DNA from: Laetmonice hystrix
Taxonomy: Eukaryota
Length of the DNA: 64,000 bases
Reading direction: 5' to 3'
Assembly: GCA_965235115.1 (NCBI GenBank)
Contig: OZ249438.1
Location: 28,892,001 to 28,956,000, forward strand
Position 1 is the stretch's first letter. Every line of letters begins with the position of its first letter. Position numbers and translations under genes: made by a program. Shown in pieces: positions 1 through 64,000 of this stretch. The notes beneath the pieces were generated by a model. That model saw nothing but the letters and a program-made list of their open reading frames with translations, searched no databases and was not told the DNA's origin.

Positions 1-1035
1 ATGATTATTTTCCGTTTACCGAGTGTTTCTTGATTAAATCGCAAGGTACGATGCATAAACAAGAGCGAGTGTTCTGCATTGGTCTGGGCTTACTGACGCA
101 CAGCCAGTAGTCAGGGCTGGACCGATGCCCACTGAGGATCCTTCACGACCGTATGCTAGCACGTATCGCCAAACAATAACAACTTTATCACAATATTGGC
201 CGTTTAGAACAGCGCAAAACATTCCATACACCTGTTAGTTCTGTGTCATAGCAGCATATTTATAGGAGCCCCGACCTGAGCATGCTAGCACAGCTGTCCC
301 TGCACCACCTCGCCTGACAGTGTTCTGTCAAACAACCGGCCAGTTTAGCACGACTCAGGAGACATGCCATTATTTATAGCTCGATAATTAGTTGTAATAG
401 GTCGGAGGCACAGCTAATATCACAACCCTGTCTGATCTCTTTCCGTGCCGCCACATTCTACTGGTACGAGACGGGGGTACGGTGCCGAAGGTAATATATC
501 ACATATCTGCTTTGGTACGGAGAGGGGAAGGCCGCTATATCGTAACGATGGTATCAATAAATTGACTGCACAAAAAAACTTGGATTTTTGAGTCTGTGAA
601 CTTTACCAATGTGCTCTTATTAGCGAACAGTCAAGAAATAAATGTCTCAATCCAAACCCATTTGATTGAACTACTAATTTGACAATTAAGAGATTGTTCG
701 AGTCAAATAATCCGAATAGCCACTGTTGCTCCGAAAACAAATGACGGCAATCTAATTAAATGGGATTAGGAATTCTTCGTCAACACAGATGTTATCTAAC
801 TTCCATCACATCCTGTTGTAAAAAACGTGATATTAAACAATTTTCTAACTCATTTATCCATGTATACATAAAACACAACGTTCTTAATCCAGCAGGTCAT
901 ACATGTACATCTCTTGAGGCTGTGAAGTCTCACAATAATAATAAAAACCCAAACACCCTCATGATTCATGATTTACTTTGTCACACACTATGTCCGTCAA
1001 CTGTGGTTTGTCAACCAAAAACTCAAAAACTCCTA

Positions 1036-1326
1036 CCCCCCCCCCCCGCGCGCTCAATCCACGCCCCCCCCCCGCGCTCGGTCCACGCCCCATGCCCTCG
1101 GTCCACGCCCCCCCCACGCTCAATCCACGCCCCCCCCCCCGCGCTCGGTCCACGCCCCATGCCCTCGGTCCACGCCCCCCCCACGCTCAATCCACGCCCC
1201 CTGCGCTCGGTCCACGCCCCCCCCACGCTCAATCCACGCCCCCTGCGCTCGGTCCACGCCCCCCCCCCCACGCTCAATCCACGCCCCCCTGCCCTCGGTC
1301 CATGCCCCCCCCCCCCCCGGCGCTCG
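1036..1326. repeat. C-rich minisatellite (CGCTCAATCCACGCCCC / CGCTCGGTCCACGCCCC alternation)
   Basis: Visible units of about 20 bp with variable poly-C. Confidence 0.9.
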
Positions 1327-1822
1327 GGAGTCAATGGTCTTCATGGTTCTTCTTAACATTCGGATTCCGCGGGAATATTAACATGCCATTAGTTCAACCG
1401 TATGGTAGTCTCCAGGCCAAATATTCTATGTAATAATGAGGGTGGGTATTGTCGGCCCGACCTGTAACAATGCACATCCTGACGAGAACATTTCTAAATG
1501 AATTCATAGGTCTAGATGTAAGACGTCGGGGAAAGTATAATCTATATATGCCGCAATATTTCTGAGAAACTTTCAGCGTTTATACCATTAATCAACTATG
1601 GTTACTGAATACATTTAATTAGCCTGGGAAGATGAGGAGATCGCTCACACCCGACGAAGAAGACATGATAATTAATCCATATAGTGTGCCTATTACCATG
1701 GTGTTAGCCAGAATGTAGATATAGTTGTCTTGTCTGGTAAGTAATCGCCTGTGTCCCCACACTCCCCGCAGCAGAAATCTACCAAAGATATACGTCAGAG
1801 ATACCTCATTCCTGTATAAAGT

Positions 1823-1971
1823 CAGTGGCGGATCTAGGAATATTTTCCGGGGGGGGGGGGCACAGCTGTGTGGGTGGATGGGCAAGGGCCAGCTCAACTC
1901 AACTTTCAGTATGGAAAGACCCTGCGTTTGAACCTTTCGTGTGGGCCCTGTGCCCCCTAAATCCGCCACTG
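1823..1971. mobile_element. 149-bp MITE, hAT-like termini, 5-bp TSD
   Basis: TIR CAGTGGCGGATCTAGG / CAGTGGCGGATTTAGG (15/16); AAAGT on both flanks; internal poly-G. Confidence 0.85.
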
Positions 1972-2563
1972 AAAGTATACGACGAGCAGGGCTAATCTAT
2001 ATTTTATCTGGCAGCTTTCCGAATGCTCCTAATTACACAGTCCCACATTTAATGAACTCTACCTTCACACAAGATGGTTAATCTGTGTGAACAAGGGGAG
2101 AATACCACAACCCCCCTCCCCCTCCGCCCTCGATCAACTTTCCTGAACACCTATACGTTGCCAGGCCACAGGCCTCTCTCTGTATCTACCTACCACTAAT
2201 GCGTTTGCCAACTAACGTGGTTTTCACAGAAGAGCGGGAAATATCAAGCTGGGCAAAAACAACCCGCTATCATTGCCAACAGTGTATTTCTAGGTCTACG
2301 AACCGGGCATACACATGTGCTTGTGGTTTTTTAAAATATATATCTATATATACGAAATTGTACGGTTCTGCATGTGTAGATTACAACAAATATTTGCGAT
2401 AACGGACAAAAACAAAAAATAAAAGAAAAGGGCATGAATGCCATAGACGCTTGACGAGTAAAACGTTTCTTTCTTTTCCAGATTTTTAAGCGACATACAG
2501 TAGATCTATCGAAAGTGGTCTTTAGTGGAGAATTTACAGGATGATAACTGGGTGAAACATTAA

Positions 2564-3017
2564 ACACACGGAGTCCGGTCAGGCGATGCCCGGCTGGGGT
2601 GAGAAAGGCACACACGGAGTCCGGTCAGGCCATGCCCGGCTGGGGTGAGAAAGGCACACACGGAGTACGGTCAGGCCATGCCCGGCTGGGGTGAGAAAGG
2701 CACACACGGAGTCCGGTCAGGCGATGCCCGGCTGGGGTGAGAAAGGCACACACGGAGTCCGGTCAGGCCATGCCCGGCTGGGGTGAGAAAGGCACACACG
2801 GAGTCCGGTCAGGCGATGCCCGGCTGGGGTGAGAGAGGCACACACGGAGTCCGGTCAGGCGATGCCCGGCTGGGGTGAGAAAGGCATACACGGAGTCCGG
2901 TCAGGCGATGCCCGGCTGGGGTGAGAAAGGCACACACGGAGTCCGGTCAGGCGATGCCCGGCTGGGGTGAGAAAGGCACACACGGAGTCCGGTCAGGCGA
3001 TGCCCGGCTGGGGTGAA
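2564..3017. repeat. 45-46-bp minisatellite, about 10 copies
   Basis: ACACGGAGTCCGGTCAGGCGATGCCCGGCTGGGGTGAGAAAGGCAC. Confidence 0.95.
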
Positions 3018-3409
3018 AATTTAAAGAAGCTGATGATGGTTGTCTGAGCTCCTGCTGAGAGACAGGAGCAGGTTGGAAACCGTTCCTACGTTGCTTACCA
3101 CATAACATACATGCCTTGGTAGACATCATACACCTGAGTCTATGTAGACGGATACCCTCAACTCTCAGACGACTCGGGATGGGGCGAGTGTGGGGTGGGC
3201 ACGGAGGCGGTTTGTTCACCTGCAAGGAATGTTTAAAAAAAGAAAAAGCTTTCTTTGGCTGAGCCATCCTCTCTGGATAGAAGATGACATTCCCACTTAG
3301 AGCGGTTAAAACATGACGGCCCGGAGCTGTCAGGTCGTTTTTTATTTTCTGTAGCCCTGAACACCAATCATTCGTGCTACTTACGAATCCGTACCTTGGC
3401 CTTGGAATC

Positions 3410-3543
3410 CAAGTATCGCATTAGCTACGACTGAATGTTCCTTGATACAACATCAAGTATCGCAGTTAGCTACGACCGAATGTTCCTTGATACAACATCA
3501 AGTATCGCAGTTAGCTACGACCGAATGTTCCTTGATACAACAA
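3410..3543. repeat. 45-bp tandem repeat x3
   Basis: CAAGTATCGCAGTTAGCTACGACCGAATGTTCCTTGATACAACAT. Confidence 0.9.
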
Positions 3544-4199
3544 CAATACCGGATAAGTTTCGGCGGCTGGGCAGGTGGTGGTGTGTGACCTCCAGAAACC
3601 TAACGCTGTCCTGATCTGACTGTCAATTCGCTGCTGACAGTGGGAAGTTCAGTCAGACGAGGCTGAGCCACGACTTTTTACACCGGCACAAGGTCGTGCC
3701 CGCCATGGGAGTCTCATATTGCGGGCAAAACAAGCCAGCTAACGGCCTGCACATCCGGCAACGGGCATCGGGGTGAGCGGCATAACCAAACTAATCTCCG
3801 CCCAGAAAGGGACAATAATTCAGTCTGACACCAACCCCGTCATCCCCACCCCGACCACTGCTACCAATATTCCTCTCTCCAAATACAGACAGGCAGACAC
3901 ACAGATACAATGAAAGGCGTATGATGTCCTCAAATCTGGTGATTTCTTGGAGTCTATTCACTAAAGTCTATTTTTTAAAATCTCGGTAGGAACTTTTGTT
4001 TGATTTATAATCTGCCATTCCCCTATAGCTTGATGACCTTTCAAATATCCCAGAATCTTGTTTCTTGCACAAATGAGTTCAAACATTCAGGAAAACTTGA
4101 AGTCATAGTCCATCTTAGAAGAGAGGCCAGATGCGGGTGTTTCTTCTTCCGTTACGCATTTTCCTTTGGTGAGAGCAAACAGCCAGCCTTCAGTATGTG

Positions 4200-4650
4200 T
4201 CCCGCAAGAAAACAGCCACCTTGCTGCCGTCAAATATCTCTCGGGATATTCTAGGGCAAACCTCCAATTACCGCCCCACATGCCATGTTGTCATCTTGTC
4301 AAACACATGCAGTTCCTCCTCCAAGATCTTCCGTATCCAATCACCACCTGTTTCTCACGGTGTTTGTGGTTGTGTGAATAATCTGAAATCAATCTTGGAC
4401 CGATCTACATTTGATCTAATCACCCTAAGATCTGAATCGGCAATAATCTGTACATACCCATTTCATATCCTGCTCAATCAATAGGAGAAACCTAACCCTT
4501 CATCCACTCATCAAACATGCACAATTACCTTTTCAAAATTCTCTTCTAATATTTGGAAGCACCTTTGCAAATCTCGTCAATGTTATTTGAGGGTCCTCAG
4601 TGGACACTCATCTGGTTGGTCGTACACAACAAGAACATCACAGAGCAAGT
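4200..4650 (+). mobile_element. Decayed CR1/L2-type LINE reverse transcriptase fragment
   Basis: SNYRP...ILS...SKI, NNL..ILD...DL, HILLN, GPQWTLI follow the order and spacing of RT motifs; stops and frameshifts. Confidence 0.4.
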
Positions 4651-5779
4651 CGCAGCCACTGTATATAACCTATATATAACTCCTATTGCTTCTTTTGTTT
4701 TCAGTCCCTTGTGTCTAAAAGTTAGAAATGGAACATTTAGAATTGCTGTGAAGGACATGTGACCGATAGGTAGCAGTAGTACTCTAGGGCTACCGACAAC
4801 TTCGGCCTACGTCAACGAACTTTCGGACAGTATCACATTGGCGGCGCTTCTGAAGCTGGTGATTTTGACACAGTTGTCATGTTCGACATAATATTATTCG
4901 TGGAATGGGGGACATTCATTTCCACCCACTACTGTGAAAGGTGAATATGTACATGGAGGCCTTTCAGCGGTCCAAAATGTGATTTTTGACCTTTCCCTTT
5001 AAATTATCTTAAAGTATCCTTTCTTAACAATTGCCAACTAACGTCCTTTATGTTGTCATATTGGTGAAGAAAGGGTTTACCTTTTAACTTGATTTTAATT
5101 TATTTATTCTTTACGGGCTGTTGGCATTATCTCATCCGTAATGAAGGATAGAGATTGGTCTCCATAGGGATGGCCATTATCTTACAAACTGAAGAAGCTG
5201 CCCAATTTGGACCTTCTAAAACTGGAAATCATCCCTCGACGTGGCTTGACACTGTCAAAAGGGTGCCTTATACCATTAGGGCTGCGCCTTAGCTACAATC
5301 TGGGCAGACAATACTGACGGAAACGAACGCGGAATCACTCTGGCCATACATCTTAACTCACTAGAGAGAAAGTCAATTGAATGAGCGCCTCCTATAACGA
5401 ATACCATCCCGCTTTACTTTAGGACGTGTGGACAATGGCTTGCTGGAGTACCCACCGATTGGTAAATACACGTGGGCTTTCCAGGAGAATGCAAATGTAG
5501 CAATTCTACCTCGCCAGTCTGGGAGGGGGCTGTATTCTAGTCTCCAACCATCAAGACAGGATACAGACCAGAATGAATCAAATGGGAAAATAATGGTGAT
5601 TCAACTCCCCGCGGCATCTCCAACTGCCCCCTTACTGATCGGAATGATCGTAATTGGCTTCCAGGACTGTTTAACTGTCCACATTTCAACATCTCTCTGT
5701 GCCACCACCGAGCCCAACGGCACCTTCCAAAGTCTCCTTGTGCCATCGGCGGGACCAAAAACTGCTTTCTTCAACTATG

Positions 5780-6792
5780 TGTGTGCCACCAGTTGAACCC
5801 CCTCCCAGCTTCCCACACCTCTCTGTGCCGCCAGTGTGACCATCTGGCATCAGCTGAACCCCTGCCAACCTTCCACACCTCTCTGTGCCACCAGTGTGAC
5901 CATTAGCTGAGCCCCTCCCAACCTTCCAACCCTCTCTGTGCCAAGTGTAGTGTGACCATTAGCTGAGCCCCTCCCAATCATCTCTGTGCCACCAGTGGAC
6001 CATTAGCTGGGCCCCTCCCAACCTCCCACATCTCTGGGCCACCATCTGGCATCAGCTGAACCCCTGCCAACCTTCCACACCTCTCTGTGCCACCAGTGTG
6101 ACCATTAGCTGAGCCCCTCCCAACCTTCCAACCCTCTCTGTGCCAAGTGTAGTGTGACCATTAGCTGAGCCCCTCCCAATCATCTCTGTGCCACCAGTGG
6201 ACCATTAGCTGGGCCCCTCCCAACCTCCCACATCTCTGGGCCACCAGTGTGACCATTAGCTGAGCCCCTCCCAACCTCCCAACCCCCTCTGTGCCACCAG
6301 TGTGACCATTAGCTGAGCCCCTCCCAACCCCCTCTGTGCCACCAGTGTAGTGTGACCATTAGCTGAGCCCCTCCTAACCCTCTCTGTGCCACAAGTGAGA
6401 CCAATAGCTGAGCCCCTCCCAACCTCCCACATCTCTCTGTGCCACCAGTGTGACCATCAGCTGAGCCCCTCCCAACCTCCTCTGTGCCACCAGTGTGACC
6501 ATTAGCTGAGCCCCTCCCAACCTCCTCTGTGCCACCAGTGTGACCCTCAGGTGAACCCCTCCCAACCTCTTCTGTGCCACTAGTGTGACCATTAGCTGAG
6601 CCCCTCCCAACCTCCTCTGTGCCACCAGTGTGACCATTAGCTAAGCCCCTCCCAACCTCCTCTGTGCCACCAGTGTAACCATCAGCTGAGCCCCTCCCAA
6701 CCTCCTCTGTGCCACCAGTGTGACCATTAGCTGAGCCCCTCCCAACCTTCTCTGTGCCACCAGTGTGACCATTAGCTGAGCCCCTCCCAACC
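5780..6792. repeat. About 42-bp minisatellite with a 202-bp higher-order duplication
   Basis: CTCTGTGCCACCAGTGTGACCATTAGCTGAGCCCCTCCCAAC; block starting at 5841 recurs at 6043. Confidence 0.92.
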
Positions 6793-7734
6793 TTACCAGT
6801 TCAGAGGTTCACGGAGCCATATAACTGTCGTTCCCTGACTAAAGCTGTGTTAGTGTCGTACGAAGAGGAAGTGGCCGTCCTCTAGACTGTGTCAGCCTCC
6901 ACCGAGTTGGCTGTTCTCATCAATCATCTCAAGCAGTAAGGTTTGGCCGGAGATTGCTGCTATCGATCGACAGACGGCGCTACGGACCCAACCCGTACCA
7001 TTGTCCGCCGCTCCCAAACGACTTGTCAACCCATTGTCAAAATGTCAGAATGAAAGATGATTGACCTAAAAAAAAACTTATGATGATGGCTTCTTCAATA
7101 AATACCCTTAAATTTCCTTTCTTAGAAGGGTTATCTTCACATGTTGAACACTGTAAGCCATCCGGTATCCTTTTCAATCATTTTTATCACTTCCAGTAAT
7201 AACGGATATCTCCTGACGACGAGAGTTTGAGGATAGTATATCTACAGGAAGATAATCTTGTAGGTACAGAAATAAGTTTGGTTCTCCGTAATTTAATAAG
7301 GGAGCAAGAACCAATTCTGACATGTGCTGGGGTGTGCTGGTTTGTTTGCTTTTTAATAACTCTAGCTCGGTAACTGTGAGCTCACGGCGTTCAAGATTGC
7401 GGAATCGGATACCCTAGGACATCAGAGTAATAAGACGGCTGTACTCGTACAAATAACGTGAAGTGAAAACAGATTGACATGATGGTGTTAAAAACACTAA
7501 CAAATTAACCTAAACAGATGACCGTTCCGTACCAAAGACAGAACTGCCAAATATTCAACTCGATAGGCAGAAAAATGTCCAATCAAGAGAAGATGATTGA
7601 GATGAAACCATGCCAACTTTACTCTACGATTCGTTGTGCTCGCCCACCGGTGCAGAATGATAGCGTCAGTTGCTCAGCATTACCGAAAATTGCCCCTCCC
7701 TCCTTACTTCAGTACGCTATATCACCTGCTGAGA

Positions 7735-9828
7735 CGTGTTCTGTATGAGTAAAGTCCTGTACAGTCTCCATACCGGGCGGGTTCTGTATGAGTAAAGTCC
7801 TGTACAGTCACCTTACCGGGCGGGTCTGTATGAGTAAAGTCCTGTACAGTCTCCGTACCAGACGGGTTCTGTATGAGTAAAGTCCTGTACAGTCTCCGTA
7901 CCAGGCGGGTCTGTATGAGTAAAGTCCTGTACAGTCTCCGTACCGGACGGGGTCTGTATGAGTAAAGTCCTGTACAGTCTCCGTACCGGACGGGGTCTGT
8001 ATGAGTAAAGTCCTGTACAGTCTCCGTACCGGGCGGGGTCTGTATGAGTAAAGTCCTGTACAGTCTCCGTACCGGGCGGGGTCTGTATGAGTAAAGTCCT
8101 GTACAGTCTCCGTACCGGACGGGTTCTGTAAGAGTAAAGTCCTGTACAGTCTCCGTACCGGACGGGGTCTGTATGAGTAAAGTCCTGTACAGTCTCCGTA
8201 CCAGGCGGGTCTGTATGAGTAAAGTCCTGTACAGTCTCCGTACCGGGCGGGGTCTGTATGAGTAAAGTCCTGTACAGTCTCCGTACCAGGCGGGTCTGTA
8301 TGAGTAAAGTCCTGTACAGTCTCCGTACCAGGCGGGTCTGTATGAGTAAAGTCCTGTACAGTCTCCGTACCGGGCGGGGTCTGTATGAGTAAAGTCCTGT
8401 ACAGTCTCCGTACCGGACGGGTTCTGTATGAGTAAAGTCCTGTACAGTCTCCGTATCGGGCGGGTCTGTATGAGTAAAGTCCTGTATACAGTCTCCGTAC
8501 CGGGCGGGGTCTGTATGAGTAAAGTCCTGTACAGTCTCCGTACCAGGCGGGTCTGTATGAGTAAAGTCCTGTATACAGTCTCCGTATCGGGCGGGTCTGT
8601 ATGAGTAAAGTCCTGTATACAGTCTCCGTACCGGGCGGGGTCTGTATGAGTAAAGTCCCATACACAGTCTCTGTACCGGACGTGTTCTGTATGAGTAAAG
8701 TCCTGTACACAGTCTCCGTACCGGGCGGGGTCTGTATGAGTAAAGTCCTGTACAGTCTCCGTACCGGACGTGTTCTGTATGAGTAAAGTCCTGTACACAG
8801 TCACCTTACCGGGCGGGTCTGTATGAGTAAAGTCCTGTACACAGTCTCCGTACCGGACGGGGTCTGTATGAGTAAAGTCCTGTACACAGTCTCCGTACCG
8901 GACGGGGTCTGTATGAGTAAAGTCCTGTACACAGTCTCCGTACCGGACGGGGTCTGTATGAGTAAAGTCCTGTACACAGTCTCCGTACCGGGCGGGGTCT
9001 GTATGAGTAAAGTCCTGTACAGTCTCCGTACCGGACGTGTTCTGTATGAGTAAAGTCCTGTACACAGTCACCTTACCGGGCGGGTCTGTATGAGTAAAGT
9101 CCTGTACAGTCTCCGTACCGGACGGGTCTGTATGAGTAAAGTCCTGTACATTCTCCGTACAGGACGGGTTCTGTATGAGTAAAGTCCTGTACAGTCTCTG
9201 TACCGGGCGGGTCTGTATGAGTAAAGTCCTGTACAGTCTCCGTACCAGGCGGGTCTGTATGAGTAAAGTCCTGTACAGTCTCCGTACCGGGCGGGGTCTG
9301 TATGAGTAAAGTCCTGTACAGTCTCCGTACCAGGCGGGTCTGTATGAGTAAAGTCCTGTACAGTCTCCGTACCGGGCGGGGTCTGTATGAGTAAAGTCCT
9401 GTACAGTCTCCGTAACAGGCGGGTCTGTATGAGTAAAGTCCTGTACAGTCTCCGTACCGGGCGGGGTCTGTATGAGTAAAGTCCTGTACAGTCTCCGTAC
9501 CAGGCGGGTCTGTATGAGTAAGGTCCTGTACAGTCTCCGTACCGGGCGGGGTCTGTATGAGTAAAGTCCTGCACAGTCTCCGTACCGGACGGGGTCTGTA
9601 TGAGTAAAGTCCTGTACAGTCTCCGTACCGGGCGGGGTCTGTATGAGTAAAGTCCTGTACAGTCCCCGTACCGGACGGGGTCTGTATGAGTAAAGTCCTG
9701 TACAGTCTCCGTACCGGACGGGGTCTGTATGAGTAAAGTCCTGTACAGTCTCCGTACCGGGCGGGGCCTGTATGAGTAAAGCCCTGTACAGTCTCCGTAC
9801 CGGGCGGGGTCTGTATGAATAAAAAGAC
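7735..9828. repeat. 42-45-bp minisatellite, about 48 copies
   Basis: CTGTATGAGTAAAGTCCTGTACAGTCTCCGTACCGGGCGGGGT. Confidence 0.97.
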
Positions 9829-11104
9829 CCGGGTCAGGTTCCAATGTTCACAGATAGAAATTCTACACTTTCCATGCGGGATCTGCGTTCGTTCAGTTCT
9901 TAAAGTGCCACTCGTACCGAGAATAAAGTTACCAAAGGAGACAAACACGTTAAATACTCGCATGGATGTCTCCCAGCATTCAGATCTCTGCTGACAGAGG
10001 AGTCTCATGTGACATTAAAGGAAAATTTACTTGAATATTTAACAATATTACACAAAACGGGACTTCCCGGCGCGCTCGTGCTTTGGCCATAGCGTAACTT
10101 TTAAATCTACATTCTCCTTTTAATTAAATGAAAGCTTTGATCCATTTTTTGTTATTCAAATGTCTCAGGCAAGTACAATCATGTAGTAAGAAAATATACA
10201 TAGAAAAATAAACTTCGAAGAGATGTATGATATTTGATCGTACCAAATTTACCTGTAAACATGTACATTAACGCCATACAAGAGTTAGACCCGAGGGACC
10301 AGAGCCATTCTTGTATTGTTACTTTATAGCAAGAAATCGTTATACCATTTCATACGGTGACTGATGGTTTAGTAAACTAGGGGAGCCGATTGCATATTGG
10401 GCAGTCACATTATGTGTCACGCTATGTGTCACCTGTCACGTTACGTATTACCAATGCGTCACATGCAAGTTAGATGGCGTTCAACAAATTACTTGCGAAG
10501 AATGCTCTGGTATAACCGCTAGATGAGGACGGACTCCTGTACGTGGTACTTTGACACTGTAATCAAGGATGAGATCCACCAAAAATTACGTGAGTGAAGT
10601 CACGTTGAAATATTCTGTCACTCTCAAAACACTGGCTAAGTATCTCTTAGTTATCTGACCAATTAAAATGTACCCCAATCTATAGGAAGTAATTTGCGCT
10701 GCTGCCTTCCATGGAGGAGACTTCATTAGAGGGAGAAGACTTCATTAGATTCTCTGATTGTTAACGGCACAGGCAGTTTAAATGGCTGCGTGTGGTGTCT
10801 CTGCCATTATGCTGCAGTAACTATAGTTATCCTGTTCGTCAGATTAGAGTCACTTTGCATGATAATGTCAGCATTTATTTGCAGGAATATTCCTCGGCTG
10901 ATATGGCTGAGAACTCCTATTGTTCAACTTCCTACGCCTCGTCGTTATCATGAATGGCTGCTAGAAAATAATTAAATGCTGCATTTTGTAGGCATTATGT
11001 AAGTTTTTACCTCATTGTCGCCCTCCGGTGGCAATATTCTCATAACGTCGCTTTTTACATGCGTCTGTCTGAGAGTGCGGCGTTAACAGATGTCAGAAAC
11101 AGTG

Positions 11105-11800
11105 CTCCCCTTCCCTCCCTCCCCTCCCTCCTCCCTCGCCCTCCCTCCCCTCCCCCACCTCCGCCTCCATCTCTTCCCTCCCCTCCCTCCTCCCTCCTCC
11201 CTCGCCCTCCTCTCCCTCCCCTCCCCCACCTCCCTCCCCTCCCTCCTCCCTCGCCCTCCTCTCCCTCCCCTCCCCCGCCTCCCCCTCCCTCCCCCTCCAT
11301 TTCCTCCCTCCCCCCTCCTCTCCCTCCCCTCCCCCACCTCCCCCTCCCTCCATTTCCTCCCCCCCTCCTACCTCGCCCTCCTCTCCCTCCCCCTCCCTCC
11401 CCTCCCTCCCTCGCCCTCCCTCCCTCGCCATCCCTCCCTCGCCATCCCCTCCCTCCCTCGCCATCCCTCCCCTCACCCTACCTCACCCTCCCTCCCCTCG
11501 CCCTCCCCTCCCTCCCCTTCCACTTCCTCACCTACCCCTACCTCCCCCTCCATCTCGTCCCTCCCCTCCCTCCTCCCTCGCCCTTCCCTCCCTCCCCCTC
11601 CCTCCCCTCGCCCTCCTCCCCTCGCCCTCCTTCCCTCGCCCTCCCTCCCCCTCCCCCTCCCTCCCTTCGCCCTCCCTCCCCTCACCCTACCTCACCCTCC
11701 CTCCCCTCGCCCTCCCCTCCCTCCCCTCCACTCCCCTCGCCCTCCCCTCCCTCCCCTCCCTCCCCTCGCCCTCCCCTACCTCCCCCTCCCTCCCTCCTCA
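11105..11800. repeat. Polypyrimidine (CCCT/CCCTCG) low-complexity tract
   Basis: About 700 nt almost entirely C/T on +. Confidence 0.95.
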
Positions 11801-12401
11801 CGCACCAATTTCCTCGGGTATTCTGTATCCGGTAGGAGCTCCCCAAGCCGAGGTGGCGTTGATAGAGTCTACCAGGAACCAACTGTGATGAGAGTCTCAG
11901 CATTCTTTGTTATCTGTTACAAGTAGAGGCAGATGGTATCTCCACATGAACCAGGGTATCTCTTGTGTGGGTCTCCGTGAGGCGAAGTCTTCATTATCTA
12001 TCCTTGGATTGAGGGACACATAGATATAGAGCCTCGCCGAGAGGAGAAACATGTGAGGAAGGACAATAGAGACCCAGGAAGAATGCCCAGTGGAGACAGG
12101 TGGAGAAAGGGAAGGAAAGGGCGAAGGAAACTCCAGGAGAGATAAATGGAAAAATACATTTCCTATTCAAGCTACAGTACTCGACAAGATCATCAACGCC
12201 TCGACCCAATGACAACAGGAAGATTTTTCACAATGTGTGATAATGGTCAAAATATTCCAACTTCGTGAAAAGCTATCAATTTATATATTACCTTTTCTAG
12301 TGATCTGAATATTACATGCAGAGTACATTGTGCCGGTTCTACCATTAAGTGAGATACAATGACATATTCTGACAACCATCAGACTATACAGGAACGTATA
12401 A

Positions 12402-12578
12402 AGGCCTAGACACACATGGGCGTCAAGCGGCAAGCGTCATTTTGAAAATGACGCTCTGAATGCTCAGTATGGTTTTCTATTACACCGTTCACATAACGCT
12501 TCCATACTGAGCATTCAGAGCGTCATTTTCAAAATGATGCTTGACGCTCGACGCTTGCCGCTTGACGTGTCTAGGCCT
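12402..12578. mobile_element. 177-bp fold-back PIF/Harbinger (Tourist-like) MITE
   Basis: AGGCCTAGACAC termini, TAA on both flanks; perfect 35-bp inverted arms 12438-12472 and 12502-12536. Confidence 0.8.
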
Positions 12579-12772
12579 TAAGTGATGTGCCATTATGCAA
12601 AGATCTGGACACATGAACGCTACAACCGCTCACAGTCAAACAATGCCGTTCATCTGGCATTCAGTGACATACAAAGGCATTGTCATGCCAACCGTTCCAG
12701 TGTTAGACACTGTCACTCCAACCGTCCCAGTGTGACACCATCACGTCACCCGTCCCAGTGCTGACACCAGTG

Positions 12773-13188
12773 CTAGGCACTGTCACGTCAACCGTCACGG
12801 TGACAGGCACTGTCACGTCAACCGTCACGGTGACAGGCACTGTTACGCCAACCGTCACGGTGACAGGCACTGTTACACCAACCGTCACGGTGACAGGCAC
12901 GATTACACCAACCGTCACGGTGACAGGCACTGTTACACCAACCGTCACGGTGACAGGCACGGTTACACCAACCGTCACGGTGACAGGCACTGTTACACCA
13001 ACCGTCACGGTGACAGGCACGGTTACACCAACCGTCACGGTGACAGGCACGGTTACACCAACCGTCACGGTGACAGGCACTGTAACACCAACCGTCACGG
13101 TGACAGGCAAGGTTACACCAACCGTCACGGTGACAGGCACGGTTACACCAACCGTCACGGTGACAGGCACTGTTACACCAACCGTAAC
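12773..13188. repeat. 30-bp minisatellite, about 14 copies
   Basis: CAGGCACTGTTACACCAACCGTCACGGTGA; no indels. Confidence 0.95.
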
Positions 13189-13758
13189 GAGGTCATTGAC
13201 GGGATGTTGCCGTATTACAGATTACGAATGAGAATTGAAGCCGTGGAATTCTCGTGCGTGGAATTCTCAGTGCTGCTCACAGACCTCTCCGATAGCAATG
13301 CGTTTTACTTAAGATGACAGAAGCAGTTGATCTCTGACCTGAAGTACTAAAATATTGATCTGTAAGTCGAGGTCCTGCATTCATAATGAATGGCGTTCTG
13401 ACAAGAAAATGGTTGCGCCAGCTGATGTTGACCGAAAGTCGGCATGTCTACACGCGGTCCACAGTAATTCTTGCCCGGTTTCTCATCTATCCGCCGTAAT
13501 AAACACTTTACGGACACGCTTTATCTTTCACGTGATTGTCACCACATTTTACAAGTAGTCCCTTTCACTCCAATAAACACACACTGACTTCGAGTGAGAA
13601 AACGAAATCTTACTGAGTATGGACCGCCAAGAGGTGATACGTCATTCTTGGGACACGACATCCTTCATCAGCTACCGTTTCTTACCACGGATTCAAATCT
13701 ACAATATCATATAGGTTTGCGTGTATCTTTACTTTGCATATTTGTTCTCACAGTATTT

Positions 13759-15141
13759 TAAGCCCAGTGTCTGTCTAACTGGCTTGTGTTCACAATGTCA
13801 TTTCGATGTTAAGCCCAGTGTCTGTCTAACTGGCTTGTGTTCACAATGTCATGTCGATGTTAAGCCCAGTGTCTGTCTAACTGGCTTGTGTTCACAATGT
13901 CATGTCGATGTTAAGCCCAGTGTCTGTCTAACTGGCTTGTTTTCACAATGTTATGTGTACGTTAAGCCCAGTGTCTGTCTAACTGGCTTGTTTTCACAAT
14001 GTTATGTGGACGTTAAGCCCAGTGTCTGTCTAACTGGCTTGTTTTCACAATGTCATGTCGATGTTAAGCCCAGTGTCTGTCTAACTGGCTTGTGTTCACA
14101 ATGTCATGTCGATGTTAAGCCCAGTGTCTGTCTAACTGGCTTGTTTTCACAATGTTATGTGGACGTTAAGCCCAGTGTCTGTCTAACTGGCTTGTTTTCA
14201 CAATGTCATGTCGATGTTAAGCCCAGTGTCTGTCTAACTGGCTTGTTTTCACAATGTTATGTGGACGTTAAGCCCAGTGTCTGTCTAACTGGCTTGTTTT
14301 CACAATGTCATGTCGATGTTAAGCCCAGTGTCTGTCTAACTGGCTTGTTTTCACAATGTCATGTCGATGTTAAGCCCAGTGTCTGTCTAACTGGCTTGTG
14401 TTCACAATGTCATGTCGATGTTAAGCCCAGTGTCTGTCTAACTGGCTTGTTTTCACAATGTTATGTGTACGTTAAGCCCAGTGTCTGTCTAACTGGCTTG
14501 TTTTCACAATGTTATGTCGATGTTAAGCCCAGTGTCTGTCTAACTGGCTTGTTTTCACAATGTTATGTGGACGTTAAGCCCAGTGTCTGTCTAACTGGCT
14601 TGTTTTCACAATGTCATGTCGATGTTAAGCCCAGTGTCTGTCTAACTGGCTTGTTTTCACAATGTCATGTCGATGTTAAGCCCAGTGTCTGTCTAACTGG
14701 CTTGTGTTCACAATGTCATGTCGATGTTAAGCCCAGTGTCTGTCTAACTGGCTTGTTTTCACAATGTTATGTGTACGTTAAGCCCAGTGTCTGTCTAACT
14801 GGCTTGTTTTCACAATGTTATGTCGATGTTAAGCCCAGTGTCTGTCTAACTGGCTTGTTTTCACAATGTTATGTGGACGTTAAGCCCAGTGTCTGTCTAA
14901 CTGGCTTGTTTTCACAATGTTATGTGGACGTTAAGCCCAGTGTCTCTCTAACTGGCTTGTGTTCACAATGTTATGTGTACGTTAAGCCCAGTGTCTGTCT
15001 AACTGGCTTGTTTTCACAATGTTATGTGGACGTTAAGCCCAGTGTCTGTCTAACTGGCTTGTTTTCACAATGTCATGTCGATGTTAAGCCCAGTGTCTGT
15101 CTAACTGGCTTGTTTTCACAATGTCATGTAGATGTTAAGCC
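13759..15141. repeat. 51-bp minisatellite, about 27 copies
   Basis: GTTAAGCCCAGTGTCTGTCTAACTGGCTTGTTTTCACAATGTCATGTCGAT; no indels. Confidence 0.97.
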
Positions 15142-15935
15142 TTTCTTATTCAAAATGCGATCCCTGAGGAAGCATCTTTTTCCGGAAAGGAAAAACTCTG
15201 CATGACAGCATCCTCCTGTCCGGAGACTGTACAGCCTCTCCAAACAAAGAATTAAACAAATTGCTTTAATAAACGCCTGTTTCACAAATCCCGAGAACAA
15301 TAAGACTATGGCAACTCTTTTAATTCAAACGGTAAATATGCCATCCTGCTAAATGCAGAAAGTAAACACAGGAAAAGACTATCCGGCTTAAAATTAATGG
15401 TCGCGGGTTGTTGGAGAAATTCACACCATCCGGTTCTGGACACACCAACACTGGTTACTTTCTCTAGGACCAGTCACAGGAGAATTTGTTAAAATAACAA
15501 CAGGAGGCACATGGTGCATTCCATCGTTAAGTTTTATTCTATCGGTTTCTGTCTTCGCACTTTCAATCATGGCGAGCCATGGATATGTTAGATTTCATAT
15601 GCAGTAACGTGACTAGAGGTTACCCCCATATAGAAGGACACCGTGTTTTCTAAACCAGGCTAATCCTGAACGGCGCCAGGCGTAATTTATCACCGTCATC
15701 TTTCAGAGCTCCGACCTGAAATCTCGACGTGGCCCTCATGAAATTACTTCGACTGTTTGACTGCAATTAGTTAAAAACTGATTGCTACATGATGCCGTTC
15801 ACCAAAGTGGAGATGAATGGACTCTATTCCAGTTCTCAAATATATGTAGGCCGACGTCTTCCTTACTTTGTGGGCACATTGAGCACATGAGTTTCTGTTG
15901 CATTAGATGAACTCTGTCACGTACGTAAGTAAGCT

Positions 15936-17293
15936 ATACACTGCAGCCACAGCTCTATATTCGCATTATTATCATACAGTGCAGCCACAGCTCTATATTC
16001 TCATCATACACTGCAGCCACAGCTCTATATTCGCATTATTATCATACACTGCAGCCACAGCTCTATATTCGCATTATTATCATACAGTGCAGCCACAGCT
16101 CTATATTCTCATCATACAGTGCAGCCACAGCTCTATATTCTCATTATTATCATACACTGCAGCCACAACTCTATATTCTCATTATTATCATACACTGCAG
16201 CCACAGCTCTATATTCTCATTATTATCATACACTGCAGCCACATCTCTATATTCTCATTATTATCATACACTGCAGCCACAGCTCTATATTCTCATTATT
16301 ATCATACACTGCAGCCACAACTCTATATTCGCATTATTATCATACACTGCAGCCACAGCTCTATATTCTCATTATTATCATACACTGCAGCCACAGCTCT
16401 ATATTCTCATTATTATCATACACTGCAGCCACAGCTCTATATTCTCATTATTATCATACACTGCAGCCACAGCTCTATATTCTCATTATTATCATACACT
16501 GCAGCCACACTCAGCTCTATATTCTCATTATTATCATACACTGCAGCCACAACTCTATATTCGCATTATTATCATACAGTGCAGCCACAGCTCTATATTC
16601 TCATTATTATCATACACTGCAGCCACAACTCTATATTCGCATTATTATCATACACTGCAGCCACAGCTCTATATTCTCATTATTATCATACACTGCAGCC
16701 ACAGCTCTATATTCTCATTATTATCATACACTGCAGCCACAGCTCTATATTCTCATTATTATCATACACTGCAGCCACAGCTCTATATTCTCATTATTAT
16801 CATACACTGCAGCCACAGCTCTATATTCTCATTATTATCATACACTGCAGCCACAGCTCTATATTTTCATTATTATCATTCACTGCAGCCACAGCTCTAT
16901 ATTCTCATTATTATCATACACTGCAGCCACAGCTCTATATTCTCATTATTATCATACACTGCAGCCACATCTCTATATTCTCATTATTATCATACACTGC
17001 AGCCACAGCTCTATATTCTCATTATTATCATACACTGCAGCCACATCTCTATATTCTCATTATTATCATACACTGCAGCCACATCTCTATATTCTCATTA
17101 TTATCATACACTGCAGCCACAGCTCTATATTCTCATTATTATCATACACTGCAGCCACATCTCTATATTCTCATTATTATCATACACTGCAGCCACATCT
17201 CTATATTCTCATTATTATCATACACTGCAGCCACATCTCTATATTCTCATTATTATCATACACTGCAGCCACAGCTCTATATTATCAGTATTA
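15936..17293. repeat. 38-bp minisatellite, about 35 copies
   Basis: ATACACTGCAGCCACAGCTCTATATTCTCATTATTATC. Confidence 0.97.
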
Positions 17294-17299
17294 TCATCC

Positions 17300-17430
17300 C
17301 AAGCCTTAGTGATGCCTAATCCCACAATAATATCCTGTGATAACTGATAGAACGCCTCGGTTATATCCTCCATATCTCTGTTAGTGTAGCCCTGACATTT
17401 ACAACATTGCCCACGTATTCGCCACATTAA
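17300..17430 (-). mobile_element. Possible decayed LINE AP-endonuclease fragment
   Basis: CQGYTNRDMEDI...DIIVGLGITKAW resembles the N.GL.NK...DII.I.ETW motif. Confidence 0.2.
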
Positions 17431-18569
17431 GATATTCTCTTCCCAAAGTAAACCGATAGGAATACCCTGATGTGTCTTCTTGGCGTCAGAATGGGATTGA
17501 TGATCCCGGCAGTCTGCCGAGAGACAATCCTTAATCTGGTGGGTGACACCGTCAACGTTAGCCTTCAGTCGCTACACGTTCCGCTGTAAATTACTATCGA
17601 CAGGAGAATCTGTTCACGGAGGTAAGAGACGCTAGCCATGCCGCGTCTGTCACAACGTCACGGATCGCTCCCAACACGCCAACAGTCGCGTTATCGACAA
17701 GGATGTCGATTAATGGCACGCACATATTGATGACAATATATGATGTAATTTACTTTAAGGAGAGGCCGTCGTGAACACGTCTCTGTCCCTGGAACTGTTC
17801 ATATTCTGGAGGCTGTTCATCTAATGTGTCCCATGTAATCTTTCTTCTCGGCGCTACAACATCTCTGGAGCCAAAACTCCAATATCTGCCATATGTAGCC
17901 ACTCAAATCCTCATCACTGTGCCCAAAGACGCTCTTACTCTGGTCTGAAACATGAGCAATGGGAAGACTAAATCAGATTGCACCTTGGGCCAATCCTCTT
18001 TCCAGTTTTTAGGTCCAAAAAGGATCATCCAAAACAAATCCGTAGAACCTCCTGGTCTCAGCCTCGAGTCCCGCTGATGTTTGGCGCCACTAAAATGGTT
18101 CCGATTCTGATGAATGACGTCTCAGCACACAGCAAAAAGGTCTCTTAAAGAATCGTATATCTTATGTGAATATAAATGTTTTACGGACAGAACTTTCTCT
18201 GAGACAAAAATAATCTGCTGTACGCTTCAATTAGCTTGCCACATGTTTCCCATAATTCCGGTGGCCCTCCCACAGCAGATTTGTAAAAATTAGCGTTGAG
18301 CAATGGTAAGGCGGATCTAATATTAGACGTTGTGCATGGGGGAAATGTGGGATGTCGACCGGGCGGTGAGGATCAATGAGTCCGTCGGACAATCTGTGCC
18401 ACTGGGCGCCTTGCAGCCTCCCTGTATGCCTCCCCCCCCCCTCTCTCTCTCCCTCAGCCAAAGGATCTTATCACGTGTTGCATTTATCAGTGCCATTCCA
18501 TTGGTGGCCTGTCGCCTCCGGTTAACGGACGTCAGGATTTCTGGACACCCGAGGACCTGAGCTCGATCA

Positions 18570-18698
18570 GTCATCTGTGGACGTATTGGGTAACGGACAC
18601 GTAACACAATACCTATCTCCGTCATTAACTGTGCAGTCATCTGTGGACGTATTGGGTAACGGACACGTAACACAATACCTATCTCCGTCATTAACTGT
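18570..18698. repeat. About 65-bp direct duplication x2
   Basis: GTCATCTGTGGACGTATTGGGTAACGGACACGTAACACAATACCTATCTCCGTCATTAACTGTG twice. Confidence 0.9.
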
Positions 18699-20817
18699 GT
18701 AACTCAGTCAGACCATCATCCAGCTGACCGCTCCGATAATCGGTCACCGGCAGGTAGATTCAAATTTAGGACAGATTGAAGTAAAAGTCACGTGGCGTTT
18801 CTTCAGTTAGTTCAGGTTGCCTATAATCGCAGCTGGTGTGACCGATCCTCGGTTTATTCCGAGTGATCTGATGAAATCCATAGAGTACCTGACCTCTTCA
18901 GTGACAACTCATCCCTGGATGGTCCCTCCAGGAGCTGTACATGTGCTGAGAGAATGAACGTTTCGAGCGGAGCTACCTTTAGTAATATTGGTGGAACTTG
19001 ATACCATCTTGGCAAAGAGCTTTCGCTCGCCGTCAAGAAGAAGAAATATAATATTATCAGAAAAAAGGTCAATAACACATCAAATGTGTTTGCCTTATGA
19101 GGTGGAGTTTGTTTAGTTAATAACACTGGAGATACAGTCAGTGGGTCCCGGTGTGAGGTCAAGGAGAACTGCAACTATAATATACACAGTTCTACCAGAA
19201 AGTGAGACCTCGGAATTACGAATACAAAAAATGGTCCGACTGACTTTCTTCATGTTTCAACGTTTATTTTTGTCTGATAATTTAAGCGACTTTGGGTACG
19301 CTTTTTGATCTGCTGGTGATCTGCAGGCATGTTGATGACTGGATCAAGATGGTCCTAGGCGGACTGAAACGACCGTATTCAGTACTTCCTGGGATGATTC
19401 GATTAACTGAGAGCGGAAGGACTTCTGAATGTCAGACACGTAGCTTTAACATCCCTACACGTACCACAATTCACACAGGCCAGTCCGTCCCGGGGGATTC
19501 TTCTTTAACATTCACCAGTCGAGCTTTCTGAGGTGTCTGTCTACTTCTGGCTCCCCCCTCATGCCTATATGCACTGCTTCAAACGGACTCCTGGCTGGAA
19601 GTGTCCACGGGGCGGGTCTTTGTCAGCCAGCATTTGAATTTTAGAATTTCTCACTGTAGGAGCACGGCACAGCAGCTGCAGCGCACAGCACAATGAGGCA
19701 GTACACCTTTCTGATCAATGTGAAGTACCCCCCCCCCCCCCAGCAACATTGACCGATGGCTTAAACGTATGCACTGCGTACGCTGAGTGCACCGAGGCCA
19801 GCCTTGGTCCACGTGTTCAGGCGAGCCGAGATAGCGTGGAGACCAGTCGGGAGGAGATCACGGAGCTACCAGGCCCTCCACGGATGGGGCACTACTCTAG
19901 TGCATGCTCGACTGCAATTACCGTACATTCTGGGTGGCTTTCAATCCACTTAAATACATGGTATAATCAAGTCGTAGAGAAAGCCTGGCGTCTAGTGCAT
20001 GTCATCCAACACTTCATCAATCAGCTCAAAACTCCGGCAATAAGTCAGCTCTCTTGCTCGATGGAAATCTTGCCAATTGCTTTCATACGCAGCCCTATTG
20101 CGCTTTGTGGTGGAGAATGTATACGGGACCAGAGTGGCATTGAAGACCATTCATTGAGGAGCCCTAATGGTATCATATAACTTATTATTCATCCAGTATA
20201 TAGCGAACTCGTGCTAGATAGGGTCCTCGTTAGCAGATGATATTAATACAATAAGAAATATGTATGAGAAAGGAGAAGATGGGTCCGCGCACTTGCGAGA
20301 ATCATTAAATTGGATTGGTGTCAGGTATCTCGATCCGTTTCGAATACTACTTAGTAGTCTCTATTACACCCGCTGTGTAGTGACCTACATTATATTTGTA
20401 TAAATCCTCTTTCTGCCTCTCGCCTTCAGGAACATACATGTACAACCAATCTAACATCTCAATAATCCAATCATGTTCTCGTGTTCTCCCGTCCTTGGCG
20501 AAAGCACGAGTGGTAGAAAGAATTCCACGGGTGCGAAATGGAATCCGACTGCCAAATCTCCATATTACTTTACTGAACTATTCTATTTCTGATCCTACAA
20601 GTATGCGTGTCCTATATTTTTTCGCCCCAAACTATTTATCTGGATTACCTATCTGCAGCACAAACCTCTCCCTTCCTTACGCCAACCCGTCTACAGTACA
20701 TCTCCGCATGCAGTTGGCGTACCGCGACGTTTGGGGTGGCGGTATGTTTACTTTAGACGTTCGTTCATCGGTTGTTAGGGTTACTGCTACAATCTGGGTA
20801 GATATGTCTATGGTCGG

Positions 20818-21904
20818 TGGATGGAGGCTGCGGGGGAAGCTGGGCCTTCTCACTGATGGAGGCTGAGGGTGGAGCTGGGCCTTCTCACTGATGGAGGCTG
20901 AGGGTGGAGCTGGGCCTTCCCAATGATGGAGTCTGAGGGTGGAGCTGTGCCTTCTCATTGATGGAGGCTGAGGGTGGAGCTGGGCCTTTTCAATGATGGA
21001 GTCTGAGGGTGGAGCTGGGCCTTCTCACTGATGGAGGCTGAGGGTGGAGCTGGGCCTTCTCACTGATGGAGGCTGAGGGTGGAGCTGGGCCTTCTCACTG
21101 ATGGAGGCTGAGGGTGGAGCTGGGTCTTCTCATTGATGGAGCCTGATGGTGGAGCCGGGCGTTCTCACTGATGAAGGCTGAGGGTGGAGCTGGGCCTTCC
21201 CACTGATGGAGGCTGAGGGTGGAGCTGGGCCTTCTCACTGATGGAGGCTGAGGGTGGAGCTGGGCCTTCTCACTGATGGAGGCTGAGGGTGGAGCTGGGC
21301 CTTCTCACTGGTGGAGGCTGAGGGTGGAGCTTGGTCTTCTCACTGATGGAGGCTGAGGGTGGAGCTGGGCCTTCTCACTGAGGGAGGCTGAGGGTGGAGC
21401 TTGGTCTTCTCACTGATGGAGGCTGAGGGTGGAGCTTGGTCTTCTCACTGATGGAGGCTGAGGGTGGAGCTGGGCCTTCTACTGATGGAGGCTGAGGGTG
21501 AAGCTGGGCCTTCTCACTGATGGAGACTGAGGGTGGAGCTGGGCCTTCTCCCTGATGGAGGCTGAGGGTGGAGCTTGGCCTTCTCCCTGATGGAGGCTGA
21601 GGGTGGAGCTGGGCCTTCTCACTGATGAAGGCTGAGGGTGGCTTGGTCTTCTCACTGATGGAGGCTGAGGGTGGAGCTGGGCCTTCTCACTGGTGGAGGC
21701 TGAGGGTGGAGCTGGGCCTTCTAACTGATGGAGTCTGAGGGTGGAGCTGGGCCTTCTCACTGATGGAGTCTGAGGGTGGAGCTGGGCCTTCTCACTGATG
21801 GAAGCTGAGGGTGGAGCTGGGCCTTCTCACTGATGGAAGCTGAGCGGGGAGCTGGGCCTTCTCACTGATGGAGGCTGAGGGTGGAGCTGGGCCTTCTCAC
21901 TGAT
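20818..21904. repeat. 35-bp minisatellite, about 31 copies
   Basis: GCTGAGGGTGGAGCTGGGCCTTCTCACTGATGGAG. Confidence 0.96.
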
Positions 21905-23318
21905 ATGACTCATGGTCAGGTGTATTCCAACTCTTTCTGTACTACCCAGAGTGGTTAGAATGACCCATGATTCCTGGGTATTCGTGTGAAGGTGGCGAGT
22001 TTTATACTGACGCTACTGTTAGTAGGCTACCACATCTAAACAGGCATAATCTGAGGACCCACTAAATTATTGACACGTGGTGTAGACATACAAACCGTCC
22101 CATTGCCACCAGAAACGGACTCATCAATTGTCACATGAACTGGCATCAACCTATCACAGAGCAGAACGGTGGGAGACTCAAATAGCAAGCGCAAGTCAAA
22201 AAGGATCAGGGCAGACGGTCAACTAGTAATGCGCCAATACATGGTATGAGTAAAAACAGATCAACACATCACAAAACCATTATCTCAGTTTGGTCTAAAG
22301 TTTACGAGAGTGATTCAACCCTCCGTAAACATCATTCTCTCCCTGAACCCATAGAACATGCTGTAATCTGCTTGCATCCAAACCATCATGTTACCTCGCA
22401 GGCTTCCTTTTTTCTCTCTTTTACAAATAAACCAAATTGTAAACTTGAGGCTGCCACCAGGTGTTGTCTGATAACTCTCGCCTGGTCGACGAAAAACTGA
22501 TGATCAAGTGTTACTAACATCTGGATTTTACCACCAACTGAAAGGCATCTTGCAGTCTACTGAGCCCAGTGAAGAAATAGCCTAGTGTCCGAAGGTGGAA
22601 GGATGGTATGTGTTTTGCCCTTCAGACTAACGGAAATACCTTATTTTTCTGCTTGATTTGTTTTATCTCTTCCGTACATATAATTATATACACGCAGTTC
22701 AAATTTAATTTCTAGTTTAACAGCTTTGAATTAATAAATTACCTGACTGAAGCTGGCCGGTCAGATTCCGTTAACCATGCCGGGATGTACTTAGACACCA
22801 ATATGATTTGTTTGGTGTCCCAATGTGAATGGACGCCACCTTAGATGCTAATCTTGTAAACACGTTCTCGGTTGGACCAATTGTGATCTGATGTTAAGGG
22901 CGACTGTTCACTTCACATGCCCTGGACGTATCGTGATTCGATGTAAAGGTCGATCGTTCACTTGGATGCCATGCCCTGCACACAGACCTCTTGTGGACTT
23001 TAAGAGGCCTGCGTCCAGAGCCCAGAGCGACGTGGGTGCACTTTGATCTGCTCGGAGGCAAGCAGTTATACCAGGTGGTAAAACGTACCAGTGGTGAAAT
23101 TGGCCGGCGTAATTGGCCAGGAGCAGGCGGAGAGGGAATCACCTAATGTAGTCCCTTGTGGCCGTCCCGTGTCACCACCCCAGTGTCGGCCCTTTCAGGC
23201 GACCATCATTTCATTTGGATACTATACAGGAGTGGAGACTGCCGATTACAGCTCTCACCAATACCTGCTGGGTGATAAATAGCCTTGTCAGACCGAAACC
23301 TAGCCAATTTAGCCCTCC

Positions 23319-23329
23319 TTAATAGGGAA
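23319..23329 (-). CDS. Candidate terminal mini-exon of the secreted protein (would end ...ITYQSVPY*)
   Basis: Strong acceptor tttcttttgttcttacag; phase 1 reads G|TT CCC TAT TAA. Other downstream exons cannot be excluded. Confidence 0.3.
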
Positions 23330-24498
23330 CTGTAAGAACAAAAGAAACTGGCCACTTGCATCTACTCTGATCTTGGTGCATGTAAATTGATCTCAATGTG
23401 AGGTCTTGGTCTCCGCGGAGAGAGCGACGAGTTGTTGTCTCGATCTGTCCTCAGGCGAGTCAACATTCTGTATTCATGAAAGATCGGGCATAAAGGCAAC
23501 CGCTGCACTCACTCAAAATGGGTTCTAATTTCAGATCTCCTCAGTCAAAAACAACGTATGGGCAAATATATATGTTTCCTTTCTAGGGTTATATCCCGCC
23601 CGTAAAATAATATGTGTGGTTCAGATGTCTCGAGAATCTCATGAGGATATCATAAATAATATCCACCATGCACATTTCACACATTTTTTACCGACAACAC
23701 TACCAACATTCTGATCACAAACTGCTTTAAATCCAAAGAAGTTCCATTTGATTACGGACAGGGTAAACCACAGTGGGATTGGTTTGTTCACAGTTTATTC
23801 TGGTTGGAATAAATAGAGTTAGCAATTTTATTTATCAGCAAGACAGATATTAAGAAAGAAGTTCAGAGCGGCTTCCATGCTATGCATATATATCGCGAAG
23901 CGGATCTAAATAGAATTTCTTATAAAAAACAGCACTGTAGTATAAAAAAATCTAACGGCATTTGTTGCATTTGAGCAGATCTATATATATATCACAGCTT
24001 CGACGGGCATGTCTGATAAGTTATGGTTCACAAGAGTAATTGTGAAATGTGGTCACACAGGACACGAGGCAGTTCGCCGGGCCAGCGTTGACCTGGCGTT
24101 TCCAGAAACCGAAATGAAAACCTCATGTTTTAAGACGCTTTTTTTTGGGGGGGGGGGGTTGCGGGGGAGTTGCGGTTAAAAATTTCCGAACAAGAAATTA
24201 AAGGTCTGTTTTAGACAAATGTTGTTCCAATAGTACGTCGTGTATAATATACTGAACGGAACTGAAAACGCATAGGTCCAAATGTATATTTTCATCACAA
24301 GTAGGATGTGCAAATTGTTTTGGTTGAGAACAGAAATACCACTGAGTTACTGATACTGACCTGGCTTCTTATCAAATATCGAATCTGAGTGTTCCTTTCA
24401 AATCAATATTTGAGCTATATTTTTAGCCTATGCTTTTTCATTGCCGTTCAGTATATAAAACCATTCTACTTTATTACCAGTCAAAAATTTGGACCTAC

Positions 24499-26479
24499 CG
24501 CTCTGGTAGGTGATGACAATCTTTGGGTTCTCTCGACTTGGGTAGTGGCCTGACTTCCGGCGCTCCTTCACAACGACAGTAGATCCATTTCTCTCTCGGG
24601 TCTGGCTGTGAAGCCTTGCCGTGGCCTTGCTATCATTAAGGGCTCCAGAACTGATATGATCATTTGGAGATTTGGGATCCGTTTTGGCGCGGCCATCACG
24701 GGGTAGTGTTTGCTTGGGTGCGGCGACGGCCGCGATATTAGCAGTATCCTGATGGCTTTCATTGTGTTGCGTCTCTGAGCTGATGTAGATATGAGTGTGG
24801 TCGGTGCCTTTCCATTGCCTGCTTAGATTACTGCTGCTGCTCGTGCTATCAATGAGAGTGAAACTCAAAGAGTGCGAGGTAACTTTGCTACGTGGCAGAT
24901 CAGGAGGGGCAGAAGAAACCTTTGACAGCAAACTGTCCTTAGTTGGCATTTGCCCCGTTACTTTCACTGGGTTGCTGTTACTCGCCTGCACGTTGCTCCC
25001 ATTAACGCTGGATTTCTTACTCTTGTTCAGTTCTTTCAAAGGCGTTTCTCTTTCCGACTCCGACGACACATCAGAGGCGACATTCATCAAGTCACTTGCA
25101 TTCATGGTCTGTTCAAAAGGATTTGATAAAGTTTCTGAAGAATTGAGGACCGTCCAATCTACTGCGTCCTGTGAAGTTGTAGCGTTCCAATCAGGGTGGA
25201 TATTGGCCGGCCTGTCCATGTCGGGTGTGGATTTACTCATTTCATCAGTCTCCCCTTCACTGTCCTCCTCTTCAATGTTGGTCGGGCTTTCCTCTGTAGC
25301 TGTCTCCTGCTGGCCCTCCTCGTACGCCTCAGTGTTGTAGTAGCCGTGGGAGGAGGTGTTGAGAGTCGTGCCGTTTGTCCTGAAACGGGCAGGTATGTAC
25401 TTGTAATGAAGCCCTGCCTGACTCCTGCAGTCTTCCTCCTCCATATCCTTGACCACCGTACCGTTCAACATGATACACACCTTGCCGATGGTGACCCGGC
25501 GGGCCGTCTCCGGGTCAAGGTCGTCAAACAGTGACGTTCTGTTGTAGTACGTCGTGTCGTTCTGAATGTTCCATCTGAGCACCCTCGGTGGCGCCCCTTC
25601 CTTTCCTACTGTGGCGTTACCCCAGAACCTGTCGTCCTCTACAGGGCCCTCAGTGTCCTCCTCAACAGGTCCGCTCTCATCCCTGTCTGAACCCAGTGGA
25701 AACTCAGATAAGGACGATCCGCCTGTGGTGGAATTCCTGTCAGATGTTACATTTGTATTCACTGCTAGATTCTCTACGCCATCCGTTGGTACACCATGGC
25801 TGTCACTTACCAATTCGTCTGTCACTATTTCTTCCTGGGTGGGCTCTTTGCCGGTCGTGCCCACGTTGGCTGTCAATGTTTTATCTTTCGTTTTTTCACT
25901 GTCCGTTGTAACATGAATGGGATTTAAAGATTCCTCCCTTGTTAATTTACCATTAGTCGTGCCGTGTTTTGATTGCGATTCTTCAAAAGCTAAGTTTGGG
26001 ACGAGTACCTCCTCAAAGGTTGTGGAATTTTCTTCCAGGCGGGAGAAATCAAAAGGTTTGGCTTTGATCTGTGTCTCAGGTGTGGCAGGCTCAATAGATA
26101 GCACTTCTGGTTGTGTTTCCTCTGTCTGAACGCTGAGCTCAAGTGATGTGTCAGTTTTATCTTCATGCTCGTTCGGCTGGAGAATCGCGCCAGTGCCCGG
26201 CTGTGACGGGAACGACCTACGACTGTCCATGCGCTGAGATACAGCAGAGAAGATTGCACTTGTAATTTCTTGTTGACCTTTCGATCGGCCTCTAGTTGAG
26301 GCGGGAAGGCTGCTGGGAGACGTCGGGGCTGCCTTGATGGAGACACACACGGAAATCAAGGTTACGAGACACAAAACCCAGCTGCCCTTCCGCCAACACT
26401 CATAAACTGGCACTGGTCGACCTCCCGGACTCTCCATGTCTAACACTGGCCGCACTGGCTGGAACTGACGTACAACCAT
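24499..26479 (-). CDS. Large coding exon of an unrecognised secreted or surface, acidic Ser/Thr-rich glycoprotein
   Basis: 2-kb non-repetitive ORF; hydrophobic SWVLCLVTLISVCVSIKA|AP near the N-terminus; over a dozen N-x-S/T sequons. Strong acceptor (ttgttatatttttcag) at 26701-26702 and donor AGCG|gtaggt at 24498. ATG at 26479 or 26437. Confidence 0.78.
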
Positions 26480-28482
26480 CCCACACGTCCTCTCCTTTAC
26501 TGACTGCTACCAAGTTTTTATCAGAAACATTGGAGAGGTACTCCCTCAACCCATGATACCCGATTGAGTCCTATGCAGACTTGTCGTTACCGGACCGGTC
26601 CGCTGTGATCTCATGTTGAGAGGTCATTCCAGGTCAAGCACTGATCAACGTCCACTGATGCAATTCCAAATCAACGCGTCTTGGATTGTATGACTTGCTT
26701 CTGAAAAATATAACAAGAAAATGCTTTTATATAAAAGAAATTAACAGCAGAAATTATTTTGACGGGTACCGTTTGGCGATTTACAATATGGTTCAGATGA
26801 GCGGAGGTTTGGGAATGTGACTATAAGTAATCCTGTGTGAGACATCTCTCAAGGGGCAGGCTTTTCAAAGCTTGGCCACGACGCCCTCAGATTCCTTCAA
26901 TTCAGGACCTTGAGCTTGAGGCAGTCCTCCATAAAAAATGTAAACCCGCAAATGAAATCTGTCACACTGAGGAACGAGGCGTTCGACATATTGATGCCAA
27001 GCTCAGTTTGCCCCGTTAGCGAGCGTTGATAGAGCGCTTCTTTGGACTGTACGAAGTATGTAACAGTCACGTACCCCACACAACAGTGGCTCACACTTAA
27101 CCTTGGAGACAACCATTCCATAAATCAATTATCCAATCTATGGAACAGCCCCTGTTAAATTGTTCATAAAAAATGATCAAAATCTATGGGAGTTTCATGG
27201 ATTGTCATCTTCCCATGACGTTATAGCTTGTTTTTTTGATAAATATTTTGTTTTGACTAGAAAGAGCAGGACGATCAACGTCAATTTTATTCTGGAATGA
27301 GAGGAAAAACAGGGAAACTTCCAGTACTGCAGCAGCATTGAGATTTTAAAGAACACAATCCCATCATTTGCAACACTTCTTCTCTTTTACTGGTATCTAA
27401 AAAAACCGATCCGAAACTATTCCAATATTGTGGAATAGAGACTTATGGAGGAGCACCGAATCTTACCAGCCGGACATTTTTACAGTTAAAGCTAGTGTCG
27501 TGCTCGGCCACATTTAACAATGGAAAAAATTACAGAACCACCCTTGGTTGTTGGAAGTGGCGGGGTCGACACGTGAAGGCGTTATTTACGTCGGGACGTG
27601 GCAGGCGTACGGTATGGGATGCACTGACCCATTGTCGGCAGCGCCGCCTCCTCAGTGACACGGCGACCTTGCCCTCACAAACTGGCTCCGGGCCACAAAT
27701 CCATTTGTGGAGGCTGTGTGGACGTGACGAGAGCTTAATGGCGTATTATCCGGCTTGCCATAATGATGGTCCTATTGGCGGCGGCCGCCCCCGTCAATGA
27801 CGATCGTTTTGTGGAATCAGTAGCATTGTTGTGTCGGTCGGACTGGCGCGGGTCCTGTCAGACATGTTCAATGGTTGTCACATCGACATTGTACGGGACG
27901 AGTTCTGCCACAACATGGCCAGGTTACAACGGACAACGGGAGGCGAGAACGACTCGAATACCATTACTTTATTGCTCACATCCTTCACCAAATGAAGAGA
28001 ACTACCAGCTGGAGATGGAATCACCATCATATCGGCCGAACACAGACCCAGCATGGCAATGTCAGCAGTGGTTCCTGTAGTGGCTGAAATAGGCCTATTT
28101 TACTCGTGACAGTAGAAATAAAAGAACCGGGAAATAAATTCTGGATTGTTCAAGGAAGACATTAAAATTTTACACTGCAATAAATGATGTGCAGTTGTCT
28201 GCATTCATCAAATAATGTCTAAAATGTCTTCCTATTTTCAGTCATTTCCCTATCTGTCTCCAAAATAAAGGTCATTGCAAAAACTCATTATGGCTCATGC
28301 ATAATTCATCACTTGATTTTCTTAAAGAGTTCCAATAGATCAATGATTCAGACAACAGCCCACCCGGTAAACTTCCCTCGGCTCCGGCAAACACTCTTCA
28401 TCTGCTCGCGGCAATTACATGCCAGGCATTTGCGATGAGGGACAGATTTGATGTTGGCCTGATGATTTGATGTTGGCCTGAC

Positions 28483-29335
28483 GATTTGATGTTGGCCTGA
28501 CGATACAGCAGTGGCGTAGCATCTCCTACGCCAGCCTCAATGTTCACAGTGATCTAACCATCAATGGTCAAGTACTTGTCAGAGAAACTATCCCGTCAAT
28601 ATGAAACTGACATGAAGCTGTAGCATTAGATTGCCCCTTTCAGTGATGAAGTCCTCAGGGCATTGAAAACGACCGCAGTGGTGAAAAACTGGCCTGAAAA
28701 AAATATCTATTTCCATATACTTCTCTGCTTGACGGGACCAGACGTGCCGCGCCATATTTTGGCCCCTGAATATGGTGATAGCTTGATATTAGTTACCGAA
28801 TACTCTGGATGGTTTATGTTTCTACGTGGCGGGGATTTCCATATGAGCCAGCAGACTGAAAGCCGGAAGTGCCGGCGAACCCTTACCCAAACATAACGGA
28901 TGGTTCGGCAGGGAGCATGACGGAAACTCTGGTGAAACTTGTTGGCATGTCGACAGGGATAAATACCCGGATATAAATACCTGTTAAATATCAACTCACA
29001 AATTCTTATCAGATAAAGGATTTTGTCTTAAATTTCGTCAAGTATAATGTAGTACATGTACGCATATTGCCCCCACTGCAATTCAACATTTCCCTCAGAT
29101 ACAGAGATAGCAAAAAATGAAATGATTTGATGATGGCCTGGCGATACAGCAGTGGCGTAGCATCTCCTACGCCAGCCTCAATGTTCACAGTGATCTAACC
29201 ATCAATGGTCAAGTACTTGTCAGATAAAGGATTTTGTCTTAAATTTCGTCAAGTATAATGTAGTACATGTACGCATATTGCCCCCACTGCAATTCAACAT
29301 TTCCCTCAGATACAGAGATAGCAAAAAATGAAATG
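28483..29335. repeat. Tandem segmental duplication A-X-B-A-B; second copy lacks a 430-bp segment
   Basis: A 28483-28583 = 29124-29224; B 29009-29124 = 29220-29335; TCAGA at both ends of X. Confidence 0.9.
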
Positions 29336-30025
29336 CACCCCTGAGTTTGGAGTGGGTGTAGAGGAGACTGCTGTGGTAGGCGTGTTATACCTGTAGTGCG
29401 GGGTGAGATGGGCACGGATTGTGGCGCTGTGATAAATAAATCATGATCAGTGCCGCTCATCCACCACAGTACGCCATGCAGTGGTCCGCCGGGCCATCGT
29501 CATCACGGCTCGCTCCTTCCTGATGTGTTCACCTCGGAACATATGACCACCTTTCAGGTGACCCTGCTGCTGTGAGGGGCGGCGACCATTTTAAGGTGAT
29601 CTATGACGATGATGGAGGAGTCGACAAGAACAGCTTCCCTGGCAGACCTAACCCGGACAGACCCGGCTCGCCAGGGTCGGCCGCCGCCTTACCTTAGTCC
29701 CCAAACACCCACCCTGGCTGATATCTATCTACGCTTCTCACAGGTGATCGGTCATCACTCCAATAAACTGCCTGTCAAGTCAGGATTCACCAGTTGATAC
29801 GAGTAAAGAAGCCGCAGTCCCTGGGGCCCAAGGACATATCAGTTATGTTTGCGTGCGTAGATTTTAAATATTCCCCTGTTACTAGCCACTTCGCTTTTCA
29901 AGGGTTATCTCCTGAAATATATCTTTTTGAGTTAAAGGAAGAAGACTTAAAAACGACGTCTTTGTCTTATCAGTACTGGCCAGGAAATGTCTGGCCGAAT
30001 GGATGGATACTGCCCGCCATGGAGT

Positions 30026-31102
30026 GTTAGCGAGGGATACGTCTACCACACAGTCTGGGTGGTAGTGACGCCTACCACACAGTCTGGGTGGTAGTGACGC
30101 CTACCACACAGTCTGGGTGGTAGTGACGCCTACCACACAGTCTGGGTGGTAGCGAGCGGTACGCCTACCACACAGTCTCGGTGGTAGTGACGCCTACCAC
30201 ACAGTCTCGGTGGTAGTGACGCCTACCACACAGTCTGGGTGGTAGCGAGCGGTACGCCTACCACACAGTCTCGGTGGTGGTGACGCCTACCACACAGTCT
30301 TGGGGGTAGTGACGCCTACCACACAGTCTCGGTGGTAGTGACGCCTACCACACAGTCTCGGTGGACGCCTACCACACAGTCTCGGTGGACGCCTACCGCA
30401 CAGTCTGGGTGGTAGTGACGCCTACCACACAGTCCGGGTGGTAGTGACGCCTACCACAGTCTGGGTGGTAGTGACGCCTACCACACAGTCTGGGTGGTAG
30501 CGAGGTATGCGCCTACGACACAGTCTGGGTGGTAGTGACGCCTTCCACACAGTCTGGGTGGTAGCGAGGGATGCGCCTACGACACGGTCTGGGTGGTAGT
30601 GACGCCTTCCACACAGTCTGGGTGGTAGCGAGGGATGCGCCTACCACAGTCTGGGTGGTAGCGAGGGATACGCCTACCACACAGTCTGGGTGGTAGCGAG
30701 GGATGCGCCTACCACACAGTCTGGGTGGTAGCGAGGGATGCGCCTACCACACAGTCTGGGTGGTAGCGAGGGATGCGCCTACCACAGTCTGGGTGGTAGC
30801 GAGGGATGCGCCTACCACACAGTCTGGGTGGTAGTGACGGCTACCACACAGTCTGGGTGGTAGCGAGGGATACGCCTACCACACAGTCTGGGTGGTAGCG
30901 AGGGATGCGCCTACCACACAGTCTGGGTGGTAGCAAGGGGTGCGCCTACCACAGTCTGGGTGGTAGCAAGGGGTGCGCCTACCACAGTCTGGGTGGTAGC
31001 GAGGGATGCGCCTACCACACAGTCTGGGTGGTAGCGAGGGATGCGCCTACCACACAGTCTGGGTGGTAGTGAGGGATGCGCCTACCACACAGTCTGGGTG
31101 GT
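30026..31102. repeat. 29-35-bp hairpin minisatellite
   Basis: GACGCCTACCACACAGTCTGGGTGGTAGT; 35-bp variant dominates the 3' half. Confidence 0.95.
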
Positions 31103-31419
31103 TGGAGAGCATTAATAACGTTCATAAGGAGGACAAGCCAGAGTTCATTATAGCGGAGATGAAACATTCAGTGAAATGAAGGACAAGAAGGAAAAACAAA
31201 GCCGAGTGACTTTTTATGTTTGCTTCTGAGCGGAAGGACATAAATCTTCACCCATTATCATACATTAACCACACAGCGGCTGTAAACCACTTAAACTAAA
31301 CTCAAACCTCGTAACTAACACTTCCTCTACCATGAAGGGTCCTCTAGGGGACCTCACGCCAGGCAGACAAGGAACATTTGTAAAGGAAATATCCACGAGC
31401 CATAGAATACGTAGTCTAC

Positions 31420-31800
31420 GGTTATGATGGTGAGTGTAATGGATTCACAGTGGCAGGCAAATGAACGAGACTCCCGATAGTACTACCCTGTACGTGTATA
31501 CCCAAACCCCAACTCTCTAATCCTCTCCTAATCCCTGGCCTTTCATACCCAACGACAGGGCAATTATCCGGTACGGGTCCATGTATTGCCGACCCCACGG
31601 GCATCATATTTCGTATCTTACAATCCCTTGCGATCTCATTCCCGGGAGAAAATAGCACTCCACCAGGTCACAACTCTCCAAATCAAGCAATTCCTCATTA
31701 TAACCTGATCAATCATTCTAAAAATGCTCTTGTTTACTTCAAAATGTGATTGACCAATATTTTCTGGCATAATTCCACTCTCTTTTTGTTCACGGAGATC
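31420..31800 (-). mobile_element. Possible decayed LINE RT fragment
   Basis: LLDLESCDLV (cf. FLDLSKAFDLV) and VQGSTIGSL (cf. VPQGSILGP) in broken frames. Confidence 0.25.
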
Positions 31801-34007
31801 TGTTGAAACTGTTGGCAGAGCTGCTGAAAGGGACGGAGTGTAGACTACCATTAGTGATAGGTGGAGACCGACGGAGTATCCAAGAGACCTGTCTATGGCC
31901 CTTAAGGGCCGCACGCACATCCTGCTAGGCTTAATGGAATTAAATCCCCGGCCCATGGGTAATCAACCACTCTCCAAGCTATGTGAACCCAGCAGGCTAA
32001 AGCAAAGCAAATTGAAATGAAAATTACAAGACCACTCAACACGGCATTACTTGATGTATCCGGTGGAAACTTTCGATCTTTTCACAGACGCCAGAAACGG
32101 CAGCTTTCAAACGCACCGCTGCCTCCAAAGTGATTGCTGGCAACAGGGGAGAGAGTCTAGTAATTGACCAACACTTTCATTTGTTGATGACAAGTATGAA
32201 GACTATATAGAACCCAGAGCACGTCAGTTATACTGGAAGATTATTTGGGGGTCTGAAAATCAATTTGTGGCTTTCACTTTGAGGGAAAGGCGACAGCAGG
32301 ATTTAGGATTTGCCTGCCGTGAACGGATTTAAGAGTATGCCACCGGGAGTGACTGCACGTCATGCCTCACATGATTCACCACAAGCTGCTAGGACTACTT
32401 ATCTAATCTGTTATTCCCACCAGGAATACCAATGGTCGCCGTGCGTACAAATTCCCACTATCTTTCACGACAAATGCCCCTCTAGTAGGAGAGACAATAA
32501 AAAACGGATTAGATACCATGTACAGAAATCTGAAAATATTAACTTTTCTCTTCCCGCCTAAATCTCCAGCATATCGGCCAGGTGAATGTTTGTGTGGGAT
32601 GGTCAGTGTGCAGCTATAAAGTAATTTTACTTGGAGATGTGGGTGGAGATTTGTTTAAATCCGTTTAGACAGAGTAATGTTTCCTTAATACAGTGACAAG
32701 CATCGGGTGAAGGATCTGGTCATTTCACAGAGAACGGATTTCGTACCAGCTTGAGCTGTCAATAGTAAATAAACACAGCCGGTTTGATGTGTTAGGTACC
32801 ATATCCAGTCCATATCCGGCCATGCAGCCGGACGATTCTTACAGTGTAGGAGTATGGTTGGCTCGGTCAGGCAATAGTTCGAGAAATGATGCCCGACGAG
32901 TTAATTTTTTTAGGTCATTGCGCATGCACACATCGTCTTTCACGCCACGGCACTGCCAACATATTATAGGCTACATGTAATTCTATCGTAGTTTAAAAAC
33001 ATTATTCACCGAAACTAATTATTGCCAACTCCATATTATGACTGCATTAGCCCTGATCTACATACGGCCTCCAATGGATGCATTGTAGAGTATGCAGGCG
33101 GGAGACCTAGACTTCTGAAATTGCCTCGCCCTTTTGGCTCAATTTGTATTTATGCTTTTCTATATTCAAATGACATTTTTATAATCAAATAGATCCTCTC
33201 TAAGAAATCAATAATATATATATGTCGGCTTTACACGTTTTTTCCTGTATCAGTAAACCACATTCATTATGATAAGATTTATGCTTGTCATTAATTTACT
33301 TTCCTTCACCGACCGAATCATCCTTTTTGAGTTCCCATAATGCAATAATGATATATTAGTATGTCATAAAACTGTTTCTCATAAGGCCGAGTATTTACAG
33401 TGAAGTGGCAGTAGACTATATACACACAGATATTGTTCTGCTACAGTCAATCTGTCTTTCAAAAGATATAGTAAATTACATTGACAATTCAAATGAATGG
33501 TATATTAAATACCTCAAGATTAATTAAACTGGGTTAAAATGGTGAGAGCTCCCTCAATCATCACACGTACATTGACTGGTATCGATTTGTCGTATACCGT
33601 ATACAAACGTGGGTAGGGACATTTTAAACAGGTGTACAAACATATTGATTATACATACATGGCTCATTGTGGACAGTCCTGATTAAACTATCTGGTCTAG
33701 GTCAAGCCCCTTTCCTGGATATAGAGGAATATTTATAAACCAATCTTCTACCCTAGTATTTAGGATTAACAACAGTAAATTTACTTCGCGATCCAATAAA
33801 TCCATGATATTTTCTACTGGAAATGTTCTCCAGTATAAGTATGTCGGAGGGCGCTGAAGGACGTAGCCGTTGGGCATGGGGCCATCCAGGCGAGTCACAG
33901 CCAGCCGGCCAAGTCTGGCCAGCTATATATAAATTATAATAACTATGGCTATGTGTTTGGGGAGACGAGGCTTGGTCCCGTGAACGTGTCACGTTTCAGT
34001 TTATTAG

Positions 34008-34601
34008 AACCCGGCCTGTCCCTGCCCCATGAATGTGTTACGTGTGATTATGTTTGTTAGAACCCGACCTGTCCCTGTGTCATGAACGTGTTACGTGTAA
34101 TTATGTTTGTTAGGACCCCTGTCCCTGCACCATGAACGTGTTACGTGTGATTATGTTTGTTAGGACCCCTGTCCCTGCGCCATGAACGTGTTACGTTTGG
34201 TTCAGTTTGTTAGGACCCACGTCCCTGCCCCATGAATGTGTTACGTGTGATTATGTTTGTTAGAACCCGACCTGTCCCTGCGCCATGAACGTGTTACGTG
34301 TGATTGTTTGTTAGGACTCCTGTCCCTGCGCCATGAACGTGTTACGTGAGATCATGTTTGTTAGAACCCGGCCCGCCCCTGCACCATGAACGTGTTACGT
34401 GTTAGGACCCCTGTCCCTGCGCCATGAACGTGTTCCTGCGCCATGTACGTGTTACGTATGATTATGTTTGTTAGGACCCCCCGTCCATGTGCCATGTACG
34501 TGTTACGTGTGATTATGTTTGTTAGGACCCCCTGTCCCTGTGCCATGAACGTGTTACGTGTGATTATGTTTGTTAGGACCGCCGTCCCTGCGCCATGAAC
34601 A
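34008..34601. repeat. About 50-55-bp minisatellite
   Basis: CCATGAACGTGTTACGTGTGATTATGTTTGTTAGGACCCCTGTCCCTGCG. Confidence 0.92.
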
Positions 34602-35045
34602 TTTAATCATTAACCTTGTCCTGGAAGGTTTGGCCTTTCAACCCATGTGGCTTTGGAAAATTTATGTGTGGGGCACGTCCCGCGGGTCCCGTCAAGTTTC
34701 AACGCCCCTGCAAATTTATGTTTGACCTTTGTTAGATATAGAACTGTATTAGTCCTACCAGAGTTTCAATTAAAAATACTGATAAAAAAAACTGATAAAA
34801 AGAGCTAATATGTCTTCTGAGATTCAAATCTATGTTTCCTAGGCCCTTGAGCTTTCTTAGCTTAGATTTCTGATCCTCTATAGTGAGATCAGCTTCAACT
34901 ACGATATTCCGAACCTACGTTAATAGGCCTATACAGATTAAGGCCCCCTGGGATCGATGGTTGGTGGCCAAGGTGTTATGTGAAACCCCCACCCCCACCC
35001 CCCCACCCCACCCATACCCCACGCCAGGTAGGCCTCTATACTCAC

Positions 35046-35200
35046 CGTGACATGTGATGGGCGGCCCTCCCCGCCACCGCTCGCCCCCGGTCCCACCGAC
35101 AACATCCGCCCGGTCCGCCGCCCGCCCGGCTAGCTGCACCCAGTCCACACACCGGGCAAACTGCCCGTCTCGCCTCGGTGAACCCCCTAGGTACAGTACT
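35046..35200 (-). promoter_or_regulatory. CpG/GC-box-rich candidate first (non-coding) exon or promoter of the minus-strand secreted-protein gene
   Basis: Dense CpG, several GGGCGG/CCGCCC boxes, donor CACG|gtgagt at 35045; a further minus-strand donor AAG|gtaagg near 29694. Confidence 0.3.
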
Positions 35201-36307
35201 TGTCCTTAAAGATTACGTAATCCTCGCTAAAACTACACCATCTCTGTGATTTTGAACAAAAGCACAGTGGGTGGTGTTACTATCCGCGTTCTGTCCGACG
35301 ACCACCACGTGCGACTGCAAGCATGGCGCGTTCAAACCTGCCTCATATTTCCACAAGGCACGCCACATCTGAGGGGCCAGAACAGCGTTCCAACAGTTAG
35401 TGCCCCCTAGCGAGCAGCACGTATACAACTGCGTACATGTACACAGTCTGACGTCGTTGCTTTCCCTGGATGACTTTTGCGCGGTAAAACCTTCGGACCG
35501 AGGGTGGTGATTTGATAAAGTGATTTGGTCTCCTTTCTAACTTTGTGTGCAGGCTTTAAAAGGCCCACCTGTGTTTGGTTGCGTAGAGTCATTGCTATAT
35601 CTAGGACCCGGATGTGTTTTCATCAAAAATCAATTTGGTTTTTATCGAAATTAAAGGTTTCGAAAAGGGTGCCATCCAGGTTCACTGCCTATACCCATGA
35701 GGTAAATGGTCTATACGGACGACCAGATGATCCAACAATGAGGGGGGGGGGGATCTCATGACAAGTAAACCGACACACGTTGTCTCTAACGTCTTGGTCT
35801 CAGTGGCTCCCGAAGTAGATCTTCATTTAACACCAGATGTCGCCACCAAAGCTGACCACCTCAGCGCTCCTGTTGGCCTGGATTCTGACTACGAACGCTC
35901 TGGCAAACCGACAACTGTGCAGGTGTGACAGGAATCCAAGCCTCCCTGAAATGCAGGTCCAATGGATCTGCATTCTTAGGACTTGAAGCCCGTGGTGTTG
36001 TATTATTTAAATATTGCTTAATCCTAACCTTAACCCAAATCCATTTGTATTATCTTAAAACTGGGGGGGGGGGGGGGTCAGCAGGAGAAGGACACAGATA
36101 AATCAGCAGCAGCCACCCGCATCACTTGAAGGGGGGAGGGGTTATGCAGTATAGTTTGTTCTGCCTATAACCACCTGTTCTTCTTTCATAACTCAACAAG
36201 CATTGCAAGAAATTACTCCAAATTTCTCTTAATGATAAAAATTGTCTAAAGTGACACACACCTCTACGTGTAGGGGTGTGGGTGTAGGGCAATAAACAGC
36301 TCAGTAC

Positions 36308-36557
36308 ACATGTCGTAATAACGACATACTAAGTCGTCATAACGACATAGCTAAGTCGTAATAACGACATACTATGTCATAATAACGACATAGCTTTGTC
36401 ATAATAACGACATAGCTTTGTCTTAATAACGACATACTAAGTCGTCATAACGACATAGCTAAGTCGTAATAACGACATACTAAGTCGTAATAACGATATA
36501 GCTATGTCGTGATAACAACATACTCTGTCGTAATAACGACATAGCTATGTCGTAATA
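36308..36557. repeat. 20-22-bp palindromic minisatellite
   Basis: TAATAACGACATAGCTATGTCG; includes perfect palindrome ACGACATAGCTATGTCGT. Confidence 0.9.
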
Positions 36558-37299
36558 ATCCCCCCCCCCCAGTAGTCCGCGAACGCCGCAGACGCGATAA
36601 TAGGCATATAGTAGATAAACACGAGGTCCTGGGCAACCCCCCCCCCCCCTCCAACAAAAAAAAAGAGAGAAGAATTTAACGTGTATTTTGGTGACATGTG
36701 GTGCATTTTGGGGCATAAAATAGCTGAAGTTAGGGAGAGCTTGGACTGTAGAGTGGGGTTGTGCAGGGCAGGCCTAGTCCAGTGAGTGCTTGCAACTCTT
36801 TGAAGTTAGGGGGAGCCTGGGCATGTAGCACTCACATACTAGTATACAGAAACAGGCTATAGAGGTCTACGTTCGCTTTCAAAATTGTCTGGCCGGGACG
36901 TTGACCGATGGTCCTAACTTCGTATAGTCATGAGACACCTGTCTGGACGATCTGCTGAAATCTGAATTATTGACATCCGATAAGGACTGGAGCATCCACC
37001 CTGCAGGAGCCTTAACCATGTATAAATTTACGTGGGAGGTTTTCTATTGTGTTGAGAGCAGGCCGGAGATCTTTACAGGACCCACACTGGACGGCCTAGA
37101 TCTAAAGGGGTTAGCCCCAACTCTTCCTGACGTTCAATTCGGCAGATACTATAATTCTTCTGTGTGTCCGGTACTCCATCCATGCGCACAACTGACTAAA
37201 GGTTTTTCCTAATGTATAGCCTCCTCATTTAAGGGTAAATGGTGATAGGCCTACATGAAACATTAAGTACGTCATGTCTTGAAGTCTCATGACTGGCCG

Positions 37300-37891
37300 T
37301 TTCGAGCGCTTCTGTCCCGATATGTCCCTGTATGGGCCCTCATCCTGCATGTGTAAACGAAAACCGGCAACATCCTCTTCCGGTCGGTGCGCGGTAACGA
37401 CGTCGTGAACGGGCAGACGATCCTTGCAGTACGAACGCTGTGTCTCCCAGACCGAGAACTGATCCTCTCTATAGCGTTCCTTTCCCTAACCTCGGTCGCT
37501 GTCAGACAGGCATACATACACGGTGTGACCTACGTCATACCCAGTCAGATCGCTACGAGAAACCAGCCATGTGCCGACACCCCTGATGTTTGATCTGTCT
37601 GACGAAGATTTCTGGAAACACTTCTCATTGATCGTTGAATCACAGGAGAACGGACGCTGTGTCATGTGCCACAGTTAATTGTCACGGACGTCCAGTTCGG
37701 GGTGGTATTAGGGCAACAATTATCTGAGCAGAGGGTGGGCCACCGCGCTCTGCCACTCACTAGGGCACGACATACATAGTCGGTGTACAGTTCGGCCCAC
37801 TGCCATCGTGACGGAAACCACGACCGAACGGCTTTGCACAACGCCACTTAACGGACGGGGCGCCATTGGGCCCAAACAGTTCTTTTAGTTG
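37300..37891 (+). promoter_or_regulatory. CpG-rich candidate 5'-UTR exon of the SWAP70-like gene
   Basis: CpG-rich block ending in donor TTG|gtgagt (37892); the CDS exon at 41341 needs an upstream exon. Confidence 0.3.
37330..37890 (+). pseudogene. Decayed coding-like remnant, possibly a longin-domain (HPS1/Mon1/Fuzzy-type) retrocopy
   Basis: Across frameshifts: ALILHV*TKTGNILFRS, HFSLIVESQENG, VQFGP, RKPRPNGFAQRHL, in the order of HPS1 N-terminal motifs; by-eye alignment only. Confidence 0.25.
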
Positions 37892-38494
37892 GTGAGTATT
37901 AATCTTATAGGGCACAGTCTCAAGAATAACTACTTCACTTTGTATAAGTTAATTCACCTCTATAGGCCTATGTCTGCATGTCTGCCGAAGTTCTGCAAAC
38001 TGCTGTTAAAGCAAACTAGTTAGCAGTTACTTCCGCAATTATAGAACTGATATATGGCTGTTTCCCTCTGCAACGATCAGGGAAAGCAAAGACAGGGAAG
38101 GCAACCGCTATATTGTAAACATAATATAATGTATCCCGTACGTGGCACCTATAGACACAGGGTTTACCTACCGAGAATACGTGTATTTTCTAGGTTTAAG
38201 ACTGGGGATATGGTCAATGATTTTAGTGTGTCTCCCCAGAGGCTGACCGATATAACAGATGAACAAGGTCATATGGGTACAGTTTCTAGAATCACTCTCA
38301 GTATTATAGGTCGTTGCCAGCATAGTTGGAATTAGAACAGGCCTAGATTTCTCTTTTGTAGGCATGATAGGTTTGATGCTTGTCAATTGTCAAACAGACT
38401 ATATAATTGCTTTGGTCCCTCACTTGGCAGACGGCTGAAAGTTATTCCAAGTTACTACTACTAAACGCTGGCTGCAGGGAGGAAATTTGTGAAA

Positions 38495-39077
38495 TTCAGA
38501 ATTAGATATGCAAAGAACATGTGACACTCATTTGAGTGTATATAGAGAGGAAAGTAACATGTAGCACTCACATATGAGTATAGAGAGAAAAGGAACATGT
38601 GGCACTTACTTGAGTGTATCTCACATTGAGTATCTAGATAGGGGAGGAACATGTGAAACTCACATTGAGTGTATGTTGAGAGGGAAAGAACATGTGAAAC
38701 TCACATTGAGTGACTATCTAGAGAGGCAAGGAACATGACATTGTGGCACTCACATTGAGTGTATCTAGAGAGGGAAAGAACATGTGAAACTCACATTGAG
38801 TGGCTATCTAGAGAGGCAAGGAACATGACATTGTGGCACTCACATTGAGTGTATCTAGCGAGGGAAGGAACATGTGACACTCACATTGAGTATCTAGAGA
38901 GGCAAGGAACATGTGGCACTCACATTGAGTGTATCTAGAGAGGCAAGGAACATGTGGCACTCATATTGAGTGTATCTAGTGAGGGAAGGAACATGTGGCA
39001 CTCACATTGAGTGAGTATCTAGACAGGCAAGGAACATGTGGCACTCACATTGAGTGTATCTAGAGAGGCAAGGAACA
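38495..39077. repeat. About 40-bp minisatellite
   Basis: GAACATGTGGCACTCACATTGAGTGTATCTAGAGAGGCAAG. Confidence 0.92.
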
Positions 39078-40591
39078 CCTATGGCCATAATAATAGTAAT
39101 TCTTTATGGGTTACCTTCCTATTTAGACACACTTGAAATAATCCTTGTATTGAATAACATAGAAAAGGAATACCATGAGAATCGAGAGTGCGACACTCTA
39201 TTCTATACATTTATGTGTGTGTGTGTGAATTTGTTGACGCCATGATTTCGGATGAAGGGAGGGGGCGGCGCCTAATGTAGAGTTGGCATTTCCCATGTTA
39301 GAGCTGGGACAGTTATGATATCACCACCGACAACTTCCTCCTCTCACTGGCAGAGTGCGAGCAGACCTGCTCACCACACCCGGCCAAGGCGACCCAGGTT
39401 TAACACTCCTTAAGATACTTTTCTTGTTTCTCCGATGGGAGTAGTCAGGACCAGTGATCGATCACCGGTTGGGTGTGGCAAGGATTACTCCCAGTTCTTA
39501 GAACGTGAGAAGTGGAAACCTTACACCTTTTCAAATGTAGATCATGCGACACGATATATTCCTACATTGCGGTGAAGATCAAGTTATCAGATGATATATG
39601 GACAGTGAAGCTGTTCGTCATTGGTTTACATTTTACAATCGTTCTCGGAATGGAAGATGGCTCCTCGACTTGCCATGGACCCGTTCCTGTCGGCTGGGCA
39701 GGAGTTTCCTTACAAACAATAGTGGGCGGTGTGTACATTTCACGCCATGATCCATCGCCTCCTCGCAAGGCCCAGTTCCGTCTCAAATGGTGTCAGTAGG
39801 CCACGCTATAAGGGGACAAGTTCCGCATGTATTTAACTAAACAGAGACTAGACGGACACAAAAATGAGTCCGACGCTTAACGCGGCATGTTCATCACGCA
39901 GTGAAGTTCCTGATACTTGATACTCCGTGATAGATACCCAGTATGAGAAAGAAATATCCTAGTACCCAGTGGCGTATATCTCTTATATTATCGGCCTGTT
40001 GTCACATTGAACTTTCCAATACCATCCTCAGTGGATTGAGAAAGTCAGAAAAACAACTGCAGTGGACTTTTGGTCCTCAACTTTCAGATACACCGTGTAC
40101 CGACGAACCATCCTTTTTAAAGTCCAGGTTGACTACGAAGATGCATCGTTTTTCATCGATTTTTGTGTGTTGTTGAATATATCTTGCCGTGAAGGCTTGA
40201 CTATGGTGAAACTTACCAATTGCAATGCTGGGGGTTTCCTGCTGTATCTAGGAGAGCTGCAACACCTGTTTCATAATAATTCTCTAAGTAGGCCTATATC
40301 CACTAGGTGGTTCATGATGTGGGCAGGTCTATACATAGTCTCTTTAAGTTTTCCAATATGTAATGTCCTGTTTTTGTTAAAATTAAAAAACATGATGTAA
40401 CCATAAGGAGTAAATAATATATCGACAAAATAAGGATAGAAAGTGATTAAAACAATAAGAGCTGGATCAAGGTTGTAAAGTGAAACATATCTTTGATTTA
40501 AAAAGTCGCTTTATAGGCTACCACTGTTATAATTAAATAAGAGACTAACAGTTACTTAATCTCACTCTTACTACTGTCCTTCCTATGTAGG

Positions 40592-41021
40592 TTTTGTCAT
40601 AAATCAATGACGAAGGTAGGAGTGAGCAATGTTATTATGTTTACATAGTGATATTAGACAGAAGGGACGTCTCCAGTCCCGACATGCTCAGTCCTAGGTT
40701 CTGTCGTACATCAGTGACGAAGGTAGGAGGGAGCAATGTTATTATGTTTATATAGTGATATTAGACAGAAGGGACGTCTCCAGTCCCGACATGCTCAGTC
40801 CTAGGTTCTGTCGTACATCAGTGACGAAGGTAGGAGGGAGCAATGTTATTATGTTTATATAGTGATATTAGACAGAAGGGACGTCTCCAGTCCCGACATG
40901 CTCAGTCCTAGGTTCTGTCATAAACCAGTGACGAAGGTAGGAGGGAGCAATGTTATTATGTTTATATAGTGATATTAGACAGAAGGGACGTCTCCAGTCC
41001 CGACATGCTCAGTCCTAGGTT
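40592..41021. repeat. 107-bp tandem repeat x4
   Basis: TGACGAAGG at 40608, 40715, 40822, 40929. Confidence 0.95.
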
Positions 41022-41357
41022 TGTATATGTTTATCGGTTAACAGGCATTTACAGGCGGATTAAGGGTCAGGGACAGCTGGGATGTGGGTCCCAGTCTGCC
41101 CCGACGGATTACTAACATAGGAATGCCAAGTTAACATATACAATAGGCCTATATACAAGGAAATTAACATGAAAGCTATAGCTTTTACAAGGATGATGGA
41201 CGGAAAGACATAAAAACCACCAGCAGTGTAAATTCCAACGACCATTTCGAATCCTCCGTGTTGTCAGTGTAGATGCAAGATTATTTAGGCTGCCAGAATT
41301 ATTGTTTCATTTCAAATAATATTCTTACGTCTATTTGTAGATCGGGACAGCGGCAAG

Positions 41358-43835
41358 ATGTCGGGCCAAGGGTTGATGTGCGTGTGGCAGGCAGTGGCTG
41401 TTCAAGACCCTGCCCACTCAGCCGTGAAAGGTGTGGCACGTAAAAACATCGTCCAGAATATCACATCGGGTCTGGCTAACTCTAACGGTGTCCACTATAC
41501 GGCGCGCTCGTTCGACGACAACTTTCCGAACGTGCATGTCGACTTCAGCGACTTCTGTAACTACGTCAAGGTTTGTCTTCGTGACCACAGCGTCCCGCTC
41601 TTCAGTGTCGAGGACCTGATCGATGCACACAGCTGGGATTGCTGCCGAGACGCGTACCGCCTTCACAACTGCTCGGTCGACGAGGATGAAGCTTTTAAAT
41701 TATGGCAGATTTTTAACCGTCTATGTGTGCGGGGTTCTATGCCCCCTGTCATGGAAGGCGAAGATGTGCAGTGGCTTGGCCAGAAACTTGCAAAACATCT
41801 GCGAAAGGAGTTTGAAACGGATATGCACAGACAATACATCTTTGTGGAGATGCTTTCTGAAATTGACAATGCTTGTTTTAAATCTGTGAGCCCAGCTGAA
41901 GTCGAACAAGCCATAAGAGGTATACACTCCTGGCTGGTCCATGAAATATGTATGACTGGCTGGATGAGTAAACGCACCAGAAAGCAAGGAAACTGGACCA
42001 ACTGGCATAGGCGATGGTTTATCTTACGACCCGGCCAGTTAACATATTACACAACCCAAACGCTGACAGAGAGAAAGGGTGACATTTCAATCAGTGATAT
42101 TTCAATAGTTGACAATCTGCCCGATTACAAGTCTCTTGTTCGTAGGTACCCAGCACGGTTTAGGATAACAAACGCACCCCATGTTGAAATCGAGCTCTCT
42201 TCTGATGACGACAGAACCAAGCGAGTTTGGATGGTGGCTGTACGCGAGGCGATCGAGGCCTCCAAGGCAGGCGTATCGCCCGTGCAAGCCATGCTGGCTG
42301 ATCGCCACAAACAGAGAAAGTTTGGTCAGAAGTTGATATCCCTGGATGAGGCTCGGACACGCATCTCGGCGCTACCCACGGCTCACGTCATCACGCCAGG
42401 TCTGCGGCTGGGCAGTGACGCCGAGGAGGAGGACGAAGATGACATTGACGGCCAGCCGAGATTAGAACAAACGCGAGCCGAGACAATGGAAGCAGTGGCA
42501 GCCGAAACCGGGGCTGTCGATCAGGACGGCATGGATACATTGAGGGTCACCCCTGACGACCACAACAAATATGAGACCCAGCGCGAAAGTTTCCGTCGAG
42601 CATTCTCGGAAATCGACCAAACAAACAAGGGATCGATTGATGAGCAAGAATTCAACATATTCCTGCAGAAGTTAGGGACGAACATGTCCGAACAAGAGGC
42701 CGAAGAAATATTCCATGCGATTGACAAAAGCGACTCCGGCGAAATAACGTTGGACAACTTCAATCGTTTTCTAATAAACTCTATATTTGGAGAGGAAACG
42801 ACCGACGCCACCAGCAGTCCCCAGCTGAGGGCCGCGTTACTGAAAGCTGACCAGGACGGCTCGGGCACTCTGGCCTTCCGAGAATTTGTCGAATATATTT
42901 GGGAGAAACGCTGGCTCTTCTGTGGAGACAGACTCCTGACAGCCATTGAAAAACTCGAGGAGAGCAATCGAGGGCATCAATTCCAAGAGTTTAAAAGCTT
43001 TGTTGACCAGCAGCATTTACAAAAAACTTACACAGAAACCGATGAAAATGACCATTACGACATGTCTGTGGAGGGCATGTTGTGCGAGAGGTATTCCTCG
43101 GAACTCGACCGTCTCGCAGCCTACCTCTGGCGCAGATGGAGCGCATTCGTCATCTATAAACAACTAAAAGACGCCAAGGATTTCAATCGTGTTTGCAAGA
43201 AAAACAATGTTCTCATTGCTAAACTCAACTTTGTTGATCTTGTATGTTTCTCAGACCTACCATATATTACACCCAAATACACCCTAGTTCGGGACTTCGC
43301 ATGGATGAAGAGCTCAGAAGAGGACAGCGAGGGAAAAGCTCTGTTTCCTCCAAACTTTGATGGCGTACTGCCGGTAGAGTTTGCCACTGCCGAGTACCTG
43401 CGCTACTACGGAGCGTCTGTGGCGGACAAGACCCAGAAACAGGTGTCACTGCTGTATCGTCACTCCATACAAGACTTCACATACCAGAACTTGCACATCG
43501 AGGAGTACGTGGCCACCAAGAGTGGCGGTTCTGGTCTGAGGCGACGGGAGTTTGCCCAGCTCGTCTCCCCGCTCGAGGACCACTCCGGCTTCCTGGTCCT
43601 CGGCAAGATAGACGAGGACGGCGAACTTCACCTGACTGCCTTCAAGGTACCAGCACGGTACACGCTGTGTATCCCTGGGGGCACCATTCACTCCCATGAT
43701 TACCTGCATGGCATGTGGCAGACAACACTGTCTCCCGAGTCAAACATCGACCACGTGAATATCATGAGGAGACTGGGGCAGGACAATGATGAAAACTGTA
43801 AAAAGTTTATTTTCGCGTTTGAACAGTACATATAA
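41358..43835 (+). CDS. SWAP70/DEF6-like PH-domain protein fused to EF-hands and a ureidoglycolate-lyase-like cupin (825 aa, single coding exon)
   Basis: EDEAFKLWQIFNRL and EQAIRGIHSWLVHEICMTGWMSKR...NWHRRWFILRPGQLTYY align with SWAP70 (EEDAFKIWVIFNFL; NWTERWFVLKPNIISYY). PH domain about aa 196-302. EF loops DQTNKGSIDEQE (aa 420), DKSDSGEITLDN (456), DQDGSGTLAFRE (498). C-terminal LHLTAFKVP...IPGGTIH is cupin-like. Acceptor ctatttgtag ends at 41340, 17 nt before the ATG. Confidence 0.9.
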   Translation: MSGQGLMCVWQAVAVQDPAHSAVKGVARKNIVQNITSGLANSNGVHYTARSFDDNFPNVHVDFSDFCNYVKVCLRDHSVPLFSVEDLIDAHSWDCCRDAYRLHNCSVDEDEAFKLWQIFNRLCVRGSMPPVMEGEDVQWLGQKLAKHLRKEFETDMHRQYIFVEMLSEIDNACFKSVSPAEVEQAIRGIHSWLVHEICMTGWMSKRTRKQGNWTNWHRRWFILRPGQLTYYTTQTLTERKGDISISDISIVDNLPDYKSLVRRYPARFRITNAPHVEIELSSDDDRTKRVWMVAVREAIEASKAGVSPVQAMLADRHKQRKFGQKLISLDEARTRISALPTAHVITPGLRLGSDAEEEDEDDIDGQPRLEQTRAETMEAVAAETGAVDQDGMDTLRVTPDDHNKYETQRESFRRAFSEIDQTNKGSIDEQEFNIFLQKLGTNMSEQEAEEIFHAIDKSDSGEITLDNFNRFLINSIFGEETTDATSSPQLRAALLKADQDGSGTLAFREFVEYIWEKRWLFCGDRLLTAIEKLEESNRGHQFQEFKSFVDQQHLQKTYTETDENDHYDMSVEGMLCERYSSELDRLAAYLWRRWSAFVIYKQLKDAKDFNRVCKKNNVLIAKLNFVDLVCFSDLPYITPKYTLVRDFAWMKSSEEDSEGKALFPPNFDGVLPVEFATAEYLRYYGASVADKTQKQVSLLYRHSIQDFTYQNLHIEEYVATKSGGSGLRRREFAQLVSPLEDHSGFLVLGKIDEDGELHLTAFKVPARYTLCIPGGTIHSHDYLHGMWQTTLSPESNIDHVNIMRRLGQDNDENCKKFIFAFEQYI

Positions 43836-44345
43836 GCATTGGTTGGCAGCATAGTTTGCGCACGATAAGTGAAGCACCAGTACTTATCAGCCTTGAGATT
43901 AGCATACACTTTGTATGCGAGTCTAACATTCTGCAGGAATTTGTTATCTTGCTGTCATTGTTATCAAATTGACCATTTCGCTTCTACGGCAGTTGAACTA
44001 TGCTGAAATGACGAACAAAGTTGAATTATGTTGTAACATTATAATTCGATTCGAACTATAGGAAAAAACTTCAGTAAAACGTTGCAGAAGGATATTAAAG
44101 TACTGACTGTGGTAACATTGGGAACAGAACAAGAGTGGTTTGTTAAAGTCACACGCCTGGACAACCCTTCATCACATCGGCTTCTGCTTGTAAAGACCAC
44201 AGTGGAAGCACCAAGATTTCATACCGCTCCTGCCAGGATATTAACGTTAGATCCTACATGGATTAGTGTTATGGACCACATGACACTGTATATGGTTTGT
44301 TTGAGGTAAGAGTGTGGGAAATGTCAACATTAGTCGTGTTCCGTG

Positions 44346-44446
44346 AACACATTGATTGGGAGACCACCTACCGCCCAGTACACATTGATTGGGAGACCAC
44401 CTACCGCCCAGTACACATTGATTGGGAGACCACCTACCGCCCAGTA
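44346..44446. repeat. 33-bp tandem repeat x3
   Basis: GTACACATTGATTGGGAGACCACCTACCGCCCA. Confidence 0.9.
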
Positions 44447-44694
44447 TGTACAGTGATCATACTAGATATACGTTACTATACATGTGATTCGAGTATCTAT
44501 CTATTTTCTCGCCTGCGCAAGGAACTTCGACGCTCATTGAACTACACAGTTATAGGATACATGTACACGTACTAGATATCTATAAGAAGGTCGGTATTAC
44601 AAAACACGGTTTAACATTTGCAAGTCAGCGTATTCGCAATTTACAGCTGCTTGATGCACAAATGCCTCACTTGAACATAAAATGTACAGATATA

Positions 44695-44700
44695 AAATAA
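44695..44700 (+). terminator. Candidate polyadenylation signal (AATAAA) of the SWAP70-like gene
   Basis: aataaa about 860 nt after the stop codon. Confidence 0.3.
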
Positions 44701-46363
44701 AAGGAGAGCTATACTTGTTTCCCTTTGATGATGATAAGGTTAAAGGGTGATTATCCCCTGAATAACTATAAGTGAGACGATATAGTCACGTGACCTATTT
44801 ATAGTACCAGTAAAAAGTTGGGGGCAGTTGTAGACCCCGACCTACACGAATAAAGGACCTACAATGTTGCAACCGCGTGCTCCACTGGTATACAGTGTAG
44901 GGAGTAGCGGTTCCGGTTACGTAATTGAAACCGAAAGAAAGTGAAATTGATTGCATAAATATGACGTCATAATCAAGTAGTAAATATGCCTGCGTCATCC
45001 TGGGAAACCCAAGGCTATGTGTTCTACCAACACTCGTGTCAGTACCTGGTATGCTGTATATTTCAGTCTATTTTTAATTTGTACACAACTTATAATAAAG
45101 GGGTTTGCGAATAAATCTTTGTACATGCAGTTGTCCACATATGAATATATCGATGCATATTTTTACATGCATGTACATTTCAATGTTCTCCATTCGAAGT
45201 GATAGTCTAAAGTTCAACAGAAAATATTAAGAACGATTTAAAGGTATATCAGCCCCATTCACCCTACACTCCCCTGGACCGTAATGGCCGAATAGTAGAC
45301 TTAATCTTAAAAAAGGCGCTGCAAGTGAAACAGAAATGCCAGCAATAAAGCGAGCAGCACATTTTTGGAACAACGATTTAACTGCTGTGAAGCAGTTTTT
45401 ATTTGTTAATGCCGCCTAACAATGAAGATTCAATTGTAGGCCGAACCCATCCCATCACGCCTTTCAAGCATTTCTCATGCTGCGAAATGTCATGATTACT
45501 ATTTAGCGTAAGAAAATATGTCTTTTTCTGTGACAAAACTAACAAATTTTACCCCACCTGCCACATTTGACCCTTTGTACGCGCGTTTTCTATAATTCCA
45601 CGTCTACGTCTAGGTTCTACGGACGGCTACTACTCAAAATACGTTGCACCTGTCTCAAGATGCGTAGTTATTTATAAATATAGAACGTTATAAGACGACG
45701 TTATAACAACATTTACATCAATCAAGTACAGAAAGCGTTTTTATATTGCACAATTATCAATTGATATTAGGTTTTATCCCAATATACTATTTACATAGCA
45801 ACTGTACCTGGAATTACTTGGTACTAATAGGCCTACTAGTCATCGCACTATTTTGACTGTCCTTTCTGAAAATGTAATGCTCGCGTGGACTGCATGATAT
45901 AGGTCCAGTTACCTATATAATTTGCCAAATTCTATGTGGAATCTAACGACACATATTAGCCTAGTATATTTAAAGTATAGTATATTTGTAGCACCTCTCT
46001 AGACCTATCACGCAACATATTGTTGTTGTACTTTATTATTTACCTTATATTGATATTTCTCTCATCGTTGGGATGAAATTGATAACTTTGATACCTTCAG
46101 GATGTGGTACCACAATGTGGTACCACAACACACATTGTCTCTGATGCAGTCTAACCCGGGGCATTCCCCAACCAGTTCACAGAGTGACTCATGACAATTA
46201 CTCGTTCCCGAATGTACGAAAAACATCCAGGATTATCCGACACCGGGAAAGAGTAAAATGTCATGAGTCACATTGTTCACAGCTTGACTATAGCATCATA
46301 AACTTCATGTCTATGCTAGCATCAAGTCCGTATGGAACTATGTCCGTGTACATCAAAACAGTG

Positions 46364-46410
46364 GCGCCACCTGGTGCAAACGAATGTTACGTTACCCCGC
46401 TAGATGTCGC
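46364..46410. promoter_or_regulatory. Divergent pair of CTCF-like motifs
   Basis: GCACCAGGTGGCGC on - (46364-46377) and CCGCTAGATGTCGC on + (46397-46410), versus consensus CCASYAGRKGGCRS. Confidence 0.35.
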
Positions 46411-46827
46411 CAGATGCTGCCCAGACCAATGGCAAATTCAAATTTTTATTATATGCATGCATTAAGGCCTAACATTATTGCACTGTTTCCCTTTTAGAAC
46501 AAAAATTGTCACCAAATATAGTTCTAATACCCCAAGAATTATTTAGTTTTTCAATGAGTAGGCCTAGATCTATATCCTTGTCTTGTGAATGCCTTGTCTC
46601 GTTATGAGTCCGTAGTCCTACATCTCAGAGACCGCCACAAGCCATCAGTCTTCGATACAATTTTGGTCAGGTAAACGCAGATAATAGTCCCTCCCAAATT
46701 CCCAAACGCACAAAGGGAGCTCTTTTTTCGTCACGGTCTCTAGTTCAAGCTCATATCTAAAACAAACAAAATTATCCAAGAAATTATACTGGCCCGTATA
46801 TATGTCATGCATTTACCGGTTGTTAGG

Positions 46828-47667
46828 TACATGGACGTGTACAGGGACGTTGTGAGGATAGTACAACCAGGGACGACCTGCACTGAATGCTTGGTATCAT
46901 CAGAGAGTGCACACTCTCTGGTATCATGTCGTATCCAGGGACGTTGTGAGGATAGTACAACCAGGGACGACCTGCACTGTATGCTTGGTATCATCAGAGA
47001 GTGCACACTCTCTGGTATCATGTCGTATCCAGGGACGTTGTGAGGATAGTACAACCAGGGACGACCTGCACTGTATGCTCATCAGAGAGTGTACACTCTC
47101 TGGTATCATCACATGTCGTATATCTCCAGGCTGCGTGTACAGAGACGTTGTGAGGATAGTACAACCAGGGACGACCTGCACTGAATGCTTGGTATCATCA
47201 GAGAGTTACACTCTCCGGTATCATCACATGTCGTATATCTCCAGGCTGCGTGTACAGGGACGTTGTGAGGATAGTACAACAAGGGACGACCTGCACTCAA
47301 TGCTTGGTATCATCAGAGAGTTACACTCTCCGGTATCATCATGTCGTATATCTACAGGCTGCGTGTACAGAGACGTTGTGAGGATAGTACAACCAGGGAC
47401 GACCTGCACTGAATGCTTGGTATCATCAGAGTGTACACTCTCTGGTATCATGTCGTATCCAGGGACGTTGTGAGGATAGTACAACCAGGGACGACCTGCA
47501 CTGAATGCTTGGTATCATCAGAGAGTGTACACTCTCTGGTATCATCACATGTCGTATCCAGGGACGTTGTGAGGATAGTACAACCAGGGACGACCTGCAC
47601 TGAATGCTTGGTATCATCAGAGTGTACACTCTCTGGTATCATCACATGTCGTATATCTCCAGGCTGC
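46828..47667. repeat. About 95-115-bp tandem repeat, about 8 copies
   Basis: AGGGACGTTGTGAGGATAGTACAACCAGGGACGACCTGCACTG...CAGAGAGTGCACACTCTCTGGTATCATGTCGTATCC. Confidence 0.94.
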
Positions 47668-48137
47668 TGTTGTCTGTACCAGTAAACCTTATACTTCCTG
47701 GTGTCGAGGTGGTCTCCGCTTACATTGCAATACTCGCCTAACATCCTGGTGTAGGTAAGCTTGGGCGTTATTTGTGCCTAGACAGCATAGAAATCATATA
47801 TAAACGTTTAGTTATCACTAGATGAACCAATTACCTGAGGCAGGCCCTAGTGGGTGGGATGGGACAGACACGCTTCATTATAATGGAGAGGGCTAGATTT
47901 AGACCTAAGATAATAGCACATTACCATCCTTAGGTCTCAATGCATGTTACAAATCATAATGTCTGCACACATGAACTTGTAGATGTCGGGATTCGAAATT
48001 GTTCTTTACCCCGGCTGTATGGACTAGATTTCAAAAGGATGGACGATATCATCAGATTTACAAATTATTGATTCCTCCGGATATCTTCCTGTTCCCCGGC
48101 TCGGCACGTGCTAGTTTGCAGGAGACCACTTCGCTGA

Positions 48138-48151
48138 GCGTCCTCTAGTGG
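48138..48151 (-). promoter_or_regulatory. CTCF-like motif
   Basis: CCACTAGAGGACGC, 13/14 to consensus. Confidence 0.35.
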
Positions 48152-48529
48152 AGCAAAACTAAACTACTCGATCGCTTGGCTTCTGCTGAACGCATTATCG
48201 CGATCAGCTGAATAAAAAAAAACCTGTATAGTGTCGTGTTAATCGTGTTCTATCGTCCAATATCAAGTTTTTGGACTATCCACGTTTGCCACGCTTTAAG
48301 CACTATATACGGGTATAAAAAGAAACCCTTATAATTGAGAAGTGCGCACAACTTTTGTCATTTAGGCCTACCCAGTGCATTATTTGCCGGCCCGGTCACA
48401 GATAATTTAAATACAGTCCGAATCCCACACGGGACATCGTTAACGGTCATACATCCGAGCTGTGCAGACACAGGTCTGTAGTGTCTGCACCAAAACACAA
48501 TGGTATTTTGGCCTAACAATATTTACACT

Positions 48530-48535
48530 TTTATT
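48530..48535 (-). terminator. Candidate polyadenylation signal (AATAAA) of the M28B gene
   Basis: tttatt on + strand, about 580 nt downstream of the stop codon. Confidence 0.4.
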
Positions 48536-48717
48536 GCCATGATTTTTGCATGGTAGTGGTGTGTATGAAGATAGAATGATGTACACAACTCCAAGATTGG
48601 CCTACTAACTGTAGGCGAGATCCTGGCTGGGTACCAGCCAGGATCTCACCTGGGTACAACAAACCTGTTTGTGATAGCCAGACGTCATCCCCCACATTCT
48701 TATACGTCTATACTATA

Positions 48718-48901
48718 CATGGGCGTCCGCACGGGGGGAGGGGGTGTCGCCCCTGGAGAATACTAATGATATTTGCCACCCCGCCTTTCTGTTGCCTTCT
48801 GAAGTTCACATATATAATTTTTGTCAAGTTCACCCCCCCCCCCAAAAAAAAACCAACAACATATAATATAGAGGAGTCTATATTTGCTGCGGACGCCCAT
48901 G
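48718..48901. mobile_element. 184-bp MITE, probably within the M28B 3'-UTR
   Basis: 14-bp perfect TIR CATGGGCGTCCGCA; no clear TSD; internal G and C runs. Confidence 0.7.
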
Positions 48902-49066
48902 CGTATTTAGCCTAAATCTACCTGGGTATAGACCTCGTCTTCATCCACAAGATTCCATAGCGCACACCATCTCACGGCATCGGAATCAGTCGGAGATTAT
49001 CGTGTGTGAAAGCGACCATCAAACACACATCATTGCCCTCCAGAGGACATTTCTCTCCGATCTCCG

Positions 49067-49120
49067 GCCAGGTCAGGTCAGGTCAGGTCAGGTCAGGTCA
49101 GGTCGGGCCAGGTCAGGTCA
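49067..49120. repeat. (GGTCA)n microsatellite overlapping the M28B stop codon
   Basis: About 10 units. Confidence 0.9.
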
Positions 49121-49331
49121 GAAGAACCGGTGGACGGGCCGGAGTAGGGCGGCCGCCGTATCGATGAAGTGGGCGATGATGGCCAGCTGGCGCCGGACGG
49201 TGGCCCACTTGCCGGCTGAGTTGACGGTGGCCCGCGAGGCCTCGGCCAGCGAACCGACCAGTCCTGGGAAGGCGGGCCGGGGGTTGGTGTCCGTCGGCCG
49301 GTCATGGGATACCGGCGAGAAGAGAACGTGC
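49118..49331 (-). CDS. M28B gene last coding exon: [10 protein letters not shown]...AFPGLVGSL...[29 protein letters not shown]
   Basis: tttctatcgacag acceptor, 214 nt, phase 2 start, ends in TGA; matches HVIYAP...FPG...W..V.RQ of GCPII. Confidence 0.93.
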
Positions 49332-52300
49332 CTGTCGATAGAAACAGTATACTGTGATCCCAACACTAGCATCAAGGGTGATTACACGGGAGGTGATTAC
49401 ACGGGAGGTGATTACACACGGGAGGTGATTACACGGGAGGTGATTACACGAGAGGTGATTACACACGGGAGGTGATTACACGGGAGGTGATTACACGGGA
49501 GGAGATTACACACGGGAGGAGATTACACACGGGAGGTGATTACACGGGAGGTGATTACACACGGGAGGTGATTACACGGGAGGTGATTACACGAGAGGTG
49601 ATTACACACGGGAGGTGATTACACGGGAGGTGATTACACGAGAGGTGATTACACACGGGAGGTGATTACACGGGAGGTGATTACACGAGAGGTGATTACA
49701 CACGGGAGGTGATTACACGGGAGGTGATTACACGGGAGGAGATTACACGGGAGGTGATTACACGAGAGGTCAGTACAGGGAGGTGATTACACGGGAGGTG
49801 ATTACACGGGAGGTGATTACACGGGAGGTGATTACACACGGGAGGTGATTACACGAGAGGTCAGTACAGGGAGGTCAGTACACGGGAGGTGATTACACGG
49901 GAGGTGATTACACGAGAGGTGATTACACACGGGAGGTGATTACACGAGAGGTCAGTACAGGGAGGTCAGTACACGGGAGGTGATTACACGGGAGGTGATT
50001 ACACGAGAGGTCAGTACAGGGAGGTGATTACACGGGAGGTGATTACACGGGAGGTGATTACACACGGGAGGTGATTACACGAGAGGTCAGTACAGGGAGG
50101 TCAGTACACGGGAGGTGATTACACGGGAGGTGATTACACGGGAGGTGATTACACACGGGAGGTGATTACACGAGAGGTCAGTACAGGGAGGTCAGTACAC
50201 GGGAGGTGATTACACGGGAGGTGATTACACGAGAGGTCAGTACAGGGAGGTGATTACACGGGAGGTGATTACACGGGAGGTGATTACACACGGGAGGTGA
50301 TTACACGGGAGGTGATTACACGGGAGGTGATTACACGGGGGGTGATTACACGGGAGGTGATTACACGGGAGGTGATTACACACGGGAGGTGATTACACGG
50401 AAGGTGATTACACACGGGAGGTGATTACACGGGAGGTGATTACACGGGAGGTCAGTACCTCGGTTACAAGGAGGGAAACATGACTCTGGGAGGGTGTGTC
50501 CAGCAAGCCTCGGTTACAGGGAGGGAACACGGAACCATGGCTCTGGGAGGGTGTGTCCAGCAGGCCTCGGTTACAGGGAGAGAACACGGAAACATGGCTC
50601 TGGGAGGGTGTGTTCAGCAGGCCTCGGTTACAGGGAGGGAACACGGAAACATGGCTCTGGGAGGGTGTGTCCGGCAGGCCTCGGTTACAGGGAGAGAACA
50701 CGGAAACATGGCTCTGGGAGGGTGTGTTCAGCAGGCCTCGGTTACAGGGAGGGAACACGGAAACATGGCTCTGGGAGAGTGTGTCCAGCAGGGCTCGGTT
50801 ACAGGGAGGGAACACGGAAACATGGCTCTGGGAGGGTGTGTCCAGCAGGCCTCGGTTACAGGGAGGGAACACGGAAACATGGTTCTGGGAGAGTGTGTCC
50901 AGCAGGTCTCGGTTACAGGGAGGGAACACGGAACCATGGCTCTGGGAGGGTGTGTCCAGCAGGCCTCGGTTACAGGGAGAGAACACGGAAACATGGCTGT
51001 GGGAGGGTGTGTCCAGCAGGCCTCGGTTACAGGGAGGGAACACGGAACCATGGCTCTGGGAGGGTGTGTCCAGCAGGCCTCGGTTACAGGGAGAGAACAC
51101 GGAAACATGGCTCTGGGAGGGTGTGTCCAGCAGGCCTCGGTTACAGGGAGGGAACACGGAAACATGGCTCTAGGAGGGTGTGTTCAGCAGGCCTCGGTTA
51201 CAGGGAGGGAACACGGAAACATGGCTCTGGGAGGGTGTGTCCGGCAGCCCTCGGTTACAGGGAGGGAACACGGAAACATGGCTCTGGGAGGGTGTGTCCA
51301 TGCATGCAGCAGGTCTCGGTTACAGGGAGGGAACACGGAAACATGGCTCTGGGAGGGTGTGTTCAGCGGACTCGTGTTTTGGAGACCAGTCGAGTCCTAA
51401 AAATTACTCTCAGATATAGTTTTTGTCTTAAACCATCAGCCGCCCCCAGGGAGGACGGGGGAGGGTGGGGAGGCGAGCCGATGGAGAGGGTGTGGCTGGA
51501 ATCCTCGTTAAAGTTATGATCCCGACCGTGTAACAGTCCCGGGTATAGTGAGCGGACTGCGGTGGCGGCGGCGCCCTCTGTAGTCGATGTTTGCAGACAC
51601 AACACGCGTTATCAGAGCGCCACGTGGCGCGGTCGTATCCCACAATAAATACCGATAGCAGAGACAGAGTCAGCAGGCGGGATCACCCACAGTCTCCGCT
51701 AGTATCCTACAATACCGATAGCAGAGACAGAGTCAGCAGGCCGGATCACCCATATATAGTCTCCGCTAGTATCCCACCATACCGATAGCAGAGACAGAGT
51801 CAGCCGGCGGGATCATCCACAGTCTCCGCTATCCCACAATACCGATAGCAGAGACAGAGTCAGCCGGCGGGATCACCCACAGTCTCCGCTATAGTATCCC
51901 ACAATACCGATAGCAGAGACAGAGTCAGCAGGCGGGATCACCCACAGTCTCCGCTAGTATCCCACAATAACCGATAGCAGAGACAGAGTCAGCAGGCGGG
52001 ATCACCCACAGTCTCCGCTAGTATCCCACAATAACCGATAGCAGAGACAGAGTCAGCAGGCGGGATCACCCTCAGTCTCCGCTAGTATCCCACAATACTG
52101 ATAGCAGAGACAGAGTCAGCAGGCGGGACCACCCACAGTCTCCGCTAGTATCCCACAATACCGATAGCAGAGACAGAGTCAGCAGGCCGGATCACCCACA
52201 GTCTCCGCTATAGTATCCTACAATACTGATAGCAGAGACAGAGTCAGCCGGCGGGATCACCCACAGTCTCCGCTAGTATCCCACAATACCGATAGTAGAG

Positions 52301-55300
52301 ACAGAGTCAGCAGGCGGGATCACCCACAGTCTCCGCTAGTATCCCACAATACCGATAGCAGAGACAGAGTCAGCAGGCGGGATCACCCACAGTCTCCGCT
52401 AGTATCCCACCATACCGATAGCAGAGACAGAGTCAGCAGGCGGGATCACCCACAGTCTCCGCTAGTATCCCACAATACAGACAGAGTCAGCAGGCGGGAC
52501 CACCCACAGTCTCCGCTACTCTCTGCTACTAGTACATTCTGTATAATTAACAACTGATATTTAGATAACCAAGCCTATAATGGCTGTGTTGAAACGTTTA
52601 TTCCGAACCCCGATTCTAGAAATAACTATAGCTATAGACTATAGGCCTAGAGCTACTATATTCTCCCCAGGAAGATTTAGAATTAACGATTTCGAAAAAT
52701 CCGCCATGGTTTCATTGATAAAAAGGATTATTCGCACCCTAACATAGATACAACTTTGTGAAAGTTCTGATTTTTTCCAACCAAAAAGCCAGTTGCAATA
52801 CCCGTCTGCACGGCGGACGGTTATTCGCTCTAGGTGTGAATGTGTTTAGAGTTAGGGCTGCGGAGTACTGTGGGTCTCCCAAGAAAAACACAGCGCAGCC
52901 CCCACAGGAGGTTACCAGGCCCCTATCAACTGGCGGGCGTGTCTCCAGAAGCAATAACTACCTCTTATTAGGAAATAAAGGTGTGGCGACCAGCTTCGGC
53001 CAGGCTCGGATGACATTTCTGGTCTGTGCCAATGTCTGCCTCACTTTGGATCAGAATATTGGCTCTTCACCTTTTTACATAGTATCGAGAACCCAAGCAG
53101 TAACCACCGCGCCAGAAATATTACATACAACGTCTGATAACATGCAATGCATGAGGAAGGAAAACTAAATCCTGTATATCATGGAAGATATATCTCAGAG
53201 ATACGTATGAATGGGTCCTATAGAGAACGTATCCTCCTGTTCGGAGAGATAAGATGCACATTTTGAACGGTCCATGCAGTCCCAGCCCAGCCAGCCGGTG
53301 AGACTGGCAGTCCCAGCCCAGCCAGCCGGTGAGACTGACAGTCTCAGCCCAGCCAGCCGGTGAGACTGACAGTCCCAGCCCAGCCAGTCGGTGAGACTAA
53401 CAGTCTCAGCCCAGCCAGCCGGTGAGACTGACAGTCTCAGCCCAGCCAGCCGGTGAGACTGACAGTCCCAGCCCAGCCAGTCGGTGAGACTGACAGTCCC
53501 AGCCCAGCCAGCCGGTGAGACTGACAGTCCCAGCCCAGCCAGCCGGTGAGACTGGCAGTCCCAGCCCAGCCAGTCGGTGAGACTGACAGTCCCAGCCCAG
53601 CCAGTCGGTGAGACTGACAGTCCCAGCCCAGCCAGCCGGTGAGACTGGCAGTCCCAGCCCAGCCAGCCGGTGAGACTAACAGTCTCAGCCCAGCCAGCCG
53701 GTGAGACTGACAGTCTCAGCCCAGCCAGCCGGTGAGACTGACAGTCCCAGCCCAGCCAGTCGGTGAGACTGACAGTCCCAGCCCAGCCAGTCGGTGAGAC
53801 TGACAGTCCCAGCCCAGCCAGCCGGTGAGACTGGCAGTCCCAGCCCAGCCAGCCGGTGAGACTAACAGTCTCAGCCCAGCCAGCCGGTGAGACTGACAGT
53901 CTCAGCCCAGCCAGCCGGTGAGACTGACAGTCCCAGCCCAGCCAGCCGGTGAGACTGACAGTCCCAGCCCAGCCAGCCGGTGAGACTGACAGTCTCAGCC
54001 CAGCCAGCCGGTGAGACTGACAGTCCCAGCCCAGCCAGCCGGTGAGACTGACAGTACGAGCCCAGCCAGCCGGTGAGACTGACAGTCCCAGGCCAGCCAG
54101 TCGGTGAGACTGACAGTCCTAGCCCAGCCAGCCGGTGAGACTGACAGTCCCAGCCCAGCCAGCCGGTGAGACTGACAGTCCCAGCCAAGCCAGCCGGTGA
54201 GACTGACAGTCTCAGCCCAGCCAGCCGGTGAGACTGACAGTCTCAGCCCAGCCAGCCGGTAGACTGACAGTCCCAGCTCAGCCAGCCGGTGAGACTGACA
54301 GTCCCAGCCCAGCCAGTCGGTGAGACTGACAGTCCTAGCCCAGCCAGCCGGTGAGACTGACAAAGACTTGAGGAGTGGGAGGTCTCAGAGACCATCCATT
54401 CTGGCCCGTATCTCAGAACGGTAAATGAGTACATGTGTTTTAGGGAGGCCGGGGTCAGACCTCTTGTAAGGATAGGTTGAGGGAGGGCCGGGGGGGGGGG
54501 TCTGCACCCTCACACTGAACCCAGTGAGAGGTACGGGGACTGACTGATACTCCGCCAAACTCACAGAGCAACCCCTGAACAACACGTATAACAACAATAT
54601 CAGGGTCTTCAAACAACTGCCAGCTTTCTTTACGGCAAGTTTCAGGAAATAAAGTCAATGTATGGATTTGTGGAGATCACTTAAGGTGTGTCCCTGCCGC
54701 TAGTTTCGAAATTATAATTCTGTAAAATAAATATAATGTTGGAAAATGAATAATATTCATTACTGTCCTCTAATTACTTTCTTGTGGAATAAAACAATAT
54801 GGAAATCTCTTCCTCGTGATTTATGTGAAAAAAATACAAATATCACTTTTAAAATATGCCTATAACAAGAGAAGATCGCATTGTTATAACACAATGGTAT
54901 CTAAATACTCTGCCATACATAATCGTTAAATAACAAACCGAATCTGTCACAGGAAACTAAAGTGACGCATAAAGTCACGCTCTGGTGAAAATTTATGAGG
55001 TGTGACGAGCAACATGCCCAATAATGGAACTGCTGATAACTAAATAGTGGCCAATTAGTTCCACATGGAGCTTTTGGTGACACAAAGGAAATAGCAACTA
55101 GAGCGTTACCTGTCGAAGGGCATGCCGGGAATGCCACTGGGATCGATGAACGCTCTGTCTAGACTCATGAAGACATCATTCACCAAGCGTACCGCCAGGG
55201 GGCTGTCGACATGGTACGATAATCAATTAACATTAGGATGGTTGTCATTGGAAGAAAAATCATTATTCATGTCAGAATAACAATTAATGTCCTCTCGAGA

Positions 55301-58300
55301 TTCTGTTCTCTAATCACGACTTTTTAATCATAATGTTAGTTCTGGATATCTTTTCAATAATTCCTGCTCCTTTACTGTTCCTACTTACTCGGATATATTG
55401 ATTCTGGAGACCCGTTGAGAGAATGCTTCTGCTGTTGTCCGGAATGTTGATATTGCACTGCTAATATACTCTGAAAAACCAAATCAGGGTTTCCTGCAGG
55501 CCATTTTTGGGGGAAACTCTCCCCATTATTCAGCTACTCCCCCAAAAAAACATTTCCAAGGGGAAATATTTTGCATTACTCTCCCCCCCCCCCCCAACTC
55601 GCACCATTCCCCCCAAAAGTCGAAAGTCTCCAGGAAACCCTGCAAATGTATAGTTTTCATATGTCCAGACTCATGTTCCGTGTCCGAAAGACGAACACAT
55701 TATAATGCACATTACCGTAATTGCCCTACATGTAGCTGTTAATGTTGCAGGTAGGCTACATAAGATGACGGTGAACTGTAAGATCTAGATCAGACCCACC
55801 CACATACCTAGACCATGGGTTAATCCGCGCGCCTTGAGGATCTGGCCATGATCAGTGTCGAACCGTTTGAACGCCTGCTCCACCACCTCCACGTAATCAA
55901 CGACATTGAACGGAAGTAGGACGTCCTCCGCCAGGCGGCGCGACAGCTCGGCCGTATACTGCGCTATGGCGACGTGATACTGTCAGAACATCATAAGTTT
56001 ATACTTTATCGTTTAGATACTTAGTTGACTGTGGAATCGGGCCCTCAATAATTAATACAAGAATGATGCTCTAATTCTACATTTCTGACTGGACAAATCA
56101 TGAAATATATCTGTGTTAGATGTGGTGTGCTCGAGGTTGATGCTTACCGTAAAGTTACGATCTATGAAGTTTTCTACCATATGGTATGTGTCATACTGGG
56201 TGTGATATAAAGGGTAGAGGGTGCGACCTCTGTGCTGTAAACATATAACATACATTATGATCGGTGTCATTTAATGTGACTCTGCCACTTTTAAAACGTC
56301 GGCCTCTTCACATTTTAGCCTAATTAAATGTCTAGGCCTATAGAAGACACGTGCGTGATTTACACAAATGCATTCTGACGCACCCATCAATAATCTTTCT
56401 TGTTGAAAGAAGAACCAAAATGTTTAATCGAATGGAGGTTAACAATAATGTTGTGGTTCTTGTTGGCAAATCGTTGTTTTTACCTGTTTTGCGATGAAGC
56501 CGACATCGAGAGCGGAAATTCCGAGCATGGATACGAACGGCCCCAAGCCTGAGCTGAGATCCGGAGCGTCCAGTCTGAAGGAGACAGACAATAGATTAAG
56601 GCACGGGATGGCGCAGAAAAAACACAACCCCCTGGGCGGTTTATTTGTGTACTGTTGAAGGAATCATGGAAGCAACGAGAGCAAACAAACTGCGTTTCCG
56701 CCACGCGTCACGTGTTTGCCTGCTGCTGCTATCTGAAGGTGAACAAAAAACCCGCCGCACGCCGCGAGCCAAGCTGGCAATACGACCAGAGGTCTGCGGT
56801 CTGCTCATCGTGTCCTTATAGCCAAACAATTACGGATCTTGGCGCTCAGAATATCGCCCACGTACAAACTAGAGTACTTGGATGGTGAGGTAATCTCAAT
56901 AAGACCAATCATTTCGAAAAAAAGTACAAAAGGAATTTAAGTTTACACAAGTAGAAAGGAACACGCACGCACATTGCCTTTTTCATGGTCGATTTGTCCT
57001 CCTTCAGCGTCAGCCCTCGTTCAATCCACGTATCGTAAAGTCTGGCGCGACCATGAGACCGCTCAGACACGTCCGGATTTAAGACCTGAATCAAAATTCA
57101 GTTTAGAAGTAAGTGGATAATCTCTGTAAAAATGCAATAAAGCAGTAAAAAAAACCTCATGTTCAGTTTTTTCTTTACATAATGTGTTGCTATCTTTAAT
57201 TTGTATAACTATAAGCAATTTAAAGAGGAGAGGGCAAGGTACCTGTTTGGCGACGTTGAACATGAGACGTTGTACCATGGGCATGCCTCGACCCCGTAAG
57301 GTATAGTTTCCTGTCAAAGAACAATCAGTGACAGTGTAATATTGCACATGATTATAGTATTGAGAAACTTTAACCTGTCAAAGAACAATCAGTGACAGTG
57401 TAATATTGCACATGATTATAGTATTGAGAAACTTTAACCTGTCAAAGAACAAGTCAGTGACAGTGTAATATTGCACATGATTATAGTATTGAGAAACTTT
57501 AACCTGTCAAAGAACAAGTCAGTGACAGTGTAATATTGCACATGATTATATAAATAGTATTGGCAAACTTTAACCTGTGAAAAACAATCAGTCACAGTGT
57601 AATATTGCATATGATTACAGTATTGAGAAACTTTAACCGGGTAATATTTATTGCACATGATTATAGTCTTGAGAAACTTTAACCAGGTAATATTTATTGT
57701 ACATGATTATAGTATTGAGAAACTTTAACCGGGTAATATTGCACATGATTATATCTCTGGGAAACTTTAACGGGGTAATATTGCACATGATTATAGTATT
57801 GAGAAACTTTAACCAGGTATCCCTGTCACACTCGAAGAATGAATGTACATGGACGCCTTGTTCAAAACGGCCAAAATGGGGTTGTCGTATATTCATGCAT
57901 GAGAAGGCAAATTACAGAGACTCGCAAACAAAGCTATAACTGCATTGCCGCCACAATGAGGTTAGGATGCAATAGCAATGAACGCGCGATATATTATAAT
58001 GGGGTAACTTGAGGAGGATCGCCCTTCACAGCGAGTTGTGTTTCCATAATGTACACTTTTCTACTTGACCTGCCTAGAATATACGGATCAATGCATTGGA
58101 ATGCCAGCTTTTGTTGTCCAACAGAAGGCTACTACATACACACGTTGGGTTAGTATAGGTTATATAATTTCGTATATAGCTTAGATTTTTAAGGCATGTT
58201 AACTACACAAACCTTGTACTGCCACATCAAGGCTAATAGCGGCCACCGCCCGGTCGACAAGTAGGCGACCATATTGCTGTGGTAAAGAAACCAGAGGAAG

Positions 58301-60637
58301 GAAATATAGAGGAAGGGACATCTAAAATTCTATTTCTCCTACTGTTATAGCATTTTTACAACCTCACAATTAAAAAATATATAGCGCCTATTACTGATCC
58401 CTTACAAAAACCAAATGGTTGATTGGAGGAAACATGAAAATGTCGTCCTGACTAGAGTTACCTCGACCCATTCGGTTGACCCGACTTGTCCGTACACGCC
58501 AGCAGCCCAGCTACAAAACAGTATGCTTCGTCGTGGTCGCCACCCTACGGCCAAGACAGAAGTACGAGATAAATAGATTCTAACAGTCTGGTACATGCCT
58601 AAGTAAATCTTCAGCTGACTGGATATTACACAATCATGTACCCTCCTAGTCAGTTCGCCTTGTTTGCGGAGCTGTAATAATAAAGTCGCATATTGTAGTT
58701 TAACAATAAAGTTATTCACCATTCTTTTTCAAGTTTCCCATAACTCGGGATATCTCCATCATAATAGCCGTTCCGGATCCGGAACTGGCCGCGCCATACG
58801 CCCAGGCATCATGATGGCTACTCAGGACAACGTAACGGTCTGTAAGAGATGGTAACCAAATATTTCATGAACAAAATATACTAGATCTATGCTCTATGAT
58901 ACTCAGATAGATAGTCACGAGGTGACAAACTAGTCGCAGAAGAACTTTAAGCGATCAGAGAATGATGCGATTATTTTAATCGTGCCTTGACACTAACCTG
59001 GTTCTTGGGAACCGTGGATAACTCCAACAACATTGTGAACTGTGGCGTTTTCTGACGTAGTTGAAACCTTTAGCTGAACTTTCCTGTTAAAAGAACACTT
59101 TCTATGTTTAATACCATAAAGTTCTCTTTTTATGAATGAAATATATCTCAAATAAATATGTACACCCACACTCAGACTCATACATACATGCACATATTAA
59201 CTTAGAGAAGTGTGTGCATACAAATATCATGTTATAATCGCACTCACATGTCAGGCTGATGGAAGCCAGGACCAAGTCGATAAGTCACCGGTAGGTGTCC
59301 TTGCCAGTCTTCCGGCGCCTTGGGCCCTACCATTAGTCTAAGAGAGTTGTTCAGTCAGGCGACTCAGTATTCCGTTGAGCACTAAATACTCCATGTACGA
59401 TCAAACAGGACAACTCCAGAGTAGTCTTACTGGATTACCTTTTATCATGCCACGTTTATCTCGTCATGTACAAATCTTGATGACAGCACCGAGAAGTTGC
59501 CACTACCGCAATTCACTAGGTCATGTCTACAGCATTCCCAGCCTAGATTCTTATGCCAGATTTGTAAAAAAAACATATTAAAAAAGGTTTGAGGTTATCG
59601 TTTATTGTGATCCCTAGAATACCATGAGCTGATTCATAGACTTACTGTAGCAGGTGCATAACGTCATCATAGCCGATGGGCAGGACTGGGATGGTTGGCA
59701 GGTCGGTGCTGGCTGGAGGCAGGCGGTAGGCACTCACTGTCCAACACACATTATAATGATATACGGATGGGCAACGGTGTTACATAATAATCACCACACA
59801 ATATAATGATATACGGATGGACAATGGGCATGACAAGGTTTCAAATTCAGTACTTGTTTTGGTGTACGCCTTATATAATTGACCTATAGGATTATATACA
59901 CTGCAGTGTCTCAGTAAAAACTGAGAGGTCCATAACTTGTTCATACTCGTTCGAAAAAGTTCTTCCAGAAAAGATCTATCTCGAGAATTTACAAAAAATA
60001 ATGATAATAAAAAAATAAATAATTATAGTTAATCTGTGATGGTTACCAGTGGATGGATATCCCGGAGTGAGAGGGTCGCCATGATTCATCTTCAGCGTCC
60101 CGCTCTCGGCTACATTTCCCGGCATCCACCACGAGTGAGGATACGTCGACGTACTTCCGGTGACTACATCCGGGTCTGTGAAGAGAATGAGCCCCGCGCC
60201 GCCGAACCTCTCGGTGTTCTCTGCCTGAGGTATTAAACAAGATGTCTAAATCCTCGTCCTCGGCGTGAGAACGGCACTTGATGTCAAGTGGGACACTTCA
60301 CTCAGACATAACTGATGTCCTTACGCTAGCTCCAGGTAGCTGCGCATTGTTCTAAAGTTGATTACGTCACATAAGCCTACTTAAATACCAGTTAAATGAT
60401 AGCTTTGTACGTAACTATTTAAGAGCAAGGTGCCCTCTACGAAAAATAAATGGGGAACAGGGGCACGGCACAGATGTGACTGTAAAAAACAGAAGCCAGG
60501 CGTGCGCTTACCTTGGAGGCCTGCAGGATCTTTCCATATCGAGCGATGCATATTTTGCCTCTGATGTCGATATTTGCCTTGTTGCTCAGCCACAGGAAAT
60601 CTTCGACAGTTGCATAGTTGACGTAGACAAGGCTGCC
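49118..60637 (-). CDS. Glutamate carboxypeptidase II / NAALADase / TfR-family (peptidase M28B) protein, predicted catalytically inactive; 16 exons found, 5' part not located
   Basis: 16 GT-AG exons join in frame: 60512-60637, 60047-60224, 59646-59736, 59248-59337, 58998-59083, 58720-58839, 58462-58544, 58213-58276, 57243-57310, 56973-57085, 56484-56574, 56148-56234, 55808-55979, 55389-55470, 55110-55202, 49118-49331. Family motifs: [69 protein letters not shown]. Confidence 0.95.
49378..50458. repeat. 15-17-bp minisatellite (GATTACACGGGAGGT)
   Basis: About 70 copies in the last M28B intron. Confidence 0.97.
50459..51366. repeat. 57-bp minisatellite, about 16 copies
   Basis: CCTCGGTTACAGGGAGGGAACACGGAAACATGGCTCTGGGAGGGTGTGTCCAGCAGG. 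Confidence 0.96.
51647..52517. repeat. About 63-bp minisatellite, about 14 copies
   Basis: ATACCGATAGCAGAGACAGAGTCAGCAGGCGGGATCACCCACAGTCTCCGCTAGTATCCCACA. Confidence 0.95.
53278..54361. repeat. 31-bp minisatellite, about 35 copies
   Basis: CAGTCCCAGCCCAGCCAGCCGGTGAGACTGA. Confidence 0.97.
55110..55202 (-). CDS. M28B gene exon (TfR-like dimerisation domain): [30 protein letters not shown]
   Basis: gacag acceptor, CAG|gtaacg donor, 93 nt, phase 2-2. Confidence 0.94.
55389..55470 (-). CDS. M28B gene exon: [26 protein letters not shown]
   Basis: tttttcag acceptor, gtaagt donor, 82 nt, phase 1-2. Confidence 0.9.
55485..55642. mobile_element. 158-bp MITE, hAT-like termini, 5-bp TSD
   Basis: 12-bp perfect TIR CAGGGTTTCCTG; CAAAT on both flanks; internal poly-C. 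Confidence 0.85.
55808..55979 (-). CDS. M28B gene exon: [29 protein letters not shown]...RGLTHGL
   Basis: gacag acceptor, gtatgt donor, 172 nt, phase 0-1. Confidence 0.94.
56148..56234 (-). CDS. M28B gene exon: [29 protein letters not shown]
   Basis: tttacag acceptor, gtaagc donor, 87 nt, phase 0-0. Confidence 0.94.
56484..56574 (-). CDS. M28B gene exon: [30 protein letters not shown]
   Basis: ccttcag acceptor, CAG|gtaaaa donor, 91 nt, phase 2-0. Confidence 0.9.
56973..57085 (-). CDS. M28B gene exon: [37 protein letters not shown]
   Basis: ttcag acceptor, gtgcgt donor, 113 nt, phase 0-2. Confidence 0.88.
57243..57310 (-). CDS. M28B gene exon: [23 protein letters not shown]
   Basis: gacag acceptor, CAG|gtacct donor, 68 nt, phase 1-0; GNYTLR identical to GCPII as recalled. 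Confidence 0.92.
57311..57815. repeat. 64-bp tandem repeat containing the splice acceptor, decaying into shorter units
   Basis: CTGTCAAAGAACAATCAGTGACAGTGTAATATTGCACATGATTATAGTATTGAGAAACTTTAAC. Confidence 0.93.
58213..58276 (-). CDS. M28B gene exon: [21 protein letters not shown]
   Basis: cacag acceptor, AAG|gtttgt donor, 64 nt, phase 0-1. Confidence 0.9.
58462..58544 (-). CDS. M28B gene exon: [28 protein letters not shown]
   Basis: cgtag acceptor, GAG|gtaact donor, 83 nt, phase 1-0. Confidence 0.95.
58720..58839 (-). CDS. M28B gene exon: [40 protein letters not shown]
   Basis: tacag acceptor, gtgaat donor, 120 nt, phase 1-1. Confidence 0.93.
58998..59083 (-). CDS. M28B gene exon: [28 protein letters not shown]
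   Basis: aacag acceptor, gttagt donor, 86 nt, phase 2-1. Confidence 0.92.
59248..59337 (-). CDS. M28B gene exon: [29 protein letters not shown]
   Basis: cttag acceptor, gtgagt donor, 90 nt, phase 2-2. Confidence 0.92.
59646..59736 (-). CDS. M28B gene exon: [29 protein letters not shown]
   Basis: gacag acceptor, gtaagt donor, 91 nt, phase 1-2; matches LPSIPVHPIGY of GCPII. Confidence 0.92.
60047..60224 (-). CDS. M28B gene exon: [18 protein letters not shown]...[11 protein letters not shown]
   Basis: ctcag acceptor, gtaacc donor, 178 nt, phase 0-1. Confidence 0.93.
60512..60637 (-). CDS. M28B gene exon (PA domain): [14 protein letters not shown]...[12 protein letters not shown]
   Basis: tgtag acceptor, AAG|gtaagc donor, 126 nt, phase 0-0. 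Confidence 0.93.
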
Positions 60638-63453
60638 CTACAAATCGACCGAAGAAACCCGGTTTTATTCCGTGATTGCCACACTGCAGAACTGTTGGGT
60701 CAATATTGGTAATGTGTGGCAGCGTTTCCAATACACACCAAGATGACAAGGCGATTTGGGGTTAAATGTCGGCCTCACACTTGAACTGCTCGATAAGGTA
60801 CATAGACTTTTTCTTCATGACCCAATAAGTGTAAGGTTTATGTTTTACGAAGTAATCTATTCTTATCTTCCACATCAAAATATCAACAATATTTGAAAAG
60901 GAACGTCAAGGGCATTAATGCGAACATGTTCTCGAGACATCGGCAAATAGAACCAAAAGGTATAGGCCTACACTGCTGAAATATATTTACGTAGGCCTAC
61001 AAGGATGGTGGTAATGGAATATGACCAAGTTGAAAAAGAATGTCTGTTGGAACGGCCAGACCATACAGGCCGATAATCTGATATCATTAGCCTGAATTTG
61101 ATGAAAGTTATGTAATTTTATGAATGAAATAGTTGTAAAAACCAAGAACGTCAAACCAACATGGATAGGCTGGGGCTGATTGGTTGATTTATACTGATTG
61201 TCAACAGATCTGCACGTGATGGCACGCTAGTAGATAAATACAACTCCGCAAAACTGGCCTCAATTTCCAGTTAATTGAAGTCGAATGTAGATCTAGCCAT
61301 CAGGTGATGAAAATACGTGAGGCGCGTACAGGGCGCCAGCGAGGTTCTCTACCGTAGGTGGACCTCGCTGAGTGTTGATTCCAAGCCCACCATGTGGTTA
61401 CAATCGGCGCCCCACCCGGAAGCCCCACCCCCAGCCCCGCCCTCCGCGGAGGTCGAACGGTTTGAAGTCGGCCGACACCGGTGTGCGTACACCGTCAACG
61501 TGAGACTACGTCACGTCATGACTGCTGAGGTAGCTAATCGGCGACGACCATCTATGGTCCAGGTGGCGCCACTGGAGCTCGCAGCGTCCAGCAGCCGACC
61601 TGAGCAGTTAGTGAATGAGACAAGGCACTCGACACGAGAACCGACGTAAAACGCCCTTTAATGTGGTTCACCTACATGCCTATCAATAATAAAGTCAACA
61701 TGGATGCAGTCATATGATTAGAACTCTGTTTGAAACCAGTTGAGAACCATCTGGAATCATGGCTCGCGCAAGTTACGAGTCTGCCTAGTGTGCTCAACTC
61801 CGCCACTCCATGCAACAGGTCATATTCAAAAACTCACAAATCCGTGCTGATCAAGTGCCCTTCGATGTTTCTTATAGATCAGTTGTGGATGCTGGGTTAG
61901 TAAGTCTACATTTCTTTCCGCTTCTAAAACTCTAGATAAGAGCGGCGGCGTATAGGAGTCGGCGTCCTTATTTAAACATGATGGGCCGACATGATATGGT
62001 CGTCAGAACTGTCATCGCTAGGTCGGAATGTAGGTAAGAATGATCGGCCTGCCTGCGTACACCTGCGCTAGAGTACTCCATAGGATGGAGACTCCAGGTG
62101 GTCTCCAGTGTGGAGGGATGGGGTCGGGTAACGACCTCCAGGCCAGGCGAGGTCGCTAGAACGCCGCCGGGCTACCTTCAAAGGTCGGTGAAGACACGTG
62201 CCCGGAGGGTCTCTCCCGCCAACCCGCGACCACATAAACCCGGGACCCGCCTCCAGCCCTGATTGCCGCTATCTTACTGACAATTAATCTAATAAATATA
62301 AACACCTGAGGAAGGCCTGTTGGCAGAAGATTTCACATAGTATTAGTGGCAGCTATATTTTACTGCCACTGGTGGGAAATCACTGGCGGGTAGACCTCTA
62401 TGTTGGCACATGCAGGTTTTCGTTTCTCTTTCTTCATTTTGTGGAGTTTTGTCTGATCCCATGGAGAACCATTTAAATGGTGAATGTTTTGTTTTCTGAG
62501 TATCTCTACTCTACAGGAGAAGGCGAGCGAGAACGTATTCTGAACCCAACTTTTAACCGTTTATCAGTATAAAAAAAAGTTCTAATCAAGTCGTACATTC
62601 CAACAGACATCGGTCCCGAGACCTCGACCTTATTCCAATGTCAATCGTACGCCTGGCCACGAGTGTATCTCGTACTTGAAGCAGCCTGACTCCATGACAA
62701 ACACCCAACAGCTCCCTCAGCCCCCCAACCACCCGCAAACCCGAGTTCCCAACACATCTGGTTCGGGCCGTACCCAGAATTCTGCTGCTATAGAATATGC
62801 ATGCTGCTCCTATTATTGACAGCTGGGGGTCCCGGCCCTCTCCATGACTTCCACCAGGACCTGCTCCATCACTCGAGTTAATTTCTCTCAGGTGTGCCAG
62901 TATTAAAGAGCTAACGTTAGCATCAGGTCGTCTCAAGTGCTGTTACCCACGCTACATTGTCCTTAATGCACTCCACACTCTATTTACGTTGACAGGTCGA
63001 TAACCTGACGGCGTACCCGTGCTAGGATAAGTTTTGTTTACCGGTCAGTCCAACACACCCTTTGCAACTACTGCACAGATTCTGAACATCTCTGTATTCA
63101 GGGGGTCTACACCCACTGGCGATGGGCCCTATACATACAAATGGCAAGCCAAGGGAGAGAGAGTTGCATGTAAAAGAACCCTTGCCACTTATCAAAATGA
63201 GTATATATAGTGTGTTGAATTGTTTTCTTTATCGCCAACACAGGGCAAGGAAGTGCAGAACATTATGGGAAAACGGATATATGGAATTGTATGCCAGGAG
63301 TAGGAGTCCGGGAGGTCCAATATGGTTGTCATGCATAGATCTATAGCCTAATGGGAGAAGATCTAGGACGTGCTTTGATTGTATTTTAGCTATGTGCCTT
63401 GTCCTTTCTTCAACTGAAAAAAGGGCGAATGTTAGACCAGGAAAGTCGCTCTA

Positions 63454-63653
63454 AGGGCAGGCTCACACTGAGAATTTCCCCGGGGTAATACCCGGGTCAC
63501 TGGTGGTGAGTTGTATGTAAAGATACCAGCTCACCACCACTGACCCATGTATTACGCCGGGCTAGTGGTGGTGATCTGTATGTGACGATACCAGCTTGCA
63601 CCACCACTCTCCCGGGTATTACCCGGGGTAAAACCTCAGTATGAACCTGCCCT
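63454..63653. mobile_element. 200-bp PIF/Harbinger-like MITE with two internal hairpins
   Basis: About 43-bp TIR (AGGGCAGG.TCA.ACTGAG...GGGTAATACCCGGG, 6 mismatches); flanks TAA/TGA if the termini are taken as GGGC. Confidence 0.7.
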
Positions 63654-64000
63654 GATAGATCGAGTGTAAAATCGCCTCGGCTGGTGGTAGGTCACGTGAT
63701 CCATGGGGCGCGTGTCCTCCACTAGGGATGACGCTGGCCAACACGTGCCGAGCTACACGTCACACAACACAGACCGGCCAACCCTCCCCACGCCTCTCGG
63801 CGGTGAATGGTCTAACTGGATTGAAATAAAGAAATATCCCCTGTCACGCCGCCTGCTTGTAGTAGATCATGTAAACCATGTCGTGTTTCCAACCAACCAT
63901 GTGTCATGTTTACTTTGAAACCTTGTCTCAGTATATTTTACCTCGTATCTAAGGCACCATCTGTATATGGAAGGCAACTACATTGTGGTTATGCCTGCAC

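Follow-up and report, generated by a model that had tools for sequence, protein, structure and literature searches.

A lophotrochozoan protein family joining a SWAP70-type module and EF-hands to a cupin, with a probably non-catalytic copy in Laetmonice hystrix

Within the 64,000 nucleotides of Laetmonice hystrix DNA analysed here (the whole stretch, referred to below as the window), one long reading frame appears to place a SWAP70-like membrane module, calmodulin-like EF-hands and a cupin domain in a single protein. This raises the question of whether such a combination belongs to a real gene and, if it does, whether the cupin at its end is an enzyme or something else.

The gene and its transcript

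The reading frame is single and intact, and it runs from 41358 to 43835 on the plus strand, exactly as the preliminary description had placed it, encoding 825 amino acids and a stop. Full-length homologues at 38–68% identity mark this CDS as complete. It is set in a gene-poor, repeat-rich stretch of contig C3 of a 627-Mb animal genome, and all gene features given below lie on the plus strand.

Four sequencing runs, all from one sample, cover the stretch, and three of them are even over the gene and its flanks, in a DNA-like manner. The remaining run, X3, whose contigs total only 58 Mb, shows no depth on either side of the gene (40485-41075 and 45016-45400) and has one contig lying on 41330-44352 with 444 further bases on its 5' side. 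The loose end of this contig, 30 nt long, matches 37851-37880 exactly and uniquely, after which the genome continues for 11 nt and then presents a GTGAGT donor from 37892. The contig has ten mismatches to the genome, which equals seven listed SNPs plus the three mismatches to be expected had 11 exon-1 bases been placed on the intron end. None of the four runs is labelled as RNA, and we infer that the X3 contig represents a spliced mRNA, in which a 5'UTR exon has been joined to a single coding exon across an intron of 3.4 kb. On this reconstruction the non-coding upstream exon has its 3' end at 37851-37891, as given by the loose end and the donor, and may start as far back as about 37437; the GT...AG intron would occupy 37892-41340, closing with a pyrimidine-rich tract and an AG at 41339-41340; and the main exon, covered by the X3 contig, would take up 41341-44352 and contain the entire CDS, preceded by 17 nt of 5'UTR and followed by a 3'UTR of at least 517 nt. 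A tandem repeat of four 107-nt units, found in the sequence, sits within the intron at 40588-41021.

Eight variants fall in the CDS, seven of which are synonymous, including all four located in the cupin. By our own estimate, which was not computed by a tool, about one in four random coding changes would be synonymous without selection, and on that estimated expectation the observed split has a p of about 4e-4; purifying selection is therefore still acting on the gene. A retro-pseudogene is ruled out by the intact reading frame, the spliced 5'UTR and the selection; a one-off fusion or an assembly chimera is ruled out by the conserved family described below and by the single contig that spans the gene. 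The best explanation is that of a real, expressed and selectively maintained gene encoding a modular signalling protein, and, taken jointly with the pseudo-enzyme cupin and the adaptor role argued in the last section, we give this explanation a probability of about 0.6.

A SWAP70-type module followed by EF-hands

The first 196 residues (41358-41945) make up a SWAP70-type, EF-hand-like domain. Pfam returns no direct match for aa 1-196 of the window protein, and the assignment comes from its family: PF25530 (EF-hand_SWAP70_N) matches three of the 18 members of a family alignment, with a best value of 3.3e-7, and the member P0011 scores 26.5 bits where the cut-off is 27. Searching the genome with the 18-member profile led to a multi-exon gene on contig C18, a chromosome other than that of the window gene, in which a 197-aa exon stands above the PF25530 cut-off (36.8 bits) and is followed downstream by a PH exon and coiled-coil exons. 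This is the canonical, coiled-coil SWAP70 of the genome. The family profile aligned with the SWAP70 exon at 97.4% probability (hhalign, E 1.4e-11, 169 columns), and the window protein itself matched it by BLASTP (E 8e-8, 25% identity). SWAP70 and DEF6 themselves were never retrieved by the word-indexed homologue searches, and a language-model atlas search with aa 1-196 gave no lead (0.76), so the link runs through PF25530 and the SWAP70 exon of this genome.

One might suppose, given that both its N-terminal and its PH domain are SWAP70-like, that the window protein is nothing other than the SWAP70/DEF6 orthologue of this species carrying a lineage-specific tail. We regard this supposition as having next to no chance and as refuted already by the canonical gene, since the latter is a separate locus with the stronger PF25530 match, its own PH exon and the coiled-coil exons typical of SWAP70, and the window protein shares only 25% identity with it. 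The window gene and SWAP70 are anciently related, but they are not orthologues.

As in SWAP70 and DEF6, the N-terminal domain stands directly before a PH domain, here aa 199-305 (41952-42272), to which Pfam PF00169 aligns over aa 199-299 (E 1.2e-14, 55 bits). Among solved structures, its closest match is 2dn6, the PH domain of SWAP70, with an E of 3.5e-14 when the family profile is used, far ahead of the next PH domain (7e-6), and the beta1-beta2 loop is likewise basic (KRTRK). The SWAP70/DEF6-like module claimed for this part of the protein, aa 1-305, is thus borne out. Human SWAP70 binds PI(3,4)P2, and mutation of its R223 and R224 abolishes phosphoinositide binding (PMC5149533). According to a hand count along the 2dn6 alignment, in which the numbering is approximate, these two lipid-binding arginines correspond to K209 and Q210, i.e., one Lys and one Gln in the window protein, and both lie within the family-invariant basic loop KRTRKQ. 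Lipid binding by the PH domain is plausible on these sequence features.

After the PH domain comes a helix and then a variable acidic linker (aa 306-405, 42273-42572), which the alignment displays as a conserved TPVQ..L followed by a gap-rich region, with the acidic stretch at about aa 352-366. Whereas SWAP70 and DEF6 continue into a C-terminal coiled coil and actin-binding region, the window protein has no coiled coil at this place and carries the linker, EF-hands and cupin instead, in agreement with the preliminary description. The family shows a SWAP70 N-terminal/PH cassette reused outside actin regulation.

The EF-hand domain spans aa 406-545 (42573-42992) and is recognized over aa 410-515 by EF-hand_7 (3.3e-14, 53 bits) and, in three stretches, by EF-hand_1 (42 bits), while its best PDB matches are calmodulins (E about 1e-11). 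Three EF-hand loops had been claimed; the EF-hands are real, and Pfam too sees three, but the sequence contains four loop-like motifs (aa 420-431, 456-467, 498-509 and 534-545), of which only the third, DQDGSGTLAFRE, is fully canonical. The first and second depart from the canonical pattern (position 5 is Lys; position 12 is Asn), and the fourth is degenerate. The paired arrangement and the canonical third loop recall calmodulin-like proteins, from which the window protein differs in its deviating loops 1, 2 and 4 and in having its EF-hands inside a multidomain chain. By homology, the domain would sense Ca2+ through at least one canonical loop. Between it and the cupin lies a basic amphipathic helix (aa 571-605, 43068-43172), predicted by AF2 (helix H8-42), whose RW..F..F motif is conserved in an alignment of 66 sequences.

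A cupin family conserved across Lophotrochozoa

The C-terminal domain occupies aa 618-825 (43209-43832), with an AllA-like core at approximately 669-824 as located by AF2, Foldseek and VIA-align. The motifs quoted for it in the preliminary description are present, but its size, about 205 aa (618-822), exceeds the 170 aa or so proposed there. It has no sequence match in Pfam, NCBIfam or PDB. With the 66-sequence alignment, AF2 modelled the domain at a pLDDT of 86, rising above 90 in the core; with an alignment of four sequences the pLDDT was 35. Foldseek against PDB gave its top ranks to the ureidoglycolate lyases 2bdr, 1xsq and 1yqc (probability 1.00, E about 5e-4), followed by DUF4867 and other cupins, and VIA-align against 48,161 chains gave AllA 1yqc a Z of 9.9 over 133 of 160 residues, the DUF4867 protein 9gyy a Z of 8.4, and generic cupins a Z of 7.6 at most. 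Almost every one of the 50 best structural matches was a cupin or a related double-stranded beta-helix protein; searches of AFDB and the ESM atlas agreed with the cupin fold and brought in bacterial and viral relatives as well; and DUF4867 was also a lead in the language-model search. The check that had been proposed for this domain, AlphaFold followed by Foldseek, therefore returned a cupin fold with AllA nearest, and the model confirms the domain as a cupin whose likeness to AllA is one of fold.

The same likeness does not extend to sequence profiles. The PF04115 (AllA) HMM matched neither the window protein nor the 66 members at E values up to 10, hhalign against the PF04115 proteins of the same genome gave a probability of about 1%, which is not significant, and the DUF4867 model PF16161 had no Pfam match. 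The lack of a profile link to PF04115 indicates a separate cupin family, so that the earlier term "ureidoglycolate-lyase-like" stands for the fold and fails for the profile. AllA (PF04115; 1yqc, 1xsq, 2bdr), a Ni2+-dependent enzyme that releases urea from ureidoglycolate (PMC3793230), shares the cupin barrel and is the best structural match by two independent aligners. Unlike AllA, the window family carries a further beta segment, roughly 50 aa long, at its N-terminal end and has motifs of its own, and the window copy is without the full set of metal ligands. DUF4867 (SqvB/SftX, 9gyy/9gyz) is the second-best structural match, yet it is bacterial and single-domain, comes from sulfosugar/ketose gene clusters and has no sequence-level match. 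Separate, standalone PF04115 genes are also held by this genome.

An exhaustive profile search with the C-terminal domain recovered 439 representative proteins at E<=1e-3, and 77 at E<=1e-30. The full architecture was found in Lingula anatina (XP_013385903.1), Pinctada imbricata (KAK3086147.1), Tegillarca granosa and Ostrea edulis (XP_048751565.2), as well as in annelids and on several further large eukaryotic contigs. Other layouts include EF-hands with the cupin (Lingula and others), C2 with EF-hands and the cupin, standalone cupins in a rotifer, and a Symbiodinium gene model in which the cupin is joined to other domains; of the fetched proteins whose cupin is nearly complete, 23 carry the full set and 17 the EF-hands and cupin. 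An intact orthologue of 828 aa comes from another sample, and in the genome itself two further paralogues, both intact and single-exon, lie about 4.8 Mb away, together with truncated copies. The full architecture, as read from these sequences, accordingly marks a conserved lophotrochozoan family, represented by three paralogues in this genome, rather than a singular fusion.

In the databases, full-architecture copies are called "uncharacterized" or carry the automatic name "Calmodulin", which, on the bivalve orthologues, is a mis-annotation. Literature searches found no paper on the domain combination or on the cupin family. The statement that no described protein has this combination thus holds as far as those searches go, but the combination is not unique. 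Each module is of a known type; the architecture and the cupin family are new and undescribed. The repeated wiring of this cupin to Ca2+ sensors (EF-hands) and to membrane binders (PH, C2) points to an unrecognised enzymatic activity under Ca2+ and lipid control in invertebrates and protists.

Loss of the putative metal site and a possible role

In the 66-sequence alignment the cupin has a near-invariant tetrad (model numbering): E165 in 60, H167 in 62, H171 in 61 and H215 in 63 of the 66 sequences, with the full E/H/H/H consensus in 57 of them. H215 belongs to PxGxxH.N, which resembles cupin motif 2, and in the AF2 model the tetrad is carried by strands 163-167, 171-175 and 214-216, the placement known from cupin motifs 1 and 2. 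The crystal structure of DUF4867 has its metal ligands at E97, H99, E103 and H150 (PMC11968277). The pattern there, E-x-H-x3-E...H, has the same i, i+2, i+6 spacing as the E-x-H-x3-H...H of the window family, the third ligand being Glu in the former versus His in the latter. From spacing and strand position, rather than superposition, the family tetrad is putatively equivalent to the ligands of DUF4867 and AllA.

The window copy departs from this consensus. By column counts, the first half of its site (43539-43559) is degenerate: aa 728, 730 and 734 are R, R and Q where the family has E, H and H, the whole segment reading R-R-R-E-F-A-Q. The fourth position, H778 in the PxGxxH of cupin motif 2 (43689-43691; His in 63 of 66 family members), is retained, and three of the four putative ligands are lost. 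Both of the other paralogues in this genome retain GIEHHDFAHLDCPL and the tetrad E/H/H/H, whereas the closest relative of the window protein, P0001, carries D/H/H/Y, and the relatives P0004 and P0069 carry H/Q/A/F and R/Q/T/Y. Maximum-likelihood analysis groups the window protein with P0001 in a clade with a support of 99/100, on a long stem, nested among annelid-type sequences with intact sites. We infer that the lineage of the window gene has lost an ancestral metal site, and with three of four ligands gone, its cupin is most likely non-catalytic. The description of the domain as a small-molecule-binding cupin is sound with regard to the fold, but doubtful for the window copy, and it fits the sister paralogues better.

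Such losses might also be expected of a decaying or neutral duplicate, in which an intact reading frame and transcription persist without present function. The cupin has indeed evolved faster than the N-terminal part (65% versus 85% identity to P0001), the metal ligands are lost, and the paralogue cluster at 33.7 Mb on C3 holds truncated copies, showing that turnover does occur. Nevertheless, the 2.5-kb reading frame is intact, as is that of the 828-aa orthologue, a spliced transcript-like contig lies over the gene, and coding variants are synonymous by 7 to 1 (the p of about 4e-4 being that of our estimate); we hold decay to be very improbable.

Many cupins act without a metal, sugar epimerases among them, and the loss of ligands is hence no proof that ligand binding is lost as well. 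The window cupin might still work, with a metal-independent or remodelled site (e.g., an Arg-rich RRRE that binds an anionic ligand), in which case the protein would be a Ca2+/lipid-gated enzyme or sensor, in line with the coupling put forward in the preliminary description. Consistent with this, the fold core and the family-specific residues HLTAF.VP, PGGxIH and GxW.T are kept, the four variants in the cupin are all synonymous, three new basic residues occupy the former metal site, and metal-independent cupins of the RmlC and ketoisomerase types are found among the structural neighbours. However, the relatives of the lineage each differ at the site in their own way, which looks like drift once a constraint has gone and not like a new conserved site, and the stem branch is long; we therefore consider a working cupin unlikely, though clearly better placed than decay.

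The preferred reading, to which the probability of about 0.6 applies, is that the window protein would be an adaptor that responds to Ca2+ and lipid and carries a pseudo-enzyme cupin, and not an enzyme. By homology, the SWAP70-type N-terminal and PH domains would most likely bring it to phosphoinositide-bearing membranes, the EF-hands would respond to Ca2+ through at least one canonical loop, and the conserved helix would join them to the cupin, whose nearest solved relatives are the Ni-dependent AllA and the metalloprotein DUF4867. The parent family, with its E-x-H-x3-H...H, is probably one of metal-dependent enzymes. In the intact members, on a weaker line of reasoning, binding of Ca2+ and membrane may gate the activity or the placement of the cupin, perhaps via the helix at aa 571-605. 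The window copy is part of a fast-evolving paralogue lineage, and its cupin most likely persists as a surface for binding or regulation.

A farther-reaching and distinctly speculative extension, to which we attach a still lower likelihood than to a working window cupin, would make the family as a whole a new group of metallo-cupin enzymes in spiralian animals, recruited to membranes and gated by Ca2+. They would act, at membranes marked by phosphoinositides, on a small metabolite or the head-group of a lipid, and would have EF-cupin and C2-EF-cupin cousins in protists, with the window gene as a catalytically dead paralogue that regulates or scaffolds the active enzymes. If true, a single signalling module would comprise both an enzyme and its pseudo-enzyme partner. 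The occurrence of intact-site and dead-site paralogues in one genome provides a natural experiment.

Related genes elsewhere in the worm genome

On contig C3 of the worm genome (G000), we found a cluster of paralogues of the studied gene (L004-L009; C3:33,695,770-33,728,006), including two intact members of 800-817 aa which both keep the E/H/H/H site, the putative metal tetrad of the cupin family. The same cluster also holds a truncated paralogue (L008), whose 319-aa ORF covers the N-terminal and PH part only, and a short cupin fragment (L009). The canonical SWAP70 gene of this genome (L014, L015) is located on contig C18 (20,270,186-20,280,769) and has multiple exons: the N-terminal one matches PF25530, another encodes the PH domain, and others encode coiled coil.

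The worm genome additionally carries five single-exon ORFs of the ureidoglycolate-lyase family PF04115, all above the family cut-off and arranged in tandem on contigs C12 (L025-L027; 17.062-17.067 Mb) and C7 (L028, L029; 10.558-10.563 Mb). Their products include, for example, 212-aa proteins with NYHPDSGQVFFP...IWHQ. These five ORFs form a family of AllA-type genes, here present in an animal and distinct from the C-terminal cupin of the studied gene.

Divergent and distant relatives of the cupin

Two members of the cupin family, P0004 (816 aa) and P0069 (515 aa), form a second lineage with a degenerate cupin site, placed on a very long branch in the tree. Because the precomputed Pfam list of P0004 has the PH domain as its sole entry, the EF-hands of this protein may have decayed too.

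Further afield, structural relatives of the cupin in AFDB (A0A0W0TUM8, A0A078KYF0, A0A447T2B0, G8PSK4 and A0A6C0H086, all unnamed entries) match it with TM 0.53-0.58 and 16-22% identity, and one of them is a protein of 797 aa with its cupin-like domain at the C-terminus. In a separate set, ESM-atlas clusters comprise unnamed proteins labelled as Pseudomonadota or as giant-virus (Nucleocytoviricota). Both sets provide leads on the wider origin of the domain.

Other ORFs and repeats in the window

A 683-aa ORF on the reverse strand (window 24428-26479) gave no match in the Pfam search; it is rich in Ser, Thr and Asn, with an N-terminal hydrophobic segment and numerous N-x-S/T sites, and may be an exon of a secreted glycoprotein or a chance ORF. 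The long ORFs at window 7700-17300 and 50400-51500, for which Pfam returned either no match or only zero-stretch, low-complexity ones, appear to be ORFs that arise from repeats, not genes.

Near the studied gene, a tandem repeat (107 nt, 4.1 copies; window 40588-41021) lies inside the inferred 5'UTR intron, and a perfect repeat (33 nt, three copies; window 44347-44446), at which all contigs break, follows just beyond the mapped 3'UTR. Over window 44228-45015, the depth of X3, the run with the spliced transcript-like contig, rises abruptly to 500-800; this points to repeated sequence or to a further transcript of high abundance.

Follow-up and report, generated by a model that had tools for sequence, protein, structure and literature searches.

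In the M28B family a peptidase scaffold came to serve as a receptor, the transferrin receptor (TfR), which is the textbook example of such re-use; the change happened long ago and its intermediate stages have not survived. TfR1/2 and NAALADL2 are non-catalytic members of the family. A gene of the GCPII type in Laetmonice hystrix (contig OZ249438.1) raises the question of whether another member has given up catalysis, how recently this happened, and what kind of protein is left. The stretch of DNA analysed, here called the window, comprises 64,000 nucleotides (positions 28,892,001 to 28,956,000 of the forward strand), and the positions given below are counted from its first letter. An earlier note on the window had described the gene as a GCPII-type homologue turned pseudo-peptidase. 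Residue numbers are those of human GCPII.

Gene model and protein layout

The reading frame, described in the earlier note as intact across 16 exons, was borne out: spliced together, the exons at 49118-60637 on the minus strand give a single open frame, 585 codons long, with GT-AG at every predicted intron. The same note had suggested that the 5' exons be recovered and searched for a YxxF endocytosis motif ahead of the transmembrane helix. Two such exons were located past the window end, and the complete predicted model consists of 18 minus-strand exons encoding 792 amino acids, with no stop within the 792 codons, 34 of 34 splice sites canonical and 17 of 17 introns of the GT-AG type (Table 1). 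A tblastn search with 15 family proteins against 60638-64000 gave no convincing 5' exon, and the weak hit at 61880-61999 (E 0.78) was discarded, as the real exons lie past the window end. Candidate exons at 54950-55039 and 57997-58202 were also dropped; for neither is there an acceptor in the right phase, and the correct sequence (including NYTLRG..) belongs to other exons.

Table 1. Features of the M28B gene. Positions are those of the window or, beyond its end, window-equivalent.
Feature	Position	Strand	Content
Two further 5' exons, past window end	64310-64577 and 76249-76601	minus	G000:C3:28956310-28956577 and 28968249-28968601
Exon 3 of 18, first within window	60512-60637	minus	apical/PA domain, GSLVYVNY...; ILQASK, R210Q; orthologue IFRGSK
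Exon 4	60047-60224	minus	apical domain; N257T; Ca2+ ligands T269, Y272 retained
Exon 5	59646-59736	minus	VSAYRLPP...; donor GTAAGT at 59645; orthologue exon 60% identical
Exon 6	59248-59337	minus	translation and orthologue comparison
Exon 7	58998-59083	minus	translation and orthologue comparison
Exon 8	58720-58839	minus	starts second part of protease-like domain; H377, D379 retained; D387S, P388S; orthologue counterpart NHRDAWVYGAVDPFS
Exon 9	58462-58544	minus	SWAAGVYG; E424G, E425V; Ca2+ ligands E433, E436 retained; orthologue SWGAEEYG; covered by second-haplotype contigs, with zero differences there among those listed
Exon 10	58213-58276	minus	zinc ligand D453 retained (AISLD); N451S; two synonymous heterozygous SNPs
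Exon 11	57243-57310	minus	acceptor adjoins 65-nt tandem array
Exon 12	56973-57085	minus	site of the sole nonsynonymous SNP listed, L536P
Exon 13	56484-56574	minus	G518/N519/D520 and R534/R536 region, strongly diverged; arginine patch gone; orthologue LGSGSDF...IDIRYMYD
Exon 14	56148-56234	minus	Y552 and zinc ligand H553 retained (YPLYH)
Exon 15	55808-55979	minus	helical C-terminal domain begins; two synonymous SNPs; donor 55807 favoured over in-phase alternative 55813, orthologue exon equally long
Exon 16	55389-55470	minus	orthologue counterpart FLANAVTNFQDASGQFMNRITSVNTK
Exon 17	55110-55202	minus	Pfam TFR_dimer 24 bits
Exon 18	49118-49331	minus	stop codon 49118-49120; ends ...HRFF; K699R, Y700P, 4-residue insert; TFR_dimer 27.1 bits; motif RATVNSA.KW common to window gene and orthologue
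Last intron, 5.8 kb	49332-55109	minus	mostly four minisatellite arrays

Exon 1 reads MAVSRLAFVVLVLVILVIGFAVGFLAGYL and encodes a short N-terminal tail and then a single transmembrane helix, i.e., a type II topology; tail and helix are conserved in the orthologue (MDLSRVAFGVLIVVVLLVGFVIGFLSGFL). The cytoplasmic tail is MAVSR, or MIDFTAMAVSR if the upstream ATG is used. These 5-11 residues contain no tyrosine, and the YxxF motif is absent from them. Single exons align to GCPII, GCPIII and NAALADL1 chains. The protease-like domain is present, exon 8 scoring 25.2 bits against Pfam PF04389 (Peptidase_M28; cut-off 21.3). The apical domain is present as two exons that align to GCPII residues 172-213 and ~215-274 at 34-35 bits; taken singly, the two exons gave no match to Pfam PA. 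The last two exons match TFR_dimer (PF04253), the final one at the cut-off. In a six-frame PF04253 scan of the genome the window gene was not among the hits at E<=0.001, so this part of the gene is diverged.

Active site and substrate pocket

Residues were called by phmmer alignment of single exons with human GCPII chains, for which the numbering was verified on H377, D387, E424 and E425; D453, Y552 and H553 were read straight from the translation. The zinc ligands D387 and E425 are replaced by Ser and Val, respectively, while H377, D453 and H553 are retained. The proton-shuttle glutamate E424 is Gly. D379 and the Ca2+ site (T269, Y272, E433, E436) are retained. The best PDB match of exon 9 is chain 3bxm, an E424A mutant. 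The earlier note had made the same calls for D387, E424, E425, H377, D453 and Y552/H553, and with two of five zinc ligands and the proton shuttle lost, its reading of the product as a pseudo-peptidase is probably correct. The protein is presumably unable to hydrolyse peptides in the manner of GCPII.

Changes in the substrate pocket, which had also been claimed, were found as R210Q, N257T, K699R and Y700P, with a 4-residue insert in the region of the last two; of the S1' glutamate-recognition residues R210, N257, Y552, K699 and Y700 only Y552 is retained. Their weight is uneven. The change at N257 is not diagnostic, since Ser stands there in C. elegans orthologues and Haliotis. K699R is a conservative change. 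In exon 13, N519, D520, R534 and R536 are replaced, as judged by eye; this exon is so strongly diverged that no PDB chain matched it at E<=10.

Among the 144 other full-length invertebrate family members, the signature H-D-D-E-E-D-Y-H is complete in 135, and the triple change D387S, E424G and E425V is carried by none. To our knowledge, the described invertebrate orthologues all retain D387, E424, E425, R210, Y700 and the arginine patch. With the invertebrate GCPII/NAALAD2-like enzymes (MEROPS M28B; Haliotis P0108; C. elegans and trematode orthologues, PMC10794815, PMC9768917) the window protein shares the type II topology, the protease-like, apical and TFR_dimer domains, the Ca2+ site, and H377, D453, Y552 and H553. 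Unlike them, it is left without the second zinc site and without a general base by D387S, E424G and E425V, and without substrate recognition by R210Q, Y700P and the lost arginine patch.

The retention of H377, D379, D453, Y552 and H553, together with a pocket that is remodelled and not degraded at random, would also suit a protein that is still a hydrolase, with a single metal on H377 and D453 (plus S387) or some other mechanism, and an altered substrate range. This is highly improbable in view of Gly in place of the proton shuttle and Val in place of the neighbouring ligand. E424 is reported to be essential, and D387, H377, D453, E425 and H553 to be zinc ligands (PMC10794815); mutants of the residue equivalent to E424, i.e., Glu to Met, serve as inactive controls (PMC9768917). 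A nearby substitute acid is not evident in the exon sequences.

Relatives and age of the loss

A sister gene was found in another invertebrate assembly (ENA ERZ25767047). It has the same 18-exon layout as the window gene, and retains every catalytic residue and most substrate residues. In a careful tree the two genes are joined at 100/100, and the pair nests among canonical mollusc and nemertean enzymes. Because the sister is intact and the pair lies inside the canonical enzyme clade, the catalytic loss is lineage-specific and recent. The end branches are 0.95 for the window gene and 0.39 for the sister, i.e., 2.4 times longer in the former. Identity is 51% to the intact sister, 42% to Haliotis P0108 and 41-42% to canonical mollusc enzymes. 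Support for the deep nodes of the tree is poor, and par2, par3 and par4, all long rows, changed place between runs.

The exon-2 fragments P0283, P0284 and P0285 score 149, 114 and 65 bits, respectively, on the window gene, compared with 56 bits at most on any paralogue of the same genome. On the contig reached via P0284 the gene has the 18-exon layout, and each of its catalytic residues is unchanged. P0283, from the assembly ENA ERZ26222911, is the closest relative, 76% identical in exon 2; its contig stops before the catalytic exons. When one exon was used in a representative search, most of what came back were fragments the size of an exon, nearer to the canonical paralogue than to the window gene. 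Haliotis P0108 as query brought up mainly molluscs, in addition to echinoderms, nemerteans and one priapulid, none near the window gene, and the search with exon 9 returned a single match, the unrelated canonical fragment P0286, and no close kin.

Four other M28B genes are present in the genome, two of them (C3:10.18 Mb and C3:26.48 Mb) with full catalytic signatures. A paralogue on C10 (25.62-25.64 Mb) has a dead active site and is TfR-like, scoring higher on TfR1 than on GCPII. It is far more diverged than the window gene (end branch 2.8) and is also without H377 and D379 (GANRNSFGLG), both of which the window gene keeps; its SWGGGDYG parallels SWSAGDFG of TfR1. The loss in the window gene is separate from, and later than, that in the C10 paralogue.

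The transferrin-receptor-like substitutions of the earlier note are borne out superficially, at about four positions, where letters converge on those of TfR1 (I386A, P388S, E424G and, three residues beyond G427, a Val). Much of the similarity quoted there dissolves into consensus: SWAA..YG..GSTEWVE and DAW.YGA...SGTA.MME are what is ordinary for invertebrate GCPII-like proteins. Taken whole, exon 8 scores 39.6 bits with NAALADL1, 32.3 with GCPII and 26.3 with TfR1, and exon 9 scores 30.7-31.5 bits with GCPII and 29.5 with TfR1. Over whole exons GCPII or NAALADL1 scores better than or equal to TfR1. In each of the five exons compared, TfR1 stays below GCPII, and in three of them it gives no match. 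Like TfR1/2, the window protein has an M28B scaffold whose zinc site does not work, with Gly in place of E424 and small residues at 386-388. The genes are not orthologous, however, and the catalytic loss in the window gene is independent and much younger; TfR1 has Gln at position 377, where the window protein keeps His, and its tail of about 60 residues contains YTRF, which the short tail here does not. NAALADL2 is likewise an M28B member that is presumed inactive (predicted non-catalytic).

An invertebrate gene orthologous to NAALADL2 or the transferrin receptors, inactivated in ancient times, could account for the few letters shared with TfR1 where the metal was once bound (GAA.SG.GTA and SWxAG). 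We regard it as extremely improbable: the active site of the sister gene is intact, the pair stands at 100/100 among canonical enzymes of molluscs and nemerteans, the exon scores add up to far more for GCPII and NAALADL1 than for TfR1, the TfR-like dead member of the genome is a different gene, and YxxF is missing from a cytoplasmic tail of very few residues. In a tree that included neither TfR nor NAALADL2 sequences, the sister is an intact enzyme of the canonical clade; orthology to TfR1/TfR2 accordingly does not appear to hold, and the same sister and clade position, with the 41-42% identity to canonical mollusc enzymes, speak indirectly against orthology to NAALADL2. The conversion had been proposed earlier to be independent or ancient. 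Independence of TfR and NAALADL2 is retained, and great age is not.

Constraint and probable role

At 121 columns that are >=95% conserved in the family, the window gene retains 79%; in the most variable class of columns it agrees with the orthologue at 31%. Invariant columns are thus changed in 21% of cases, compared with 69-83% of the variable ones. Losses at conserved columns that are found only in the window gene number 18, versus 3 in the sister. They include R210, G211, D387, P388, E424, E425 and N451, as well as, by our own mapping to GCPII numbers, D520 and Y700. Between the window gene and the orthologue pairwise dN is 0.41 and dS is saturated; dN/dS is uninformative for the window branch because of this saturation (30% identity at fourfold sites).

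Differences between haplotypes were taken from three runs that cover the stretch, all of them DNA-like contigs from one sample. The exon SNPs among those listed are 6 synonymous and 1 nonsynonymous, on 369 synonymous and 1173 nonsynonymous sites. The resulting pN/pS is ~0.05, and could reach ~0.2 if about 3 of 11 further SNPs are exonic. The neutral probability of at most 1 nonsynonymous change among the 7 listed exon SNPs is ~0.001. None of the 12 indels listed is in an exon (exons make up 27% of the stretch); 7 further indels exist besides these. The earlier statement that the gene appears maintained is supported by the conserved columns, the listed SNPs and the listed indels, and the conservation suggests that the fold of the protein is intact.

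Relaxed constraint heading to decay would also be compatible with the faster evolution of the window branch and with its 18 losses at invariant columns. A freshly inactivated enzyme gene drifting towards a pseudogene, with no new function and a frame still open only through shortness of time, would show just such a branch and such an excess of losses over the sister, and the enzymatic role could be left to the two paralogues whose catalytic signatures are complete. We consider this course of events unlikely. Against it stand the 6:1 ratio among the listed exon SNPs, the intronic position of all 12 listed indels, the sparing of invariant columns, the canonical splice sites along 792 open codons, and a branch of ~0.95 changes per site, which is long for an unselected frame to stay open.

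The reading that we consider probable is that the window gene is a recently inactivated, still constrained orthologue of a canonical spiralian GCPII-like enzyme, and that it likely encodes a non-catalytic surface protein. The product would be a type II membrane glycoprotein of family M28B (GCPII/NAALADase/TfR) with a protease-like, apical and helical ectodomain. The gene is the orthologue, in this species, of a catalytically intact spiralian GCPII-like enzyme, and catalysis would have been lost recently, after the split from the ERZ25767047 lineage. The two-zinc centre is dismantled, with bridging D387 now Ser and E425 now Val; the proton shuttle E424 is Gly, and both the residues of S1' glutamate recognition (R210Q, Y700P, N257T) and the S1 arginine patch are replaced. 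Since the loss, the gene has evolved ~2.4 times faster, with the reading frame, fold-critical residues and Ca2+ site probably still under purifying selection. The substitutions, the orthology, the recency and the signs of constraint are shown by the data, whereas the loss of activity and the role of the protein are inferred from them. The protein may bind a ligand where the substrate funnel used to be, or may be a silent dimer partner of an active paralogue.

That the dead ectodomain has in fact acquired a new function as a ligand-binding protein or receptor, which would make it a second, independent and young receptor re-use of the GCPII scaffold, in a spiralian worm, is quite unlikely. If true, it would parallel the origin of the vertebrate transferrin receptor, and the few TfR-like letters at the former metal site would mark a common structural route after zinc loss.

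Pseudoenzymes are common, and M28B is already known as a source of them. Judged from sequence, the gene appears to be a fresh but precedented case of an enzyme becoming a non-enzyme. Its importance is moderate, because pseudoenzymes are common, the family holds precedents and the role of the protein is one that we infer. The order of the changes can be read because the pair is young, a dead gene and its intact sister from another species with identical exon layout. What the pair records is the loss of metal ligands, general base and substrate pocket, with the Ca2+ site and fold residues kept. Automatic names such as 'NAALAD2-like' may conceal non-enzymes.

Gene model and active-site residues

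The M28B gene lies in G000:C3:28892001-28956000, on a eukaryotic chromosome of the 627-Mb assembly of the window species. Exons 3-18 were modelled from stop-free segments and splice signals. The intact frame over 16 exons claimed in the earlier note was borne out, as the exons form a single uninterrupted frame with GT-AG borders at every intron. The 5' exons, whose recovery had been proposed, were located beyond the window end, exon 2 with a family HMM and exon 1 by looking for hydrophobic segments. The product of exon 1 is a very short tail followed by a single transmembrane helix and a stalk; the stalk ends in ..IRNYL, and this end continues in frame into R-DLTSGPRLAGT of exon 2. The full model has 792 residues, 18 exons and type II topology. 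Pfam Peptidase_M28 and TFR_dimer are matched by single exons, and the apical-domain exons can be aligned to GCPII chains. The stalk contains an insert rich in Gly, Gln, His and Asp (..AGAGGGEGG..GGDQQQDQQHYGNYGHDHDRD..), which stands in place of the acidic stalk and KDGD motif of the orthologue.

According to published work, E424 acts as the proton shuttle and is essential, and zinc is bound by D387, H377, D453, E425 and H553; E424 and all five ligands are conserved in the orthologues of C. elegans and trematodes (PMC10794815, PMC9768917). Single exons were aligned to human GCPII PDB chains, and the conversion of chain index to residue number was verified on H377, D387, E424 and E425. These alignments confirmed all the residue changes named previously: R210 to Q, N257 to T, D387 to S, E424 to G, E425 to V and K699 to R, with Y700 replaced by P plus a 4-residue insert. 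H377, D379, D453, Y552 and H553 are kept, as are the Ca2+ ligands T269, Y272, E433 and E436. The exon with G518/N519 and R534/R536 matched no PDB chain, its divergence being too great. The full catalytic signature is present in 135 of 144 other full-length invertebrate family proteins sampled, and the triple change D387S/E424G/E425V in none of the 144. The product is a membrane-anchored M28B ectodomain with three of five zinc ligands left (H377, D453, H553), the general base gone and the substrate funnel rebuilt. Residual single-metal activity, in a site that keeps these three ligands and lacks the base, is considered quite improbable.

The last intron (5.8 kb) consists mostly of four minisatellite arrays within window 49377-54362, which give rise to long spurious ORFs on both strands. 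Tandem arrays also begin exactly at the exon 11 acceptor; their units each end in an acceptor-like ..ttgacag, and these ends might be alternative acceptors for exon 11. A further intronic segment, where contig depth in the DNA runs sums to 1,100-14,000 versus about 50 elsewhere and loose ends are many, is a high-copy interspersed repeat.

Coordinates of the window gene, its paralogues and associated features
Feature	Location	Description
Exon 1	window-equivalent 76249-76601	outside window
Stalk insert	L014:4251-4500	in exon 1
Exon 2	window-equivalent 64310-64577	just past window end
Exons 3-18	60637 to 49118	minus strand
Minisatellite, last intron	49377-50452	15-nt unit x70
Minisatellite, last intron	50474-51374	57 nt x16
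Minisatellite, last intron	51648-52518	63 nt x14
Minisatellite, last intron	53277-54362	31 nt x35
High-copy repeat	55428-55805	intron
Divergent public DNA sample	55050-60700	differs at about 1% of positions
Exon 11 arrays	57310-57819	65-nt + 46-nt units
Own paralogue	C3:10.18 Mb	active site intact
Minisatellite in intact paralogue	C3:10192750-10194750 (L006)	~50 units x roughly 37 nt, intron
Own paralogue	C3:26.48 Mb	active site intact
Own paralogue	C30:5.79 Mb (5794400-5803700; L007-L008)	HWDAQEQN: E424 to Q, E425 kept
Own paralogue	C10:25.6 Mb (25619400-25632500; L011-L012)	dead: GANRNSFGLG, H377 and D379 lost
Reverse-transcriptase ORF	L018:1793-3007	RVT_1, 404 aa; intron 4/5 of sister gene, other species

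Paralogues and the intact sister gene

Among named proteins, the closest are 'NAALAD2-like' enzymes of molluscs; Haliotis P0108 shows 42% identity. Besides this gene, the window genome carries four M28B genes. The C10 copy, a second dead gene much more diverged than the window gene, reads SWGGGDYG (compare SWSAGDFG in TfR1), and that exon scores 43.2 bits with TfR1 versus 37.4 with GCPII; its YPLYH exon was not found. It is possibly a NAALADL2/TfR-type member. In the C30 copy a piece of the apical-domain exon is tandemly triplicated (ISC.DSIVIVRYGNIYRGEKVS, three copies). The minisatellite in an intact C3 copy comes after an exon, and every unit is translatable in frame.

A search with exon 2 gave three exon-sized fragments from other assemblies, far better matches to the window gene than its own paralogues are. 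One maps to a 3.1-Mb contig of ENA assembly ERZ25767047, where a walk of 38 kb, guided by short called ORFs close to the locus ends, recovered the sister gene. It has the same 18-exon layout and has kept its catalytic residues and the majority of its substrate residues (NHRDAW..GAVDPFS, SWGAEEYG, INMDMAVSG, HPLYH, IFRGSK, IDIRYMYD, Y700). RATVNSA.KW and the N-terminus M.(L/V)SR.AF.VL are lineage-specific motifs common to both genes.

A carefully run maximum-likelihood tree (46 sequences) pairs the two genes at 100/100 among canonical enzymes of mollusc, nemertean and priapulid origin, with the window genome's own paralogues elsewhere; the deep nodes are weakly supported and no conclusion is drawn from them. 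The end branches are 0.95 (window gene) and 0.39 (sister). The window gene descends recently from an intact enzyme. Since the sister is intact and the pair lies inside the canonical clade, the active-site loss is independent of TfR and, very probably, of NAALADL2. By these comparisons it is confined to the lineage of the window species and arose after that lineage parted from the sister's. Of the 'independent or ancient conversion' suggested by the earlier note, independence thus stands and antiquity does not; ancient orthology, set against the same intact sister and pairing, is extremely improbable.

Conservation and polymorphism

Between window gene and sister dN is 0.41 and dS about 4, with the third base identical at 30% of fourfold sites; synonymous sites are saturated, and the window branch therefore cannot be isolated by dN/dS. 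Alignment columns were instead stratified by conservation among 26 canonical clade members. At columns at least 95% conserved (n=121) the window gene keeps 79% and the sister 91%, and in the most variable columns the two agree in only 31%. The 18 private losses of the window gene at conserved columns include R210, G211, D387, P388, E424, E425 and N451, and also D520 and Y700 by our own mapping to GCPII numbers. Degeneration appears to centre on the active site and to spare the fold, a pattern other than uniform decay.

Public runs containing the stretch are DNA contigs only, from one sample, and heterozygous sites were scored against the assembly. Seven of the 40 SNPs listed (of 51) are exonic, six synonymous and one nonsynonymous, so that pN/pS among those listed is about 0.05 (369 synonymous, 1173 nonsynonymous sites); about three of the remaining 11 are possibly exonic by per-contig counts, and if all were nonsynonymous pN/pS would be about 0.2. 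The neutral chance of at most one nonsynonymous change in seven listed exonic SNPs is about 0.001. All 12 indels listed (of 19) are intronic, though 27% of the stretch is exonic. The catalytic exons are spanned by DNA contigs, with zero differences there among those listed. Conserved columns, listed SNPs and listed indels agree with the earlier view that the gene is maintained, probably still under purifying selection. Early pseudogenisation, weighed between the private losses and this exonic pattern, is unlikely. The three runs partly disagree, and their divergence from the assembly suggests a highly heterozygous individual.

Resemblance to TfR1 and possible role

Two segments had been described as resembling TfR1. 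Ordinary invertebrate consensus (DAWVYGA.DPSSGTA.MME, SW.AEEYG..GS.EWVE) accounts for much of both; a few positions do converge (Ala 386, Ser 388, Gly 424, one Val), but the exons score higher elsewhere, the D387 exon with NAALADL1 (39.6 bits; GCPII 32.3, TfR1 26.3) and the E424 exon with GCPII (30.7-31.5; TfR1 29.5). The apical exons and the last exon gave zero TfR1 matches. The YxxF endocytosis motif proposed before the helix is absent, because the cytoplasmic tail has only 5-11 residues and no tyrosine.

The window protein would have lost peptide hydrolysis and taken up a non-catalytic role. A ligand may plausibly occupy what used to be its substrate cavity. Because M28B proteins work as dimers, pairing with an active paralogue from the same genome is also plausible. 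Pseudoenzymes are common, and non-catalytic M28B members (TfR1/2, NAALADL2) are well known. The window gene would be of moderate significance as a new, independent and unusually young case, with an intact sister for comparison.
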